DNA from: Macrostomum lignano
Lineage: Eukaryota
Direction: 5' to 3'
Assembly: GCA_002269645.1 (NCBI GenBank)
Contig: NIVC01001319.1
Span: forward strand, 197,775 to 261,774
Length of the DNA: 64,000 nucleotides
In this document: positions 1 through 64,000 of the stretch, in pieces
Layout: each line of letters opens with the position of its first letter
How positions within the stretch are numbered: position 1 is the stretch's first letter
Made by a program: the position numbers and the translations under genes
The notes under the pieces: model-generated
Databases searched by the model: none
What the model was told of the DNA's origin: nothing
The model's input: only the letters and a program-made list of their open reading frames with translations

Positions 1-698
1 CAATGGGGATCCCTGCGCCAAACTGCGGTTTAATATAAGCCTACTCCTTCTAGCAGTGCCTCTATGCACTCTAGGTATGGCTCCGGAAACCACTGATAGT
101 CCTTTAAGATCTATCAGGGGCAGTCCTTCTGGAGACTGCAACCAATGGAGTCTAAACAGACTCAAGAGTCTCAACAGACCCAAATAGACTCAAGTCTCAA
201 TAGACTTGAGCGAGACGTCTCTAACACAACAGGCGCAAATAAGGAAGGCTTACCGCAACAACTCGACTAGTCTTCTGTAGGAAGTCCTGTAGTGGCTTCC
301 TCTTCGGAGCTCTTCTCCTTCCGGAGGAATTGTGGCTCCGGGTCCGTTCCGGACCACTTGTATTTATAGGCGTTCAGACCTCTCTCGAGGTCGTACATCA
401 CTGTCTTCGCAAATGTCAAAGGGTCACGATTCGGTGGCTGTCAAGCATGACAGGGTAGAAAGTTGTGCAACTAGTCTACTGTAAAAGCGCATGATTGGTT
501 ACCGTAGCTGGTAGACTTTGATTGGTTCATCCGGGTGCAACCCGAGTGCAAACCAAATGATGACTTGAAGGTGGGGTTTGAATTGACAGTTGTTGGTCGC
601 ACGTGATTGGGTGATTTCTAAAATTAGCATGCTCGAGATTTCTCTCTTTCTATTGGTTAATTCGAAAATATGTATGGTTCAGCGCATATCCTTATACA
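1..698 (-). mobile_element. Possible LTR fragment or Pol II promoter region
   Basis: The minus strand begins TGTATAAGG at 698, followed by several CCAAT boxes (gattgg/tattgg at ~492, 520, 605, 652) and CCTATAAATA at 361-370. The other end lies outside the window, so no TSD can be checked. Confidence 0.35.
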
Positions 699-917
699 TG
701 CTCCTCAAATTACTACTATTTAAGTAGTACGTTAACAATTTTAAATAACTTTTCTGGGAGATATAATACTCTACAGTGTATATGTAACGGTCATTCTTTC
801 TAATGACATGCTAGGGCGAAAATAAATTACACTTCGAATATTTCATGGCATTAGAATATTCTGTTCACAAAACTTTGTACTGGTGCGGTACACAAACTTA
901 TGCAGATGCCAGGCCGT

Positions 918-990
918 AGGGTTGGTTTTAAGGTTAGGCTTATAGGGTTAGTGCTCAGATTGGCGTTAGGGCTACGGTTAGGGCTAGGGT
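918..990 (+). repeat. Degenerate telomere-like (TTAGGG) block, flanked by an ~85-bp diverged direct repeat (~791-875 and ~1074-1160)
   Basis: Motifs ggttaggct/agggtta/tagggct. Similar interstitial blocks occur at 2056-2075, 37138-37188 and 37585-37620, inside Helitron-like units. Confidence 0.5.
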
Positions 991-1299
991 TTGCTTATGA
1001 CTTAGTTCATTTAGCTTACTAATTAAAAATGTATTCCATTCTTTGTTCGCTTTGTATGCAAGTATGAAATGGTACATTCTTTGTAATGACATCCTATGGC
1101 GGAAATGAATTTTACTTCAAATATTTCACGTCATTAGAACATTATGTTATCAAAACTTTTCACTGGTGTTTCATCTTTTCAAAAGTCCGAAAAAATAAAT
1201 AAGTCTATCACGGATTTTAATCAAAAGTCAAAAAACGTGCAATAAATTGTTACTATTTAATTATTGAATTGTTAGAATTGTTAGTCTATTTTCGTTCTT

Positions 1300-1420
1300 T
1301 GCATCTGCTGCTGCGGTGGCTGCTGCGGCTACTGTTTCTGCGGCTGCTGTTTCTGCGGCTGCTGTTTCTGCGGCTGCTGTTGCTGCGGCTGCTGTTGCTG
1401 CGGCTGCTGTTGCTGCTGTA
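1300..1420. repeat. GCN-type low-complexity repeat; related GC-rich repeat at ~1680-1750
   Basis: Units such as gctgctgtttctgcg and ccgccgcgccga. This explains the poly-Ala/Thr ORF 1261..1551. Confidence 0.8.
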
Positions 1421-2157
1421 ATTGGCGGGCGGCGGCCTTCATAGCGTTGCAGCTGGCAACGCGGTGGCGGCCTCCGCAGAAGAAACAAACGACTGGCAAT
1501 TAAAAGAGAGGAACATTTTTGCAAATTTATCAGTAATAATACGAGTAGCATAAAAGTCAGGAACAGGCTACAAATAAATAAAATTTAAGACTATACTCGA
1601 ATGTACTCAAAGCTCAAGATTTACAGTGTCTTAGGATGGTACTCACTGCTCTTTCCGCGTGGGCCGCCACTGCCGCGCTGCCAGCCGCCACGCCGACCGC
1701 CGCCGCGCCGACCGCCGCCGCGCCGACCGCCGCCGCGCCGACTGCTGCCGCCGAATATTTGAGTTATATTCATTTTTTATAACTATAAATTACATTTATT
1801 CAGCAGTCTAAATATATCTAATATACTTAATGAGCGTATTTTTTGTATATATAGGCACTGAAACTGAGTTGTAGGGCGAATAAAATAAGGGTTATGGGTT
1901 GTGAGTCGTCGCTTCAGCAGTTGTCGTATCAGTCTGCTGTGGAGAGTGTGGCTTCGCTGAGCCTTAGGGTGGTTTTCTGTACAAGTCTGTACAAGTGGCA
2001 AAAAATCATGTAAGCATCATGCAAAAACTCGTGAACAAAATATTAAATTTAGGGTTATGGTTAGGGTTAGGGTTAGAAGTTTAACAGGATATTTTTTTAA
2101 GATTTCAAGGCTTAGCTACATGTAGCTTATTAAAAAACGTGTATTGCATTTCTTTTG

Positions 2158-2210
2158 CTCCCCAACCGGGGGCGTTGATTTGCTAATCAGATATACTGGT
2201 ACTAAAAATG
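2158..2210 (+). mobile_element. Helitron head-to-tail junction (3' hairpin + CTAA | TC 5' end) at 2186/2187
   Basis: ctccccaaccgggggcg hairpin, then ttgatttgCTAA|TCagatatac...taaaaatg. This is the reverse complement of the junctions in the 36.9-62 kb array. Confidence 0.75.
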
Positions 2211-2783
2211 AAAACTATTTTTAGTATATATAGTATATAAAATATATATATATATTCATCAGATATACTAAAAATGAAACCTATATATGTGTGTCAATTG
2301 GTGCCATGTATAAGAGTCGTCATATCTCGCCATGTAAAATAGCCGTCTTCTCGTTTAGGCGAATGCGTTGTCCAATTTTCTTCAAATTTGCACTATTCAA
2401 TCAGAAATTTGCGCGTCTCGGTACATGCATCGTGGCTAAGAAATTTCTCGATGCTAAAGGCATTAAATATTCGAAAAACATGCTTTTTTGCAAAGGTCAA
2501 GTAGCTCTTTCGTCTTGAAAAACAATGTAAAAATGCTAGAGAAAAAACTGACTGGTTGAATGCTGATTCTGAAATAGATTGCGTCACAGCTGAATTGTAA
2601 CTCTGCGTGGAAGCATTGCACGAGACTAGCTAGATTTAGATTGCGTAAATATATTGTTGTCTTTAATTGAAACTGATACAGGCTGCCTGAGAAATAGATT
2701 ATGTCAAAACTGCTATGCTTAGAGCATTGAAATTGTTGATTTTATATATAAGTTATAAAATTCATGTTATCAAAACGATGGAA

Positions 2784-2837
2784 GCTAGCCTAGAGGTGAA
2801 CAGACTGAACTGTAAATGCAGCGGCGTGGGTTCGAAT
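2784..2837 (+). promoter_or_regulatory. tRNA-derived Pol III internal promoter (A box + B box)
   Basis: A box TAGCCTAGAGG at 2786-2796, CTGTAAA anticodon-like loop at 2810-2816, B box GGTTCGAAT at 2829-2837, then T-runs. Minus-strand copies start near 39480, 43191, 47010, 51121, 53538, 57874, 61415 and 63855. Confidence 0.6.
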
Positions 2838-2955
2838 TATTATAGTCTAGAAGTTTTTTATTAATTTTTTAACGTAAGAAATCTAAAGAAAATTTTAAAA
2901 AGCGTCAGATAAAAAAGAAGAAGCCTCATGTAAGCCCCAAAAAATAAAATCAAAG

Positions 2956-4555
2956 CAGCTTTGCAAAAATCTCATAGCAATAATCCCATAGAAATCATCT
3001 CATAGAAGCTTTGTAAAAATCTTATAGCAATAATCTCATAGAAGCTCCTCAATAGTCACATAGAAGCTTTGCAATAATCTCATAGAAGCTTCGCAAAAAT
3101 CTCAGCAATAATCTCACAGAAGCTTTGCAATAATCTCATAGAAGCTTTACAATAATCTTATAGAAGCTTTATCATGGCAGTTCTTCAATAATCTCATAGA
3201 AGCTCTCAGATAATTTCATAGCAGCTCCTCAGTATTCTCATAGTAATAATCTCAAAGCAGCTTTGCAATAATCTCATAGCACCTTCGCAATAATTTCATA
3301 GCAGCTCTTCGATAATCTCATAGCAATAATCTCAGAGCAGCTTCGCAAAAATATCAAAGAAATAGTCTCATAGCATCTTTGCAATAATCTCATAGCAGCT
3401 TTGCAATAATCTCATAACAGCTTTGCAATAATCTCATAGCCGCTTTGCAATAATCTCATAGCAGCTTTGCAATATCCTCATAGAAGCTTTGCAATAATCT
3501 TATAGCAGCTCTTCGATAATCTTATAGCAGCTCTTCGATAATCTCAGCAAAAATCTCACAGAAGCTTTGCAAAAATCTCATGGCAATAATCTCATAGCAG
3601 CTTACCAAAAATCTCATAGCAGCTTCGCAATAATCTCATAACAATAGTCTCATAGAATCTTTGCAATAATCTCATAGCAGGTTTGCAATAATCTCATAGC
3701 AGCTTTGCAATAATTTCATAGCAGGTCCTCAATAATCTCACAGCAGCTTTACAATAATCTCATAGAAGCTTTGCAATAATCTCATTGCAGCTCTTCAATA
3801 ATTTTATAGTAGCTTTTCAATAATCTTATAGCTGCTTTTCACTGATGTTATAGTAGCTTTTCAATAATTTCAAAGTTGCAATAATCTCATTGCAGCTCTT
3901 CAACAATCTCATAACAGCTCTTCAATAATCTCATAGCAGCATCTCATAGCGGCTCTTCAATAATCTCATATTAGCCTTTTTAATAATCCTATTGCAGCTG
4001 CTCAATAATCTCCTAGCAGTTTTGCAATTATCTCATAGCATCTTTTCAATAATCTCATAACAGCTCTTCAAAAATCCCAAAGCAGCTTTGCAATAATCTC
4101 ATAGCAGCTCTTTAATGATTTCATAGTAGATTTTTAATAATCTTATAGCAGCTGCTCAATAATCTCATAGCAGAATCTCATAGCAGCTCTTCAATAATCT
4201 CATAATTGCAATAATCTCATTGCAGCTCTTCAATAATCTCATAGTAGCTTTTCAATAATCTTATAGCTGCTTTTCACTGATGTCATAGTAGCTTTTCAGT
4301 AATCTCATAGTTGCAATAATCTCATTGCAGCTCTTCAATAATCTCATAGTAGCTTTTCAATAATCTCAAAACAGCTTTGAAACAATCTCATAGCGGCTTT
4401 GTAATAATCTCATAGCATCTTTTCAATAATCTCATAGCGGCTTTGTAATAATCTCATAGCATCTTTTCAATAATCACATAGTTGCTTTGCAGTAATCTCG
4501 TAGTTGCTCTCCAATTATCTCATAACAGCTTTGCAATGATCTCATAGCAGCTCTT
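2956..4555 (+). repeat. ~22-bp satellite array (ATAATCTCATAGCAGCTTTGCA)
   Basis: Directly visible tandem repeats with degenerate variants. Confidence 0.95.
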
Positions 4556-5172
4556 TAAGAGAGAATTTATGAGATGTCAAGTCTTGGTGGGAACTGCTCA
4601 GATGCTAAGGCTTAAGAAAGAATTGCTTATATGTCAAGTCTTGAGGGGGAAAATTGTTGAGATTTCAAGACTTAGTGGGAGAATTGCTGAGATATCAAGG
4701 CTTAAGAGGGAATTGCTGAGATTTCAAGGCTTAAGAGGGAGTTGCTGAGATGTCAAGGCTTGGAGGGGAAATTGCTAAGAGTTCAAGGTTTATGAGAGAA
4801 CTAACAACCAATTCCCCCTTTAAGGAAAGAAAAACACGCTTTTAGTTTATTTGGAAATTAAAAAGTATTAAACGCCTCAAATACAACACACTATGTTCTT
4901 GCCTAGATAAATTAAATTTCATGTCTATCGTAAGAAGCTTCGAGCGTTTAGGTAGTTTATTCAATAATTTTTTTTGAAATTTGAAATTAGAAAAGAATTC
5001 TTGCACTAGATAATAAAGTAATTATGGTACTAGTTGATGAAATTGTTTCACTATCTTGCTTGGGGTACTTTCTATCAGGGGATGCTTGCTATCGGAAGGA
5101 CGCTTGCTCTTGGGGGATGCTCAGGAGAGATTGCTGAGATGTCAAGTCTTGGGGATTATCAATAATTGCTGA

Positions 5173-5655
5173 CCCGTTGGATTTTGATTTTCTAAAGTAG
5201 GCATAAAAGGTGAAGAGTTTTGCACCTTCTGCCTCACTTTCGCCTCTTTTAAGCCTATTTTGTTTCACTTGTGCAATGCATGTTCACCTGAGTGCCTCTG
5301 CAGGGTCAAAAGGTGAATTTAAAGCAGGCATAGGTGTCATAGGGGAATTAGGTGCATTAAAGGTGCACAGTGTGCATTGGAGGCACAAAAGGTGAACAAA
5401 GTAGGAATTGGGGGTATTGGTGGAGTGAAAAGTGAACAAAAGGTGCGCCGCGGTGAAGGTGCCTACCTAGTGCCTGACCCCTTCACCGATTTTACACCTT
5501 TCATGCCTCTATTCAAAAATATTGGTGACATCTAGGCATAAAAGGTGCACTCAGGTGCATTTCTAAAACATGAACGAAATAGGCCACCAACGTGCCTCTT
5601 TTGTGCACCTCTCTCACCTTTTATGCCTACACAGGTGCATAAATTTTCCAACGGG
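5173..5655. mobile_element. 483-bp non-autonomous TIR element (CACTA/CMC-like MITE)
   Basis: TIR CCCGTTGGA...TCCAACGGG, 3-bp TSD TGA (5170-5172 and 5656-5658), subterminal repeats taggcataaaagg. Removing it restores the satellite unit attgctgagatttcaagg. The superfamily assignment is inference. Confidence 0.7.
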
Positions 5656-6880
5656 TGAGATTTCAAGGCTTCAGATTGAATTGCTAAGATGTCAAGACTT
5701 ACTGGGGGAATCGCTAAGATGTCAAGGCTTAAGAGGGAATTTTTGAAAAAAGTGAAAGCTTTTGGGGAATTTCTGAGATGTCTAGGCTTAGGGGGAATCG
5801 CTGAGATTTCAAGGCCTAAGAGGGAATTTCTGAAATGTCAAGGCTTTTGGGGAATTCCTGAGATGTCAAGGCTTAAGAGGGAATTGCAGAGATGTCATGA
5901 AATATCAAGGCTCAAGAGGGAATTGCTGAGATGTCAAGGCTCAAGAGGGAATTGCTGAGATGTCAAGGCTCAAGAGGGAATTGCTGAGATGTCAAGGCTC
6001 AAGAGGGAATTGCTGAGATGTCAAGGCTCAAGAGGGAATTGCTAAGATGTCAAGGCTTAAGAGGGAATTTTTGAAAAAAGTGAAAGCTTTTGGGGAATTT
6101 CTGAGATGTCTAGGCTTAGGGGGAATCACTGAGATTTCAAGGCCTAAGAGGGAATTTCTGAAATGTCAAGGCTTTTGGGGAAATCCTGAGATGTCAAGGC
6201 TTAAGAGGGAATTGCAGAGATGTCATGAAATATCAAGGCTCAAGAGGGAATTGCTGAGATGTCAAGGCTCAAGAGGGAATTGCTGAGATGTCAAGGCTCA
6301 AGAGGGAATTGCTGAGATGTCAAGGCTCAAGAGGGAATTGCTGAGATGTCAAGGCTCAAGAGGGAATTGCTGAGATTTCAAGGCTCAAGAGGGAATTGCT
6401 GAGATGTCAAGGCTTAAGAGGGAACTTCTGAGACGCCAAGTCTTGTGGGGAATTTCTGAGATATCAAGGCTTAAGAGGGAACTTTGCAGATGTCAAGGCT
6501 TATGGGGGAATTGCTGAGATGTGTAAGCTTAGGGGGAATTGCTGAAATTCAAGGCTGAAGAAGGAGCTGCTGAGATGTCAAGGCTTGGGGAGGAATTCCT
6601 GAGATTTCAAGTCTTGGGGGATTGCTGAGATGTGTAGGCTTGGGGGAATTACTGAGAGGTCAAGTCTTGAGGGATTGCTGAGATTTATAGGCTTGGGGAA
6701 ATGACAGAAATGTCAAGGCTTAAAAGGTAATTGCTGAGATGTCAAGGGGAGATCATGATTTATTGAGGGAATTGCTGAGATGTCAAGGGGATATCATGAT
6801 TTATTGAGGGAATTGCTGAGATGTCAAGTCTTAAGGGAATTGCTGAGATGTCAAGGGTGAGATCATGATTTATTGAAGTT
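5656..6880 (+). repeat. 29-bp satellite array (GAATTGCTGAGATGTCAAGGCTCAAGAGG); also ~4565-4800, and reverse-complement remnants at ~37020-37700
   Basis: Tandem units are visible, with an internal ~360-bp duplication (ORFs 5689 and 6047 are near-identical). Confidence 0.95.
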
Positions 6881-7354
6881 GGCATGAATTGTCGAGGGGA
6901 CGACATGGTTTTTCGAGAGGATAGCAGAAGTTATTTAGCAGGTAGGACGATTTTAAAGGGAGTAGCTTGACATATTGAGGGAACGACATGATGCGTTCTA
7001 GATTTATAGGTAAAGCATGAAATGTCGAGGTGATCTCTAGAAAAAAAGATTTTCATTTTTAGTATATAGGAATTTCCGGATAAAGCGTTTCCGGGGGATA
7101 GTTTGAGATTTTCTGGTATATCGTGAGAGTTCCAGCAGATTGCATGTGATGTGATTTTTCAAGGGGTAGCCCGATTTCGAGAGAATGGCATGCCAGTTCG
7201 TGGAGAGAGCAGGGATATCAATGGAAAATTGCAAGAGATAGCTAGATAGATATATCGATGGGCTGGCTAGAGATGTCAATAGATAGCAGTGGATTTCAAG
7301 AGATAGCTACAGATATCAAAGGGATAGCAAAAGTTATTTAAGGCATAGTATAAG

Positions 7355-7800
7355 AGTAGTATGAATTTATGCAACTCTGCCGCACTTGCACTGCGGAGAT
7401 AGGCAGTAATGTAAAAGGATAGGAGGGCGTAAAAGAGCCAGCTGAGATAGCCAATGGAAATAAGGGGCGTGGGGTAGGTGTGCGATTGGCTGGGTGGTGA
7501 AACGCTTATGCAGCTCTGCCGCACTGGGGGAGGCAGGTAGAAAGCAAAGATTTGGAAGGTTTTGGAATAGCAGAGTAAACAAATTAAAAACAAGGTAGGC
7601 ATGGCGTGAAAACGTCCACCTCAATTTGTGCCTGGCCTATGCAACTCCTCGGCGTCCCCACTGTGCTTATCCTATAGCATGTCTATGCAACTCTGCCGCA
7701 CTATTTGTCAGTGGAGTGAAGTAGATAAGAGAGAGGCTCTGGTCTTCTTGGGTGTCTGCCTCTGACCCCCTGGCATTGTTATTAAATGAGCAATAAACTT
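7355..7800 (+). repeat. Left TIR of the outer element (~446 bp)
   Basis: Reverse complement of 26159-26603 with scattered mismatches. Contains repeats of the motif GCAACTCTGCCGCAC (~7371, ~7687; variant ~7510). Confidence 0.9.
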
Positions 7801-7861
7801 AAAAGGGTTGTGTGGCTGATGCCGACGAGCAGCCGCTGCTTGATGCCGAATGAGCAAAAAA

Positions 7862-7915
7862 TGGGGTGGGTGCTCATTCTGACACCCACCCCACTCCGCT
7901 TTGAGGGTATATAAG
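7862..7915 (+). promoter_or_regulatory. 11-bp inverted repeat plus TATA box upstream of the PC4-like gene
   Basis: tggggtgggtg / cacccacccca at 7862-7893 and TATATAAG at 7908-7915, ~85 bp before the ATG. AATAAA signals follow at ~9003-9028. Confidence 0.6.
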
Positions 7916-7997
7916 CCCCCGATTTTTAAATTCAACGGTAAATCTATTTTTTCTTGAATTCGATTTCACAAGTTTTTCACAAGATTTTGTGTGAACT

Positions 7998-8729
7998 ATG
8001 GATATTAGTGAAGGTTACAGAGTGCAGGTCGAAGAATTCGAAGGCCAGGAATACATTGCGATCAGGAAGTTTTACCGACATGGCAGCACAGCAAGCCTCA
8101 AGCCTGGTGTTCCTGGTTTCAACTTGAATGTGCAGCAGTGGACGAAGCTAAAGGAGTCAAAGCGCTCCCTGGTGAAGTCGGCTCTGAATAACGAGGTCAA
8201 GGTCATCAAGCTGGGCTTGGACAAATTTGTTCAAGTCAAGGATGGCCTCATCTGGCTGAAGCGGCTGCCTGAGGACTGCTGTGATGAATTTATGAAGCGC
8301 AACACCGTGCCGCTGTCTCCGAGGCTCTGGCAGAAGCTGTGGCAGACTTCGGACTGGATAGACCAGCAGCCATCAGAGCCCTACCAAGGCGCGGGGGCGA
8401 AGTACGATCTGAGCTCATCCGAAGATGAGAACGAAGACGCCACCGTCATACTGCCAGTCAAAACTGAGGCTGCTGAAGGCGAGGAGAAGGTCGGCTCACC
8501 ATCGGAGATGACAACCGACATCGAGGCTGTGACTTCCACACCTTTGGCCAGAGCCGGCACATCGACTGGGAACATCCCGGCGGAGGACACGGACCTGCAG
8601 CAGGATCCCGTGTGGTACCGATTCCGGGCTCATGCCGCTGAGGTGGAGAACAATCGGAAGCGGAAACTGCCATATCCTCTGCGCAGGCAGGAAACAATGA
8701 AGGTGTCTAAGCTGCGTTTTGAAGACTGA
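7998..8729 (+). CDS. PC4/Sub1-like ssDNA-binding domain protein (probable tandem PC4 domains, acidic/basic tail)
   Basis: YRVQVEEFEGQEYIAIRKFY...KPGVPGFNLNVQQWTKLKE matches the PC4 motif (VSVRDFKGK..IDIREYW..KPGRKGISLNPEQWSQLKE). A second degenerate repeat ends in PLSPRLWQKL. The ORF is intact and intronless. Confidence 0.8.
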   Translation: MDISEGYRVQVEEFEGQEYIAIRKFYRHGSTASLKPGVPGFNLNVQQWTKLKESKRSLVKSALNNEVKVIKLGLDKFVQVKDGLIWLKRLPEDCCDEFMKRNTVPLSPRLWQKLWQTSDWIDQQPSEPYQGAGAKYDLSSSEDENEDATVILPVKTEAAEGEEKVGSPSEMTTDIEAVTSTPLARAGTSTGNIPAEDTDLQQDPVWYRFRAHAAEVENNRKRKLPYPLRRQETMKVSKLRFED

Positions 8730-9037
8730 GCTGGAGGTTGGATAAGACTGATGAGACTCAATGGATAATTCAGTTCTGTTTGATTTTGTCTAATTTTATT
8801 CAGCTAAGTAAGGTTTTGACAATTTTTGTAACCATTTAGTCTTATTTATTCAGGTGTTAACAAAACAAATTTATAAATGCATGCAGTTTATACTTATTTG
8901 CACTACTCAATGCTATTATTTCCTGCAATCTTCTTTTCAAGATAATCAACTGTTCGCAGTCCCCCGAGTTAAAAATATAATAAGTGTACACTTTATGAGT
9001 TGAATAAATGTCTAAATGAATAAATAAAGTAAATTGA

Positions 9038-9241
9038 TGTAACCGCCCTTGTCGCCTGTCCGCTCCGTAGAGAGACGAACGCATGACCAGAGGGGGCAAT
9101 GACCGTAGGCTGCCTATGACCGGGCAATGACCTGACGGACCTCCAGCACCAGAATGTCTCGCCCACATGATTGATAGCTTTGGTAGCGCTTTGTGACCAG
9201 AGGGCCAAGGACCCACATGGACCCCACCTGTAGCCAAGGTG
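9038..9241 (-). mobile_element. LTR-like repeat, part 1 (continues at 17884-18810), split by the inner Polinton-like element
   Basis: Reverse complement of 32690-32893. The segment 17890-18810 is the reverse complement of 31769-32689. Begins TGTAACC. Confidence 0.8.
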
Positions 9242-9538
9242 AGTAGTATACGTTTGTACGCTTCTAGACCCAGAGCCCCTAATCAAACAGGCGATTTGAA
9301 GGGCTAGAGGGGGGACACGAGGGGGGACCAAAAAACACATCTAAACACCCTCAACACAATTAAAACACCCCCAATACCCCCAACACCCCCAACACTACAC
9401 AATACTACTAACACTACCCAATACTACTAACACTTCCAAACAATTCCCTCGCGTCCCCCCATTATTAGCCCTTCAAATCACCCGTTTGATAAGTGACGGA
9501 TCTAGAAACGTACAAATGTATACTACTACTTATAACCC
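9242..9538 (+). repeat. Left TIR of the inner element, itself bounded by ~65-bp inverted arms
   Basis: Reverse complement of 17584-17883 with few mismatches. The arms at 9242-9306 and 9466-9527 are imperfect inverted repeats of each other. Confidence 0.92.
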
Positions 9539-10279
9539 CAGGCTTATTAACCTATCACTTTCATCTACGATCCTAATATAAATTGATTGGACTCTATATT
9601 GATTTAAAGGATAATATATTGGGGTTTGGGGTGCAACAATTATTTTCTCTCCAATTGGAACAGCAAGAAACGGGATTGAATAAATGATTCCACGTTGAAC
9701 CAAAACTCCATTATCATCTGTTATATAACCGCCGTTTGAAAGGTCGGTTGTTATATTAATTGTATTGACTCCACCCTCAATGTTTCCCACCGTATCGCCG
9801 GTGCTTGATGTGGTAACTATTCGGGAATTAAATCCAAGTATGGTTCTGAGTGAATTTGCAATTGTGAAATCAACCTGATATCCAGATCCTAGTGATAGGG
9901 TGAATCTGCCAGATGGTAAATCAACCCCTATAACAATTGCGCCTGCTACCCAATCACCATTAGCTGTTAATTCTCCTTCTATATAAGCATTCAAGTCAGT
10001 ATAGCTATAAGCCCCCGGATTAACACCAAATGTTGTCCAATTAGCTTCTGAATCTTTAGAATATTTAAATTGATTATTTGTTGCATTAATTAATTGAGGC
10101 ATGTTAAAAACCGAAAATAGTATCAAACCAATTTGATAACTTAGGCTTTGATCGAGTTGTAACGGATCGAGCAATTGAATCCGTTGCTCGCTGCTTGTCA
10201 TTATAAACTGTAAGGTTGTACTAAATTTTGAATTAGTTCGATCTACCAATTGTTTTATAGTGTCTAATTTTGTTGCCAT
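9530..10279 (-). CDS. Minor capsid protein (penton), Polinton/adintovirus type
   Basis: Motifs PLQLD..YQIGL..FSVFN..NNQFKY..PGAYSYTDLNAYI and ITTDLSNGGY..IIYSI..P.IYYPL..IYIRIVDE. The stop codon lies inside the TIR and the C-terminus looks clipped. Confidence 0.8.
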   Translation of the reverse strand: MATKLDTIKQLVDRTNSKFSTTLQFIMTSSEQRIQLLDPLQLDQSLSYQIGLILFSVFNMPQLINATNNQFKYSKDSEANWTTFGVNPGAYSYTDLNAYIEGELTANGDWVAGAIVIGVDLPSGRFTLSLGSGYQVDFTIANSLRTILGFNSRIVTTSSTGDTVGNIEGGVNTINITTDLSNGGYITDDNGVLVQRGIIYSIPFLAVPIGEKIIVAPQTPIYYPLNQYRVQSIYIRIVDESDRLISLGL

Positions 10280-10297
10280 TTTTATAGTGGGAAAGCT

Positions 10298-11059
10298 TTA
10301 ATCCTCGTCCTCATTATCTTCTTTTATAAGATCTTTTAAGATTCGATTTTTTCTTTCTAACCTAGGGTTGATATATATGTGTTTGTATTGACTATCATCC
10401 CAAATTTTTTTACACATGCTTTTGAATGGTTTTGCATCCAACCCTGGATTAAATCTCGCGTGTATATTTTATAGATCATAGTTATCTAAATCAAACATTA
10501 CACAACAGCTAGCATTCTTTTTTATAATCGATTCTAATTCTCTAAAGGACTGTGTTAGATAAAAAGCCCCAATTCCATCTCCTCTGCCACTAACAAAAAT
10601 ATCCTTTTGCAATTCTTGATCGCCGTCGTTAATACAATCATCAAAAATAATTAGTGTTTTATCATGTTTTGGAATTTGATCATAGGATAATCGGGTTGAT
10701 ACTCTAACAGTTGGAGAATTGTTGTCTATATTTTCTGGATCTTCTGCCGTTGTTTTACATAAATCCTCAATGTCTGCTAGATTAAATCGCGGTTCGTCAT
10801 CATCCTCATATTGCTCATAAGCTCTTAACATTCTAAACAAGATATCTTTTTTTAATTTGTTTTTTATTCCATGTTTAAGAAATTCATAATATTTTATTCT
10901 AGGTTTGTTAGTATATATTAATAAATTATTATAGTCTAACATTCCATCGGTTGTTAACAGGTCATAAACAAAGTGTGCTTTTCCTTTACCCGACCCACCA
11001 ATTACTAAACAAAGAAAAGGATCGTTTGGAAATATTTTATTATGTTTTGCTTTTACCAT
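10298..11059 (-). pseudogene. A32/FtsK-like packaging ATPase with a premature stop
   Basis: Walker A GGSGKGKA (A in place of T/S), Walker B LIIFDD, and SGR and YLTQS motifs. An in-frame TAA at 10469-10471 is followed by the expected C-terminus NIHARFNPGLDAKPFKSMCKKIWDDSQY up to a stop at 10298-10300. Confidence 0.88.
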
Positions 11060-11110
11060 TTTTAAGGATATAATTTAAATAGGCTCGACGGTCGGAGACC
11101 TGCACTCATT

Positions 11111-13240
11111 TTACAATGGCGCGTCCTGAACAACGGTACCATCTGCTTTAGCAATTGACATATATTCCTCTAGAAACAATACGTGGGCGTCTAGTGCCTG
11201 ATTACCGTTTTCATTATTCTCTAACATAATTCAAACCAACAGCGCCTACGTTTTCTTTCTGTGCGGTTAGATCAAAAACAACCACTGGGTGAATGTTTAG
11301 AAACTCTGTGGGTGTGTACTGAGGAACAGCATACGCTTCATTTTTGACATAATCCTGATAATATTTTATAAAATCATTAACATTATTATTTGCAAGATTT
11401 AGATTAAGGGGGTCTTTAACCGTGAAGTGATACATTTTGGCTCTAGAAAGCTCCCATCCAGATTGAATGTATTTTAACCAATGAATGCGCTCCAAATAGC
11501 AAAAGCTGAGGACACGACCCCAACCTCAACCAATGAAAAACAGTTATGTACCATCCAATGCGATTAAGACTGAAAAGTACTATTAAAGCTCATGTTAACC
11601 AAGCAAGAAGCTGGCCCTTTTTGCTCGCTCCGCCTCTCCTCGCCCTTGCCTCTCCTTCGCCATTCTCCTAGCTTACCTCGTTTGACTATTTTGATTGACA
11701 CAGTTAGGGTCTCAACCCAAACACCAAAACTTATAAGTCGACTTACTAAAGCCAAACCAACACCCAATCCACGTTTCACAATAGACTGAACCTTCGGTTC
11801 ACCCGAACAACTAGAAACACCTTGTGACTTAAATCGAACGAGCTTCTTATTTGGAATTCCACCTTAGACATTATATTTTGTGAGAAAACATCTCGAGATT
11901 GTGACCATCAAATACAACGGTCTGTAAGTTACCATCAAGTGTTTGCATCATCAGGAAAAGTCAGTTGAATCCGCCGCCTCAGTTATTTGGCTCTCACATT
12001 GATATTTGAAGTAGAACAAGAGCCATAGAAGTGAGAGACCAGAAGAAGAACAATAACCTACATTTTAAAATATTTCAACCGGATAATATTGATCATCAAC
12101 CTGCAGGCGGATATTCTGGACATTAAACTCGTTAATAGCCGAAACCGCGTTGTCAGTTGCGGTGGCCGCCTGTGCTGCTACATCTCCTGATTGAAGCCAA
12201 TATAAATCCCCGTTTGCTCTTTTACTCCTTCTATTTGTTATTTTAAACCAAACAAAAATATATCTCACCCGGCGTTTTGATGTCAGTATTTGCCACTGGA
12301 ATGAATCCTGATTGTTATTAACGGTTCGCATAAAGTGTCGACGATTTAAATAAAATATTTCTTGATCAACCAATAACTGATCATCGATGTGTTTTAAAAG
12401 CGGAGCTGTTACCTCTATAGTTGGTACGACTAATTGAATTGAAGCTATGCGAACTGCTATATCGGTTGAAATCGAAGTTCCATAAAGTATCCTAGGCTGA
12501 TATCCACCAGATATTTGCAACTGTATACCAAATTTTAATCCTTTCCATACACGATTTGGTGAGAAGAACCCAAATAGTGGGAAGATTGAAAAGTCCTGCT
12601 CATATGCGGTTGCCGTGGTTAAAACCGCGACTGGAAATTTATTCTGGCGATCTATAAAACCGGTGTTAATATCTTTTGTGTTAGTCATTGTAGTTACAAC
12701 TGGAACTATATTGGTATTAAGATAAGCTATAAGAGCTGCGGTATCTGCGCCAGCTGCGTTTTGTACGTTAGGGAAAACTACTGCTTGTCCATTACCCTTA
12801 TCCGGCATCCACCCAACACTATCACCAACTTGTTTTGATAAATAAGTATAATTTAAATGTTTCAAAACTTCATTAATCTCTGCTGGGTTTGTTGATGTCT
12901 CAACCTCGGCTCCATTAACTGTTAGTTGGGCTTGGGAAAAACATTTATAAAACCAATCATTTTCTATAATAATACCAGAACGATCTGCGATATCGCCGGC
13001 TGCAAGAGCAGTTCCATCATTTCTAGTATACAACCATCTAACGCGGAAAAACGCATTTTTCATATCCAATATGCTGTTGGTTGCGCCGATGTCAAATGTT
13101 ACTGTTCCCGTAGTAAAATTGTTTGAATTATCGCTTGTTGGTTGGGTAAAAATTAAATCTCTTTTCCTGACCTCGTTAATATACTGACGATATTTTTTGA
13201 AATGAAATTTATCACTCCATATGGTTTTTGTTTCAGCCAT
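11111..13240 (-). pseudogene. Major capsid protein (putative double jelly-roll), interrupted by a solo LTR and a frameshift
   Basis: Polinton MCP-like N-terminal ORF 12065..13240. Removing 11423-12077 plus one TSD rejoins QYYPV-KDPLNLNL..HPVVVFDLTAQ. A 1-nt frameshift near 11230 precedes the tail NENGNQALDAHVLFLEEY. About 490 aa when repaired. Confidence 0.82.
11423..12077 (+). mobile_element. Solo LTR (655 bp)
   Basis: TGAAG...TTTCA ends, 4-bp TSD ACCG (11419-11422 and 12078-12081), three CCAAT boxes and a TATA-like tattaaa at ~11580. Excision restores the MCP frame. Confidence 0.85.
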
Positions 13241-13274
13241 TTTTTAAAGTTAAAAAAGTTTTTTATGTTAAAAA

Positions 13275-13949
13275 ATGAGTCAATTTATGGATGTTGATGA
13301 AGAGTTAGCGATTTATAAAGAGAAGCAAAAATATTCTGATTTTGTTAGAAACTTACAAAAAAGAAAGTTAGGAATACAGCTAGCTGGTGAGAAATTTGCT
13401 GCTCCTTTTGTTAATCCTATTACGGGGAAAATTAGTGAACTAGAAAAAACAGATAAAGACCTTCTTGAAAAAATTGCTAAGAATACGGAGCCAAAAGAGG
13501 ATGAAATTTTGGATGAGCCGCCTGCTTATGATGTTGATCAAGCACTATTGAGAGTTGCAGAGATTAGACGTGCAGAACGGGGTGAAGTTGATGAATATCC
13601 GAGAGCTGCACCACAAAGTATTGCTGTGGTGGATTTAGGTAATGATAATTACCGAATTGGTGGGGTTGATAAAAATCGGAATGAGCTATATAGAGAATTG
13701 GGTGGAGCAAATAATATTATTATGAACCCTAGGGTAAGATTTAACCCTGAATTATATACTAGGGATGAATTAGTAAGTGCTAAAAATTTTTATGATGAGT
13801 TAGGAGTAAGAGCTGCTAAAAATACCAGCTTGTATAAAAGAATTGTTGATTCTATAAATAACAAACCGGCTGTTGGCGAAGGATTTAAAACTCCGCGAAA
13901 ACTTGTTTTAGCTGCTGCGAAAGCTGCTGGACATACAGGAATTAATTAA
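13275..13949 (+). CDS. Polinton accessory protein with an N-terminal coiled-coil (possibly PW-like)
   Basis: Intact 224-aa ORF with AAAAATG start context. The N-terminal ..LQKRKLGIQLAGEKFAAPFVNPITGKISEL resembles, from memory, a conserved Polinton ORF; unverified. Confidence 0.6.
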   Translation: MSQFMDVDEELAIYKEKQKYSDFVRNLQKRKLGIQLAGEKFAAPFVNPITGKISELEKTDKDLLEKIAKNTEPKEDEILDEPPAYDVDQALLRVAEIRRAERGEVDEYPRAAPQSIAVVDLGNDNYRIGGVDKNRNELYRELGGANNIIMNPRVRFNPELYTRDELVSAKNFYDELGVRAAKNTSLYKRIVDSINNKPAVGEGFKTPRKLVLAAAKAAGHTGIN

Positions 13950-13964
13950 ATTTATTTTTTTAAA

Positions 13965-14467
13965 ATGGAAAATACGATAAAAGATTGTCTTTGTAAACCT
14001 ATTTATGATAAAGTTGGTTCTGACAGAATACTAAATGAAATATTTCAAGATGAATTAATAATTTCAAATCGTATTAAAACAATTCAGATGCGCCATGGAT
14101 CTCTTTATGAATTATTAGCTATTAAACATTTTGGTTTTGAAAAAGTAAATAAAATTGATTTAATTCATACCGAAAGAAAAATTGCGTTAGAGTTAAAATC
14201 TTCTGATAATACAGATAATTCATCAAGTCGATTTAGAAATATTCAAAAGTTATTAGAATTTAAATATGTTAATCCCGAATTTGATTTATGTTATATTTGC
14301 ATTAATAATACTACTAAAAACCCGTACAAAAGGTATTTGTTAATGGTGTTACTTTGTTAAGTGGGGAATTTGCTTTAAATTTTTTATATGGTGATCAATA
14401 TTTGGAAATTATTAAACTGATAGAAACATGTTTTTTAAACATTAAAAATGAGCCAACTTGTGTTTGA
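13965..14467 (+). pseudogene. PD-(D/E)xK type II restriction-endonuclease-like protein (Eco47II-like), frameshifted
   Basis: Motifs KTIQMRHGSLYE..GF..ID..ELKSSDNTDNSSS..KL. A frameshift at the A-run ~14328-14331 opens KKVFVNGVTLLSGEFALNFLYGDQYLEIIKLI to a stop at 14465-14467. The family assignment is by motif recognition only. Confidence 0.6.
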
Positions 14468-16028
14468 AGGTGGATTGTTGGATGTTCAAAAAGGATTAAC
14501 AAGCTTACCAAGCGTTTTTACTACTGGAAAATATACAAATGAATTACACATACCAGGGTATTCGTAAGCAGGTTAACCCGTGGCCTGAGTGAGGAAGGCA
14601 ATGTCCTTGCTAGTCTGCTAGTCACTATTAGTGGCGACACCTTCAAATTGCGTGAAACGCGTCATACAGCTTCAAGTACCACTTTAACTGAGAAATCTTT
14701 TGAAGGAACAGAGGTAACTCCTCTTCCCAAAGGTAACAAGCTTGAAGACATGGTGGCAATGCGCAGCCAAGCTCCTAAGTATTTAATATAAGGAGAAGGT
14801 TCAGAGAGCAGACGGAGGTGGGCGGTAATCATCACCGCTTAAAGTGTGCTCCAGCCTCTTTCGAAAGATTGTGGGGAAACTACCGGGGACAAGATTGGAT
14901 TTGAGGTTAAATCCGGATGATACTCCAAAGCCTGATTCAATTCCTATTAATGGCATTGATTGGTTAGCCTATTATCACGACTTAGCATACAGAGATGCTG
15001 ATAAGAACTCCCCCGAGGAAGCATTAAGATTAAAACATGAAGCCGATCGAAAAATGATTCAAGGATTAGATAATCTACAGGGCTTATCGGTAAGCCAAAG
15101 ATTAACTCGGTGGATGGTTAAAAAGATCTTGCAGTCTAAAGTTAAATTTGGTTTGGGAATTAATTACAATCAACATGGAAATAGTTGTGTTGATTGTCTG
15201 TTATTAAGTGGTGGTGGGTTAAGTTCTGATGAGGCAAAGGTTCTTCACAAAGAATACCGAAAGCCTAAATTTTATAGAAAAATCATGAACTTCAAAAAGA
15301 ATGAAATTTGGTATGCTGATTTAATGTCAATGCCGAACGAAAGAGGATATAAATATATCTTAACCATACTGGATGGTTTTACTCGATACGCGTGGGCTGT
15401 TCCTTTAAAATCCAAAAAAGGAGAGGAGGTTGCTGCTGCTTTTAGAAGCCTTGGAGAAAAAAGTGAAAGCTTGTGTGTTGACGAAGGAAAAGAATTTTAC
15501 AATCCTCACATGTATAAATTGTATCATTTTGAAAAAGGACAAGAAAGGAAAAAGGACGCGAATGGGGAGTATATTAATAAAATTTATTCTATTTATGGAG
15601 AAAGTAAAAACGCACTTATTGAAAGATTTAATCGAACTTTAGGTAAGAAATTGTGGTTTCAGTTTAGTTTGAATGGAAACCAAAAGTGGGTAAAAATATT
15701 GCCAGACGTTGTTAAAGATTATAATAATTCATATCATTCGGCTATAAAGATGACTCCTCAACAATCTTATAACAATCCTGAAAATGTTAAGGTTACCTTC
15801 GGGGACTTTGAAAAAAATAAAAAGAAACCTTTTAAGGTTGGTGATTCTGTTTATATCTATAAATGGAAAGATAAGTTTGAAAAAGGAAGAAAAGGATATT
15901 GGAAAATAAGTGAGAAATTTACTATCAGTAAAGTTTTAAATACAAATCCTACAACCTATATCATTGCTGATAAAGATGGTGAAGAAATATTGCGTTCTTT
16001 TTATGAGAACCAGATAATGTTAGTTTAG
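14448..16028 (+). pseudogene. Phospholipase A2-like (parvovirus/adintovirus type) plus retroviral-like DDE integrase fusion; exons 14448-14573 and 14883-16028
   Basis: Spliced product ELHIPGYS*AG|PGTRLDLRL..PINGID..AYYHDLAY (PLA2 Ca-loop and HD dyad). The rve core shows WYADL / VDEGKEF / IERFNRTL, then YNNSYHSAIKMTP and FKVGD. One in-frame TAA at 14565-14567 sits where Tyr/Phe is expected. Confidence 0.9.
14574..14882 (+). ncRNA. Group I self-splicing intron, IC1-like (with P5abc), no internal ORF
   Basis: P1: exon CAGGU pairs with IGS GCCUG (14583-14587) with the U.G pair at the splice site. P3: 14638-14644 with 14814-14820. P4: UGCGUG with UGCGCA. P5a A-rich bulge GGUAACAAGCU and a GAAA-looped P5b. 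P6a: CUCCU with AGGAG. P7: GAGCA (14806-14810) with UGCUC (14847-14851). P8: GGCGGU with ACCGCU. Removal restores G-P-G-T in frame. The terminal base is A rather than the expected omega-G. Confidence 0.88.
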
Positions 16029-16343
16029 TTTTATACTTTTAGTGACTCTAGGGGGTGGTGTATTTTTATCATCTGTTAATAAAGTTTTAAATGGTGTAGA
16101 GTATTCTTTATATTTAAATGAGTTAATAATTTGTTCAAGTTCAAAATACCATTCATCTCTATAAACTGGCGTTTTGAAATTGAACAAATTATCATTAAGA
16201 TATTCACTAACTTGAACTTCAATAGATTTGGTGTCGTATTTTTCTGGAAATTCTTTTATTAAATCTTTAATTTCATCTGTGGTTAATGGGTATATTTTTA
16301 CTCCTCGAATTTCTACATGTTTTATTAAATCCTTTTTTATCAT
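16020..16343 (-). CDS. Small hypothetical protein, KIYPL-motif family (paralog 1)
   Basis: IKHVEIRGVKIYPLTTDEI; the N-terminus may extend upstream through a frameshift. Confidence 0.6.
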   Translation of the reverse strand: MIKKDLIKHVEIRGVKIYPLTTDEIKDLIKEFPEKYDTKSIEVQVSEYLNDNLFNFKTPVYRDEWYFELEQIINSFKYKEYSTPFKTLLTDDKNTPPPRVTKSIKLN

Positions 16344-16354
16344 CTCTTTGATTT

Positions 16355-16738
16355 CTACCGTCTTATTAATAAAAATTTTTTAAGTTTTTCATAATTACCC
16401 TTCTCTATGCCATGTTTGTTAATAGTTTTTAGTGGTGGTAATGAATACTCTTTATATTTAAGATTACGAACATCAGCAAAAATATTCATTGCTGACTTAA
16501 ATGATCGTAAAGCTAGTTGATAATTATTCAAATATGTAACCAAATCAATAACATCATCAGTAATAATAATATTACTAACAAAGCTCAGGTGTCTTTTTTT
16601 AGTTTTATATTCTAGTTGGTTAATTTCAGATGGTTTTAATGGATATATTTTTACTCCTTCTAATAGTACAATTTTTATTAAACCATCATCTATCTTCTGT
16701 TTTAGATCTTTTAACCTTTGGCCAATTTCTGATTCCAT
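16355..16738 (-). CDS. Small hypothetical protein, KIYPL-motif family (paralog 2)
   Basis: IKIVLLEGVKIYPLKPSEI; AAAAATG start context; shares KYKEYS with paralog 1. Confidence 0.65.
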   Translation of the reverse strand: MESEIGQRLKDLKQKIDDGLIKIVLLEGVKIYPLKPSEINQLEYKTKKRHLSFVSNIIITDDVIDLVTYLNNYQLALRSFKSAMNIFADVRNLKYKEYSLPPLKTINKHGIEKGNYEKLKKFLLIRR

Positions 16739-16928
16739 TTTTATGGATAAATTTTATATAATTGTTTATTTGAGACAGCAAGGTAATAATTTTTTTATAA
16801 CATATAAAAACAATATTATCACTATTATTGTTACTAATAATTTTTTGACATTTGTTCAACCGTTATCAAACTTAAATTTTCATTAAGTTCATTAATTGGC
16901 ACATTTCCGATATAGGAATAATTTACCT

Positions 16929-17222
16929 TCATTTTTTATATATATTTTTAACAATAAATGTTGTTTCTGTTACAGAGTAATAGTTCATTTTTTTAATATT
17001 TTTTTCGCAGTTTAAACATTGTGCTAAAAGAAGACTTTGCTCCCCCTTATCCCAAATATAATCTAATTCTCCAATTTCAAGCGGATATATCTTTATATCT
17101 GGAAAAATATATACTTCATCGATTGTTTTATCCTTTAATAATTTTTTTATTGAATCGAGTGCATTGAACATTGTTTGGGTTGATTCAGTTATTGAAAAGT
17201 AGAGTCTGTTAACTAATTCCAT
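16929..17222 (-). CDS. Small hypothetical protein, KIYPL-motif family (paralog 3)
   Basis: NRLYFSI...IDEVYIFPDIKIYPLEIGEL; AAAAATG start context. Confidence 0.65.
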   Translation of the reverse strand: MELVNRLYFSITESTQTMFNALDSIKKLLKDKTIDEVYIFPDIKIYPLEIGELDYIWDKGEQSLLLAQCLNCEKNIKKMNYYSVTETTFIVKNIYKK

Positions 17223-17224
17223 TT

Positions 17225-17539
17225 TTACATAAAAATTTCACTTTCATTCTCCGAATCGCTAGTTTCATATGAACTATTTGTTGAGTTGGAATCATCTGAA
17301 CGAACCTCCCAATCATCCGAATTTAAATAATCTCCAAGTTGAAATATTAACTCCCCCTCTTGTTCTAAATCATACATCCCATCCAACTCTAGCGGATAAA
17401 GTTTTAGTTCTGTTTTGTCATCATATTTTAAATAAACTTCATCAATTATTCCATTCAAAATATGCTGTTTTATAATCTCTGAATTTTTAGCAACAGTCTC
17501 AAAAGTATCACTAACTGAAAAGGTGTAAACTCGGTTCAT
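17225..17539 (-). CDS. Small hypothetical protein, KIYPL-motif family (paralog 4), acidic tail
   Basis: MNRVYTFSV...IDEVYLKY..KLYPLELDG. The likely start is the AAAAATG at 17539, not the track start inside the TIR. Confidence 0.65.
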   Translation of the reverse strand: MNRVYTFSVSDTFETVAKNSEIIKQHILNGIIDEVYLKYDDKTELKLYPLELDGMYDLEQEGELIFQLGDYLNSDDWEVRSDDSNSTNSSYETSDSENESEIFM

Positions 17540-17583
17540 TTTTAGTAACAGAAAAAGACCCTTCGCGCCGCAGGCGCGGCGAC

Positions 17584-17883
17584 GGGTTATATGTAGTAGT
17601 AGGCATTTGTACGCTTCTAGATCCGTCACTTATCAAACGGGTGATTTGAAGGGCTAATAATGGGGGGACGCGAGGGAATTGTTTGGAAGTGTTAGTAGTA
17701 TTGGGTAGTGTTAGTAGTATTGTGTAGTGTTGGGGGTGTTGGGGGGTATTGGGGGTGTTTTAATTGTGTTGAGGGTGTTTAGATGTGTTTTTTGGTTCCC
17801 CCCTCGTGTCCCCCCCTCTAACCCTTCAAATCGCCTGTTTGATTAGGGGCTCTGGGTCTAGAAGCGTACAAATGTATACTACT
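17584..17883 (-). repeat. Right TIR of the inner element
   Basis: Inverted copy of 9242-9538; G-run-rich core at ~17730-17780. Confidence 0.92.
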
Positions 17884-18810
17884 AAGGTGCAATAGTTGGT
17901 CACTCGGTCATAGTATGACCGAGTGGCTGCCACCACTCTATGTGACCTGGCGCACCTGGATCTTTCTACCAGACCTCTCGAGGCTAGAGCCCCGCCTGGG
18001 ATGGTTACCAGGAGATTTAGGCTAACAGGGGAGACACATGCAGCCGAGTACAGGGACTCTGCTTGGGGCATGATCGGGAACTCTGGGCTCAATCTGGAGG
18101 ATTTCTCAGCAGGGGATCCTTTGTGGCTGTGAGCGAGGCTGACTTGCGACTTTGATTACTAAGAGTAGTATGAGGGGAACATGTACTGTCTACAGTTTAG
18201 ATTGCTCAGGGCGAAGGGACGCGTCAGCATCGGGTTGCAACCTTCCTACTGCCATTCTGTGCCAAGACTCGCTAATCCCTCTACTGCACGCACACACGGC
18301 ACCGCAGCACGCACTCACAGGCGGGCTTTGCATGGGAGAGGCCATTAGCTTACCCAAACTTCCTTATGCTTAGCCACCCCGGGAGAAAGGCTTAGCAAGC
18401 CATGAGTGAAATGATGGTGAAAGAGTGAATAATGATGAGGTTAGTTAATAGTTAATAATTAGGCCCTAAGGCAAATAGTCAGGCAATTAGGCGGCTTCAC
18501 TATTGAGTAAAATACAGCAAAAGTTACGGTATCACAATTGGCTCAGCTCTCTAATTAAGCAATGGCAAATAGGCAAACCCCGGATAAGTAAAGGCGATTG
18601 GAGCACAAATTAGTAATAGGAACTTACCGGCAGCTGCACAGAGAGAGAGAGCGGCGGAGTGACCGAGGGCGGCTGTAGGCTGCAGTCAGGCAGACAGTGA
18701 AGCGGCGATGCGCTGAAGCGACGAGGCGCTGATGTAGATCAGGCGATGCTGATGATGCTGGGCGGTACCAGACCGCTGGCCGATAGACGAGCTTACTTGG
18801 GAGCTAAGGT
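17884..18810 (-). mobile_element. LTR-like repeat, part 2 (truncated at 18810)
   Basis: Near-identical reverse complement of 31769-32695. Confidence 0.8.
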
Positions 18811-20345
18811 CAACCAACGAGCCAACGAGTTCTACCCGAAAATGGACAGCAGTGGATCCCCTGGACCCTGAAAGTTCAGGGTTCCCCAGCGTTGACGAAA
18901 GAAATCTGGAAGAGCTTAGCATCGGCCCATACCACGTTCTTCAGTCAAAACGCTACATCGAAAACGTCAGAGTTCATGAGGTGCTCAGTAGCTACGCTGG
19001 AGACTCGTGGCGCGATTTCGAATTGTTGATTTCTGAACTGCCAAGCCATTTAAAATGCTGGAAGTTTCATCAGCGAGCGCCACCAAAGGGGTGGAGCAGT
19101 AAGTTTGGAGAATGGAGGCCATCTTGGATATATTTAGCCGTTCTTCATTCCCGTCATCGGTCAAAAACTTACCGAGTTGTCCTTCGTATTTGCGAAACTG
19201 CAAGTGGTAACCGATTCGGAGTTCGTGACTCGGGGCTGCTGCGTCTGCATGGCTACTTTTCATCCTTAAAGGCCGGAAGCAGGACAGCAGGGTGTGACAG
19301 TCATGTTATGGCTGTGGTTAGAATGCTAGGCTGTTATGCATATCACCCCGAAAGCTACAACATGTGCGGCAGCAGCTTCCGATTTATTGACAGTGCTTTG
19401 CCAAAAGCACTGATTGCCAATCTTTACAATGATCAATCTGGTGGTCATCCAGCTCCAAATGCACCTCGCAGAGACAGTGCTGAATCGCAGCAAGATGAAC
19501 AGAGGCACAGTTTAAATGCTACTGGTTCATTGAATTCGCCGAAGAAGTTATTTGGGTTGCCAAATAATGGCCTGCAGTGCTACGTAAATGCAGCAGTGCA
19601 ATTGTTTCTCTGCCTGCATTCTAATGGATGCATTTTAAAAGAGACTAGCAACGACTAGCATCGAGAGCTGCTTCGTCTTCTGACGGAGATGCAACAGCGG
19701 TCTGCAACAGTCACTCCACTGTTAACGGCAGTTCGGTTGCAACATCCAGATTCATTTCAAACAAATCAGCACCATTGCGTCAACGAATTTGTTCAAACGC
19801 TTCTAATACATCTGGAATTTCTGTCATCAGATACTTTCACAGAATTTTCACTCATTCAAACTTGTCGGGATTGCCAGCGCACAAGTGCTGAAGTTCCTGT
19901 TGGCACAATCGATAACAGAGTGATTTGCATTCCTCTCTGTCAATTTGAGCGCTCAATTGTCAGTTTAGACAAAATCTTCTGCGCTTTTGTCGCTCCTCAA
20001 GTAGTGAAATGTTCGGACGCCAATTGCCTGGGCGATTGTAATCGAGAGATCGTAGTAACACCTGGAAAGTTTACCCTGATTTATCTTGATCGTGCTAGTA
20101 TGGATGGCCACCTAAAGCTTCAAACTCCTGTAAGCTTTTCTTCAAGGTCAGGGGGTGTTTCTACACTTGGTAAGCCAGTGGCCACAATATCACACCATGG
20201 AAACCGACTGAAATCGGGACATTTCACAGCAAGCGTACTGAGCTGTGTGTGGACGAATATTGACGACATGAAAGTTACGTCAGACTATAACCCGTTCGTA
20301 CGTGAGCCTGAGTGCATCGTGCTCGTTGCACTTTTAAACTCGTAA
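18811..20345 (+). pseudogene. 5'-truncated ISL2EU-like (DDE_Tnp_4) transposase C-terminus with SWIM-like finger, fused in frame to a USP/peptidase C19 domain
   Basis: KW..D..FP..E..L...G.YH..QSKRYI..HSRH..KTY..KAGSRTAGCDSHV..V..LG. USP Cys box GLPNNGLQCYVNAAVQ and His box HHGNRLKSGHFTA..W..IDDMKV. ORFs 18852 and 19689 are in the same frame, split by a single TAG at 19656-19658. Confidence 0.7.
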
Positions 20346-21015
20346 AAGCATTTTTAGCGAAAATACAATTGTTTTAAGCGAGTGTACTGTACGTTTTGTA
20401 TTGTAGATTTTAAAGGACATGCAGATTAAGAAACAATGTCATATCACGCATTCTTTACGTACCATAGGTTACATGTGAAGATAATTCAGACTGACATCAA
20501 ATAACAAAAGCTTTGAATTAGTTGTTTCAATTTCTTTTAGACTCACAATTAGCTTTTTTTACTGAAGCAAAGAACTTAAACCCAAAAACCGTTTCTTAGG
20601 ACTGAGAAACTTTTGCAATTATGATTTTACTAAGCTTTGCGTGAGAGGCGTTACTTTATTTGCTTAAAAACGTGTGCTGCTTTGCATGACATGCTTTGTT
20701 TTTATTACTTTGATAACTTGTACAGCTTTGCATGATATGCTTTGTATCCATTACGTCATAACTTGTACAGCCTTGCGTGATATTCTTTATTTTACCAATA
20801 TACATGGTTTCGGTTTATCGTCAAAAGTTCTGCTTACTAATAACCAAACGAATTTACAAGTTAATTTTTTCAAACTGAGTTTCCAGGTCGGCATTTTTAA
20901 CAGGTTTCGATACGAGCAAATCATTTTTATTATTTAACAATCAATGTATAATAGCTGAAATAAAATACACCCGCTAATGCGATATTCGAATTGAATAGAG
21001 CTTCGTCACTTGAAA

Positions 21016-21287
21016 CCGGATGGGATGTCTCGGCGATTCTAGTCGTCTGGGCCGACAAGTTATCGATTGCAGTCGGTTTGGTCCGGAGCTGAACTTCGGG
21101 CTCCATTCCAGAGCCTTAAGTTGACATGAGATCCCCAATTTATCCCCTTTATCCCCTGGGACCCCAATGAAGGGAGCCGGATGGGATGTCTCGGCGATTC
21201 TAGTCGTCTGGGCGGACAAGTTATCGATTTCAGTCGGTTTGGTCCGGAGCTGAACTTCGGGCTCCATTCTGGTGCTTAAGTTGACAT
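21016..21287 (+). repeat. Direct repeat of a ~112-bp hairpin-rich unit (21016-21127 and 21177-21287)
   Basis: Two near-identical copies separated by a 49-bp spacer. Confidence 0.9.
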
Positions 21288-21388
21288 CCCCTTTTCGCGA
21301 GCAGTGCGAGCGGGCGTACGCACCGGGGACAGCTCCAGAACGCGACTATATTTGGATCAGCGACGACTAAGAGGAGGGTGACAGCGAG

Positions 21389-21982
21389 ATGGAATCGGAG
21401 TTGGAAGACATACCGGATGTCCTAGCGTGGAAGCTGGTGTTGGCAGGGCGACAAGTGGTAGACCCGGAACGATTGGTGTTGCCAACGTCTGTAGAGTTTG
21501 GGGAGCTGCGGAAGAAGCTGAGAGAAGCTCTGCTAGCTGGCGAAGAGGTGGAGATTTGGCAGGCGATGAGGCGTCTGTGCGAGATGTTCGTAGCGCGAGG
21601 GGAAGAGCCCCGAAGATACGTCACGGCCGCGCTGGTTCAGGTGCTGAAGTTCTTGCGGCGTGATCTGTCGGTAACGTGGTCAAAGGGCCGCGGTCGACGC
21701 CGGGGTTGGAAGGTGGAGCGGTTGAGAAAGGCGGTGAGAGCGGTGAACGCGGTGGTTGAGCAGTACGATCTGCTGCAAGCCGGTCACGTGAGGAGGCTGC
21801 TGCGCTGGTGTGCTCGGGTGGTGGCGTGCGAGTTGCTAGTAGAGTGTGAGTGTGGGTTGTGCTGGGGGTGCGGGCCCCGTCGTGCGGGTCCGGTTGTTCG
21901 TTTCCCTGTCCCTCGTGCTGGTGCGTGTATCCTATTTTCCATATTAGTCGTATGCTGTTGGGTTACCGTACGGGTGGTATGA
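21389..21982 (+). CDS. GC-rich orphan ORF, 197 aa, with a CxCxxCxxC cluster
   Basis: Open ATG-started frame with helical composition; no family recognised. Confidence 0.4.
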   Translation: MESELEDIPDVLAWKLVLAGRQVVDPERLVLPTSVEFGELRKKLREALLAGEEVEIWQAMRRLCEMFVARGEEPRRYVTAALVQVLKFLRRDLSVTWSKGRGRRRGWKVERLRKAVRAVNAVVEQYDLLQAGHVRRLLRWCARVVACELLVECECGLCWGCGPRRAGPVVRFPVPRAGACILFSILVVCCWVTVRVV

Positions 21983-22741
21983 GGGTTAGGTAGAGAGGCA
22001 GCCGGGAGACTGAAGGCGGGAGGTGCACGGTTGGCGAGCACTTGGTCGTCCAGTGTGGGTAGCCATGGCGGCGGCCGGGTGAGCAGCAGTGGCGTGCTCC
22101 ACTCAACTGATGGTCCCAGGCCAAGCGGGTTCCAGCGGACGCCAAGCGGTCACCGGGCAGAAGCTTTAAATCTGGTGACGCAGACGCCAGCGCCGGAACC
22201 CCGTACCCAGGCCAGCTATCGAGAGTCAACGGCGCAGGGACGAGAAAGGGCAGCCGACTCGGCAAGGATGTGCAGAGGGACAGTGCGGTGGAGAACGGTG
22301 ACTAGCTCTGATCCTTTATCATTAAACCCTTTTGCGTCGTTCATCGTTAAATCATTGGTGTCAGAATTCCATAAATCTTTTTGCGTCACTAGCATTCAAG
22401 TTTTTTTGCGTTGTCAACGTTCGAATTTTTGCGGTATCACATGGTAGTTCCTTTTGTCATCATTGATTCAACTGTTTGCTTTATTTCGTGTTCCCATCGA
22501 TTTCATGTACGCGTGTTGTCAGTCATGTAGGTCAGGCAGGCGTGGAACCCGTCGCCCAAGTGCGGTGCAGGTTGTGCAGCTGTGGTGTCATTCGTTGTCA
22601 TTCGTTTCTGCAATCTGCGTTACTGGCTCGTATCAGCTTCTTCCTTTTGTTGGGAGGCGGGTGTTGTGTTGTGCACTTTTGCGGTGCCTGTGCACCTAGC
22701 TCCAGCGGGCTGAGTCACCTGTTGGCCTATGGGTTTTTTTG

Positions 22742-23131
22742 TTATCCCCCCCTTTTTTCGTTTCCGTTGCCGCTTCCACCGCCGCTTCCACCGCCGCTTC
22801 CGCTGTTGAAGCTGTTAAAGCCACCGCTTTCACTTGCGCTGTCTTCTGAACATCTAGAAGTTAAACTACTATTGCTGCGTCTGTCGAATGCAAGGATCTT
22901 GTAGTTGCAGAGATGTGAGACATCGATTGAATCTGAATCTTCGGTGGAACTAGAATCTGACAAATCGTCAGCAGATTCTGACAAGCCGTCAACAGATTCT
23001 GACAAATCGGCAGCAGATTCTGACAAAGTTTCAGCTGAATCCGACAAATCTTCCCGAGATTCAAGCTTCAACAAATTCTGAGCCGACTCCGATGCATCTT
23101 CGGAAGAATCTGTCAGGTTGACCCAGTCCAT
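22742..23131 (-). CDS. Ser/Asp/Glu-rich low-complexity ORF with 7-aa repeats and a GS linker
   Basis: 21-bp repeats (gcagattctgacaaatcgtca) and gccgcttccacc repeats; coding status uncertain. Confidence 0.3.
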   Translation of the reverse strand: MDWVNLTDSSEDASESAQNLLKLESREDLSDSAETLSESAADLSESVDGLSESADDLSDSSSTEDSDSIDVSHLCNYKILAFDRRSNSSLTSRCSEDSASESGGFNSFNSGSGGGSGGGSGNGNEKRGG

Positions 23132-23959
23132 ATCACCGGTCCTGTCATTCAGTTACTATTAACGACCGTTATTCGGCTGTAAGATGCAGCGTCAAAGTGC
23201 GATAAAATTTAGATTCATTATTCAAAATTTTATACTGTAAATATTTGCTTTTCCTTACAGTATGCTGACTATACTACATGAAATCAATGTACATATGTAA
23301 AATGAAATAAAAAAACACAAGATCTAACATGTTCATCCAAAATAAACTACTGAATCATATCAGACTGTAAAACTTTAAACTTATATTTGTCAAACTTTCA
23401 AGGTGTTCAGCCACAGAGACAGCAGGTAAGTTTCAAACACCCGAAATATTAATGCAAAAACTTGTATTCATAGTTGAGTCGACAATTACATGATGGGCTT
23501 ATTTAATTGTACTTGATACTACTAAAAGCTATGCTGCCCATAATATTATATCTGGCTTTGATAATCGCTATTAATTAAAACAAAAAACATTTGTCGGCTT
23601 ATTGTAAATCAAATAAAAGCTTAAGTATATTTTAAAGTAAAAAATTAAGGTTTTTTTAAGTAAAATAATTAAGGTAAAACTGACTTTTAAGAGACACCAC
23701 AATACGTTTTCACATTTAAAGCGTGACCAATAATTCGCTTACTCAACGAGACACAAAAATAATGCTGTCATTTTCAATTTTTACAATATATCTAGCTCCA
23801 ATTACTGGTGGCAGCACGAGTTGCAGCTGGTATCGAGTTACGACATTGTTAGCAGCTTCCAATGCACCGTCTCCCAATACCTCCATCAGGGAATCCAATC
23901 CAGCCGGTTCTTCAATAATGTTTGGCTAGGCCATCTGTTCACCAATGTTGATTCTTGAA

Positions 23960-24150
23960 AGCTGCTCGACGTTGACACCAGGCAGTGGCTGCCCGTTGAC
24001 ACCATTCAGCGGCTGCTCGTTGGCGTCAGGCAGCGGCTGATCGTTGACACCATTCAGCGGCTGCTCGGTGACACCATTCAGCGGCTGCTCGTTGCCACCA
24101 TTCAGCGGCTGCCCGTTGACACCATTAAACGGCTGCTTGTTGGCGTCAGT
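23960..24150 (-). repeat. 24-bp tandem repeat reading NEQPLNGV on the minus strand
   Basis: caccattcagcggctgctcgttg units. The frame continues to ~23740 with one TAG, so this may be a decayed exon. Confidence 0.7.
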
Positions 24151-26158
24151 GCATTCAATACTGTGACGAAGTTAATTATTAGCTGTTACGAAGTTAATTA
24201 TTAGCTGTTTATTTAATTAGATTGCACATCCACACGAATGGTATGAGACCAAGCCACGCGAAGCGTTACAAAAAAACGAGCGCGCGACAATTCAAATTGG
24301 CGGGAAACTCCGGTGCACTTAAACCTAAGATGCCTAACTAGAAAAACACTAACAATAGCTACGAGTACAGAATAATTAATACAACTTAAAGAGCGAATTT
24401 ATATATTAAATAATATCGAACCAATAGTCGCAAAACCTCCAATTTACTTAAATAAAACTGATTTCAAATAGAAACCTCAAAATCAGATAGAACCTAAAAA
24501 TGAAAGGTGTTAACGACCTCGTGACACAACACCGTCACACCCGCTCCTCCACCAAAAAAGAACGCTAAGCATACTACTGAAAGTCACGACAACGTAACAC
24601 TGATCGGACATCCTTACTCGAAAAAACATGTATCAATATGACTTACTTTACTTTACGAATCTGAATCAAACTAGGAGCGACTATTCGAACGACATATATT
24701 ACATTACCGAAATGAAAAAAAATATTTGAACGAATTGAGATATTTGAACGAACTATTGAAATGAGCGTTACTTCGAGTCACAACTAAAAAAAACGAATGC
24801 AAATGCAAATGGTTGTGATGACGCAACCTGCTGGAATAAAACTCAGTCACGACGCAGCTGCAGATGGACACGTGACCACTGCAAACGAGCCGACAGCGCC
24901 ACCGACCAGGCCAGCGCCAGCACGAGCCAGACCAGCAGCCACCGCGCCGACGACCGCCGAAGGCCCCGACTATCTCCGCGCAGCGACCAGGCGATTCACG
25001 CCGCCCATAGCCGATCCGCAGACGCCTAACGGCCCGCTCCGAACCATTCAGACCCGCACGAGGCAGCCGAGCGCAACCCTCCGGTTCACACCCCACATAC
25101 ACACGGCAGGCACACACTAGACTACTCCAGAGCTACTCCACCAGCAACAAATAACAACAAATTGGGTCTAAGTGCTAAGTCAAACACTTTGAGAAACCAC
25201 ACCAGTCCCTTTAGTGTGATTTACTGTACTTTTTGGTAAAAGAATGGAACCCGACGACTAATTGTAAGTTATCACAAAGGACTCCCAGTTAAGTAAGCGT
25301 TGGGTTGATCTCTTCGCTTTTTCAGTTTATTCGACCTTCATAATTATTGGCTGCTGGTGGTTTTGTCGGCAAGTCACAGTTGGGCTTTGTTTTTACGCGG
25401 ATTTCCCATTTTTTGTTTGCTAATTACTCGTTATGTGCGTATTAATAACGAATAAAGGCTTAAGTTCGTTACAGACTGACGCTATGAGAAGCAGGTGAAT
25501 ATTTGAATATTTTGTAATTACAAAAATATATAAACTTATATAACAAAACAGGAATCTAAACATTACTCTAGCAGAACAAGAAGTGCTCACGGAAGCAAAC
25601 AATCTTTCTCACGAATCGCACATCGTTTATGAAAACGATAGTTGTGCGTGAGGCATCAGGGCAATATGAGTGTTGCTAATGACACAATTGCCGTCAATTT
25701 CACGTAACGCTACAGAGTAGGCATGAGAGTCAAGTTTATTAGCAAACGCATCACATGTTAGGCGTCTAACATGAGCCAGACGGCAACAGCGCACATTAGA
25801 ATCTTGCGATACGCCTGCTTGTTCGAAAGGTGTACCAATCTCTAGTTCTTCCACACAGAGATTTTATAGCATCACTCGAACGTCCTCGTTGGATGCGTTC
25901 ATATATATGCATATATACATGTGTATATCTATATATAGTGCATATAGTGCATAGTGCATAGTGCATATAGTGCATATTGGTATATATATATGAACCACTA
26001 AGGGTCTTTATCTTGTTTATTTCTTCTCGTATTTTTTATTTATGTATTATTATATGCTATAATACAAGTACGCTCGTACGCTCGTACTATTATATTCACT
26101 ACCCCCTCCAATCATATCAGAGCAGCAAGAAGCCCACCCCACAACACAACCCGTTACA

Positions 26159-26603
26159 AAGTTTATTGCTCATTTATTAACAATGCCAGTGCGCCAGAGG
26201 CAGACACCCAAGAAGACCAGAGCCTCTCTCTTATCTACTTCACTCCACTGACAAATAGTGCGGCAGAGTTGCATAGACATGCTATAGGATAAGCACAGTG
26301 GGGACGCCGAGGAGTTGCATAGGCCAGGCACAAATTGAGGTGGACGTTTCCACGCTATGCCTACCTTGTTTTTAATTTGTTTACTCTGCTATTCCAAAAC
26401 CTTCCAATTATTTGCTTTGCTACCTGCCCCACAAAGCGGCAGAGTTGAATAAGCGTTTTACCACCCAGCCAATCGCACACCTACCCCACGCCCCTTATTT
26501 CCATTGGCTATCTCAGCTGGCTCTTTTACGCCCTCCTATCATTTTACATTACTGCCTATCTCCGCAGTACAAGTGCGGCAGAGTTGCATAAACTCATACT
26601 ACT
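26159..26603 (-). repeat. Right TIR of the outer element
   Basis: Inverted copy of 7355-7800. Confidence 0.9.
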
Positions 26604-26724
26604 TATAAGGAATTATATAGGGGGGTATCTAGGTGAAAACATAGCGTGATAATAGTGATAACAGAACATAGTGTTATTCCGTTTAATAGTTTTTTATTTT
26701 CTAAGATATTAGAAGCGTGTTTTT

Positions 26725-26775
26725 CTACCCCAAAGGGGGAATTGATATGCTAGTCTAATATACTAAAAATCAAAA
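26725..26775 (+). mobile_element. Helitron head-to-tail junction at 26753/26754
   Basis: cccc-aaa-gggg hairpin, then attgatatgCTAG|TCtaatatactaaaaat, followed by a (TACC)n microsatellite. Confidence 0.6.
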
Positions 26776-27084
26776 CTATGTACCTACCTACCTACCTACC
26801 AACCTATCTATATATCTACAAGCTGTTGGAAACCCGCAGATTTTGAACCCAGGGAACTCCAATCCCTAGAAATATTTTTGCATGTATTCTAAAATCTGAA
26901 GTCATACTTAAACAAAAACTTTTTAATAGTTAGGAATTTAGGATAGAGTTAAACATAAAATAGAGTACATTCATGTAAAATTAGTATTTGAAGCAAACAT
27001 TAATATTGTTCGTTGGGGTGCTGCGCAGAATGTCAGACAAACTCATGGCCTCTGCCTCTCCTTGTGTCCCTTAGAAGTTGGATC

Positions 27085-28495
27085 CTTAGAAACTTCTATC
27101 TCTACCTTCTCTTCTGTTTTCTCTCTTCTCACTGGTCTGTGGTCTCTTCTCTTTCTCCTCTATCCCCTCTTCTCTCGTCTATTCCCTCTTATTCTTTTCT
27201 CTCCTCTCCTCTCCTCTCTTGTCTCTGCTCTCCTTTCTCCTGTTTTATCTCTTCCCATTTCTTTCTGCTCTCTATTCTATCTTCTCTCTTCTCTCTGCTC
27301 TCTACTCTATCTTCTCTCTGCTCTCTACTGTCTTCTCTCTGCTCTCTACTCTATCTTCTTTCTGCTCTCTACTCTATCTTCTTTCTGCTCTCTACTCTCT
27401 CTTCTCTCTCCTCTCTACTCTATCTTCTCTCTGCTCTCTACTCTCTCTTCCCTCTCCCCTCTTCTCACTTCTTACTCTACCCTCTCCGAACACTTCTCCT
27501 CTCTCCTTTCTCCTCTCCTCCCTCCTCTGTACTCTGTACTCTCTCGTCTTTCTCCTCTCCTCTCTTCTCTCTCATCTCTTCTATCGTCTCTTCCCTCACC
27601 TCTCCTCTCTCGTCTTTGCTCTCTTATCTATCTCTCCTTTCTCTTCTTTTATCTTTTCTCTCTTATCTCTTCTCATCTCTGTCTGCATGCTCTCTACCTC
27701 TATCTCTCCCTCTCTCTCCTCTCCCCTCTCTCGTCTCTCTCTCATATTTTCCCCTGTTTCCCCTGTCCTCTCGATTCTCTTCCCTCCCCTCCTCTCTCCT
27801 CACTCACTTCTCTCTCTCCCTTTGTCTCACCTTTCATCTCTCATCTCTTTTTTCTTATCTATCCTCTATTCTCTCTACTCTCCCATCTCTCGTGTGTTCA
27901 CTCTCGTCTTTGCTCTCTCAGTCTCATCTTCCCTCTCTCATCTGTCATTTTTACTCTCGTATACTCGTATGTTCTCACCTCTCTCCTCTGTACTCTTCTC
28001 TTTCCCCTCATCTGACTCCTCTCTCCGCTCTCCTCTCTCCTCTCAGATATCGTGTTCACTCTCATCCCCTCTCTTTTCTGTCATCTGTACTCTCCAATCT
28101 TCAGTGTACTCTTCTCTTTACCCTCTTCTGATTCCTCTCTTTCCTTACTCCTCTTCTCTTCTCTCTTCTATACTCCCTCCCCTCTATTCTCTTCTCTCGC
28201 CTTTATGCACTCTGCTCTCTCCTTCATCTCTCATCTCTACTCTCTTCTCACTCTTTTCTACTCTCCTCTGTCATCGATCCTGTCTCATCTCTCCCATCTT
28301 CTCTCTCCCTCTTCTCACTTCTACTCTTTCTTCTCCCTTCTCTCCCCTCCTCTCGCTTCTTACTCCAATATTATCTGCTCACTCCTTATGCTTACCCCAT
28401 CGTCTCTCTTCTTAACTTCTATCTTTTCTCTTATCCTCCCCTCGCTTCTTCTCTCTTCTTATAGTCTATTCCTTCTCCTTTTCACTCTCATCTCA
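27085..28495 (+). repeat. ~1.4-kb polypyrimidine (CT-rich) low-complexity tract
   Basis: Almost purine-free + strand; source of the Leu/Ser-rich spurious ORFs. Confidence 0.9.
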
Positions 28496-31400
28496 TTAGC
28501 AATGAGCTTGATTCTTTATCTGGCATTTGAGGTTTAAGTCTGCCAATCCCCGCTTCGAAAGCGTTTGTGGGACGTAGTACTCTCATGGTTGTTATTGATG
28601 TAACCACGCTCTGGTCGCGGGATAGGGCAGGGGAACTTTTTCGAAAGTGTCTCCTATCGCCGTTCACCCCCTATACAGAGCTGTTGAGACTCGGCCAGGT
28701 CTTCGACCAGGCCTGGAGACTCCCGCTCTGCTGCACCCCCTGCTGCCTTGGCTCCGTCTCCCCTGCCGCCACACTTGCCTTTCCGGAGCTCCCCCTCCCT
28801 CTTTGTACCTCCCCCTCTACCTTATCTCCCCTGCGCGCCTCCCTATTCTCTATGCACTCTTCCTGTCTCCCCTCTTTTTGCCCCTTTTCGCCCTATTTTC
28901 CTGCGCTGTCCTCCCTTTCTCTGCGTCTACTTACAGTATTTTGTGCACTCACCGTCACCCCATCCCTTCTCAAACTCCCAAACGGTGACGCAGTCGTGTG
29001 ACCCCTTCTTCCCCTCGATGACTCATCCCCCTCTCTTGCGCAACCTTTTCTCACGCCATTGTTCTCCTCCCCAAATTTCTCATGCGACACCCACCTCACC
29101 TCCGCTTCTATTGTTCTCGTTTTTGATTCTTTTGTTCTCTTTACCCCCACAATTATCACATTTTCTCCGATTTTCTCTTTCTATTGTTCTCATTTTCGCA
29201 CCTAATTATCACCTTTTCTCCAATGTTTGCTTTTCTATTGTTCTCGATTCTCCCCAATTATGCCCGATTTCCAATTCCTTTGTTCTCGACCCCAGCCCCA
29301 TTGTTCTCAGTGTTTGCTTGCGCCACACTTTCTCGACCTCCCGCTGCGCCAATTATCCCCCCCACCCCACCTCCGGATTTCGCAATTCTCCCATTTCTCA
29401 TGTTGCTATGCTGGTCTCATGCTTCTCATCATGACTCATTCTGACGTCATTCTGCCGGCAGCTAATCAGAGAGAGGGAGTCATGGAAACGACCTTGGAGC
29501 GGCGGCTGGGATGGCTATATAAGGAAGCGATTTTCGGCATGAGAATCCTCAACTCTTCGTTCCGGTCTCCTCAGACTGTGCGTCTCCTCGTCTTTCTTTG
29601 GACTTGCCGTCAGACGTACCTCTGACCTATTCGTCTGTAGGACGAACCTCTGCCGGTCCGCGGTCTGATACCGCCCAGTTACCTTAGCTCCCAAGTAAGC
29701 TCGTCTATCGGCCAGCGGTCTGGTACCGCCCAGCATCATCAGCATCGCCTGATCTACATCAGCGCCTCGTCGCTTCAGCGCATCGCCGCTTCACTGTCTG
29801 CCTGACTGCAGCCTACAGCCGCCCTCGGTCACTCCGCCGCTCTCTCTCTCTGTGCAGCTGCCGGTAAGTTCCTATTACTAATTTGTGCTCCAATCGCCTT
29901 TACTTATCCGGGGTTTGCCTATTTGCCATTGCTTAATTAGAGAGCTGAGCCAATTGTGATACCGTAACTTTTGCTGTATTTTACTCAATAGTGAAGCCGC
30001 CTAATTGCCTGACTATTTGCCTTAGGGCCTAATTATTAACTATTAACTAACCTCATCATTATTCACTCTTTCACCATCATTTCACTCATCAGAAACGTGT
30101 CCTTGGGGTTGTGGGTTTCGCGGAGCTCACTGGGAACTAGTCGATAGTAGAAAATAATCAATGATTTGAAATAGTGTACTCTCCAATCTTCAGTGTACTC
30201 TTCTCTTTACCCTCTTCTGATTCCTCTCTTTCCTTACTCCTCTTCTCTTCTCTCTTCTATACTCCCTCCCCTCTATTCTCTTCTCTCGCCTTTATGCACT
30301 CTGCTCTCTCCTTCATCTCTCATCTCTACTCTCTTCTCACTCTTTTCTACTCTCCTCTGTCATCGATCCTGTCTCATCTCTCCCATCTTCTCTCTCCCTC
30401 TTCTCACTTCTACTCTTTCTTCTCCCTTCTCTCCCCTCCTCTCGCTTCTTACTCCAATATTATCTGCTCACTCCTTATGCTTACCCCATCGTCTCTCTTC
30501 TTAACTTCTATCTTTTCTCTTATCCTCCCCTCGCTTCTTCTCTCTTCTTATAGTCTATTCCTTCTCCTTTTCACTCTCATCTCATTAGCAATGAGCTTGA
30601 TTCTTTATCTGGCATTTGAGGTTTAAGTCTGCCAATCCCCGCTTCGAAAGCGTTTGTGGGACGTAGTACTCTCATGGTTGTTATTGATGTAACCACGCTC
30701 TGGTCGCGGGATAGGGCAGGGGAACTTTTTCGAAAGTGTCTCCTATCGCCGTTCACCCCCTATACAGAGCTGTTGAGACTCGGCCAGGTCTTCGACCAGG
30801 CCTGGAGACTCCCGCTCTGCTGCACCCCCTGCTGCCTTGGCTCCGTCTCCCCTGCCGCCACACTTGCCTTTCCGGAGCTCCCCTCCCTCTTTGTACCTCC
30901 CCCTCTACCTTATCTCCCCTGCGCGCCTCCCTATTCTCTATGCACTCTTCCTGTCTCCCCTCTTTTTGCCCCTTTTCGCCCTATTTTCCTGCGCTGTCCT
31001 CCCTTTCTCTGCGTCTACTTACAGTATTTTGTGCACTCACCGTCACCCCATCCCTTCTCAAACTCCCAAACGGTGACGCAGTCGTGTGACCCCTTCTTCC
31101 CCTCGATGACTCATCCCCCTCTCTTGCGCAACCTTTTCTCACGCCATTGTTCTCCTCCCCAAATTTCTCATGCGACACCCACCTCACCTCCGCTTCTATT
31201 GTTCTCGTTTTTGATTCTTTTGTTCTCTTTACCCCCACAATTATCACATTTTCTCCGATTTTCTCTTTCTATTGTTCTCATTTTCGCACCTAATTATCAC
31301 CTTTTCTCCAATGTTTGCTTTTCTATTGTTCTCGATTCTCCCCAATTATGCCCGATTTCCAATTCCTTTGTTCTCGACCCCAGCCCCATTGTTCTCAGTG

Positions 31401-32177
31401 TTTGCTTGCGCCACACTTTCTCGACCTCCCGCTGCGCCAATTATCCCCCCCACCCCACCTCCGGATTTCGCAATTCTCCCATTTCTCATGTTGCTATGCT
31501 GGTCTCATGCTTCTCATCATGACTCATTCTGACGTCATTCTGCCGGCAGCTAATCAGAGAGAGGGAGTCATGGAAACGACCTTGGAGCGGCGGCTGGGAT
31601 GGCTATATAAGGAAGCGATTTTCGGCATGAGAATCCTCAACTCTTCGTTCCGGTCTCCTCAGACTGTGCGTCTCCTCGTCTTTCTTTGGACTTGCCGTCA
31701 GACGTACCTCTGACCTATTCGTCTGTAGGACGAACCTCTGCCGGTCCGCGGTCTGATACCGCCCAGTTACCTTAGCTCCCAAGTAAGCTCGTCTATCGGC
31801 CAGCGGTCTGGTACCGCCCAGCATCATCAGCATCGCCTGATCTACATCAGCGCCTCGTCGCTTCAGCGCATCGCCGCTTCACTGTCTGCCTGACTGCAGC
31901 CTACAGCCGCCCTCGGTCACTCCGCCGCTCTCTCTCTCTGTGCAGCTGCCGGTAAGTTCCTATTACTAATTTGTGCTCCAATCGCCTTTACTTATCCGGG
32001 GTTTGCCTATTTGCCATTGCTTAATTAGAGAGCTGAGCCAATTGTGATACCGTAACTTTTGCTGTATTTTACTCAATAGTGAAGCCGCCTAATTGCCTGA
32101 CTATTTGCCTTAGGGCCTAATTATTAACTATTAACTAACCTCATCATTATTCACTCTTTCACCATCATTTCACTCAT
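28086..32177 (+). repeat. Near-identical 2.0-kb direct duplication (28086-30089 and 30175-32177) with an 85-bp unique spacer
   Basis: The ORF track repeats at an offset of ~2089; the only difference I noticed is a 1-nt C-run indel. Confidence 0.9.
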
Positions 32178-32893
32178 GGCTTGCTAAGCCTTTCTCCCGG
32201 GGTGGCTAAGCATAAGGAAGTTTGGGTAAGCTAATGGCCTCTCCCATGCAAAGCCCGCCTGTGAGTGCGTGCTGCGGTGCCGTGTGTGCGTGCAGTAGAG
32301 GGATTAGCGAGTCTTGGCACAGAATGGCAGTAGGAAGGTTGCAACCCGATGCTGACGCGTCCCTTCGCCCTGAGCAATCTAAACTGTAGACAGTACATGT
32401 TCCCCTCATACTACTCTTAGTAATCAAAGTCGCAAGTCAGCCTCGCTCACAGCCACAAAGGATCCCCTGCTGAGAAATCCTCCAGATTGAGCCCAGAGTT
32501 CCCGATCATGCCCCAAGCAGAGTCCCTGTACTCGGCTGCATGTGTCTCCCCTGTTAGCCTAAATCTCCTGGTAACCATCCCAGGCGGGGCTCTAGCCTCG
32601 AGAGGTCTGGTAGAAAGATCCAGGTGCGCCAGGTCACATAGAGTGGTGGCAGCCACTCGGTCATACTATGACTGAGTGACCAACTATTGCACCTTGGCTG
32701 CAGGTGGGGTCCATGTGTGTCCTTGGCCCTCTGGTCACGAAGCGCTACCAAAGCTATCAATCATGTGGGCGGGACAGTCTGGTGCTGGAGGTCCGTCAGG
32801 TCATTGCCCGGTCATAGGCAGCCTACGGTCATTGCCCCCTCTAGTCATGCGTTCGTCTCTCAACGGAGCGGACAGGCGACAAGGGTGGTTACA
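30688..32893 (+). mobile_element. 2.2-kb LTR-like repeat (TGTAACCAC...GTGGTTACA)
   Basis: 9-bp inverted ends with TG...CA and a TATA box (ctatataagg) at ~31603. There is no matching TSD (attga vs ccagt) and no PBS or PPT was seen, so the class is uncertain. Confidence 0.55.
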
Positions 32894-33465
32894 CCAGTCT
32901 GTTCAGGAAAAAGATTTTTGAAGTGAGAGAAGAAGTTCGATTTCTCACTTTTCAATTCACTACTAATACACTGCATTTTTACTAAATAATATTGACAGAG
33001 GTCAAATTAAGAATCAGAATGAAATTAAACTTAGATGGGTTGTATAGTCGTGCGTGTGAATGTGACTCACGCCACACTATCAGTGCACGCGCCCTCGCAA
33101 GATCGATTGTGATTGGCTGGACGATTGTTTGATTTCTGTCTTACCCCAAACCAGCCTGAGCCATGCTGGTGGTCGCTGATCGTGGCAAAGCGATCTGCGA
33201 TCTTTATGTTGGTTTGGTAATACCTAACTTTGAGAATTTTACAATTGCGTCCCAGTTTAATACTAATAGAGGGCTGGTATATTGATTACCAGACTTCTCA
33301 CCCTGTAAGTCCCTTGCGTTGCACTTTTTCAATCTCGCCATGAATAAAAGCTAATATAAATATGGAGTGCCAAGTGCGAGACAGAAGTAAGTCCATTTTA
33401 TTGAATAGAAGTTATCTACTTTACCTCGACTATTTTTCTATTAACTTGAATTTAAAGATTTGAGG

Positions 33466-34014
33466 ATGTCTCAACCAGCAAAAAAGCCCGATAGCTACAT
33501 CGACATGTGGACTCTCGAAGCAAGAGCTATTGAGCAGCACATGAATGGCTTTCTCAGCCGAATGAAGTCACGAGTACTCGAACCGCTTGAACGAGTCGGA
33601 CAGTAGGAAGCGGACCAGAAGCAGGCGCTGACTAGCCTTATTGCAGAGCAGCGCATTGAAATAGCCAAGCTGAGAGCTGACAACCAGCGACTTTAAGAGC
33701 AACTTCAGCGAGTCACAGCTAATCGAGACGCACTGGAAGAGCATCTCGGTGTGCAGATTGCTGCCGAAGAGCTTGACGAAGGAGCTAACGCACCTGGCCA
33801 GATGAAGCGACTGCATCCATCCGCGGCTAACTCGGCTGGTCCCAGTAAAGGTCGAGAACCAAATGCGGAGGACAGCGAAGACGCCGCTGATGACCATGGG
33901 ACAGAAGAGATCGCCGATGATGCTGATGCTCCTAGCCGTAAGAGGCAGGGACAACAAAGCGCTAGCCCAGCTGGTTCCAGCAGAAGCGAAGACCCCAGTG
34001 CAGAGAACAGCTAA
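33466..34014 (+). pseudogene. Decayed coiled-coil/acidic-tail ORF (183 codons)
   Basis: A single frame runs from the ATG at 33466, with in-frame TAG (33604) and TAA (33694) inside a heptad region ..QALTSLIAEQRIEIAKLRADNQRL*EQLQRV. Confidence 0.5.
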
Positions 34015-36367
34015 GACCCGACGGTTACTGCACTCTTATATATGAGTAGTACAGACTTATAATACAAAGTATTCATTTCATCAAATATTATATCAGCTTA
34101 GTTTACTGTATGTTTTTTACATGTATGTTACAGTAAGTATACTTAAATATGTGCTAATTTTGACCAAGTCTTGATGTGGAATGAAAAGCTCTTATTTAAT
34201 ACCCCTCGCAGACTTTAAAAACTCCTTTCACGGCTTTTTTAGTTAGATTTCGTTTTTTTCAAGGAAAATTTTGAGTATACGAGTATTTAAAGCCATCTAG
34301 ATGGAGGCGTCAATATAAAGATAATGCTTTTCATTTCACCATGACTTCCACGATACTATTAGTAAGTAGGCTACTTACCGTATATTAAGTATTCTGCGAG
34401 ACCAGCTCGTGGCGGGACTTTTCACTCTGGCTATATCTTACAATATAAAATACTTAATGTAAGCCATGAAAAGAGTGAACTTGAAGTGGAAAGTCCTGAA
34501 TAATGTCTTTGGTCTTTTTTATTTCGAACAACTTACAGCTGCCATTCTACGGCTAGAATGAACACGAGATTTGTACATTCTTTTCCATCCTTTTGTACTT
34601 AAGTAGTGTGAGTCGACTGTTTGATGGCGTTGATGGCGGTATGAATCAGCCATAAGCGAATAGAAAAAGTAAAAAGCTTCAGAGCTTCTTCAAGTAGTAA
34701 GAAAAAACGAAGTTAAAAGCATTTCGAGTTAGTCTGAGCGCTCTATTTGACGTTTTTGGCAGAATCCTACGTTTGATACATGTACATACTAATTAAAAAT
34801 GGGCTGACAAGCATCTTTTTCGACTAGATGAAATTTATGCACTACTCAATGACTTTGTGGGATGCTTCTAATATATCTTTACAATTGAGACCAATTGGGA
34901 CCGATTAAGAAATGTTCTTTTTGCGACAAAATAATGCAACGGAGCAAGTACACAAATACACGAGTATCTGGACAGGCTCTGGTTTTAATTATAAAATCAA
35001 GTCTAATAATTCCTTTCATAAATCATTCTCTCGGCATTGCACATTCGGCCTCTAATATCTATCTAAGCGACAAAAAACTATGCGCTTGAGATTGAGGGCG
35101 AAGAAACTGAGGGTATGATTAAACAATGTTGGACAGTAGGAGACTGAGAAGCAGAATTAGGATTGAAGAAATGAGTTATTTCTCAACATTGTTTCGGAGT
35201 TAAAGGGTGACTCTTAGACTAAGTGGGAATGGAATGAAGAATTTGGAAGGATGAATACTTATAATTTATTGAATGTAGAATGTAGAAATTTTGCATCGAC
35301 AAATGTATACTTTTAGCCAGGAGCAGATATATAATTTCTTTTCGGAGGCCAAGGGGCGCCAGTTAGCACGAGGGGCGCCATGTTATAGGGATGCCAATCA
35401 GGGTCAATCCAGGGTGCCAAAACTGCCAAAAGGGCGCAAAAACCGTTAGAACAAACTGTGACGTTGCTAGTTTAAGTGGTCCCGCAAAAGGGCCGTTGGA
35501 CTATAGTTTCCCTTGCAATTTCTCATTTTAATTTCTCCAATAGTTTATTTTAACGTTTACTTGTAGTAGCGTGCAAATAATCTGTATCAACTGCTAATTC
35601 ACTGTGTATTCGGTAGGCCTTGCGTTCGTCTGTAAATTTTAGCACGATCGATAATTTCAAGTTCTCTCGCCAGCCAATGAAACTCTCCGTGTTTTATGCT
35701 ACCCCCCCTTTTGCGCTCTTTATTAACCCCCGCCTGGCGGCGGGCTCCTCACTTCTCCTGCCTTCTGTCTGCCTCCTCCCTTCGGGCCCCTCACTTCGCG
35801 GCTCTTGTTTTCCTTCTCTCTCTCTCTCTCTCTCTCTTGGCTGCCTCGAGCCTGCCTTATCTCTCGCCACGGCCCACCCTGTCTGGGCCCGTCTCGCCAG
35901 CCAGACCTGTTTACGCCTTTCCACTGCCAGTCTATTCTCCTAGTGCCACTGCACTGTTTGCTCACTGCCATCATTCGCCACTTGGGATCACCTTCATCGT
36001 GCTCAACCGCCTTCAACTTAACTTAACTTATTGTTGCGCTGCCGCCAGTGCCCAGTACAGTAGTCCACTATATTGAAACTGTTAACCTTTGTGTAAATCT
36101 GACTGCTACTCAAATAAACAAGCCTACGCCCAACTGGTTGCCGCGATATTGCCAGTGCTGCCGCTACAAACCGCCGTGTTGTCTCAACTAGTATTTCTTC
36201 ACTACGACAAAACACGTGACAAAACGCTAAAATGCAACCGTCAAGGGGCGCCAGTGTCTAAAGGGCGTTGTCGTAGTTTCGAGGGGGCTGCCGCCCCCCC
36301 CCCCGTTCCCCCAAATAAAAGATACATGACGCATGACATAAGCGCGCATTTAGTAACTGCTCTTAGT

Positions 36368-36615
36368 GACACAAGCACATTTAAAATGCATGAGTCTGGC
36401 ACAAGCACATTTAAAATGCATGAGTCTGGCACAAGCACATTAAAAATGCATGAGTCTGGCACAAGCACATTTAAAATGCATGAGTCTGGCACAAGCACAT
36501 TTAAAATGCATGAGTCTGGCACAAGTACAGTTAAAATGCATGAGTCTGGCACAAGCACATTTAAAATGCATGAGTCTGGCACAAGTACATTTAAAATGCA
36601 TGAGTCTGGCACAGG
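36368..36615 (+). repeat. 30-bp minisatellite, ~8 copies (CACAAGCACATTTAAAATGCATGAGTCTGG)
   Basis: Directly visible; no spacers between units. Confidence 0.95.
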
Positions 36616-38094
36616 CGCACATTCTAGACGCATCAATCTGAATGCTGCAGCTTGAAGTTAGAATAATAAGACCGGCGTATTCAGCCCTCCCGTATCCAAG
36701 CTCTCCCAGCAGCCAGTGCCGGACCATCAGCTGCAGCCAGCGACAGACCATCAAAACCCGGCCTCAGACTTGCGTAACTTGTGGTTCTATTCCTAGCTAC
36801 TGAACATTTTACCATTTTTAATCGCAGCATTGTAAAATTTTAAGTCTAAGCATTTTAAATTTGTGAAAAAAAATTATAGAGAAAACGACAGACCATTTTT
36901 AGTATATGGACTAGCAATCTACGCCCCCCGTTGGGGAGCCAAAGAAATGCAATACACGTTTTTTTAATAAGCTACATGTATCCTTGAAATCTTAAAAAAT
37001 CTCCTGTCAAACCTTGTAAGCCTTGACATGTCAGTAATTCCCCCCCCCCACAAGCTTTAACATATTAACTTCCCCCTTGACATCTCAGCAATGCCCCCAA
37101 TAAGCCTTGGAAATCTAAAAATATTTGTCAACCTTCTAACCCTACCCTAGCCTACCCTAACCCTAACCCTAACCCTAACCTAACCCTAAAGCATTGAAAT
37201 TTCAGTAATTCTCTCTAAGAGTCATTATAGCACTACTACAGCATTATAGCGATTCCCTGCAAGCCTCGACATCGTAGGGATTCCTAAATGAATCTCTTAA
37301 CTTCGACATGAAGCTTCTTTTATTTTTTACATTACGCTTTTTTTTATCAGCGATCCCTCCCCTGAGGAGGCATCAAATAATGTAATAAAAAGTTTTCAAT
37401 AAACTACATGTAGCTTCTGACTTTAGCCTTGAAATCTCATTTATACCCCCGTGAGCCTTGACATCTCAGCTATTCCCCCCGTAAGCCTTAACATGTCAAC
37501 AATGGCCCCCATAAACCTTGAAATCTAAAAAATCCCCTGTTATTCTGTTAACCTTGAAACCCGATAAAATATAACCCTCAACCCACACCTGACCTAAACC
37601 TAACTTTAACCCAACCTAAAGCCTTGAAATCTCAGCAATTCTTCTCCCCTAAGCCTTGACATTTTAGTGATTCCTTCTTTAAGAATCACAGCACTATAAC
37701 GATTTCCACCAAGCTTTGACATCGTAGCGATTCCCAAATGAATCTTTTAACTTCGACATGACTTTCCTTTTATGTATACGTAGTGCTACTTTTATTTTTT
37801 ACATGACTCTTCTCCTATCAGCGCCCCCCCGTGGCGAGCCAACAAAGAATGCAATAAAAAATTGAGTAAAGTACATGAACTTTGAAGTAGCTTCTTACTT
37901 TTGCTTTGCCATCTCAGAACCCCCCCCCGTAATCTCAGTTATTCTCTGAGAGCCTTTACGTCTCAGTTTTTCTCCCCAGCACAGCATTATAGCTGCATTT
38001 AATTTTTACATGACACCCTTCATGTCTGACATGAAGCTTCTTTTATTCTACCATGATGCTTCTTAATTTTTTGAATGACACTTTCATTAGTTTT

Positions 38095-39415
38095 TAAATG
38101 AGGCTTCTATGATTTTTTCTTGACGCTTCTATGATTTTTTAAATGACGCTTCTATGATTGTTTACATAACGCTTCTATGATTTTTTACATGGCGCTTCTA
38201 TGATTGTTTACATGACGCTTCTATGATTGTTTACATGACGCTTCTATGATTGTTTACATAACGCTTCTATGATTTTTTACATGACGCTTCTATGCTTTTT
38301 ACATGACGCTTCTATGATTGTTTACATGACGCTTCTATGATTGTTTACATGACGCTTCTATGATTTTTTACATGACGCTTCTATGATTGTTTACATGACG
38401 CTTCTATGATTTTTTTAAATGACGCTTTTATGATTTTTAAATGACGCTTCTACGATTTTTTACATGACGCTTCTATGATTTTTTAAATGACGCTTCTATA
38501 ATTTTTTACATGACGCTTCTATGATTGTTTACATGACGCTTCTATGATTCTTTACATGACGCTTCTATGATTCTTTACATGACGCTTCTATGATTTTTAT
38601 ATGACGCTTCTACGATTTTTTACATGACGCTTCTATGATTGTTTACATGACGCTTCTATGATTTTTTACATGGCGCTTCTATGATTGCTTACATGACGCT
38701 TCTATGATTGTTTACATGACGCTTCTATGATTTTTTACATGACACTTCTATGATTGTTTACATGACGCTTCTATGATTGTTTACATGGCGCTTCTATGAT
38801 TGTTTACATGACGCTTCTATGATTCTTTACATGACGCTTCTATGATTTTTTACATGGCGCTTCTATGATTGTTTACATGACGCTTCTATAATTGTTTACA
38901 TGACGCTTTTATGATTTTTAAATGACGCTTCTACGATTTTTTACATGACGCTTCTATGATTTTTTAAATGACGCTTCTATAATTGTTTACATGACGCTTC
39001 TATGATTGTTTACATGACGCTTCTATGATTCTTTACATGACGCTTCTATGATTCTTTACATGACGCTTCTATGATTTTTATATGACGCTTCTACGATTTT
39101 TTACATGACGCTTCTATGATTGTTTACATGACGCTTCTATGATTTTTTACATGGCGCTTCTATGATTGCTTACATGACGCTTCTATGATTGTTTACATGA
39201 CGCTTCTATGATTTTTTACATGACACTTCTATGATTGTTTACATGACGCTTCTATGATTGTTTACATGGCGCTTCTATGATTGTTTACATGACGCTTCTA
39301 TGATTCTTTACATGACGCTTCTATGATTTTTTACATGGCGCTTCTATGATTGTTTACATGACGCTTCTATGATTTTTTACATGACGCTTCTATGATTTTT
39401 ACATGACGCTTCTTT
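38095..39415 (+). repeat. 23-bp satellite (TGACGCTTCTATGATTGTTTACA) with an ~481-bp higher-order duplication
   Basis: Tandem units; the block near 38431 recurs near 38912. Confidence 0.95.
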
Positions 39416-40603
39416 TTAAAAAGTCTTTTAGTTTTCCTGACGTTGAAAAGCTTTAATAAAAAAATTATAATCTATGAAAATTCGAACAATCGTCGCTGCA
39501 TTTAGCAGTTCAGTTTGTTCACCTCTAGGCTAGCTCTCATCGTTTTGATAACATCAAATTTTGCACTTATATATATAATTCAACCGCTTAAAATCCAAGC
39601 ATAGAGTAAATCACACGAAGCAGTTATGACATAATCAATTTCTCAGTCAGTCAGTGTGACGCGACCCTTCTTGTTCGGTGCTGACGGCTATGCACTTATC
39701 AATAAAAGAGTCTACGTAGCAAGAAAGTTTAGAATTTTAACTTCGACTGATTGTATTTAACCGTATTATATTATTTATTTGAAGACAGGAGTTAACTGTT
39801 ACTGTTAAATTATTGGTAGTAAGTACTAAGTATGGCGAATAGGCACAACGCGGCGGACAAACCAACAGCACACACGAGCCCAGCGAGACAAGAAACACTA
39901 GAGAACAAAAATGCGAAATAACCCACTTTTAAATAATGCAATACCCGTATTTCTATGAATGATACAGTAAAACAAATTTTATGTATAAATATAGAATAAA
40001 TTTAAGATTCGTTTAATAAATAGTAGCTAGAGTAATAATATAATACTAAAAAGGCATTAATAACACTAGAATATTTTCAGAAATAAATATCAACATCGTT
40101 ACAGTCAGTATCAGTTAACAATATGGTTACGCAATTTAAATCAAGTCTGGTGCTACGCTTCCACACTGCATTTTCAATTCAAGTCGGAGTTACAATTCAG
40201 TGATGATGCAATCTATTTCAGAATCAGAATTCAACCAGTCAGTTTTTTCTCTAGCATTCCTACAATGCATTTCAAGTCGAAAAGTTTGCTTGACCTTTGC
40301 AAAAAAGCATGTTTTTCGAATATTTAATGCCTTTAGCATCGAGCAATTTCTTAGCCACGATGCATGTACAGTCACGGGAAAATTTCTGATCGAACAGTGC
40401 AAGTTTGAACAAAATCGGTCCAGCCATTTTTTCTGTAATCGATCACATAGATAGGATAGCAATCTTTGCCCCCCGATGGGGGACATCTGGATAGAATCTC
40501 TGTTCTCTACAAGTAACAAAAAGACAGCCAAAAAATCCTTCACAAAGACAACAGACAAACTGCTCAAATGAAGTGAATTGCAATAAGAAATCTTCCCAAG
40601 ACC

Positions 40604-41030
40604 ACAAGCATCCCCCAGATAGCAAGCATTCCCCCAGATAGCAAGCATTCCACAGATTGCAAGCATCCCCCAGATAGCAAGCATCCCCCAGATAGCAAGC
40701 ATCCTCCAGATAGCAAGCATCCCCCAGATAGCAAGCATCCCCCAGATAGCAAGCATCCCCAGATAGCAAGCATTCCCCAGATAGCAAGCATCCACCAGAT
40801 AGCAAGCATCCTCCAGATAGCAAGCATCCCCCAGATAGCAAGCATCCCTCAGATAGCAAGCATCCCTCAGATAGCAAGCATCCACCAGATAGCAAGCATC
40901 CCTCAGATAGCAAGCATCCCCCAAATTGCAAGCATCGCCCAGATAGCAAGCATCCCCCAGAAAGCAAGCATCCTCCAAATAGCAAGCATCCCCCAGATAG
41001 ATAGCATCCCCAAATAGCAACCATCCACCA
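40604..41030 (+). repeat. ~20-bp satellite (CCCCCAGATAGCAAGCATCC); other arrays at ~44220-44650, 47680-48365, 55135-55600 and 62268-62635
   Basis: Tandem units near the 3' end of each Helitron unit. Confidence 0.93.
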
Positions 41031-41134
41031 GACAATAAGTAGCTAGAGCGACAATTTCCTTAGCTTTATAGTGGCTCCTTTAAATTGGCATGGCGCTTTA
41101 TACCTTTACATTTATATCTTGTATATCTTGAATG

Positions 41135-43130
41135 TTTGACATGGTGGCTCTTTTATGTTTTACATAGTGGCTCTTCTATGTTTGGCATGGTGGCTCTTTT
41201 ATGTTTGACATAGTGGCTCTTTTATGTTTGACATGGTGGCTCTTCTAGCTTTGACATGGTGGCTTTTTTAGGTTTGACATGGTGGCTCTTTTATGTTTGA
41301 CATGTTGGCTTTTTAATGTTCGCCATGGTGGCTCTTTTAGGTTTGATATGGTGGCTCTTTTATGCTCAACATGGTGGCTCTTTAATGTTCGACATGGTGG
41401 CTCTTTAATGTTTGAAATGGTGGCTCTTTATTTTTGAAATGTTGGCTGTTTTATGTTTGACATGGTGGCTCTTTAATTTTTAACATGGTGACTCTTTTAT
41501 GTTCGATATGGTGGCTCTTTTATGTTCGACATGGTGGCTCCTTTAGGTTTGAAATGGTGGCTCTTTAATGTTTAACATTGTGGCTCTTTAATGTTCGACA
41601 TGGTGGCTCTTTAATTTTTAACATGGTGACTCTTTTATGTTCGATATGGTGGCTCTTTTATGTTCGACATGGTGGCTCCTTTAGGTTTGAAATGGTGGCT
41701 CTTTAATGTTTAACATTGTGGCTCTTTAATGTTAGACATGGTGGCTTTTTAATATTCGACATGGTGCCTCTTATAGGTTTGAAACGGTGGCTCTTTAATG
41801 TTTGACATGGTGGCTTTTCTCTATGTTTGACATGGTGTCTCTTTTATGTTTGACATGGTGGCTTTTCTATGTTCGACATGGTGGCTCTTTTAATGGTCGA
41901 CATGGTGGCTCTTCAATGTTCTTCATGTTGGCTATTTTATGTTTGACATGGTGGCTTTTTTATGTTTGACATGTTGGCTCTTTTATGTTGGACATGGTGG
42001 CTCTTTAATGTTCGACATGGTGGCTCCTTTCGGTTTGAAATGGTAGCTCTTTAATGTTCGACATTGTGGCTCTTTAATGTTTGACATTGTGGCTCTTTAA
42101 TGTTATTAATGGTGTCTGTTTTATGTTTGAAACGGTGGCTCTTTAATGTTTGACATGGTGACTCTTTAATGTTTGACATGGTGGCTTTTCTATGTTTGAC
42201 ATGGTGGCTCTTTTATGTTTGACATGGTGGCTTTTTATTGTTCGACATGGTGGCTCTTTCAGGTTTGAAACGGTGGCTCTTTAATGTTTGACATGGTGGC
42301 TCTTTAATGTTTGTCATGGTGGCTTTTCTATGTTTGAAATGGTGGCTCTTGTATGTTCGACATGGTGGCTCTTTTAGGTTTGAAATGGTGGCTCTTTAAT
42401 GTTTGACATTGTGGCTTTTTAATGTTTGACATGGTGGCTTCTTAATGTTCGACATGGTGGCTCTTTAATGTTTGACATGGTGGCTCTTTAATGTTCGACA
42501 TGGTGGCTCTTTAATGTTTGACATGGTCACTTTTTTATGTTTGATATGGTGGCTCTTTTATGTTCGACATGGTGGCTCTTTAATGTTTGACATGGTGGCC
42601 CTTTTATGTTTGACATGGTTGCTCGGCTCTTTAATGTTTGACATGGTAACTCTTTTATGTTTGATATGGTGGCTCTTTTATGTTCGACAATGTGGCTCTT
42701 TAATGTTTGACATTGTGGCTTTTTAATGTTCGACATGGTGGCTCTTTAATGTTCGACATGATGGCTCCTTTAGGTTTGAAATGGTAGCTCTTTAATGTTC
42801 GACATTGTGGCTCTTTAATGTTTGACATTGTGGCTCTTTAATGTTATTAATGGTGTCTGTTTTATGTTTGACATGGTGGCTCTTCTATGTTCGACATGGT
42901 GGCTCTTTAATGTTTGCCATGGTGGCTCTTTAATTTTGGAAATGGTGGCTGTTTTATGTTTGACAAGGTGGCTCTTTATTGTTCGACATGGTGGCTCTTT
43001 AATTCTTAACATGGTAACTCTTTTATGTTCGATATGGTGGCTCTTTTATGTTCGACATGGTGGTTCTTTAATGTTCGACATGGTGGCTCCTTAAGGTTTG
43101 ACAGGGTGGCTCTTCTATTGCGCTTCTTTT
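41135..43130 (+). repeat. 22-23-bp satellite (GACATGGTGGCTCTTTAATGTTT); other arrays at ~44652-46935, 48430-51052 and 51982-53470
   Basis: Tandem units, with a homogenised variant sub-array (ataaagtcacatatatgtttgac) at ~45528-45660. Confidence 0.95.
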
Positions 43131-46100
43131 ATGTTTAGCAGTTTTTTGTTTTTAAGGTGTTTTAATAAAAAAATTATTTTGCGCTACTAAGATTCGAACC
43201 CAGGTCGCTACATTAGCATTCCAGTCTGTTCGCATCAGGGCTATCCCTTTTCAATTGGAGAACATGAATTGTGGCCCTTATAATTCAATTCTTACAGCAA
43301 GTCAATTGGAGTAAAAAGTTATGACATAATCAATTTCTCAGTCAGCCAGTATCAGTCTCAATTTAAGTTAGCAATATTGTTACGCAATTTAAATCATGTC
43401 GTGTGTGCATTTCTTCGGCACTGTTTTCAACTTGTTGTGATGCAATCTTTATCACAATCGGAATTCAGTCAGTCAGTTTTTTCTCTAGCATTCTTACAAT
43501 GCATTTCAGGTCGAAAGAGCTGCTTGACCTTTGCAAAAAAGCATGTTTTCGAATATTTAATCCCTTTAACATTGAGCAATTTCTTAGCCAAGATGCATGT
43601 ACAGTCCCAGGAAAATTTCTGATCAAATGGTGCAAGTTTACAGAAAATCGGTTGAGCCGTTTTTTCTGGAATCTATCTCACACATACACACAGACATTTC
43701 ATTTTTAGTATATAGGATTAAGTTAGCAATATTGTTACGCAATTTAAATCATGTCGTGTGTGCATTTCTTCGGCACTGTTTTCAACTTGTTGTGATGCAA
43801 TCTTTATCACAATCGGAATTCAGTCAGTCAGTTTTTTCTCTAGCATTCTTACAATGCATTTCAGGTCGAAAGAGCTGCTTGACCTTTGCAAAAAAGCATG
43901 TTTTCGAATATTTAATCCCTTTAACATTGAGCAATTTCTTAGCCAAGATGCATGCACAGTCCCAGGAAAATTTCTGATCAAATGGTGCAAGTTTGAAGAA
44001 AATCGGTTGAGCCGTTTTTTCTGGAATCTATCTCACACATACACACAGACATTTCATTTTTAGTATATAGGACTAGCAATCTTCGCCCCCCGATGGGGGA
44101 CATCTAGATAGAATCTCTGTTCTCTACAAGTATCAATAAGATGGCCAAACAAAGCCTTCACATAGTCAATAGTAAAACTGCTCAGATGAAGTGCAATGCG
44201 AAAAGAAAACATCCTAAGACAGCAAGCATCCCCCCAGATAGCAAGCACCTCCAGATAGCAAGCATCCCCCCAGATAGCAAGCACCTCCAGATAGCAAGCA
44301 TCCCCCCAGATAGCAAGCACCTCCAGATAGCAAGCATCCCCCCAGATAGCAGGCACCCCCCCAGATAGCAAGCATCACCCAGATAGCAAGCATCCCAGAT
44401 AGCAAGCATCCCCCAGATAGCAAGCATCCCCCAGGTAGCAAGCATCCCCAAAATAGCAAGCATCCCCCAGATAGCAAGCATCCCCCAGATAGCAAGCATC
44501 CCCCAGATAGCAAGCATCCCAGATAGCAAGCATCCCCCAGATAGCAAGCATCCCCCAGATAGCAAGCATCCCCCAGATAGCAGGCACCCCCAGATAGCAG
44601 GCACCCCCAGATAGCAAGCACCCCAGATAGCAAGCACCCCAGATAGCAGGCGACATGGTGGCTTTTTACTGTTAGACATGGTGGCTCTTTAATGTTAGAC
44701 ATGGTGGCGCTTTAATGTTCGACATGGTGGTTCTTTAATGTTAGACATTATGGCTCTTTTATGTTTAACAATGTGGCTCTTTAATGTTTTACATGGTGGC
44801 TTTTAAATGTTTGACATGGTGGCTCTTAAATGTTTGACATGGTGGCTCTTTAATATTCTACATGGTGGCTCTTTAATGTTCGACATAGTGGCTCTTTAAT
44901 GTTAGACATGGTGGCTCTTCTATGTTTGACATGGTGGCTCTTCTATTTTTGACATGGTGGCTCTTTAATGTTCGACATGGTGGTTCTTTAATGTTCGACA
45001 TGGTGGCTCTATAATGTTCTACATGGTGGCCCTTTAATGTTCGACATGGTGGCTCTTTACTGTTAGACATGGTGGCTCTTTAATGTTTGACATCATGCCA
45101 GATTTATGTTTGACATGGTGGCTCTTTAATGTTCGACATGGTGGCTCTTTTAGGTTTGACATGGTGGCTCTTTAATGTTCGACATGGTGGTTCTTTAATG
45201 TTCGACATGGTAGCTCTTTAATGTTCTACATGGTGGCCCTTAATTGTTCGACATGGTGGCTCTTTACTGTTAGACATGGTGGCTCTTTAATGTTTGACAT
45301 CATGCCAGATTTATGTTTGACATGGTGGCTCTTTAATGTTTGACATGGTGGCTCTTTTCTGTTAGACATGGTGGGTCTTTTTGGTTTGACATGGCGGCTC
45401 TTTAATGTTTCACATGGTGGCTCTTTAATGTTTTACATGGTGGCTCTTTAATGTTTGACATGGTGGCTCTTTAATGTTCGACATGGTGGTTCTTTAATGT
45501 TCGAAATGGTGGCTCCTTAATGTTTGACATAAAGTCACATATATGTTTGACATAAAGTCACATATATGTTTGACATAAAGTCACATATATGTTTGACATA
45601 AAGTCACATATATGTTTGACATAAAGTCACATATATGTTTGACATAAAGTCACATATATGTTCGACATGGTGGCTCTTTTTAACATCTGACATAGTGGCT
45701 CTTCTATGTTTAACATGGTGGCTCTTTTATGTTTGACATGGTGGCTCTTTAATGTTCTTCATGGTGGCTCTTTAAGGTTCGACATGGTGGCTCTTTAATG
45801 TTCGAAATGGTGGCTCCTTAATGTTCTTCATGGTGGCTCTTTTTTGTTCGACATGGTGGCTCTTTTTTGTTCTACATGGTAACTCTTTTATGTTTGATAC
45901 GGTGGCTTTTCAATGTCTGACATGTTGGCTCTTTTATGTTTGACATGGTGGCTCTTTAATGTTCGACAAAGTGGCTCTTTAATGTTTGACATGGTGGCTA
46001 TTGTTTGACATGGTGGCTCTTTAATGTTCGAAATAGTGGCTCTTCAATGTTTGAAATGGTGGCTCTATTATGTTCGACATGGTGGCTCTTTTAGGTTTGA

Positions 46101-49100
46101 CATGGTGGCTCTTAAATGTTTCACATGGTGGCTCTTTAGTTTTTAACATGGTGGCTCTTTGATGTTCTTCATGATATACCTCTTTTATGTTACACATGGT
46201 GGCACTTTAATGTTCGACATGGTGGCTCTTTAATGTTTGACATAAAGTCACATATATTTTTGACATGTGGCTCTTAAATGTTTGACATGGTGGCTCTATA
46301 ATGTTCGACATGGTAGCTCTTTTATGTCCGACATGGTGGCTCTTAAATGTTTGACATGGTGGCTCTTAAATGTTTGACATAGTGGCTCTTAAATGTTTGA
46401 CATGGTGGCTCTTTAATATTCTACATGGTGGCTCTTTTATGTTAGACATGGTGGCTCTTTAATGTTCGACATGGTGGCTTTTTAAGGTTTGAAATGGTAA
46501 CACTTTAATGTTTGACATAAAGTCATATATATGTTTGACATGGTGGCTCCTAAATGTTTGACATTGTGGCTCTTTTATGTTCGACATGGTAGATCTTTTT
46601 TGTTCTACATGGTAACTCTTTTATGTTTGATACGGTCGCTTTTTAATGTCTGACATGTTGGCTCTTTTATGTTTGACATGGTGGCTCATTAATGTTCGAC
46701 AAAGTGGCTCTTTAATGTTTGACATGGTGGCTCTTTAATGTTCAAAATGGTGGCTCTTTAATGTTCAAAAATGGTGGCTCTTTAATGTTCGAAATGGTGG
46801 CTCTTTAATGTTCGAAATGGTGGCTCTTTTATGTTTGACATGGTGGCTCTTTAATGTTCGACATGGTGGCTCTTCTATGTTTGATATGGTAACTCTTTTA
46901 TGTTGGATATGTTGGCTCTTCTATGTTTGACATTGCGCTTCTTTGATTTTTAGCAGTTTTGTTGTGTTTTTAAGGTGTTTTAATCAAAAAAATCTTTTTG
47001 TACTACTAAGATTCGAACCCAGGTTGCTACATTAGCATTCCAGTCTGTTCGCATCAGGGCTATCTCTTTTCAATTGGAGAACATGAATTATGGCCCTTAT
47101 AATTCAATTCTTACAGCAAGTCAATCGGAGTAAAAAGTTATGACATAATAATCAATTTCTCAGTCAGCCAGTATCAGTCTCAATTTAAGTTAGCAATATG
47201 GTTACGCAATTTAAATCAAGTCGTTTGTGCATTTCTTCGGCACTGTTTTCAACTTGTTGTGATGCAATCTTTATCACAATCGGAATTCAGTCGGTCAGTT
47301 TTTTCTCTAGCATTCTTACAATGCATTTCAAGTCGAAAATTTGGCTTGACCTTTGCAAAAAAGCATGTTTTTCGAATATTTAATCCCTTTAACATTGAGC
47401 AATTTCTTAGCCAAGATGCATGTACCGTCCCAGGAAAATTTCTGATCGAATGGTGCAAGTTTGAAGAAAATCGGTTGAGCCAATTTTTCTGAAATCTATC
47501 GCATACCCACATACCCACATACAGACAACTCATTTTTAGTATATAGGAAGGACTAGCAATCTTCGCCCCCCGATGGGGGACATCTAAATAGAATATCTGT
47601 TCTCTAAAAGTAACAAAAAGACAGCGAAATAAAGCTTTCACAAAGACAACAGACATTCCATCTGTAAAGAAAACATCCCCAGTCAGCATGCAAGCATCTC
47701 CCAGATAGCAAGCATCCCCCAAATAGCAAGAATCCCCCAGATAGCAAGCATCCCCAGACAGCATGCAAGCATCTTCCAGATAGCAAGCATCCCCCAAATA
47801 GCAAGAATCCCCCAGATAGCAAGCATCCCCAGACAGCATGCAAGCATCTTCCAGATAGCAAGCATCCCCCAGATAGCAAGCATCCCCAGACAGCATGCAA
47901 GCATCTCCCAGATAGCACGAATCCCCCAGACATAGAAAGCATCCCCAGACAGCACGCAAGCATCCCCCCGATAGCAAGAATCCCCCAGATAGCAAGCATC
48001 CCCAGACAGCATGCAAGCATCCCAGATAGCAAGCATCTCCCAGATAGCAAGAATCGCCCAGATAGCAAGCATCCCCAGACAGCATGCAAGCATCCCCAGA
48101 CAGCATGCAAGCATCCCAGACAGCATGCAACCATCCCCCAGATAGCAAGCATCCCTGGATACAAAGAATCCTTATAGATAGCTAGCAACCCCTCTCAGAT
48201 AGCAAGTAGCCTCCACTCCCCAAGAGCAAGCATCCCCCAATAGCATGTTACCCCAGATAGCAAGCATTCTTCCGATAGCAAGCATCCCTCCCCCAATGGC
48301 AAGCATCACTCAGATAGCAAGCATCCCCTGATAGCAAGTATCCATCCTTAAATAGCAAGCATCCACCAGACATCAAGTAGCTAGTGCAATAATTTCATTA
48401 GCTTTATAGTGGCTCCATTTTGTTTGGCATGACACTTCTTTTTATGTTTGACATGGTGGCTCTTCTATGTTTGACATGGTAGCTCTTTAATGTTTGACAT
48501 GGAGTCACGTATATGTTTGACATAGTGGCTCTTTAATGATTGACATCGTGGTTCTTTAATGTTTGACATGGTGGCTCTTTAATGTTTGACATGGTGTCTC
48601 TGTTATGTTTGACATGGTGGCTCAGTTGTTCGACATGGTGTCTCTTCTATGTTTGACATGGTGGCTCTTTTGTGTTTGACATTGTGGCTCTTTAATGTTT
48701 GACATGGTGGCTCTTCTATGTTTGACATGGTAGCACTTTAATCTTCGACATGATGGCTCTTTAATTTTTGACATTGTGGCTCTTTAATGTTTGATATGGT
48801 GGCTCTTTTATGTTTGACATGGTGGCTCTTTAATGTTTGACATGGAGTAATGTATATGCTTGTCGTGGTGGTTCTTTTATGGTTGACATGGTGGCTTTTT
48901 TATGTTTGACATGGCGGCTCTTTTATGTTCGACATGGTGGCTCAATAATGTTCGACATGGTGGCTCTTTTATGTTTGACATGGTGGCTCTTTTATGTTCG
49001 ACATGGTGGCTCTTTTGTGTTTGACATTGTGGCTCTTTAATGTCTGACATGGTGGCTCAATAATGTTCGACATGGTGGCTCTTTTATGTTTGACATGCTG

Positions 49101-51301
49101 GCTCTTTAGTGTTTGACATGCTGGCTCTTTAATGTTTGACATGGTGGCTCTTTAATGTTTGGCATGGTGGATCTTTAATGTTTGACATGGAGTAATGTAT
49201 ATGCTTGACGTGGTGGTTCTTTTATGGTTGACATGGTGGCTTTTTATGTTTGACATGGCGGCTCTTTTATGTTTGGCATGGTGGCTCTTTTATGTTCGAC
49301 ATGGTGGCTCTTTAATGTTTGACATGGTAGTTCTTTTATGTTTGATATGGTGGCTCTTTTATGTTTGGCATGGTGGCTCTTTAATGTTAGACATGGTGGC
49401 TCAATAATGTTCGACATGGTGGCTCTTTTATGTTCGACATGCTGGCTCTTTAATGTTTGACATGGTGGCTCTTTAATGTTTGGCATGGTGGCTCTTTAAT
49501 GTTAGACATAATGGCTCAATAATGCTCGACATGGTGGCTCTTTTATGTTCGACATGCTGGCTCTTTAATGTTTGACATGGTGGCTCTTTAATGTTTGGCA
49601 TGGTGGCTCTTTAATGTTAGACATGGTGGCTCAATAATGCTCGACATGGTGGCTCTTTTATGTTCGACATGCTGGCTCTTTAATGTTTGACATGGTGGCT
49701 CTTTAATGTTTGGCATGGTGGCTCTTTAATGTTTGACATGGTGGCTCTTTTATGTTTGACATGGAGTAATGTATATGCTTGACGTGGTGGTTCTTTTATG
49801 GTTGACATGGTGGCTCTTTTATGTTCAACATGGTGGCTCTTTTATGTTTGGCATGGTGGCTCTTTAATGTTTGGGATGGTGGCTCTTTAATATTTGACAT
49901 GGTGGCCCTTTTATGTTCGACATGGTGGCTCTTCAATGTTTGACATGGTACCTCTTTTATGTTCGACATAGTGGCTCTTTAATGTTTTACATGGTGGCTC
50001 TTTATTGTTTGACATGGTGACTCTTTTATGTTCTTCATGGTAGATCTTTTATGTTTGACATGGTGGCTCTTTAATGTTCGACATGGTGGCTCTTTAATGT
50101 TTGACATGGTGGCTCTTTACTTTTCGAAATGGTGGCTCTGTTTTATGTTTGACCTGGTGGCTCTTTAATGTTCGACATGGTGGCTCTTTAATGTTTTTAT
50201 TGGTGTCTGTTTTATGTTTGACATGGTGGCTCTTTAATGTTTGACATGGTAGTTCTTTTATGTTTGATATGGTGGCTCCTTTATGTTCGACATAGTGGCT
50301 CTTTAATGTTCAACATGGTGGCTCTTTTAGGTTTGAAATGGTGGCTCTTTTGTGTTTGACATTGTGGCTCTTTAATGTTTGACATGGTGGCTCTTCTATG
50401 TTTGACATGGTAGCACTTTAATCTTCGACATGGTGGCTCTTTAATTTTTGACATTGTGGCTCTTTAATGTTTGATATGGTGGCTCTTTTATGTTTGACAT
50501 TGTGGCTCTTTAATGTTTGACATGGTAGTTCTTTTATGTTTGATATGGTGGCTCCTTTATGTTTGACATGTTGGCTCTTTTTGTTTGGCATGGTGGCTCT
50601 TTTATGTTCGACATGGTGGCTCAATGATGTTCGACATGGTGGCTCTTTTATGTTTGACATGGTGGCTCTTTTATGTTCGACATGTTGGCTCTTTTATGTT
50701 TGGCATGGTGGCTCTTTAATGTCTGACATGGTGGCTCAATAATATTCGACATGGTGGCTCTTTTATGTTTGACATGCTGGCTCTTTAGTGTTTGACATGC
50801 TGGCTCTTTAATGTTTGACATGGTGGCACTTTTATGTTTGACCTGGTGGCTCTTTACTGTTTGACCTGGACTCACATATATGTTTGACATGGTGGCTCTT
50901 TTATGTTTGATATGGTGTCTTTTTTATGTTTTACATGGTGGCTCTTTAATGTTAGACATGGTGGCTCTTTAATGTTCGACATGGTGGCTCTTTAATGTTC
51001 GACATGGTGGCTCTTTAATGTTTGACATGGTGGCTCTTTAATGTTTGACATTGTGCTTTTTTGTGTTTAGCATTTGTGTTTTTAAGGTTTTTGAATAAAA
51101 AAATCTTTTTGCACTACTAAGATTCGAACCCAGGTCGCTGCATTAGCAGTCCAGTCTGTTCGCATCTATGCTATCTCTTGTCAATTGGAGTACGTTAATT
51201 GTGGCCCTTATAATTAAATTCTTATAGCAAATCGGTTGAGCCATTTTTTCTGAAATCTATCGCATAGCTAGTTACAGACATTTCATTTTTAGTATATAGG
51301 A

Positions 51302-51655
51302 TTAGCTAATTAGAGCTGGCTGCCACCAGCCAGAATAATTTTTTTATTGCCCCCCCCTTTAAGTGGGGCCCAGTGAGTTTCTTATCAGTTGGCTCTGGCG
51401 CAATCAATTAAAATTAGCTGTGATGTTTCTCGCTGATAAAATTTGCATTTACAGACATTTCATTTTTAGTATATAGGATTAGCTAATTAGAGCTGGCTGC
51501 CACCAGCCAGAATAATTTTTTTATTGCCCCCCCCTTTAAGTGGGGCCCAGTGAGTTTCTTATCAGTTGGCTCTGGCGCAATCAATTAAAATTAGCTGTGA
51601 AGTTTCTCGCTGATAAAATTTGCATTTACAGACATTTCATTTTTAGTATATAGGA
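51302..51655 (-). mobile_element. Two 177-bp minimal Helitrons (51302-51478, 51479-51655) plus a third 3' end
   Basis: Each has a TC...ctaaaaatg 5' end and a CTGGCT/AGCCAG hairpin ~10 bp before CTAA. Confidence 0.75.
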
Positions 51656-54023
51656 TTAGCTAATTAGAGCTGGCTGCCAGCAGCCAGAATAATTTTTTTA
51701 TTGCCCCCCCCCTTTAAGTGGGGCCCAGTGAGTTTCTTATCAGTTGGCTCTGGCGCAATCAATTAAAATTAGCTGTGATGTTTCTCGCTGATAAAATTTG
51801 CATTGAAAAAGGCCATTTAAAACAGTTTTTCGAATATTTAATCCCTTTAGCATTGAAGCAGATACAAGGAATTTTAACCATACAATCCCAGGCTGATTAC
51901 AAATCTTTTGGCGAAAACGCGATGAAAATCGGTGAAGAATTGCAATCTCTAGAGCGTTATGGACAAGCAAGCATACAAAATGTTCGACAGGGTGGCTCTT
52001 TAATGTTTGACATGGTGGCTCTTTAATGTTCGACATGGTGGCTCTTTAATGTTCGACATGGTGGCTCTTTAATGTTCGACAGGGTGGCTCTTTAATGTTT
52101 GACATGGTGGCTCTTTAATGTTCAACATGGTGGCTCTTTAATGTTTGACATGGTGGCTTTTTAATGTTCGACAGGGTGGCTCTTTAATGTTTGACATGGT
52201 GGCTCTTTAATGTTCGACATGGTGGCTCTTTAATGTTCGACATGGTGGCTCTTTAATGTTCGACAGGGTGGCTCTTTAATGTTTGACATGGTGGCTCTTT
52301 AATGTTCAACATGGTGGCTCTTTAATGTTTGACATGGTGGCTTTTTAATGTTCGACATGGTGGCTCTTTAATGCTCGACGTTGTGGCTGTTTAATGTTCT
52401 ACATTGTGGCTCTTTAATTTTCTACATTGTTGCTCCTTAATGTTTGACATGGTGGCTCTTTAATGTTCTACATGGTGGTTCTTTAATGTTCTACATTGTG
52501 GCTCTTTAATATTTGACATGGTGGCTCTTTAATGTTCAACATGGTGGCTCTTTATTGTTTGACATGATGGCTCTTTAATGTTCGACATGGTGGCTCCTAA
52601 ATGTTAGACATGGTGGCTCTTTAATGTTCGACATGGTGGCTCTTTATTGTTCTAAATTGTGGCTCTTTAATGTTCGACATAGTGGCTCTTTAACGTTCGA
52701 CAGGGTGGCTCTTTAATGTTTGACATGGAGTCACGTATGTGTTAGACATGGAGTCATGTATATATTTGGCATGGAGTCACATATATGCTTTACATGGTGG
52801 CTCTTTAATGTTTGACATAGTGGCTCTTTAATGTTTGACATAGTGGCTTTTTAATGTTTGACATGATGGCTCTTTAATGTTCGACATGGTGGCTGTTTAA
52901 TGTTTGTTATGGAGTCATATGTATATGTTTTACATGGTGGCTCTTTTATGTGTGACATGGAGTCACGTATATATTTGACATGGAGTCACTTATATGTTTG
53001 ACATGGTGGCTCTTTAGTGTTCGATATGGTGGCTCTTTAATGTTTGACATGGTGGCTCTTTAATGTTTGACATAGTGGCTTTTAATTTTTTACTTGGTGG
53101 CTCTTTAATGTTTGACATGGAGTCACGTATGTGTTTGACATGGAGTCACGTATATCGTATTTGGCATGGAGTCACGTAAATGCTTTACATGGTGGCTCTT
53201 TATGTTCGACAAAGAGTCATAAGTATATGTTTTACATCGTGGCTCTTTTTTGTTTGACATGGAGTCACGTATATGTTTGACATGGAGTCACATATATGCT
53301 TTACATGGTGGCTCTTTAATGTTTGACATGTTGGCTCTTTAATGTTTGACATTGTGGCTCTTTTATGCTTGACATGGTGGCTCTTTTATGCTTGACATGG
53401 TGGCTCTTTAATGTTCGACATGGTGGCTCTTTAATGTTCAACATGGTGGCTCTTCTATGTTTGACATTGTGCTTCTTTTATGTTTAGCAGTTTTGTGTTT
53501 TTAATGTTTTAATAAAAAAATATTTTTGCACTACTAAGATTCGAACCCAGGTCACTACATTAGCATCCCAGTCTGTTCGCATCTGGGCTATCTCTTTTCA
53601 TTTGGAGAACATGAATTGTGGCCCTTATAATTCAATTCTTACAGCAAGTCAATTGGAGTAGAAAGTTATGACATAATCAATTTCTCAGTCAGCCAGTATC
53701 AGTCTCAATTTAAGTTAGCAATATAGTTACGCAATTTTAATCAAGTCGGGTGTGCATTTCATCGACACTGTTTTCAACTTGTTGTGATGCAATCTTTATC
53801 ACAATCGGAATTGAGCCAGTCAGTTTTTTCTCTAGCATTCTTACAATGCATTTCAGGTCGAAAGAGCTGCTTGACCTTTGCAAAAAAGCATGTTTTTCGA
53901 ATATTTAATCCCTTTAAAATTGAGCAATTTCTTAGCCAGGATGCATGTACCGTCCCAGGAAAATTTCTGATCGAATGGTGCAAGTTTGAAGAAAATCGGT
54001 TGAGCAATTTTTAGTATATAGGA

Positions 54024-54350
54024 AGTAAAAGAGATTCTTAGAATACAAAGTAGAAGACATTCTTAGAATACAGCAAAGTAGAAAAGATTCTTAGAATACA
54101 AAGTAGAAGACATTCTTACAATACAAATTAGAAGAGATTCTGAGAATAGAAAGTAGAAGACATTCTTAGAATACAAAGTAGAAGTCATTCTTAGAATACA
54201 AAGTAGAAGAGATTCTTAGAATGCAAAAGTAGAAAAGATTCTTAGAATACAAAGTAGAAGAGATTCTTAGAATACAAAGTAGAATTAATTCTAAGAATGC
54301 GAAGTACAAGAGATTCTTAGAATGCAAAAGTAGAAAAGATTCTTAGAATA
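54024..54350 (+). repeat. ~25-bp satellite (AGAAGAGATTCTTAGAATACAAAGT)
   Basis: Tandem units. Confidence 0.9.
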
Positions 54351-54799
54351 GATTTATATAATTCAACACTCACACCAAGTCTATTGAGTTAAAGTCACAT
54401 GAAACAGTTATGGCATAATCAATTTCTTAGGCAAGTCAGTACCAGTCTCTATTAAAGTTAGCAATATGGTTATGCAATATAAATCAAGTGTTGTGTTATG
54501 CTTCCAAACTGCGTTTTCAATACTGTGACGCAATTCAAGTTGGAGTTACAATTCAGTTATGATGCAATCTATTTCAGAATCAGAATTCAACCAGTCAGTT
54601 TTTTTCTCTAGCATTCTTACAATGCATTTCAAGTCGGAAAGTTTGCTTGACCTTTGCAAAAAAGCATGTTTTTCGAATATTTAATCCCTTTAACATGGAG
54701 AAATTTCTTAGCCAAGATGCATGTACCGTCACAGGAAAATTTCTGATCGAACAGTGCAAGTTCGAAGAAAATCGGTCCAGCCATTTTTGCTAAAATCGA

Positions 54800-54845
<46 letters not shown>
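54800..54845 (+). repeat. (CA)n microsatellite near a Helitron 5' end; another at ~61929-61978
   Basis: Directly visible. Confidence 0.95.
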
Positions 54846-54849
<4 letters not shown>

Positions 54850-55644
54850 CGACAGACCATTTTTAGTGTATGGACTAGCAATCTAGTGCGGCCCCCCTTC
54901 GGGGCGCCCAATAAGCACGGAGCAAAAATAGTTAATTGAAAACAATTAAAAAAGCACATTTTCTTAAACACCAATTCCTTCTTAACTTTTAAAAATCACC
55001 TTTTTCATGTAAAATTGTCACGGACAATGATATTTGCTATGAATCTATTTTTTTCTAAAATTAACAAATCTAAAACAAAATATAACTTTCACAAAGATAA
55101 TAGACATTACCCCTAAATAGAAAATATTCCAAAGACAGCAAGCATCCCTCCAGATAGCAAGCACCCCCTCCAAAAGTAAGCAACCGCAGATAGCAAGCAT
55201 CCCCTAATACTCGTAGCAAGCATCCACCTAGATAGCGAGCATCCTGCAGACAGCAAGCATTTCCCAAATATTGTAGAATAATCCATCCAGATAGCAAGCA
55301 TCCCCCAAATATTGTAGAAGCATCCACCCAGATAGCAAGCATCCCCCAAATATTGTAGAAGCATCCACCCAGATAACAAGCATCTGCAGATAGCAAGCAT
55401 CCCCCAAATATTGTAGAAGCATCCAGCTAGATAGCAAGCATCCCCAAATATTGTAGAAGCATCCACCCAGACAGCAAGCATCCACCCAGACAGCAAGCAT
55501 CCTGCAGATACCAAGCACCCCCCAGATATTGTAGAAGCATCCACCCAGACAGCAAGCATCCCCCAGATAGCAAGCATTCACCCAGTTAGCAAGAATCCAT
55601 AAAAAGCAAACATCCCTAGATAGAAAGAATCCCATACATGTAGC

Positions 55645-57785
55645 CAAGCTTATCAAGCGCAGTAATCCTTTGTTTGCCAAGCGCAGTAATCCTTGGTTTA
55701 TCAAGTGCAGTAAGCCTTGGTCTATCAAGTGCAGTAATCGTTGGTCTATCAGGTGCAGAAATAATTGGTTTATCAAGTGCAGTAATTCTTGGTATATAAA
55801 CTGCAGTAATCCTTGGTTTATCAAGTGCAGTAAGTCTTGGTTTATCAAGTGCAGAAATCTTTGACTTATCAAGCGAAGTCATCTTTGGCTTATCAAGTGC
55901 AGTAATCCTTCCTTTATCAAGTGCAGAAATCCTTGGTTAATCAAGTACAGTAAGCCTTGGTCTAACAAGTGCAGTAAGTCTTGGTTTATCAAGTGCAGTA
56001 ATCCTTGGTTTATCAAGTGCAGTAACTCTTGGTTAATCAAGTGCAGTAATCACTGGTTTATCAAGTGCAGTAATCACTGGTTTATCAAGTGCAGTAATCC
56101 TTGGCTTATCAAGTGCAGTAAGTTCTGGCCTATCGAATGCAGAAATTCTTAGTTTATCAAGTGCAGTAAGTCTTGGTTTATCAAGTGCAGTAATCCTTGG
56201 CTTATCATGTGCAGTATATCTTGGTTTATCAAGTGCAATAATCCTTGGCTTATCAAGTGCAGTAATCCTTTGTTTATCAAGTGCAGTAATCCTTGGTTTA
56301 TCAAGTGCAGTAAGTTCTGGTCTATCACGTGCAATAATCCTTCGCTTATCAAGTGCAAAATTCATTGGTTTATCAAGTGCAATAATCCTTGGTTTATCAA
56401 GTGCAGTAATCCTTGGTTTATAAAGTGCCGTAAGTCTTGGTTTATCCAGTGAAGTAATCATTAGTTTATCAAGTGCAATAAGTCTTGGTTTATCAAGTGC
56501 AGAAATCCTTGGCTTATCAAGTGCAGTAATCCTTGGTTTATCAAGTGCAGTAATCCTTGGTTTATCAAGTGCAGTAAGTTCTGGTCTATCAAGTGCAATA
56601 ATCCTTCGCTTATCAAGTGCAATAATCCTTGGTTTATCAAGCGCAGTAGTCCTTGGTTTATCAAGCGCAGTAATCGTTGGCTTATCGAGCGCAATAATCC
56701 TTGGTTTATCAAGTGCAATAATCCTTGGTTTATCAAGCGCAGTAATCTTTGGCTTATCAAGTGCAATAATCCTTGGTTTATCAAGTGCAGTAAGGGGGTT
56801 TATCAAGTGCAGTAAGTTCTGGTCTATCAAGTGCAATAATCCTTGGTTTATCAAGTGCAATAATCCTTGGTTTATCAAGCGCAGTAATCTTTGGCTTATC
56901 AAGTGCAATAATCCTTGGTTTATCAAGCGCAGTAGTCCTTGGTTTATCAAGCGCAGTAATCGTTGGCTTATCGAGCGCAGTAATCCTTGGTTTATCAAGT
57001 GCAATAATCCTTGGTTTATCAAGCGCAGTAATCTTTGGCTTATCAAGTGCAATAATCCTTGGTTTATCAAGTGCAGTAAGGGGGTTTATCAAGTGCAGTA
57101 AGTTCTGGTCTATCAAGTGCAATAATCCTTGGTCTATCAAGTGCAATGATCCTTGGTTTATCAAGCGCAGTAATCCTTGGCTTATCGAGCGCAATAATCC
57201 TTGGTTTATCAAGCGCAGTAATCTTTGGCTTATCAAGTGCAATAATCCTTGGTTTATCAAGCGCAGTAATCTTTGGCTTATCAAGTGCAATAATCCTTGG
57301 TTTATCAAGTGCAGTAAGGGGGTTTATCAAGTGCAGTAAGTTCTGGTCTATCAAGTGCAATAATCCTTGGCTTATCAAGTGCAGTCAGTCTTGGTTTATC
57401 AAGTGCAGTAATCCTTGGCTTATCAAGTGCAATAATCCTTGGTTTATCAAGCGCAGTAATCCTTGGCTTATCGAGTGCAATAATCCTTGGTTTATCAAGC
57501 GCAGTAATCTTTGGCTTATCGAGTGCAATAATCCTTGGCTTATCAAGTGCAATAATCCTTGGCTTATCAAGTGCAATAATCCTTGGCTTATCAAGTGCAA
57601 TAATCCTTGGTTTATCAAATGCAGTAATCCTTGGCCTATCAAGTGCAATAATCCTTGGTTTATCAAGTGCAATAATCCTTGGTTTATCAAGTGCAATAAT
57701 CCTTGGTTTATCAAGTGCAGTAATCCTTGGCCTATCAAGTGCAATAATCCTTGGTTTATCAAGTGCAATAATCCTTGGTTTACAA
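55645..57785 (+). repeat. 24-bp satellite (AATCCTTGGTTTATCAAGTGCAGT); 48-bp dimeric version at ~60833-61338 and 62655-63752
   Basis: Tandem units. A period divisible by 3 produces the long ALDKPRIT-type ORFs. Confidence 0.95.
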
Positions 57786-60700
57786 TCCATAACCTAGGTC
57801 TTTTTAATTAGTTTTTTAATAAAAGCTTTCAATAAAAAATTTATGCTACTTTTATTCTTTTATACACTACTAAGATTCGAACCCAGGTAGCTGCATTAGC
57901 AGTCCAGTTTGTTTACATCTAGGCTAGCTCTTATTGAAATTATAAATGAATTTGTAGCACTTATAATTCAACACTCACACCAAGTCAATTGAGTAAAAGT
58001 TACACGAGGCAGTTATGACATAATCAATTTTTTAGGCGAGTCAGTACCAGTGTCTATGAAAGTTAACAATATGGTTACGTAATATAAATTCAGTACTACG
58101 CTATGCTTTCACACTCAAAGCTGTGACGCAATTCAATTGAGTGTCAAATTCAGCCAGTACACAGACGATAAATAAAGTGTATTGTGATGCAATCTATTTC
58201 AGAATCAGAATTCAACCAGTCAGTTTTTCTGCTAGCATTCTTACAATGCATTTCAAGTCGAAAGAGCTGCTTGACCTTTGCAAAAAAGCATGTTTTTCGA
58301 ATATTTAATCCCTTTAGCATCGAGCAATTTCTTAGCAACGATGCATGTACCGTCACGGAAAAATTTCTGATCCAATGGTGCAAATTCGAAGAAAATCGGT
58401 TGAGCCGTTTTTGCTAAAATCGATCACACACATACCGACAGACCATTTTTAGTATATGGACTAGCAGTCTAGCGCCCCCCTTCGGGGTGGCCAATAAGCA
58501 AGGGACGAATCCTTTAAAATAAAAAGAATTCTTAGGGAGGGGGCTAGGAATCGAATTCTCATTTTAATTCTGGCCCTGGGGCTTATGTACCAATAAAACA
58601 TGCTTGTGTAGAATTTAAAAAAACTGACAATTCAACCTACTTGCCTTCTTTCAGAGCAATAGCGTACTACTTCTGTTGCGGTGCAAGCAGTACGCTCTGC
58701 AACGGCTGGAAAAGCAACTACAGCTAAAAAAAATTTGTTTCCCAAAGGCCAAAGGCAACAGTTGCCTATCATGCAGGGAGTCACTGGCGTTGCACCAATT
58801 TTAATGATGTCTGCTGTTAACTGTTTTAACGGTTACAGACAAAAACATTGTGTCGACAATGTTATTGTATTTGGAGCCAGTGTGGTTATTTGATAGTGGA
58901 TATTGCCTAGTACAATGACGTATAATTAATTGGTTTGACTTGTTAAAAGTATTGTTTCCGTAATTTAGATTTTGTACTTTTGTACTTTTAAAATTGCGAC
59001 TCAAATACCAATATTTTCCCACAGCCTAATTTCCTTTTAGCTACAGTTCTTTTTTGCAGTTTGCATGTGCTCCTAACCCTTTTCATCTTTATTCTCTCAT
59101 ACGGTAATTAAAACGCAATTTTATTTTAAGTCACTCGCCACTCAACTCTAGTAAGTTATTTTACGACTTTGGTTTGACCCATTTTGCAAATCATGCATAC
59201 AACTTTGAAATACATGGATTCACAGCTCTGGTTAACTGATGCAATATATCTGTGCGACTCCTACACTAAATTTTTCATCGACATATTCAACTCCACTTGA
59301 TTAATTCCTTAACTGCGAAACAAGTGTGTGATTAATGTATAGATTTTTAACGTAATAAAAACGAACCTGTGCTTGGGCCGCTTTCACTCTCATTACCCCA
59401 GATAATAGGGAATAGGGGGCATAAGCCAGTGTACTTAGCATGTACTGCGCTTTGGAAAAAATTCGACATCGTTGGCGCCCCAGTAAAGAGGCTTGTTAAA
59501 AAATTCTCAACCAAACTTTTCTAGCTGCCTGACAAGACTGTACTATCATATACGCCTACCCATTCCCCAGGGGGACACGCCAGTGTACTTAGCAACGTAC
59601 AGTGTCGGAATAACTTCTTCATTTGCGCCGGTGGAGAGGGGCGCAGTCAGTCATTAGCGGAAACAAGTACAACAAAGTATATACTACGCTCATAACTACA
59701 TATACTTAAAGTACATGTAAAACACTGCAACCTGCAGCTACCATATTGATCACACACCCAGACCTGTACATTTGAAGCAATCTAACTAACAAAAAATCAG
59801 AATGGCTGACAATAAATATTTTAGTATATAAAATTTTCATTCTTCTTTACAGTCACAAATTAGGGAGCAGTCTCCCATTAATTAGTACTCAATAATCCTT
59901 TCCTCTGCGTATTCAGACGAAAACAAGAAAAACTCTGCACTGTAATGTTAATAGCAAATTTAAAAACGCAATCGAATGCAAGTAGTCATTTTATTTACTC
60001 CGTATATTTACAATTGCAAAGTCATAAAAGGATAAGAACTAAGATGTTTTTGCAGAAGGCTTCGCCAACAAGATGGTACCATTGCACAAATTCTGTTACG
60101 AATTTTTCATTGGTGTCAATCTTACCACTTGTTGGCTTGCTTAAGTCTGCACAGCTGGACAGAGGCATTCACTTGGGGCATGTAAATTTCAGGCATTACT
60201 AATGAGCATGTAAGAACAGTTTGCAACCCTCCTCTTTTTGCAACCAGGCTTGGGACTGGCTTCGGCAGAGTTAAAGCCATCACAACAGACTATCTGGGGT
60301 TTGCAAAGGCTGCTTCAACCCCCTCTGGCTGCATTTGCATGTACGAGGGCCATTCCAAAAGTTCATGCAATCAGAAAATTTCTCCCACCACAAAAAGCTG
60401 CCAATTTGAGCTTCTCTCACCGCAATACCAGACTCTCTGGCCGAACCCCTCAGCAGAATATGGACAGGATTCTTACTGAACTATCAAGACTGTCTCTGGC
60501 TCAACCCCTCAATCAGAAAATCAATCGAATTTTCCTATCGCTTTGGGACAGGACTCTTATTGAGCTTTTATCATCCAACTATTACGACTTTCTCCGGCTC
60601 AACCCACAATCAGAACATTATTTGATTGAATTTCCATATCGCCTGGAAAATGAGTCTAATAATTTCACAAATTAGTAGAATTCAAATTCTATTCTAACGG

Positions 60701-61927
60701 GCAGACATAACAAAATCCCTTCCTTAATCTGCACAAATGCACCGGTAATTACCATGAACTTCTGGATTGGCCCACGTATTAGAGTGGAAGAAATCTACCA
60801 GGGACATACAAAGCAGCGAAATGTCCATTTCAACCTTGGCTTATCGAGTGCAGTAATCCTTGGTTTGCCAAGTGCAGTAATCCTTGGTTTATTAATAGCA
60901 ATAATCCATGGCTTATCGAGTGTAGTAATCCTTGGTTTATTAATATCAATAATCCTTGGCTTAACGAGTGCAGTAATCCTTGGTTTATTAATAGCAATAA
61001 TCCTTGGCTTATCGAGTGCAGTAATCCTTGGTTTATTAATAGCAATAATCCTTGGCTTATCGAGTGCAGTAATCCTTGGTTTATTAATAGCAATAATCCT
61101 TGGCTTATCGAGTGCAGTAATCCTTGGTTTGCCAAGTGCAGTAATCCTTGGTTTATTAATAGCAATAATCCATGGCTTATCGAGTGCAGTAATCCTTGGT
61201 TTATTAATATGAATAATCCTTGGCTTATCGAGTGCAGTAATCCTTGGTTTATTAATAGCAATAATCCTTGGCTTATCCAGTGCAGTAATCCTTGGTTTAT
61301 TAAGAGCAATAATCCTTGGCTTATGGAGTGCAGTAATCTAAGTGTTTTTATTTAGCTTTGAATAAAAAAAAGCTTTTAATAAAAAAATTTACACTACTAC
61401 TTTTAAACTACTTAGATTCGAACCCAGGTTGCTGCATTAGCAGTCTGGTCTGTTCAGCTCTAGGCTAGCTCTCATCGAAGTTATCAGTGAATTTGTACCA
61501 CTTATATAATTCAACACTCACACAAAGTCAGGTAGAGTAAAAAGTCACGAAGCAGTTATGACATAATCAATTTCTTAGGCAAGTCAGTACCAGTCTCTAT
61601 AAAAGTTAACAATATGGTTACGCAATATAAATTGAGTACTGTGCTATGCTTTCACACTCAACGCTGTGACGCAATTCAATTGAGTGTCTTGTGTATTGTG
61701 ATGCAATCTATTTTAGAATCAGAATTCAACCAGTCAGATTTTCTGCTTAGCATTCTTACAATGCATTTCGATGCTTGACCTTTGCAAAAAAGCATGTTTT
61801 TCGAATATTTAATCCATTTAGCATCGAGTAATTTCTTAGCCATGATGCATGTACCGTCACGGAAAAATTTCTGATCGAACAGTGCAAGTTCGAAGAAAAT
61901 CGGTTGAGCCGTTTTTGCTAAATTCGA

Positions 61928-61981
<54 letters not shown>

Positions 61982-64000
61982 CGACAGACCATTTCTAGTA
62001 TATGGACTAGCAATCTAGTGCGGCCCCCCGTTCGGGGCGCCCAATAAGAACGAAGCAAAAATAGTTTATGGAAATCAATGAAAAAGCACATTTTCTTAAA
62101 AACTAAGTCCTTCATCACTTTTAAAAATCACCTTATTCATTTAAAATTGTCATGGACAATAATATTCGCTATGAATCTCTTTTTTTCTAAAATTAACAAA
62201 CAGACAAGAAAATATAGCTTTCACAAAGATCACAGTCATTACCCCTAAATAGAAAATATTCCCAAGACAGCAAGCATCCCCCCAGTAGCAAGCACCCTCC
62301 TCCAAAAGTAAACAACCGCAGATAGCAAGCATCCCCTAATACTCCTAGCAAGTATCCACCCAGATAGCAAGCATCCCCTAATACTCCTAGCAAGCATCCA
62401 CCCAGATAGCAAGCATCTGCAGATAGCAAGCATCTGCAGATAGCAAGCATCCCCCAAATAGAAGCATCCCCCGGATAAAAGCATCCACCCAGATAGCAAG
62501 CATCCCCCAAATAATGTAGAAGCATCCTTCCAGATAGCAAGCATCCCCCAAATAATGTAGAAGCATCCTTCCAGATAGCAAGCATCCTGCACATAGCAAG
62601 AATTCCTAAATAGCAAGCATCCCTGGATAGAAATAATCCTATACATGTAGCCAAGCTTATCAAGCGCAGTAATCCTTGGCTATGGAGTGAAGTAATCCTT
62701 GGTTTATTAAGACCAATAATCTTTGGCTTATCGAGTGCAGTAATCCTTGGTTTATTAATAGTAATAATCCTTGGCTTCTCGAGTGCAGTAATCCTTGGTT
62801 CTCCAAGTGCAGTAATCATTGGTTTATTAATAGCAATAATCCTTGGCTTCTGGAGTGCAGTAATCCTTGGTTTTCCAAGTGCAGTAATCCTTGGTTTATT
62901 AAGAGAAATAATCCTTGGCTTATCGAGTGCAGTAATCCTTTGTTTTCCAATTGCAGTAATCCTTGGTTTATTCATAGCAATAATACTTGGCTTATCGAGT
63001 GCAGTAATCCTTAGTTTTCCAAGTGCAGTAATCCTTGGTTTATTAATAGCAATAATACTTGGCTTATCGAGTGCAGTAGTCATGGTTTATTAATAGCAAT
63101 AATCCTTGGCTTATAGAGTGCAGTAAATCCTTGGTTTGCCAAGAGCAATTGACCTTGGTTTATCGAGTGCATTAATCCTTGGTTTAATAATAGCAATAAT
63201 CCTTGGCTTATCGAGTGCAGTAATCCTTGGTTTATTAATAGCAATAATCCTTGGCTTCTTGAGTGCAGTAATCCTTGGTTTGCCAAGAGCAATTGACCTT
63301 GGTTATCGAGTGCATTAATCCTTGGTTTAATAATAGCAATAATCCTTGGCTTATCGAGTGCAGTAATCCTTGGTTTATTAATAGCAATAATCCTTGGCTT
63401 CTCGAGTGCAGTGATCCTTTGTTTATTAATAGCAATAATCCTTGGCTTCTCGAGTGCAGTAATCCTTGGTTTATTAATAGCAATAATCCTTGGCTTCTCG
63501 AGTGCAGTGATCCTTTGTTTATTAATAGCAATAATCCTTGGCTTCTCGAGTGCAGTAATCCTTGGTTTATTAAATAGCAATAATCCTTGATTAATCAAGT
63601 GCAGTAATCCTTGGTTTGCCAAGAGCAATAGTCCTTGGTTTATCGAGTGCAGTAATCCTTGGTTTATTAATAGCAATAATCCTTGGCTTCTCGAGTGCAG
63701 TAATCTTTGGTTTGCCAAGAGCAATAGTCCTTGGTTTATCGAGTGCAGTAATCTAAGTTTTGTTTTATTAAAGGACTAAATGTTCTATTAAAGGACTAAA
63801 TATTTATTAAAGCTTTAATAAAAAATTTTACACTACTACTTTTTAAACTACTTAGATTCGAAACCAGGTCGCTGCATTAGCAGTCTAGCTCTTCAGCTCT
63901 AGGCTAGCTCTCATCGAATTATCAGTGATTTGTACACTTATATAATTCAACACTCACACAAAGTCAGGTAGAGTAAAAAGTCACACGAAGCAGTTATGAA

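Follow-up and report, generated by a model that had tools for sequence, protein, structure and literature searches.

A fold-back terminal inverted repeat in a decayed Polinton-like element of Macrostomum lignano as a possible self-priming end

To our knowledge, models have been proposed for the exit of integrated Polintons and PLVs from the chromosome and for the onset of their replication, and none of them has been shown. Terminal palindromes have been described in virophages of Halocafeteria seosinensis (subtypes 1, 2, 5 and 6) as well as in PLV subtype 4, and, according to the accessible part of the preprint (bioRxiv 10.64898/2026.07.28.741278), they occur preferentially in elements with non-pPolB replication genes; its authors propose hairpin priming as an untested model, with accidental annealing as the alternative. 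Replicase turnover beside terminal inverted repeats (TIRs) is discussed in the available portions of PMC11296320 and 10.64898/2026.10.13.758929, and the word 'hairpin' does not occur in those of 10.1101/2024.03.25.586562, 10.1101/2023.10.06.561300 and 10.1101/2025.02.07.637071. For Polintons, no fold-back of the kind reported here is described in the accessible parts of PMC8097293 and PMC8502044. No large-loop fold-back TIR in Polintons is evident from the titles and abstract openings of the papers surveyed either, a partial coverage that does not establish absence from print. The terminal palindrome and the idea of hairpin priming are known already from the preprint, whose supplements may hold longer palindromes. 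New here are a long stem, a large loop and Polinton-type ends, which together appear unusual and whose function we infer from a single damaged copy.

We analyzed a window of 64,000 nucleotides of M. lignano DNA (GenBank assembly GCA_002269645.1, contig NIVC01001319.1, positions 197,775 to 261,774 of the forward strand), in which a single copy of the element was seen (Table 1). A preliminary description of this DNA had reported TIRs with imperfect arms of ~65 bp. The start and the end quoted there were located at 9242 and at 9501-9527, respectively, and the arms are indeed imperfect, but they measure 82 bp (80% over 85 columns, E 1e-13 for the left pair). The palindrome said to cap each TIR is present as a fold-back unit of 286 nt, flush with the terminus, although the TIR itself continues for 11 bp to 9538. 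The right TIR, described as the same, shares the architecture without being identical: the two TIRs differ by 6 substitutions and 3 one-base gaps (97% identity), including differences at positions 8-9 of the right inner end, and their loops are 122-124 nt long. Four AGTAGT ends with a target site duplication (TSD) at the outer pair only were also correctly recognized, as AAGGTG is repeated around the whole element only. Since any flush palindrome repeats the terminus inward, the four ends simply follow from the hairpin and are not separate evidence for mini-elements.

The left loop contains 9- and 19-bp tandem repeats, each loop carries two extra copies of the octamer AGTAGTAT, and G+T accounts for 83% of the loop on the 3'-end strand, where the loop stays unpaired. 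Both arms retain a TCAAA-N7-TTTGA dyad and a G-rich block. A scan in 600-nt tiles gave six local inverted repeats of at least 30 nt in the whole window, with separated arms in the TIR pair only. The extension past the left hairpin contains the last two codons and the stop of the penton ORF, together with a TATAA-like word. At the right end, the extension is followed by a short GC-rich hairpin and then by a gene start ~50 bp away; at the left end, it abuts the broken end of the penton gene. The GC-rich hairpin (17562-17583) separates the right TIR from the first gene and has no left-end counterpart. AT-rich imperfect palindromes are also found at 13238-13277, between the divergent starts of the capsid gene and the gene at 13275, and at 16126-16192, inside a small ORF.

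Table 1. Features of the inner element and its surroundings (window coordinates; a dot marks features given without strand).
Feature	Position	Strand	Remarks
Outer AGTAGT-ended element	7355..26603	.	TIR 94.8%, TSD TATAAG; no fold-back, used as control
Left TSD AAGGTG	9236..9241	+	
Inner Polinton-like element (double jelly-roll capsid, rve integrase)	9242..17883	.	8642 bp, decayed copy; TIRs 97% identical, 6-bp TSD
Left TIR	9242..9538	+	297 bp
Left outer arm	9242..9323	+	Starts (AGT)2
Left loop	9324..9445	+	122 nt; only 3 G on + strand
Left inner arm	9446..9527	-	Inverted copy of terminus, 80% to outer arm
TIR extension past hairpin	9528..9538	+	10/11 common with right end
Minor capsid (penton) gene	9530..10279	-	Cut short at TIR border
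A32-like packaging ATPase ORF	10469..11059	-	Pfam Pox_A32 E 9e-5, 22.5 bits vs cut-off 22.8
Major capsid gene, two pieces	11214..13240	-	Split by ~630-bp insertion
224-aa ORF	13275..13949	+	No Pfam or PHROG match; atlas matches all below 0.9
Eco47II-like restriction-type endonuclease ORF	13965..14360	+	Pfam RE_Eco47II E 0.0011, below cut-off; atlas 0.92-0.93
PLA2-like domain and rve integrase	14448..16028	+	5' part apparently interrupted near 14565-14870
Four small related ORFs	16020..17539	-	Pairwise BLASTP E 1e-7 to 0.1
Right TIR	17584..17883	-	300 bp
Right TIR extension	17584..17594		
Right inner arm	17595..17676		
Right loop	17677..17800		
Right outer arm	17801..17883		
Right TSD AAGGTG	17884..17889	+	

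The (AGT)2//(ACT)2 ends and the 6-bp TSD are those of Polintons/Mavericks. The target is an LTR-like repeat (a label taken from its ends), through which the inner element is nested in the outer one, and an uninterrupted paralogue of the target site (32896-31769) has AAGGTG once. The two repeat halves (9035-9241 and 17884-18810) are 95.7% and 99.9% identical to this paralogue, and a 2-kb duplication (28086-30089 vs 30175-32177) is 99.95% identical; such near-identity reflects either recent conversion or an assembly artefact. The outer element has AGTAGTAT ends, and its TIRs of ~460 bp contain a repeated motif of ~19 bp. Its genes include those for PC4 and a UCH-type protease, with no capsid, integrase or polymerase match in 64 ORFs; it is a non-autonomous or accessory-gene-only Polinton-like element. 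Elsewhere, the window contains a long CT-rich low-complexity tract (27000-31500) and a satellite of 23-bp period (~41000-62000, starting near 41000, with 314 in-register matches). Rfam gave no matches on 9200-17900, and the TIR of the inner element has no match in the phage collection. Two scans for the TIR DNA of relatives in bacterial and archaeal genome contigs returned 73 and 504 pattern matches, none of which was confirmed.

In common with Polintons/Mavericks, the inner element encodes an rve integrase, a double jelly-roll (DJR) major capsid protein, a penton and a packaging ATPase. The best Foldseek match of the predicted penton, from a low-confidence model (pLDDT 57), is the mavirus penton 6g41 (E 1.3e-5). 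The major capsid protein has three homologues at 42-49%, its second piece matches protein P0001 (E 4e-18), and a deeper search with alignment A1 returned the same three proteins only. The capsid piece in the window gave no Pfam match to a DJR family, and its DJR assignment comes from relatives: 11 of 14 match the DJR-like family PF21738, 10 of them above the cut-off, the 14 having been chosen among 150 listed of 218 profile hits. The insertion that splits the gene (~11435-12065) is flanked by an 8-bp direct repeat and has no second copy in the window. The ORF at 14829-16025 matches rve (E 2.3e-7, 31.4 bits vs a cut-off of 32.6) and Phospholip_A2_4 (E 0.029), with transposase matches in PHROG, and the gene probably starts upstream, at 14448. 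No direct repeat of at least 5 bp was found flanking the apparent ~300-bp interruption of its PLA2-like 5' part. The four small ORFs have no family match in Pfam or PHROG.

Nine gene starts share the motif T-A(4-6)-TG, which occurs 13 times among the 259 ATGs of the inner element and is absent from all four ORF starts checked in the outer element. The motif may provide a strong translation context or act as a late promoter of the large-DNA-virus type, and the latter would point to a helper virus. The PLA2-like domain suggests an animal host, since the accessible part of PMC8502044 describes virion and accessory genes of the adintovirus kind as apparently confined to animals.

A protein-primed PolB (pPolB) and a maturation protease, both expected of Polintons/Mavericks, were not found among 71 of the 77 ORFs of at least 40 aa in the inner element, the other six being those that straddle its ends. 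The same 71 ORFs gave no match to polymerase, primase, helicase, Rep/HUH or protease families, and no alternative replication gene emerged from Pfam, PHROG or the atlas. A hidden replicase in the ORF at 13275-13949 was considered and found no support in the same three resources. The suggestion that the element replicates without pPolB is nevertheless weak and may hold for this copy only, as the penton gene is truncated at the left TIR border. The penton lacks a 13-residue C-terminal tail present in 5 of 5 homologues; homology breaks off as soon as the reading frame enters the TIR, with its first codon there, and translation would stop within the TIR extension. A tail continuing in another frame, in the TIR or elsewhere, was sought and rejected (the junction scores 2.0 at best and ranks 1915 of 62751 placements), and across the whole window the best tail score was 22, compared with 42-54 for real tails. 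Since the TIR border is exactly where the gene breaks off and its tail is nowhere in the window, sequence was lost at the left end of this copy, and the absence of pPolB may be an accident of that loss. Supply of a polymerase by the outer element was rejected, since none was found in 64 of its 64 ORFs of at least 55 aa. The outer element shows neither a polymerase nor a hairpin, indicating that lack of pPolB does not require a hairpin.

When folded as single-stranded DNA, a check that the preliminary description had proposed, the ends of the inner element pair far beyond chance. The top strand reaches -52.6 kcal/mol (z -11.4) and the two 3'-end strands -61.7 and -62.2 kcal/mol (z -13.1 and -12.6), and for none of the three did any of 200 shuffles reach this stability, whereas control TIRs of the outer element gave z of 0.1, -1.4 and 0.3 (30 shuffles each). 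On the 3'-end strand, which folds ~9 kcal/mol better than the opposite strand, the last base is paired in silico to the initial base of the inner AGTAGT, beyond which the core would serve as template. A panhandle between the two TIRs (-365 kcal/mol) is far more stable than two local hairpins (-115 kcal/mol), so local hairpins are favored only kinetically or when one end is exposed, and would act on a transiently exposed end.

The outer and inner arms differ consistently in both TIRs at 13 of 85 columns (10 events, including two gaps). None of these differences falls in the first 27 columns (p 0.017 for the tip), but the same run is not significant when it may fall anywhere (p 0.18). There are six consistent transitions, of which five produce a G.T and not an A.C pair when read on the 3'-end strand (one-sided p 0.11 by our own arithmetic, with two of the six adjoining gaps). 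Tip conservation and wobble bias are only suggestive of hairpin maintenance; a strand-specific mutation bias, such as strand-biased deamination, would yield the same wobble pattern. Either way, the pattern points to a fixed polarity of the end. Flip/flop would swap the arms and invert the loop, as deduced from the AAV model in the accessible part of PMC1131931, so fixed polarity fits symmetric flip/flop poorly. Both ends (2/2) have the same orientation, for which 50% is expected by chance.

We tentatively favor, with a probability of roughly 0.45, the reading that the inner element is one Polinton-like integrating virus whose fold-back end serves, in one orientation, as a self-primer or local duplex origin. 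Its observed parts are the structure itself, a 3' end that pairs flush, one TSD only, an inward flank common to both units and a left end that is truncated; the functional steps are deduced. The inverted copy of the terminus would have arisen once in a TIR and is now carried at both ends. An end made single-stranded by excision or strand displacement would snap into the local 82-bp stem, giving a duplex end with a base-paired 3'-OH. A polymerase would then extend this 3'-OH into the core, or the stem would act as an origin without an 8.6-kb panhandle; the enzyme could stem from a block of genes that this copy would have lost on its left, from a helper or from the host. The end would hold one orientation without flipping, and the rve integrase would insert the full-length duplex with a 6-bp TSD. 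For the opening of a closed hairpin end, the Eco47II-like nuclease is only a candidate.

The case for such a self-priming end lies in a fold of z -11 to -13 whose 3' terminus sits flush on the inner AGTAGT, the difference-free tip, the five of six transitions that keep G.T pairs on the better-folding 3'-end strand, the G+T-rich unpaired loop, and the resemblance of the hairpin plus extra TIR sequence to the A-A' stem and D sequence of AAV, as given in the available part of PMC1131931. Against it stand the weaker values for the tip (p 0.18) and the wobble (p 0.11), the more stable panhandle, the outer element that also lacks a polymerase yet has no hairpin, the (AGT)2 ends, which are an ordinary Maverick motif in the accessible text of PMC8097293, and the reliance on one copy. 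Several of these points would suit a neutral relic instead, which we consider rather unlikely: an ordinary pPolB-encoding Polinton whose end was duplicated in inverted orientation by a one-off fold-back or template switch, with TIR homogenization spreading the duplicate to both ends, the inner arm decaying, and pPolB and protease then lost at the left. The penton cut exactly at the TIR border, the 13 differing columns with their two gaps, and the weak tip and wobble statistics agree with it, as does the size of 8.6 kb, given that most vertebrate Mavericks are degraded and intact ones span 12.7-24.6 kb (PMC8097293, accessible part); accidental annealing is also allowed for in the available text on Halocafeteria (bioRxiv 10.64898/2026.07.28.741278). 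However, neutral decay does not readily account for the absence of consistent differences in the terminal 27 bp (p 0.017) or for the extremely skewed, unpairable loop, and polymerases would extend a free 3' end that folds at -62 kcal/mol, which is unlikely to be inert. The preliminary description had instead proposed terminal hairpins for self-primed, parvovirus-like replication without pPolB. The geometry of that proposal is borne out by the flush 3' end and the core template, but its parvovirus-like part is not, as no Rep/HUH or helicase was found in 71 of the 77 ORFs and the ends share one orientation. A replicase-free virus that borrows the polymerase of a host or helper for a rolling hairpin of the parvovirus type, resolving its termini and carrying flip/flop ends, is accordingly improbable in our view, even though it could draw on the correct priming geometry with a D-like extension, on the scan without polymerase, primase or helicase families, and on the presence of a nuclease gene. 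Besides the missing Rep/HUH gene and the like orientation of the ends (weak evidence at 50% by chance), the G/T loop strand and wobble bias indicate a single polarity, sequence is missing from the left end, and the 122-nt loop is far above the 10-nt gap limit of the Halocafeteria screen. We consider it similarly improbable that the element represents a lineage of small, probably animal-associated Polinton-like viruses without protein priming, whose single-stranded copies would be self-primed at large-loop terminal hairpins, extended by the polymerase of a host or helper virus, opened by their own restriction-like nuclease and rve-inserted; if true, this would be a parvovirus-style replicon in a double jelly-roll capsid.

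The other readings concern the nature of the 286-nt unit. A composite transposon built from two Polinton-derived MITEs, as first suggested for this locus, or from a single MITE that was subsequently duplicated at the opposite end, is very improbable, although the unit does have the anatomy of a MITE, with inverted arms of 82 bp around a core that is non-coding. A TSD is absent around both units: among 20 tests, with flank pairs of 4-8 bp and both registers of the inner end, none was perfect and the best had 3 matching bases. Homology between left and right continues for 11 bp past the inner ends at 10/11 (chance ~2e-5), so the two TIRs are copies of one structure, and two independent insertions are excluded. 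Neither a solo ~290-bp copy with its own TSD nor a solo arm or loop was found elsewhere in the 64-kb window, a weak test at that size. Arms 15-20% apart would be unusual for a MITE. One old insertion, with the TIR later copied to both ends, is possible. We give still less credence to the view that no hairpin is involved, the arms acting within duplex DNA as a repeated pair of promoter or protein-binding sites, or the loop as a G-quadruplex. In favor of this view are the dyad and G-rich block in both arms and a TATAA-like word, which the extension places ~50 bp upstream of where the ORF at 17539 starts, but the exact terminus in the inner arm would be left unexplained. That the G-run core might form G-quadruplexes, also put forward earlier, is favored by G4Hunter (own implementation), which peaks at 2.5-2.6 in the loop against a threshold of 2.0, a level reached by 0.08% of window 25-mers. 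However, the loop has only three close G-tracts, and a search for the canonical motif of four tracts joined by loops of 1-7 nt found none; one motif with loops up to 12 nt sits in the stem, where it competes with pairing; and G4-aware folding placed no G-quadruplex in the full TIR. For the loop alone it gave only -1.4 kcal/mol, although calibration of the G4 terms may be poor when DNA parameters are used.

If the end indeed primes itself, a TIR with a built-in flush 82-bp fold-back would be a concrete substrate for the start of Polinton/PLV replication. Fold-back TIRs should then track the loss or replacement of pPolB among relatives, which would extend the association proposed for protist elements to Polinton-type ends, in a form missed by short-gap palindrome screens; if relatives carry pPolB and plain TIRs, the fold-back would be a curiosity of one family only. 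As in the Halocafeteria elements, the palindrome lies in a TIR adjoining the TSD, an RVE integrase is present, and hairpin priming suggests itself. In the available text of the preprint, however, the example palindrome is 52 nt long and the screen admitted gaps of at most 10 nt, as opposed to an 82-bp stem, a 122-nt loop and (AGT)2 ends here, and those elements have a protist host and preferentially a non-pPolB replication gene, whereas no replicase was found in 71 of the 77 ORFs here. Tlr1 elements likewise combine an RVE integrase and a capsid without pPolB, but there another large replication gene replaces it (PMC11161782, accessible part); none was found here. With Polintons, Mavericks and adintoviruses, as presented in the available portions of PMC8097293 and PMC8502044, the element shares the (AGT)2//(ACT)2 ends, the 6-bp TSD, a TIR length within range, major and minor capsid genes, the ATPase, the rve integrase and the PLA2-like domain. 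It differs from them as an 8.6-kb copy without pPolB or protease and by a TIR with an inverted copy of its own end. With the ITR of AAV and parvoviruses it shares a terminal stem with a base-paired 3'-OH and a repeat stretch outside the hairpin (PMC1131931, available part), but it has no T-shape and no evidence of flip/flop, and carries an integrase and a double jelly-roll capsid instead of Rep. The primable 3' terminal hairpin of a parvovirus-type replicon is thus present in silico only, and an HUH/SF3 Rep was not found in 71 of the 77 ORFs. As it stands, the element fails to belong to either group, lacking pPolB for a Polinton and Rep for the parvovirus type; in its workings it resembles a Polinton-type integrating virus, possibly with a parvovirus-style primer.

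Follow-up and report, generated by a model that had tools for sequence, protein, structure and literature searches.

A Polinton with a nuclease gene and an intron

The window, a 64,000-nt stretch of Macrostomum lignano contig NIVC01001319.1, contained an 8.6-kb Polinton at positions 9242-17883, with 300-bp TIRs, a 6-bp TSD and an internal deletion (Table 1). Among the features that define Polintons/Mavericks, the TIRs, the 6-bp TSD, the rve integrase, the A32 ATPase and the capsid gene were found in the window copy, and PolB was found in its sisters, where a protein-primed PolB gene (PF03175) and the PLA2 gene were separated by about 10 kb (e.g. C3469, C506 and C166). As the window copy lacked PolB, the protease-like gene and other left-arm genes present in sisters, it was classified as an internally deleted Polinton. 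The DJR-like capsid profile PF21738 was matched above its cut-off by the capsid gene of family 2 (defined below), and PF08398 by the intron-less PLA2-integrase ORFs of sisters. The flanking DNA of the element contained an ORF with a PC4 domain (7998-8729) and one with a UCH domain (19689-20345). One host gene resembled TRAF/meprin MATH clusters, among which animal phyla are the most frequent, and by this single gene the host is probably an animal.

Table 1. Features of the integrated Polinton, in positions of the window
Feature	Position	Strand	Evidence or remark
Left TSD, 6 bp	9236-9241	no strand	identical 6 bases at 17884-17889
Left TIR, AGTAGT end	9242-9538	no strand	97% over 300 nt against 17584-17883
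249-aa ORF, probably minor capsid protein	9530-10279	-	named from its position; no Pfam match
Packaging ATPase, Pox_A32-like	10469-11059	-	Pfam, E = 8.5e-5
Major capsid protein	12065-13240	-	25-28% identity to family-2 capsid gene
Conserved 224-aa gene, left border of nuclease slot	13275-13949	+	
Eco47II-family PD-(D/E)xK nuclease gene, free-standing, frameshifted	13965-14467	+	Pfam, homologue alignment
PLA2-integrase exon 1, ending in a Gly codon	14448-14573	+	in-frame stop at 14565-14567 in window copy
ORF-less group I-type intron, 309 nt, between Gly and Pro codons of the PLA2 motif	14574-14882	+	comparison with intron-less alleles
PLA2-integrase exon 2, remaining PLA2 domain and rve integrase	14883-16028	+	Pfam rve, E = 2.3e-7
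Right TIR	17584-17883	no strand	pairs with left TIR

With its nuclease frameshift, its stop codon in exon 1 and its internal deletion, the window copy is a dead member of its group; all protein analyses were performed on naturally open sister copies. Two ARRANGEMENTS were distinguished, about 60% identical in protein and different in gene order: in family 1 the nuclease was free-standing beside the intron, as it is in the window, and in family 2 it lay inside the intron. One family-2 element (L202:8052-9401) also encoded an F5/8 type C domain protein, which may serve in attachment.

Reading frame and family of the nuclease

The PD-(D/E)xK-type ORF first noticed in a sequence-only reading of the window was present, opening at 13965 and closing at 14360 after 131 aa; it contained the motif ID65..ELK78..TDNSSS. 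The C-terminal segment lay in a different frame (14318-14467), the frameshift falling near 14320-14335, and the residues E49, D65, E76 and K78 were retained. The length of 168 aa given by that reading for the repaired protein was one residue too high, sisters with the same stop having 167 aa, and its estimate of about 105 bp between nuclease and intron site agreed with the measured distance (about 106 nt, with the intron starting at 14574). It had also pointed to an overlap between the end of the nuclease gene (14467) and the start of the PLA2-integrase (14448). This overlap of 20 nt exists in the window copy but is not conserved: in sisters L015-L018 the nuclease stopped at 161 aa, upstream of the PLA2-integrase start, and the start-codon overlap was therefore rejected as a meaningful feature.

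The resemblance to Eco47II, at first a matter of motif recognition, was borne out by the Pfam profile RE_Eco47II (PF09553), which matched the window piece with E = 0.0011 and 19 bits, under its cut-off of 25.9 bits. Family-1 copies scored under this cut-off (19 and 20.6 bits), whereas a family-2 copy exceeded it (30.1 bits), and 96 of 112 aligned homologues, taken from the matches listed (lists of 9 and 150), matched the profile. ESM Atlas features led to the Eco47II and EcoO109I clusters (score 0.94, 179 shared features). Residues D65, E76 and K78 were at least 90% conserved across the 112 sequences, and the catalytic residues were invariant in all 22 distinct open copies. A PDB sequence search returned nothing at E <= 1, searches of phage GenBank and NCBIfam gave no match to the nuclease, and PADLOC gave none for the Polinton copies. 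No additional DNA-binding domain was seen in the protein of only about 167 aa. Eco47II itself is assigned to PD-(D/E)xK in a passage of PMC3424549 and tied to GGNCC recognition in passages of PMC12376442 and PMC10305163. Judged by profile and motif, the ORF is an Eco47II-family PD-(D/E)xK nuclease gene of an integrated Polinton; GGNCC is its predicted recognition word, Pfam membership alone not fixing specificity.

In the whole genome (764 Mb), 91 of 99 candidates were nuclease matches. The frame was open in 25 of 37 family-1 and 10 of 18 family-2 copies and broken in the others. Over the first 115 codons of open frames, and leaving L119 and L181 aside, dN/dS was 0.27 in family 1 (14 sequences), 0.18 in family 2 (8 sequences) and 0.09 between families, a comparison with saturated dS. 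These ratios indicate that many nuclease copies are under purifying selection.

The group I-type intron

An ORF-less intron had likewise been proposed from the window alone, and its boundaries were fixed through intron-less alleles (Table 1). The insertion point was GGN^CC, within the Gly-Pro codons of the PLA2 motif, in family 1, in family 2 and in the metagenome contig L181, and the bases around the junction differed widely among sisters. Covariation in eight introns revealed P3, P4, P7 and four other helices (as named by us), with 99% of 304 cells paired; 12 of the 38 pairs had changed on both sides, a value reached in 0 of 500 shuffles, and slid controls gave 38-56%. A U-G pair at the 5' splice site was recognized by eye. 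Rfam contained no group I match to the intron at E <= 0.1; an isrG match fell on a simple repeat and was dismissed as chance. Folding of the whole intron was unremarkable (z = -0.51). On the evidence of its P3/P4/P7 core, the intron is of group I type and is predicted to be self-splicing.

Group I introns near-universally end in G. Among the 90 family-1 type-A introns whose junctions were clean, 68 ended in A instead, as did the window intron (14882), although family-1 introns kept the G-C pair that marks the guanosine site in P7; all 14 family-2 introns with a readable end finished in G. No intron-skipping joint was found in contigs of four sequencing runs, which are uninformative on splicing, being assembled contigs from runs only presumed to be RNA.

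A second, different intron core occupied the same position in L002, L049 and about 21 more family-1 loci, and in these copies (about 23) the exons do not, by our reading, rejoin as Gly-Pro-Gly-Thr. Three diverged intron-less family-2 copies (L174, L175, L176) had Gly-Gln at the junction and had lost GGNCC, possibly as an escape allele or through decay. From both groups of copies it follows that Gly-Pro may not be strictly required. At L168:2770-3490, a family-2 intron without the nuclease displayed a tandem-repeat expansion and apparently lacked part of the core. The same core motif occurred in 99 stretches of IMG/VR contigs, many of them giant-virus-like, which are a likely source of the intron.

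Position of the nuclease relative to the intron

The loci compared were the top 20 nuclease loci and 120 PLA2 loci out of 150 matches listed (from 494 candidates), with 20 further nuclease loci and 20 more PLA2 loci of family-2 type added. In family 1, the slot from the 224-aa gene to exon 1 was measurable in 126 of 134 loci, eight truncated loci being dropped. Among these 126 of the loci listed, 37 had the nuclease and the intron, 86 an HNH-like gene and the intron, three an HNH-like gene without the intron, and none the nuclease without the intron. The free-standing nuclease thus adjoined an ORF-less intron, the layout of collaborative homing, in 37 of 37 carriers. Co-occurrence across sister elements, named by the sequence-only reading as a check on the nuclease-intron link, was therefore complete among nuclease carriers, but it did not set them apart from HNH-like carriers (86 of 89 with the intron; Fisher p = 0.55), the intron being nearly fixed in family 1 (123/126).

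The alternative occupant of the slot, present in 89 family-1 loci (e.g. L192:5522-6091), possessed CxxC motifs and was HNH/EndoVII-like (phrog_1035, E = 4e-9 and 3e-11); it was itself diverse, and two unrelated nucleases thus compete for one slot. Mapped on a tree of the capsid region, slot state required 21 changes compared to 23.4 in shuffles (24 of 200 as low), and on the exon-2 tree 15 compared to 23.2 (0 of 200 as low). Slot content is accordingly shuffled between backgrounds: it is almost random with respect to the capsid region but partly linked to exon 2, which indicates frequent gene conversion or recombination.

In family 2, a few dozen bases of intron preceded the nuclease, which then continued into the ribozyme core, in 18 of the 20 loci fetched (of the other two, one belonged to family 1 and one was without exon 1). 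Eighteen of 26 further loci were intron-less family-2 alleles with an intact junction. None of the intron-less elements (3 of family 1 and 18 of family 2, the latter checked over fetched stretches and contigs) possessed the nuclease; in family 2 this co-occurrence is built in, as the gene lies inside the intron.

The same arrangement was encountered outside these loci. Contig L181 had the same nuclease in the same group I intron at the same insertion site, the database homologues P0002-5, P0007, P0009, P0011 and P0016 read through into the intron core, and the family-2 join between nuclease and core was seen in contigs of three of four sequencing runs, one of which may be the source of the assembly. 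From these joins, the tie between nuclease and intron is real and extends beyond the Macrostomum genome. The link proposed from the window alone is in this respect strongly supported, the nuclease being intron-encoded in family 2 and L181 and the insertion site being the recognition word of the family, while the roles proposed with it, homing or action against competitors, are predictions from this arrangement. None of 80 intron-bearing viral loci (L213-L292) had the nuclease or the PLA2-integrase, the positive control being detected, and single-protein scans of metagenome and viral contigs, as well as a PLA2-integrase alignment, yielded no outside Polintons with long flanks.

Depletion of GGNCC in the elements

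Gly-Pro codons always spell GGNCC, so that insertion of the intron splits an Eco47II site. It was predicted that the elements should be without GGNCC, and the sites were counted. In the window element, GGNCC was the lowest among 16 palindromic words, with two sites where 13.2 were expected and none in the region from the nuclease to the PLA2-integrase. A family-1 carrier of 14.2 kb had 0 against 16.6 expected and a family-2 carrier of 9.6 kb 0 against 11.6; in both, GGWCC and GGSCC were alike missing and words with a single mismatch were near expectation. Across 121 family-1 segments (290 kb), which are related rather than independent copies, only three GGNCC sites were found, all at the junctions of the three intron-less alleles. 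The junction was the sole GGNCC in about 8.5 kb of the intron-less elements L192 and L193 and was accompanied by one site near the element end in L204 and L205; L194 had further sites in an inserted-looking stretch, and L207 had four, with no element boundary set around them.

Dinucleotide shuffles never gave so low a count (0 of 300 in each of six elements), and codon-order shuffles did so in 0-2 of 300. Synonymous-codon shuffles were as low in 15, 7, 72, 25, 30 and 26 of 300 for the six elements, a null that is weak taken alone. Among 1024 gapped words, GGNCC ranked first and second in depletion. Gly-Pro dipeptides numbered 0 against 6.2 expected in one family and 0 against 5.3 in the other; much of the GGNCC signal is avoidance at the dipeptide level.

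Concerning the background, the observed/expected ratio of GGNCC was 0.63 in host DNA and had a median of 0.63 in 79 other intron-bearing viral loci; among those with at least 8 sites expected, 0 of 36 had zero and two were at or below 0.15. Two unrelated viral contigs, L241 (3/31.7) and L250 (1/8.4), were strongly GGNCC-poor, nearly to the level of the Polintons, although the stretches fetched from them contained no homologue of the nuclease. A third element type, which has no nuclease, was not depleted in its coding parts (2/2.6 and 4/1.6). With expectations cut to 55%, P was about 1e-4 and about 2e-3. Elements with the HNH-like gene in the slot and intron-less elements were likewise purged, so that the pressure would have acted on the whole population, and the purge could predate capture of the nuclease. 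An absence of GCNGC from family-2 intron-less segments (0/24.4) was dismissed, as it came from 12 near-identical copies with about two sites expected in each. The disappearance of GGNCC from entire elements points to a short site of restriction type and not to the long site of a classical homing enzyme.

Search for a methylase and probable origin of the nuclease

That the element has no methyltransferase, as first reported, holds for the window copy, which is itself internally deleted. In the genome, the C5 methylase profile PF00145 had 12 matches on nine contigs (15 of 15 candidates scored), none of them on nuclease contigs, and no methylase was found among the element ORFs scanned, which covered 14.2 kb of a single full-length sister in family 1 and some 10 kb from elements of family 2. 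The neighbours of the nuclease were the 224-aa gene and the PLA2-integrase, or the intron, and not the adjacent methyltransferase of a restriction-modification (R-M) system. In five giant-virus-like loci (L182, L183, L185, L187, L189), a distant homologue of the nuclease adjoined a C5 methylase, and the Polinton nuclease was probably captured from such a giant-virus R-M pair. In the best trees, rooted on R-M enzymes, family 1 nested among the intron-encoded forms, a hint that its nuclease may have escaped from the intron; monophyly of the intron-encoded forms was not rejected (AU p = 0.088).

Proposed mechanism and rival explanations

We consider it fairly probable that the nuclease is a captured GGNCC cutter, with carriers protected by site loss and by the intron, that cuts intron-less rivals and thereby serves homing or exclusion. 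This reading builds on what the loci display: membership of the Eco47II family, a place in or beside the intron, the insertion point, the purge, purifying selection and the absence of the nuclease from intron-less elements. A GGNCC-recognising endonuclease that had left its methylase behind would be carried by Polintons, which would be protected by loss of GGNCC throughout the carrier element and by a group I intron splitting the one site forced by the Gly-Pro codons of PLA2. When two elements meet in one cell, the enzyme would cut the intron-less relative at its single site. Repair from the carrier would then copy the intron in, and the nuclease would come along, either as part of the intron (family 2) or from the neighbouring slot (family 1); alternatively, the cut would destroy the rival element. 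Exposure to nuclease carriers could explain why HNH carriers retain the intron. Against this reading stand the expectation that a 5-bp cutter would attack host DNA as well, the family-1 co-occurrence (p = 0.55) and the mildly low GGNCC of host DNA and of viruses generally. We hold more tentatively, and with some doubt, the stronger form of the proposal, in which the captured 5-bp enzyme would be homing enzyme and weapon in one methylase-free restriction system, self being defined by deletion of the site from the entire element genome, Gly-Pro banned from the element's proteins and the one essential site masked by the intron.

Host DNA would be spared if the nuclease were instead a homing endonuclease with a long site, spanning some 14 bp or more at the PLA2 junction; the loss of GGNCC would then be a legacy of giant-virus restriction. 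Most characterised homing enzymes have long sites according to an excerpt of PMC3984707, part of PMC3424549 describes a homing enzyme of the PD-(D/E)xK class whose site measures 17 bp, Eco47II-like R-M pairs occur on giant-virus-like contigs, and in family 2 and L181 the nuclease is intron-encoded at a conserved motif. We nevertheless regard a long site as unlikely: sisters differ widely in the sequence next to the junction, the small protein displays no further DNA-binding domain, and the purge affects GGWCC and GGSCC in all contexts and in two families only about 60% identical. A short site would equally suit a methylase-free weapon, directed during productive replication against the DNA of the host or against co-infecting viruses, with the intron as a mere immunity patch and no homing. 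Precedents exist in two sources: host DNA is recycled by chlorovirus systems, and marseillevirus R-M endonucleases could degrade the DNA of marseilleviruses without the system (10.1101/2019.12.21.884833), and an intron endonuclease mediates phage interference (PMC11620839); moreover, with the intron in 123 of 126 family-1 loci few homing targets are left, yet the gene is under purifying selection. But the gene entered the intron in several lineages, as homing would select, and the shuffled slot content speaks for frequent gene conversion or recombination, for which reasons a weapon without homing appears improbable as a full account, although it and the captured-cutter reading can both be partly true. 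That the gene is neutral cargo, a decaying passenger near the intron by accident, is very improbable: broken frames do occur, in the window copy and in 12 of 37 family-1 and 8 of 18 family-2 copies, and most family-1 elements hold the other gene in the slot, but dN/dS is well below 1, catalytic residues are invariant, the nuclease is intron-encoded in other lineages and the purged word is the site of its family.

Comparison with known systems

With the Eco47II-family type II restriction enzymes (PF09553; GGNCC), the Polinton nuclease shares the profile match, the PD-(D/E)xK motif and the predicted site; it differs in having no cognate methylase that could be found, in being carried by Polintons, in its position in or beside a group I intron, and in self-protection that is apparently achieved by site loss. 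I-Ssp6803I (PF11645) and I-Bth0305I (Vsr-like) are restriction-fold nucleases in group I introns that break their target by insertion, and the Polinton nuclease, where intron-encoded, is predicted to match them in this. The two belong to other families (no PF11645 match was obtained here) and have long sites, 17 bp for Ssp6803I in a passage of PMC3424549, whereas the site here is apparently of 5 bp and the setting is virus-like and eukaryotic.

Collaborative homing in phages (Zeng et al. 2009; Bonocora and Shub 2009), as described in sections of PMC3984707 and PMC11296320, resembles the family-1 arrangement, in which the free-standing nuclease is separated by about 106 nt from an ORF-less intron at its likely target. 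Compared with those descriptions, the present system adds free-standing and intron-encoded states in one genome, a slot shared with an HNH-like gene, a short site and the purge. The intron HNH endonuclease gp210 of phage PhiPA3, which acts in interference competition according to an excerpt of PMC11620839, is similarly an intron-linked nuclease that may harm co-infecting relatives; its fold is different, and its target in that excerpt is a specific site in the rival phage and not a short self-purged word.

Group I introns, free-standing nucleases and PLA2 domains are each on record for Polinton-type elements: protist Polinton-like viruses (PLVs) have group I introns and HNH/GIY-YIG genes (part of PMC12220804), and adintoviruses carry PLA2X genes (part of PMC8502044). 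The PLV introns were described only from protist PLVs, lie in another gene and have no encoded nuclease identified, and the available text of PMC12220804 mentions neither a restriction-family enzyme nor a site purge. Such a system is not mentioned in the available parts of 10.1101/2023.08.22.554363 and PMC8502044 either. Our literature search found no report of an Eco47II homing endonuclease, of intron homing at GGNCC or of this Polinton intron system, though supplements of PLV surveys could list such introns.

Significance

In the prevailing view, homing endonucleases need long sites and restriction enzymes need a methylase. The element described here appears to break both rules, with the site purge and the intron as a third solution. 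If the captured-cutter reading is true, a nuclease family would be added to those of group I introns, and group I introns would be shown in Polintons integrated in a nuclear genome, probably that of an animal. The hypothesis names both the word that would be cut and the place of the cut. The inside-intron, free-standing and empty states found in one genome offer a snapshot of mobile introns gaining or losing a nuclease, and the two states of one nuclease bear on the long-standing question of the origin of mobile introns.

Follow-up and report, generated by a model that had tools for sequence, protein, structure and literature searches.

A 309-nt insert that splits the gene for the PLA2-integrase in an endogenous Polinton-type element is a real group I ribozyme intron, and with its relatives it probably represents a homing system in Polintons of an animal nucleus, served by a type of nuclease that we have not found described for eukaryotic elements. 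From comparison of its genomic copies, we give about 0.7 as the probability that the intron is a mobile (homing) one that belongs to animal Polintons. The introns occupy a fixed site, are optional there, fold into a paired ribozyme and travel with a nuclease. The animal-Polinton host and the site within a PLA2 motif were not found described, while group I introns of protist Polinton-like viruses (PLVs) and of giant viruses, and introns that end in A, are already in print. Below, 'the window' means the whole stretch of DNA analysed (64 000 nt).

The element and its animal host

The host element is bounded by terminal inverted repeats (TIRs) at positions 9242 to 17883 of the window (8.6 kb; Table 1). 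It has the TIRs, 6-bp target-site duplication (TSD), rve integrase and packaging ATPase of a Polinton, but lacks PolB: the ORF list holds no polymerase-B-sized ORF between the inverted repeats. At least 11 sister intron copies do have a PolB match (PF03175) 8–10.5 kb upstream on the same strand (91 of 974 candidates were scored), so full Polinton-type elements belong to the family. It behaves as Polintons do, and the window copy is a small, non-autonomous member without a polymerase gene. Its exact terminus pattern occurs at four places in the genome.

Table 1. Coordinates of the Polinton-type element, its genes and its intron in the window.
Feature	Position	Strand	Basis or remark
Left 6-bp target-site duplication	9236..9241	.	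Identical to 17884–17889
Left terminal inverted repeat, starts AGTAGT	9242..9538	.	Arms 93–97% complementary
255-aa ORF	9530..10297	-	ORF list; Pfam scan without a match
A32-like packaging ATPase ORF	10469..11074	-	Pox_A32, E 9e-5
Probable double jelly-roll major capsid protein	12065..13243	-	Atlas feature matches 0.95–0.97
Free-standing PD-(D/E)XK nuclease gene, Eco47II-like	13965..14462	+	PF09553, E 0.001
Exon 1 of PLA2-integrase gene, 42 codons	14448..14573	+	Last base U at 14573
Group I intron, ORF-less, IC1-like, terminal A	14574..14882	+	RF00028, helices, intronless alleles
Catalytic core: P7 5' strand, P3 3' strand, P8, J8/7, P7 3' strand	14804..14852	+	
Exon 2: remaining PLA2 domain fused to rve integrase, 381 open codons	14883..16028	+	
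Right terminal inverted repeat	17584..17883	.	Complementary to left arm
Right 6-bp target-site duplication	17884..17889	.	Identical to 9236–9241

The ORF assigned to the major capsid protein matches Atlas clusters with Capsid_N, DJR-like and Sputnik MCP members; the recognition value is low, and with the Atlas as the only lead its product is probably a jelly-roll capsid protein. To judge by resemblance, the 255-aa ORF may encode a minor capsid protein. Exon 2 gave Pfam matches to rve (E 2e-7) and Phospholip_A2_4 (E 0.028), and both domains are present in homologues. Within the intron, the 5' and 3' strands of P7 lie at 14804–14810 and 14847–14852, with the guanosine-binding pair 14806–14851 kept. 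The nuclease frame of the window copy is broken near 14330–14360, its intron has private changes in J8/7 and P9 (14843 and 14872) and an 8-nt duplication at 14608–14615, and its exon 1 carries a stop codon at 14565–14567 that is likewise private, being found in one of 30 copies of the same intron family. The window gene is dead through this private stop codon, and not through the terminal A of its intron.

The Polinton is enclosed in a larger unit (7355–26603) that has 95–97% inverted repeats (7355–7800 and 26159–26603) as its bounds and includes a PC4-like ORF (7995–8729) and a ubiquitin-protease-like ORF (19659–20345). Elsewhere in the window, 18491–18810 and 29681–30000 are perfect inverted copies of each other over at least 320 nt, up to the edge of the region searched, and long satellite arrays with a unit of 18–24 nt lie in 36000–64000.

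The genome (764 Mb) yielded 86 Wnt-family matches, many as separate exons, from which we conclude that the host is an animal. On contigs C67, C393, C506 and C952 Wnt genes lie together with intron copies, which are found on more than a hundred contigs in all. Many Wnt loci recur two to four times at equal scores, as in a redundant assembly, and the copy counts given below are therefore inflated.

Ribozyme fold, intron families and empty alleles

A DNA search of the genome returned 198 candidates, the best 39 of which, besides the window, are 87–92% identical over intron and flanks. A pattern for the intron core matched 136 times in the genome and not once in the control; the 100 of these matches that were listed split, by hand count, into 82 of family A, the window type, and 18 of family B. 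The two families share one insertion site, which lies where the PLA2-integrase gene encodes its conserved PLA2 motif, while differing in length (836–895 nt in family B vs 309 nt for the ORF-less window intron). With a pattern for the empty site we found 22 intronless alleles (19 of B type and three of A type; 21 were read in detail), none with a duplication at the insertion site. These alleles fix both boundaries of the intron and show that it is optional. Among 56 integrase homologues that show the site, 49, all from other assemblies, are intact; seven lack exon 1, two of which start with the 3' tail of the intron.

The Rfam model RF00028 matches the window at 14564–14873 with 48.7 bits (E 2.7e-11), 1.3 bits below its gathering score of 50. 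On five sister loci it scored 62–65 bits in three and gave no match at E 0.01 in two, and a search of the whole genome produced 28 scored matches of 73–91 bits, every one of them in family B. On the window copy we could draw P1, P2, P2.1, P3, P4, P5abc, P6, P7, P8, P9 and P9.0. The U.G splice-site pair of P1 is kept in all 57 mapped copies of both families and the G264–C311 guanosine-site pair in 52 of 54 parsed copies; both pairs of P9.0, which support the 3' end, are likewise present in 52 of 54. Placing the 3' splice site at an in-frame G farther upstream would break P9 and P9.0, and we ruled that site out on structure only.

For the covariation analysis identical rows were merged, two of 27 family B rows without an anchor were excluded, and pairs in P6a, P8, outer P2, P2.1 and P5 were realigned or dropped, to give a set of 68 helix pairs in 35 distinct rows. 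In this set 98.7% of cells are paired and 15 of the 68 pairs have changed on both sides, in P2, P3, P4, P5, P5a, P5b, P5c, P7 and P9; in the terminal-A rows alone nine pairs have done so. Control partners slid by 1–3 columns gave 40–52% pairing and 1–4 two-sided changes, a comparison in which the true helices are favoured by having been drawn on the window copy; since, in addition, the rows share ancestry and pairs with a poor alignment were left out, none of these counts is a probability. The folding energy of the whole intron was no better than that of shuffles (z −0.71) and is thus uninformative, so that the case rests on the covariance model, the covariation and the empty alleles.

P2.1, P5abc with an A-rich bulge, a GAAA loop and an 11-nt receptor are the hallmarks of subgroup IC1. 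Our copies have P2.1, P5abc and the A-rich bulge; the GAAA loop is present in 57 of 57, and UAUGG, of the 11-nt-receptor type, occurs in three A and 20 B copies, with a one-base variant in 27 A copies. Only one P9 hairpin was seen, as compared with the P9.1/P9.2 extension of IC1. Taken together, P2.1, P5abc, the GAAA loop and the receptor-like motif would fit an assignment to IC1. Families A and B differ at three pairs of P7, each compensated, and both keep the guanosine-binding pair. The closest sequence relatives found are introns of environmental virus contigs, about 68–77% identical over 120–190 nt. Similar small hairpins are seen in P5, P6 and P8 of family B introns and at the start of exon 1, where five loci (L009, L011, L012, L022 and L027) have in-frame, GC-rich mini-hairpin inserts of varying length after the start codon.

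Much of this had been proposed by a sequence-only reading of the window, which saw the insert as a group I intron, IC1-like, that interrupts the PLA2-integrase gene of an endogenous Polinton-like virus; RF00028, the TIRs, the TSD and the domains agree with it. Its boundaries proved exact, the insert beginning after the U that ends exon 1 and the frame resuming at PGT. It had also described the U.G pair of P1 and a P7 of GAGCA/UGCUC, altered on both strands together, and each is borne out by the copies above. The RF00028 search that it proposed gave the match just under the gathering score; sister copies with and without the intron, and with a terminal G, for which it suggested looking, exist in the genome; and the homologous copies covary. 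The dispersed repeat that it named as the alternative does not agree with empty alleles that lack a duplication.

Between families A and B the intron is 78% identical in nucleotides and the host protein 60% identical, and the branch sums that separate them are about 0.44 for the intron and about 3.2 for exon 2, a weak contrast, since slower change is to be expected of a ribozyme core than of a coding exon. Occupied and empty family B alleles match over 60 nt on either flank, apart from positions −6, −4, −1 and +3, and from −6 to +3 the occupied B alleles resemble family A; the differences at −4 and −1 are no proof of co-conversion, since P1 pairing would select the same bases. The closeness of the introns and the resemblance at the junction are thus two weak signs in keeping with transfer from one lineage to another. 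In loci L001–L030 the final six codons of exon 1 vary (GYSY, GYSF, SYNF, SMNF, SHNF) within an otherwise conserved motif, and this variety could be escape from the nuclease.

The intron-linked nuclease and the terminal base

Family B introns are longer because they hold an ORF inserted in, and looped out of, P2.1; it has 228 codons in 11 of the 27 copies mapped, and its frame continues into the ribozyme core. In the window the homologous gene lies outside the intron and ends at the start of exon 1, and the protein of an open family A sister copy is 65% identical to that of family B. A nuclease gene is present at 28 of 28 family B loci, at 12 of 30 family A loci and at none of 22 intronless loci (1.5-kb flanks), and its motif occurs 68 times in the genome. 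All 11 aligned proteins contain the Eco47II-family domain PF09553 at E values of 0.1 or lower, the best being 2.6e-8. A structural model (pLDDT 89.6) has EcoO109I as its closest fold (Z 9.6, rmsd 3.4, 153 aligned; next 6.0), and as modelled the intron-linked protein has the fold of a PD-(D/E)XK restriction-type nuclease. A PDB sequence search with the nuclease profile gave nothing significant, single-protein queries found no close relatives in viral contigs, and the homing enzyme I-Ssp6803I, a possible relative, is absent from the best 50 fold matches listed.

In other assemblies, four of nine close nuclease homologues have translated sequence of this intron core at their end, so the link between nuclease and intron is old and the system reaches beyond this assembly. 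More distant kin (28–37% identity) occur in giant-virus-type contigs, 15 of the 24 loci scanned having no group I match at the cut-off. In a tree rooted on these kin, whose bootstrap is not fully settled, the free-standing A proteins nest among the intron-encoded ones (supports 96/92 and 97/92), which suggests that the nuclease entered the intron and may later have left it in family A. Ten family A-type nuclease motifs have no intron core among the matches listed (contigs C166, C349, C904, C1063, C1064, C1197, C1307, C1405, C1867 and C4898). At C954:75635–78753 three copies of the nuclease motif lie upstream of a single intron core at a spacing of about 1.5 kb, possibly a tandem duplication inside the intron.

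The majority of family A introns end in A: exact patterns gave 81 A vs 12 G, a looser pattern 50 A vs 21 G among its first 100 rows (hand count), and 22 of 30 fetched copies end in A, as does the window, while G ends all 27 mapped family B copies. In a control set of viral RPB1 genes, 64 of 65 distinct canonical introns end in G and one in A, so the share of A in family A is exceptional. Nor is it general G-to-A decay, since 17 of 20 other columns of the intron in TG context show no A. In the intron tree of family A, terminal A stands at the base, and it goes with six exon-1 types (weak supports). The dN/dS among terminal-A copies is 0.29 in exon 1 and 0.07 in the PLA2 part of exon 2, values that may reflect time spent in other alleles, the copies being mosaics.

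Two giant-virus RPB1 introns that lie inside the catalytic motif, before its EMN codons (L270 and L246), also end in A; they are 87% identical, one with a canonical and one with a variant P7. We considered the variant P7 as a compensation that allows terminal A, and this is ruled out. The variant P7 with its J8/7 was found in 13 IMG/VR contigs, six with an RF00028 match on that core, and of six ends readable against the host frame five are G and one is A; the canonical-P7 intron that is 87% identical (199/230) to this A-ended variant also ends in A; and family A copies that end in G have the variant P7 as well. The variant is thus neither needed nor sufficient; the two may be loosely associated. 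The same five-base switch (P7 GAGCA/UGCUC with G at position 306 in J8/7) recurs at loci L233–L247 in phage nrdD, in multi-intron phage loci and in giant-virus RPB1, and looks like a convergent alternative core.

We lean modestly towards the view that terminal-A copies splice usefully. When contigs assembled from three runs presumed to be RNA and one of uncertain type were compared with a terminal-A sister locus, no intron-size joint was seen among the matches listed, and some contigs cross the unspliced 3' junction. The 23S intron of Coxiella reportedly has a terminal A. It and the sea-anemone mitochondrial ND5-717 intron are single and fixed, whereas here A and G alleles occur in dozens of copies on the same core. 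The ND5-717 intron ends in A and is described, in passages of PMC8146996, as yielding ligated mRNA.

Other claims of the sequence-only reading fared less evenly. It judged the window copy dead from a TAA near the 5' splice site and from the terminal A: the stop is present and private, and the J8/7 and P9 changes point the same way, but terminal A, the majority state of a family whose exons are under purifying selection, and one with a ligating counterpart in the sea anemone, is no sign of death. That this lineage needed self-splicing is contradicted by the intronless alleles, and nothing supports a gating of integration or entry. Its remark that such introns were undescribed for Polintons has to yield to group I introns reported in protist PLVs (passages of PMC12220804). 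It was right about the intron and the element, but named neither an animal host nor a second family nor the nuclease.

Proposed cycle, rival readings and related systems

In outline, guanosine would attack at P1 and exon joining, guided by P9.0 and P10, would then rejoin the PLA2 motif, following the established two-step group I chemistry (PMC3679873, in part); without splicing, exon 1 would stop within a few codons of the intron start. The nuclease would cut the empty site in sister elements, and repair would copy the intron in, as passages of PMC3943268 describe for homing nucleases. In family A the nuclease gene would have left the intron and would now be undergoing loss, P7 would have been altered by paired substitutions, and terminal A would have become common, being tolerated, perhaps at the price of slower exon joining. 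The full picture, an active homing system in an animal nucleus with a restriction-type nuclease from giant-virus relatives, three states and a sub-lineage that joins exons after a terminal A, is one we hold tentatively, at slightly under even odds.

Terminal-A copies might instead be splicing-dead passengers, so that only terminal-G and intronless elements make full PLA2-integrase; the terminal-A elements would then be copied and integrated by proteins acting in trans, or would make integrase alone from an internal start after the PLA2 part, and an in-frame Met does lie about 58 codons into exon 2. Such copies are broken at a higher rate (8 of 22 have both exons open, vs 6 of 8 terminal-G copies) and less often linked to PolB (of 11 linked copies six end in G, four in A and one was unread; p 0.055 in a hand comparison of copies that are not independent), and terminal A is rare elsewhere, as the RPB1 control shows. 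Yet of the variant pair types in the terminal-A rows 21 preserve pairing and four disrupt it, the split PLA2 halves are under purifying selection, and neither the basal place of terminal A, with its six exon-1 types, nor the A-free TG-context columns suit a decaying passenger, a reading we think unlikely. Of the same low probability is an intron that splices but spreads with its element or by ordinary recombination, the nuclease being a restriction-like passenger, with rival elements or viruses as its conceivable targets, that at some time landed in an intron loop where it did no harm. Its type II restriction enzyme fold, the 18 of 30 family A loci without a nuclease and the giant-virus-type relatives, mostly at loci with no group I match, would suit such a role; the lack of a nuclease within 1.5 kb of any intronless locus, and the close homologues elsewhere that run into ribozyme-core translation, would not.

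Far less probable than either is an origin of the elements in a protist or algal contaminant or symbiont, which would make this one more case of the PLV introns known from protists. All PLV group I introns published so far do come from protists, and the nearest intron relatives found lie in environmental virus contigs, but the Wnt genes on four shared contigs, the spread of copies over more than a hundred contigs and the target duplications of the window element, which sits among satellites and other repeats, argue for residence in the animal genome. A spliceosomal intron or dispersed repeat that happens to resemble a ribozyme could draw on the AG/GT two bases before the 5' junction, on a window score just below the Rfam cut-off and on an ordinary folding energy. 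Against it, all 57 mapped copies begin with TA and none with GT, and every fetched copy lies at one site in one gene; the family B RF00028 matches, the strong covariation and the empty alleles without duplication refute this reading, and we give it next to no weight.

I-Ssp6803I, which resides in a cyanobacterial tRNA intron, is like the present nuclease an intron-encoded enzyme of restriction-type fold. Our enzyme, possibly its relative, differs in the Eco47II Pfam match, the EcoO109I fold and the giant-virus kin. Passages of PMC3943268 name I-Ssp6803I as a PD-(D/E)XK homing endonuclease; among the literature matches listed such homing enzymes are from bacteria and phages only, and the present nuclease was not found described.

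Passages of PMC12220804 report RF00028 introns of about 300–370 nt in integrated PLVs of Rhodomonas lacustris, Desmodesmus armatus and Paulinella micropora, in many copies of nuclear-integrated capsid-coding elements, those of Rhodomonas at a short gene that lacks annotation and precedes the MCP (Paulinella has 53 introns by the text but 5 by Table S11, whose 51 rows divide as 44, 2 and 5). The size, the model and the many-copy integrated, capsid-coding setting are as here, whereas the hosts there are protists and here we have an animal and the PLA2-motif site of an integrase gene; a nuclease, splice sites, empty alleles and terminal A are not described in those passages and the Table S11 intron rows. 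The group I introns in polr2a and polr2b of Bodo saltans virus, nuclease-bearing and ORF-less, with splicing seen by RT-PCR (PMC5871332, in part), resemble ours in lying in protein genes of a eukaryotic DNA virus and in having both nuclease forms. Their nucleases are HNH and GIY-YIG, however, and that virus replicates in cytoplasmic factories, without being a many-copy resident of an animal genome.

According to passages of PMC3679873, nuclear group I introns are exclusive to the rRNA genes of microbial eukaryotes, and nuclear homing enzymes are all His-Cys. Those introns are nuclear, IC1-like and carry the nuclease in a peripheral loop, as here, but ours lie in a protein gene of an animal and have a PD-(D/E)XK fold. 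Collaborative homing of phage introns with free-standing nucleases (Bonocora and Shub, 2009; Zeng, 2009, as cited in parts of PMC11296320) resembles family A in its ORF-less intron beside a separate nuclease gene; there the free-standing gene is proposed to precede entry into the intron, whereas our tree suggests that the gene left the intron again. Animal group I introns are reported only from mitochondria of early-branching groups, plus shark spacer introns (passages of PMC8393795, PMC10964413 and PMC8146996). Our literature search, which covered few subscription journals, found no description of group I introns in animal Polintons, Mavericks or adintoviruses, and introns are mentioned only in passing in the parts covered of PMC11296320 and bioRxiv 10.1101/2023.08.22.554363.

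One genome here holds occupied and empty alleles, a nuclease inside the intron, outside it or lost, and both A and G at the end of the same core, so that the homing cycle and the need for a terminal G become testable on natural sequences. Annotation blind to the intron would call such integrase genes truncated. If the homing reading is true, the nuclease would be a new small family of homing enzymes, the restriction of nuclear group I introns to rRNA genes would reflect no barrier of cell biology, and integrating DNA viruses would be able to carry ribozymes into animal genomes.
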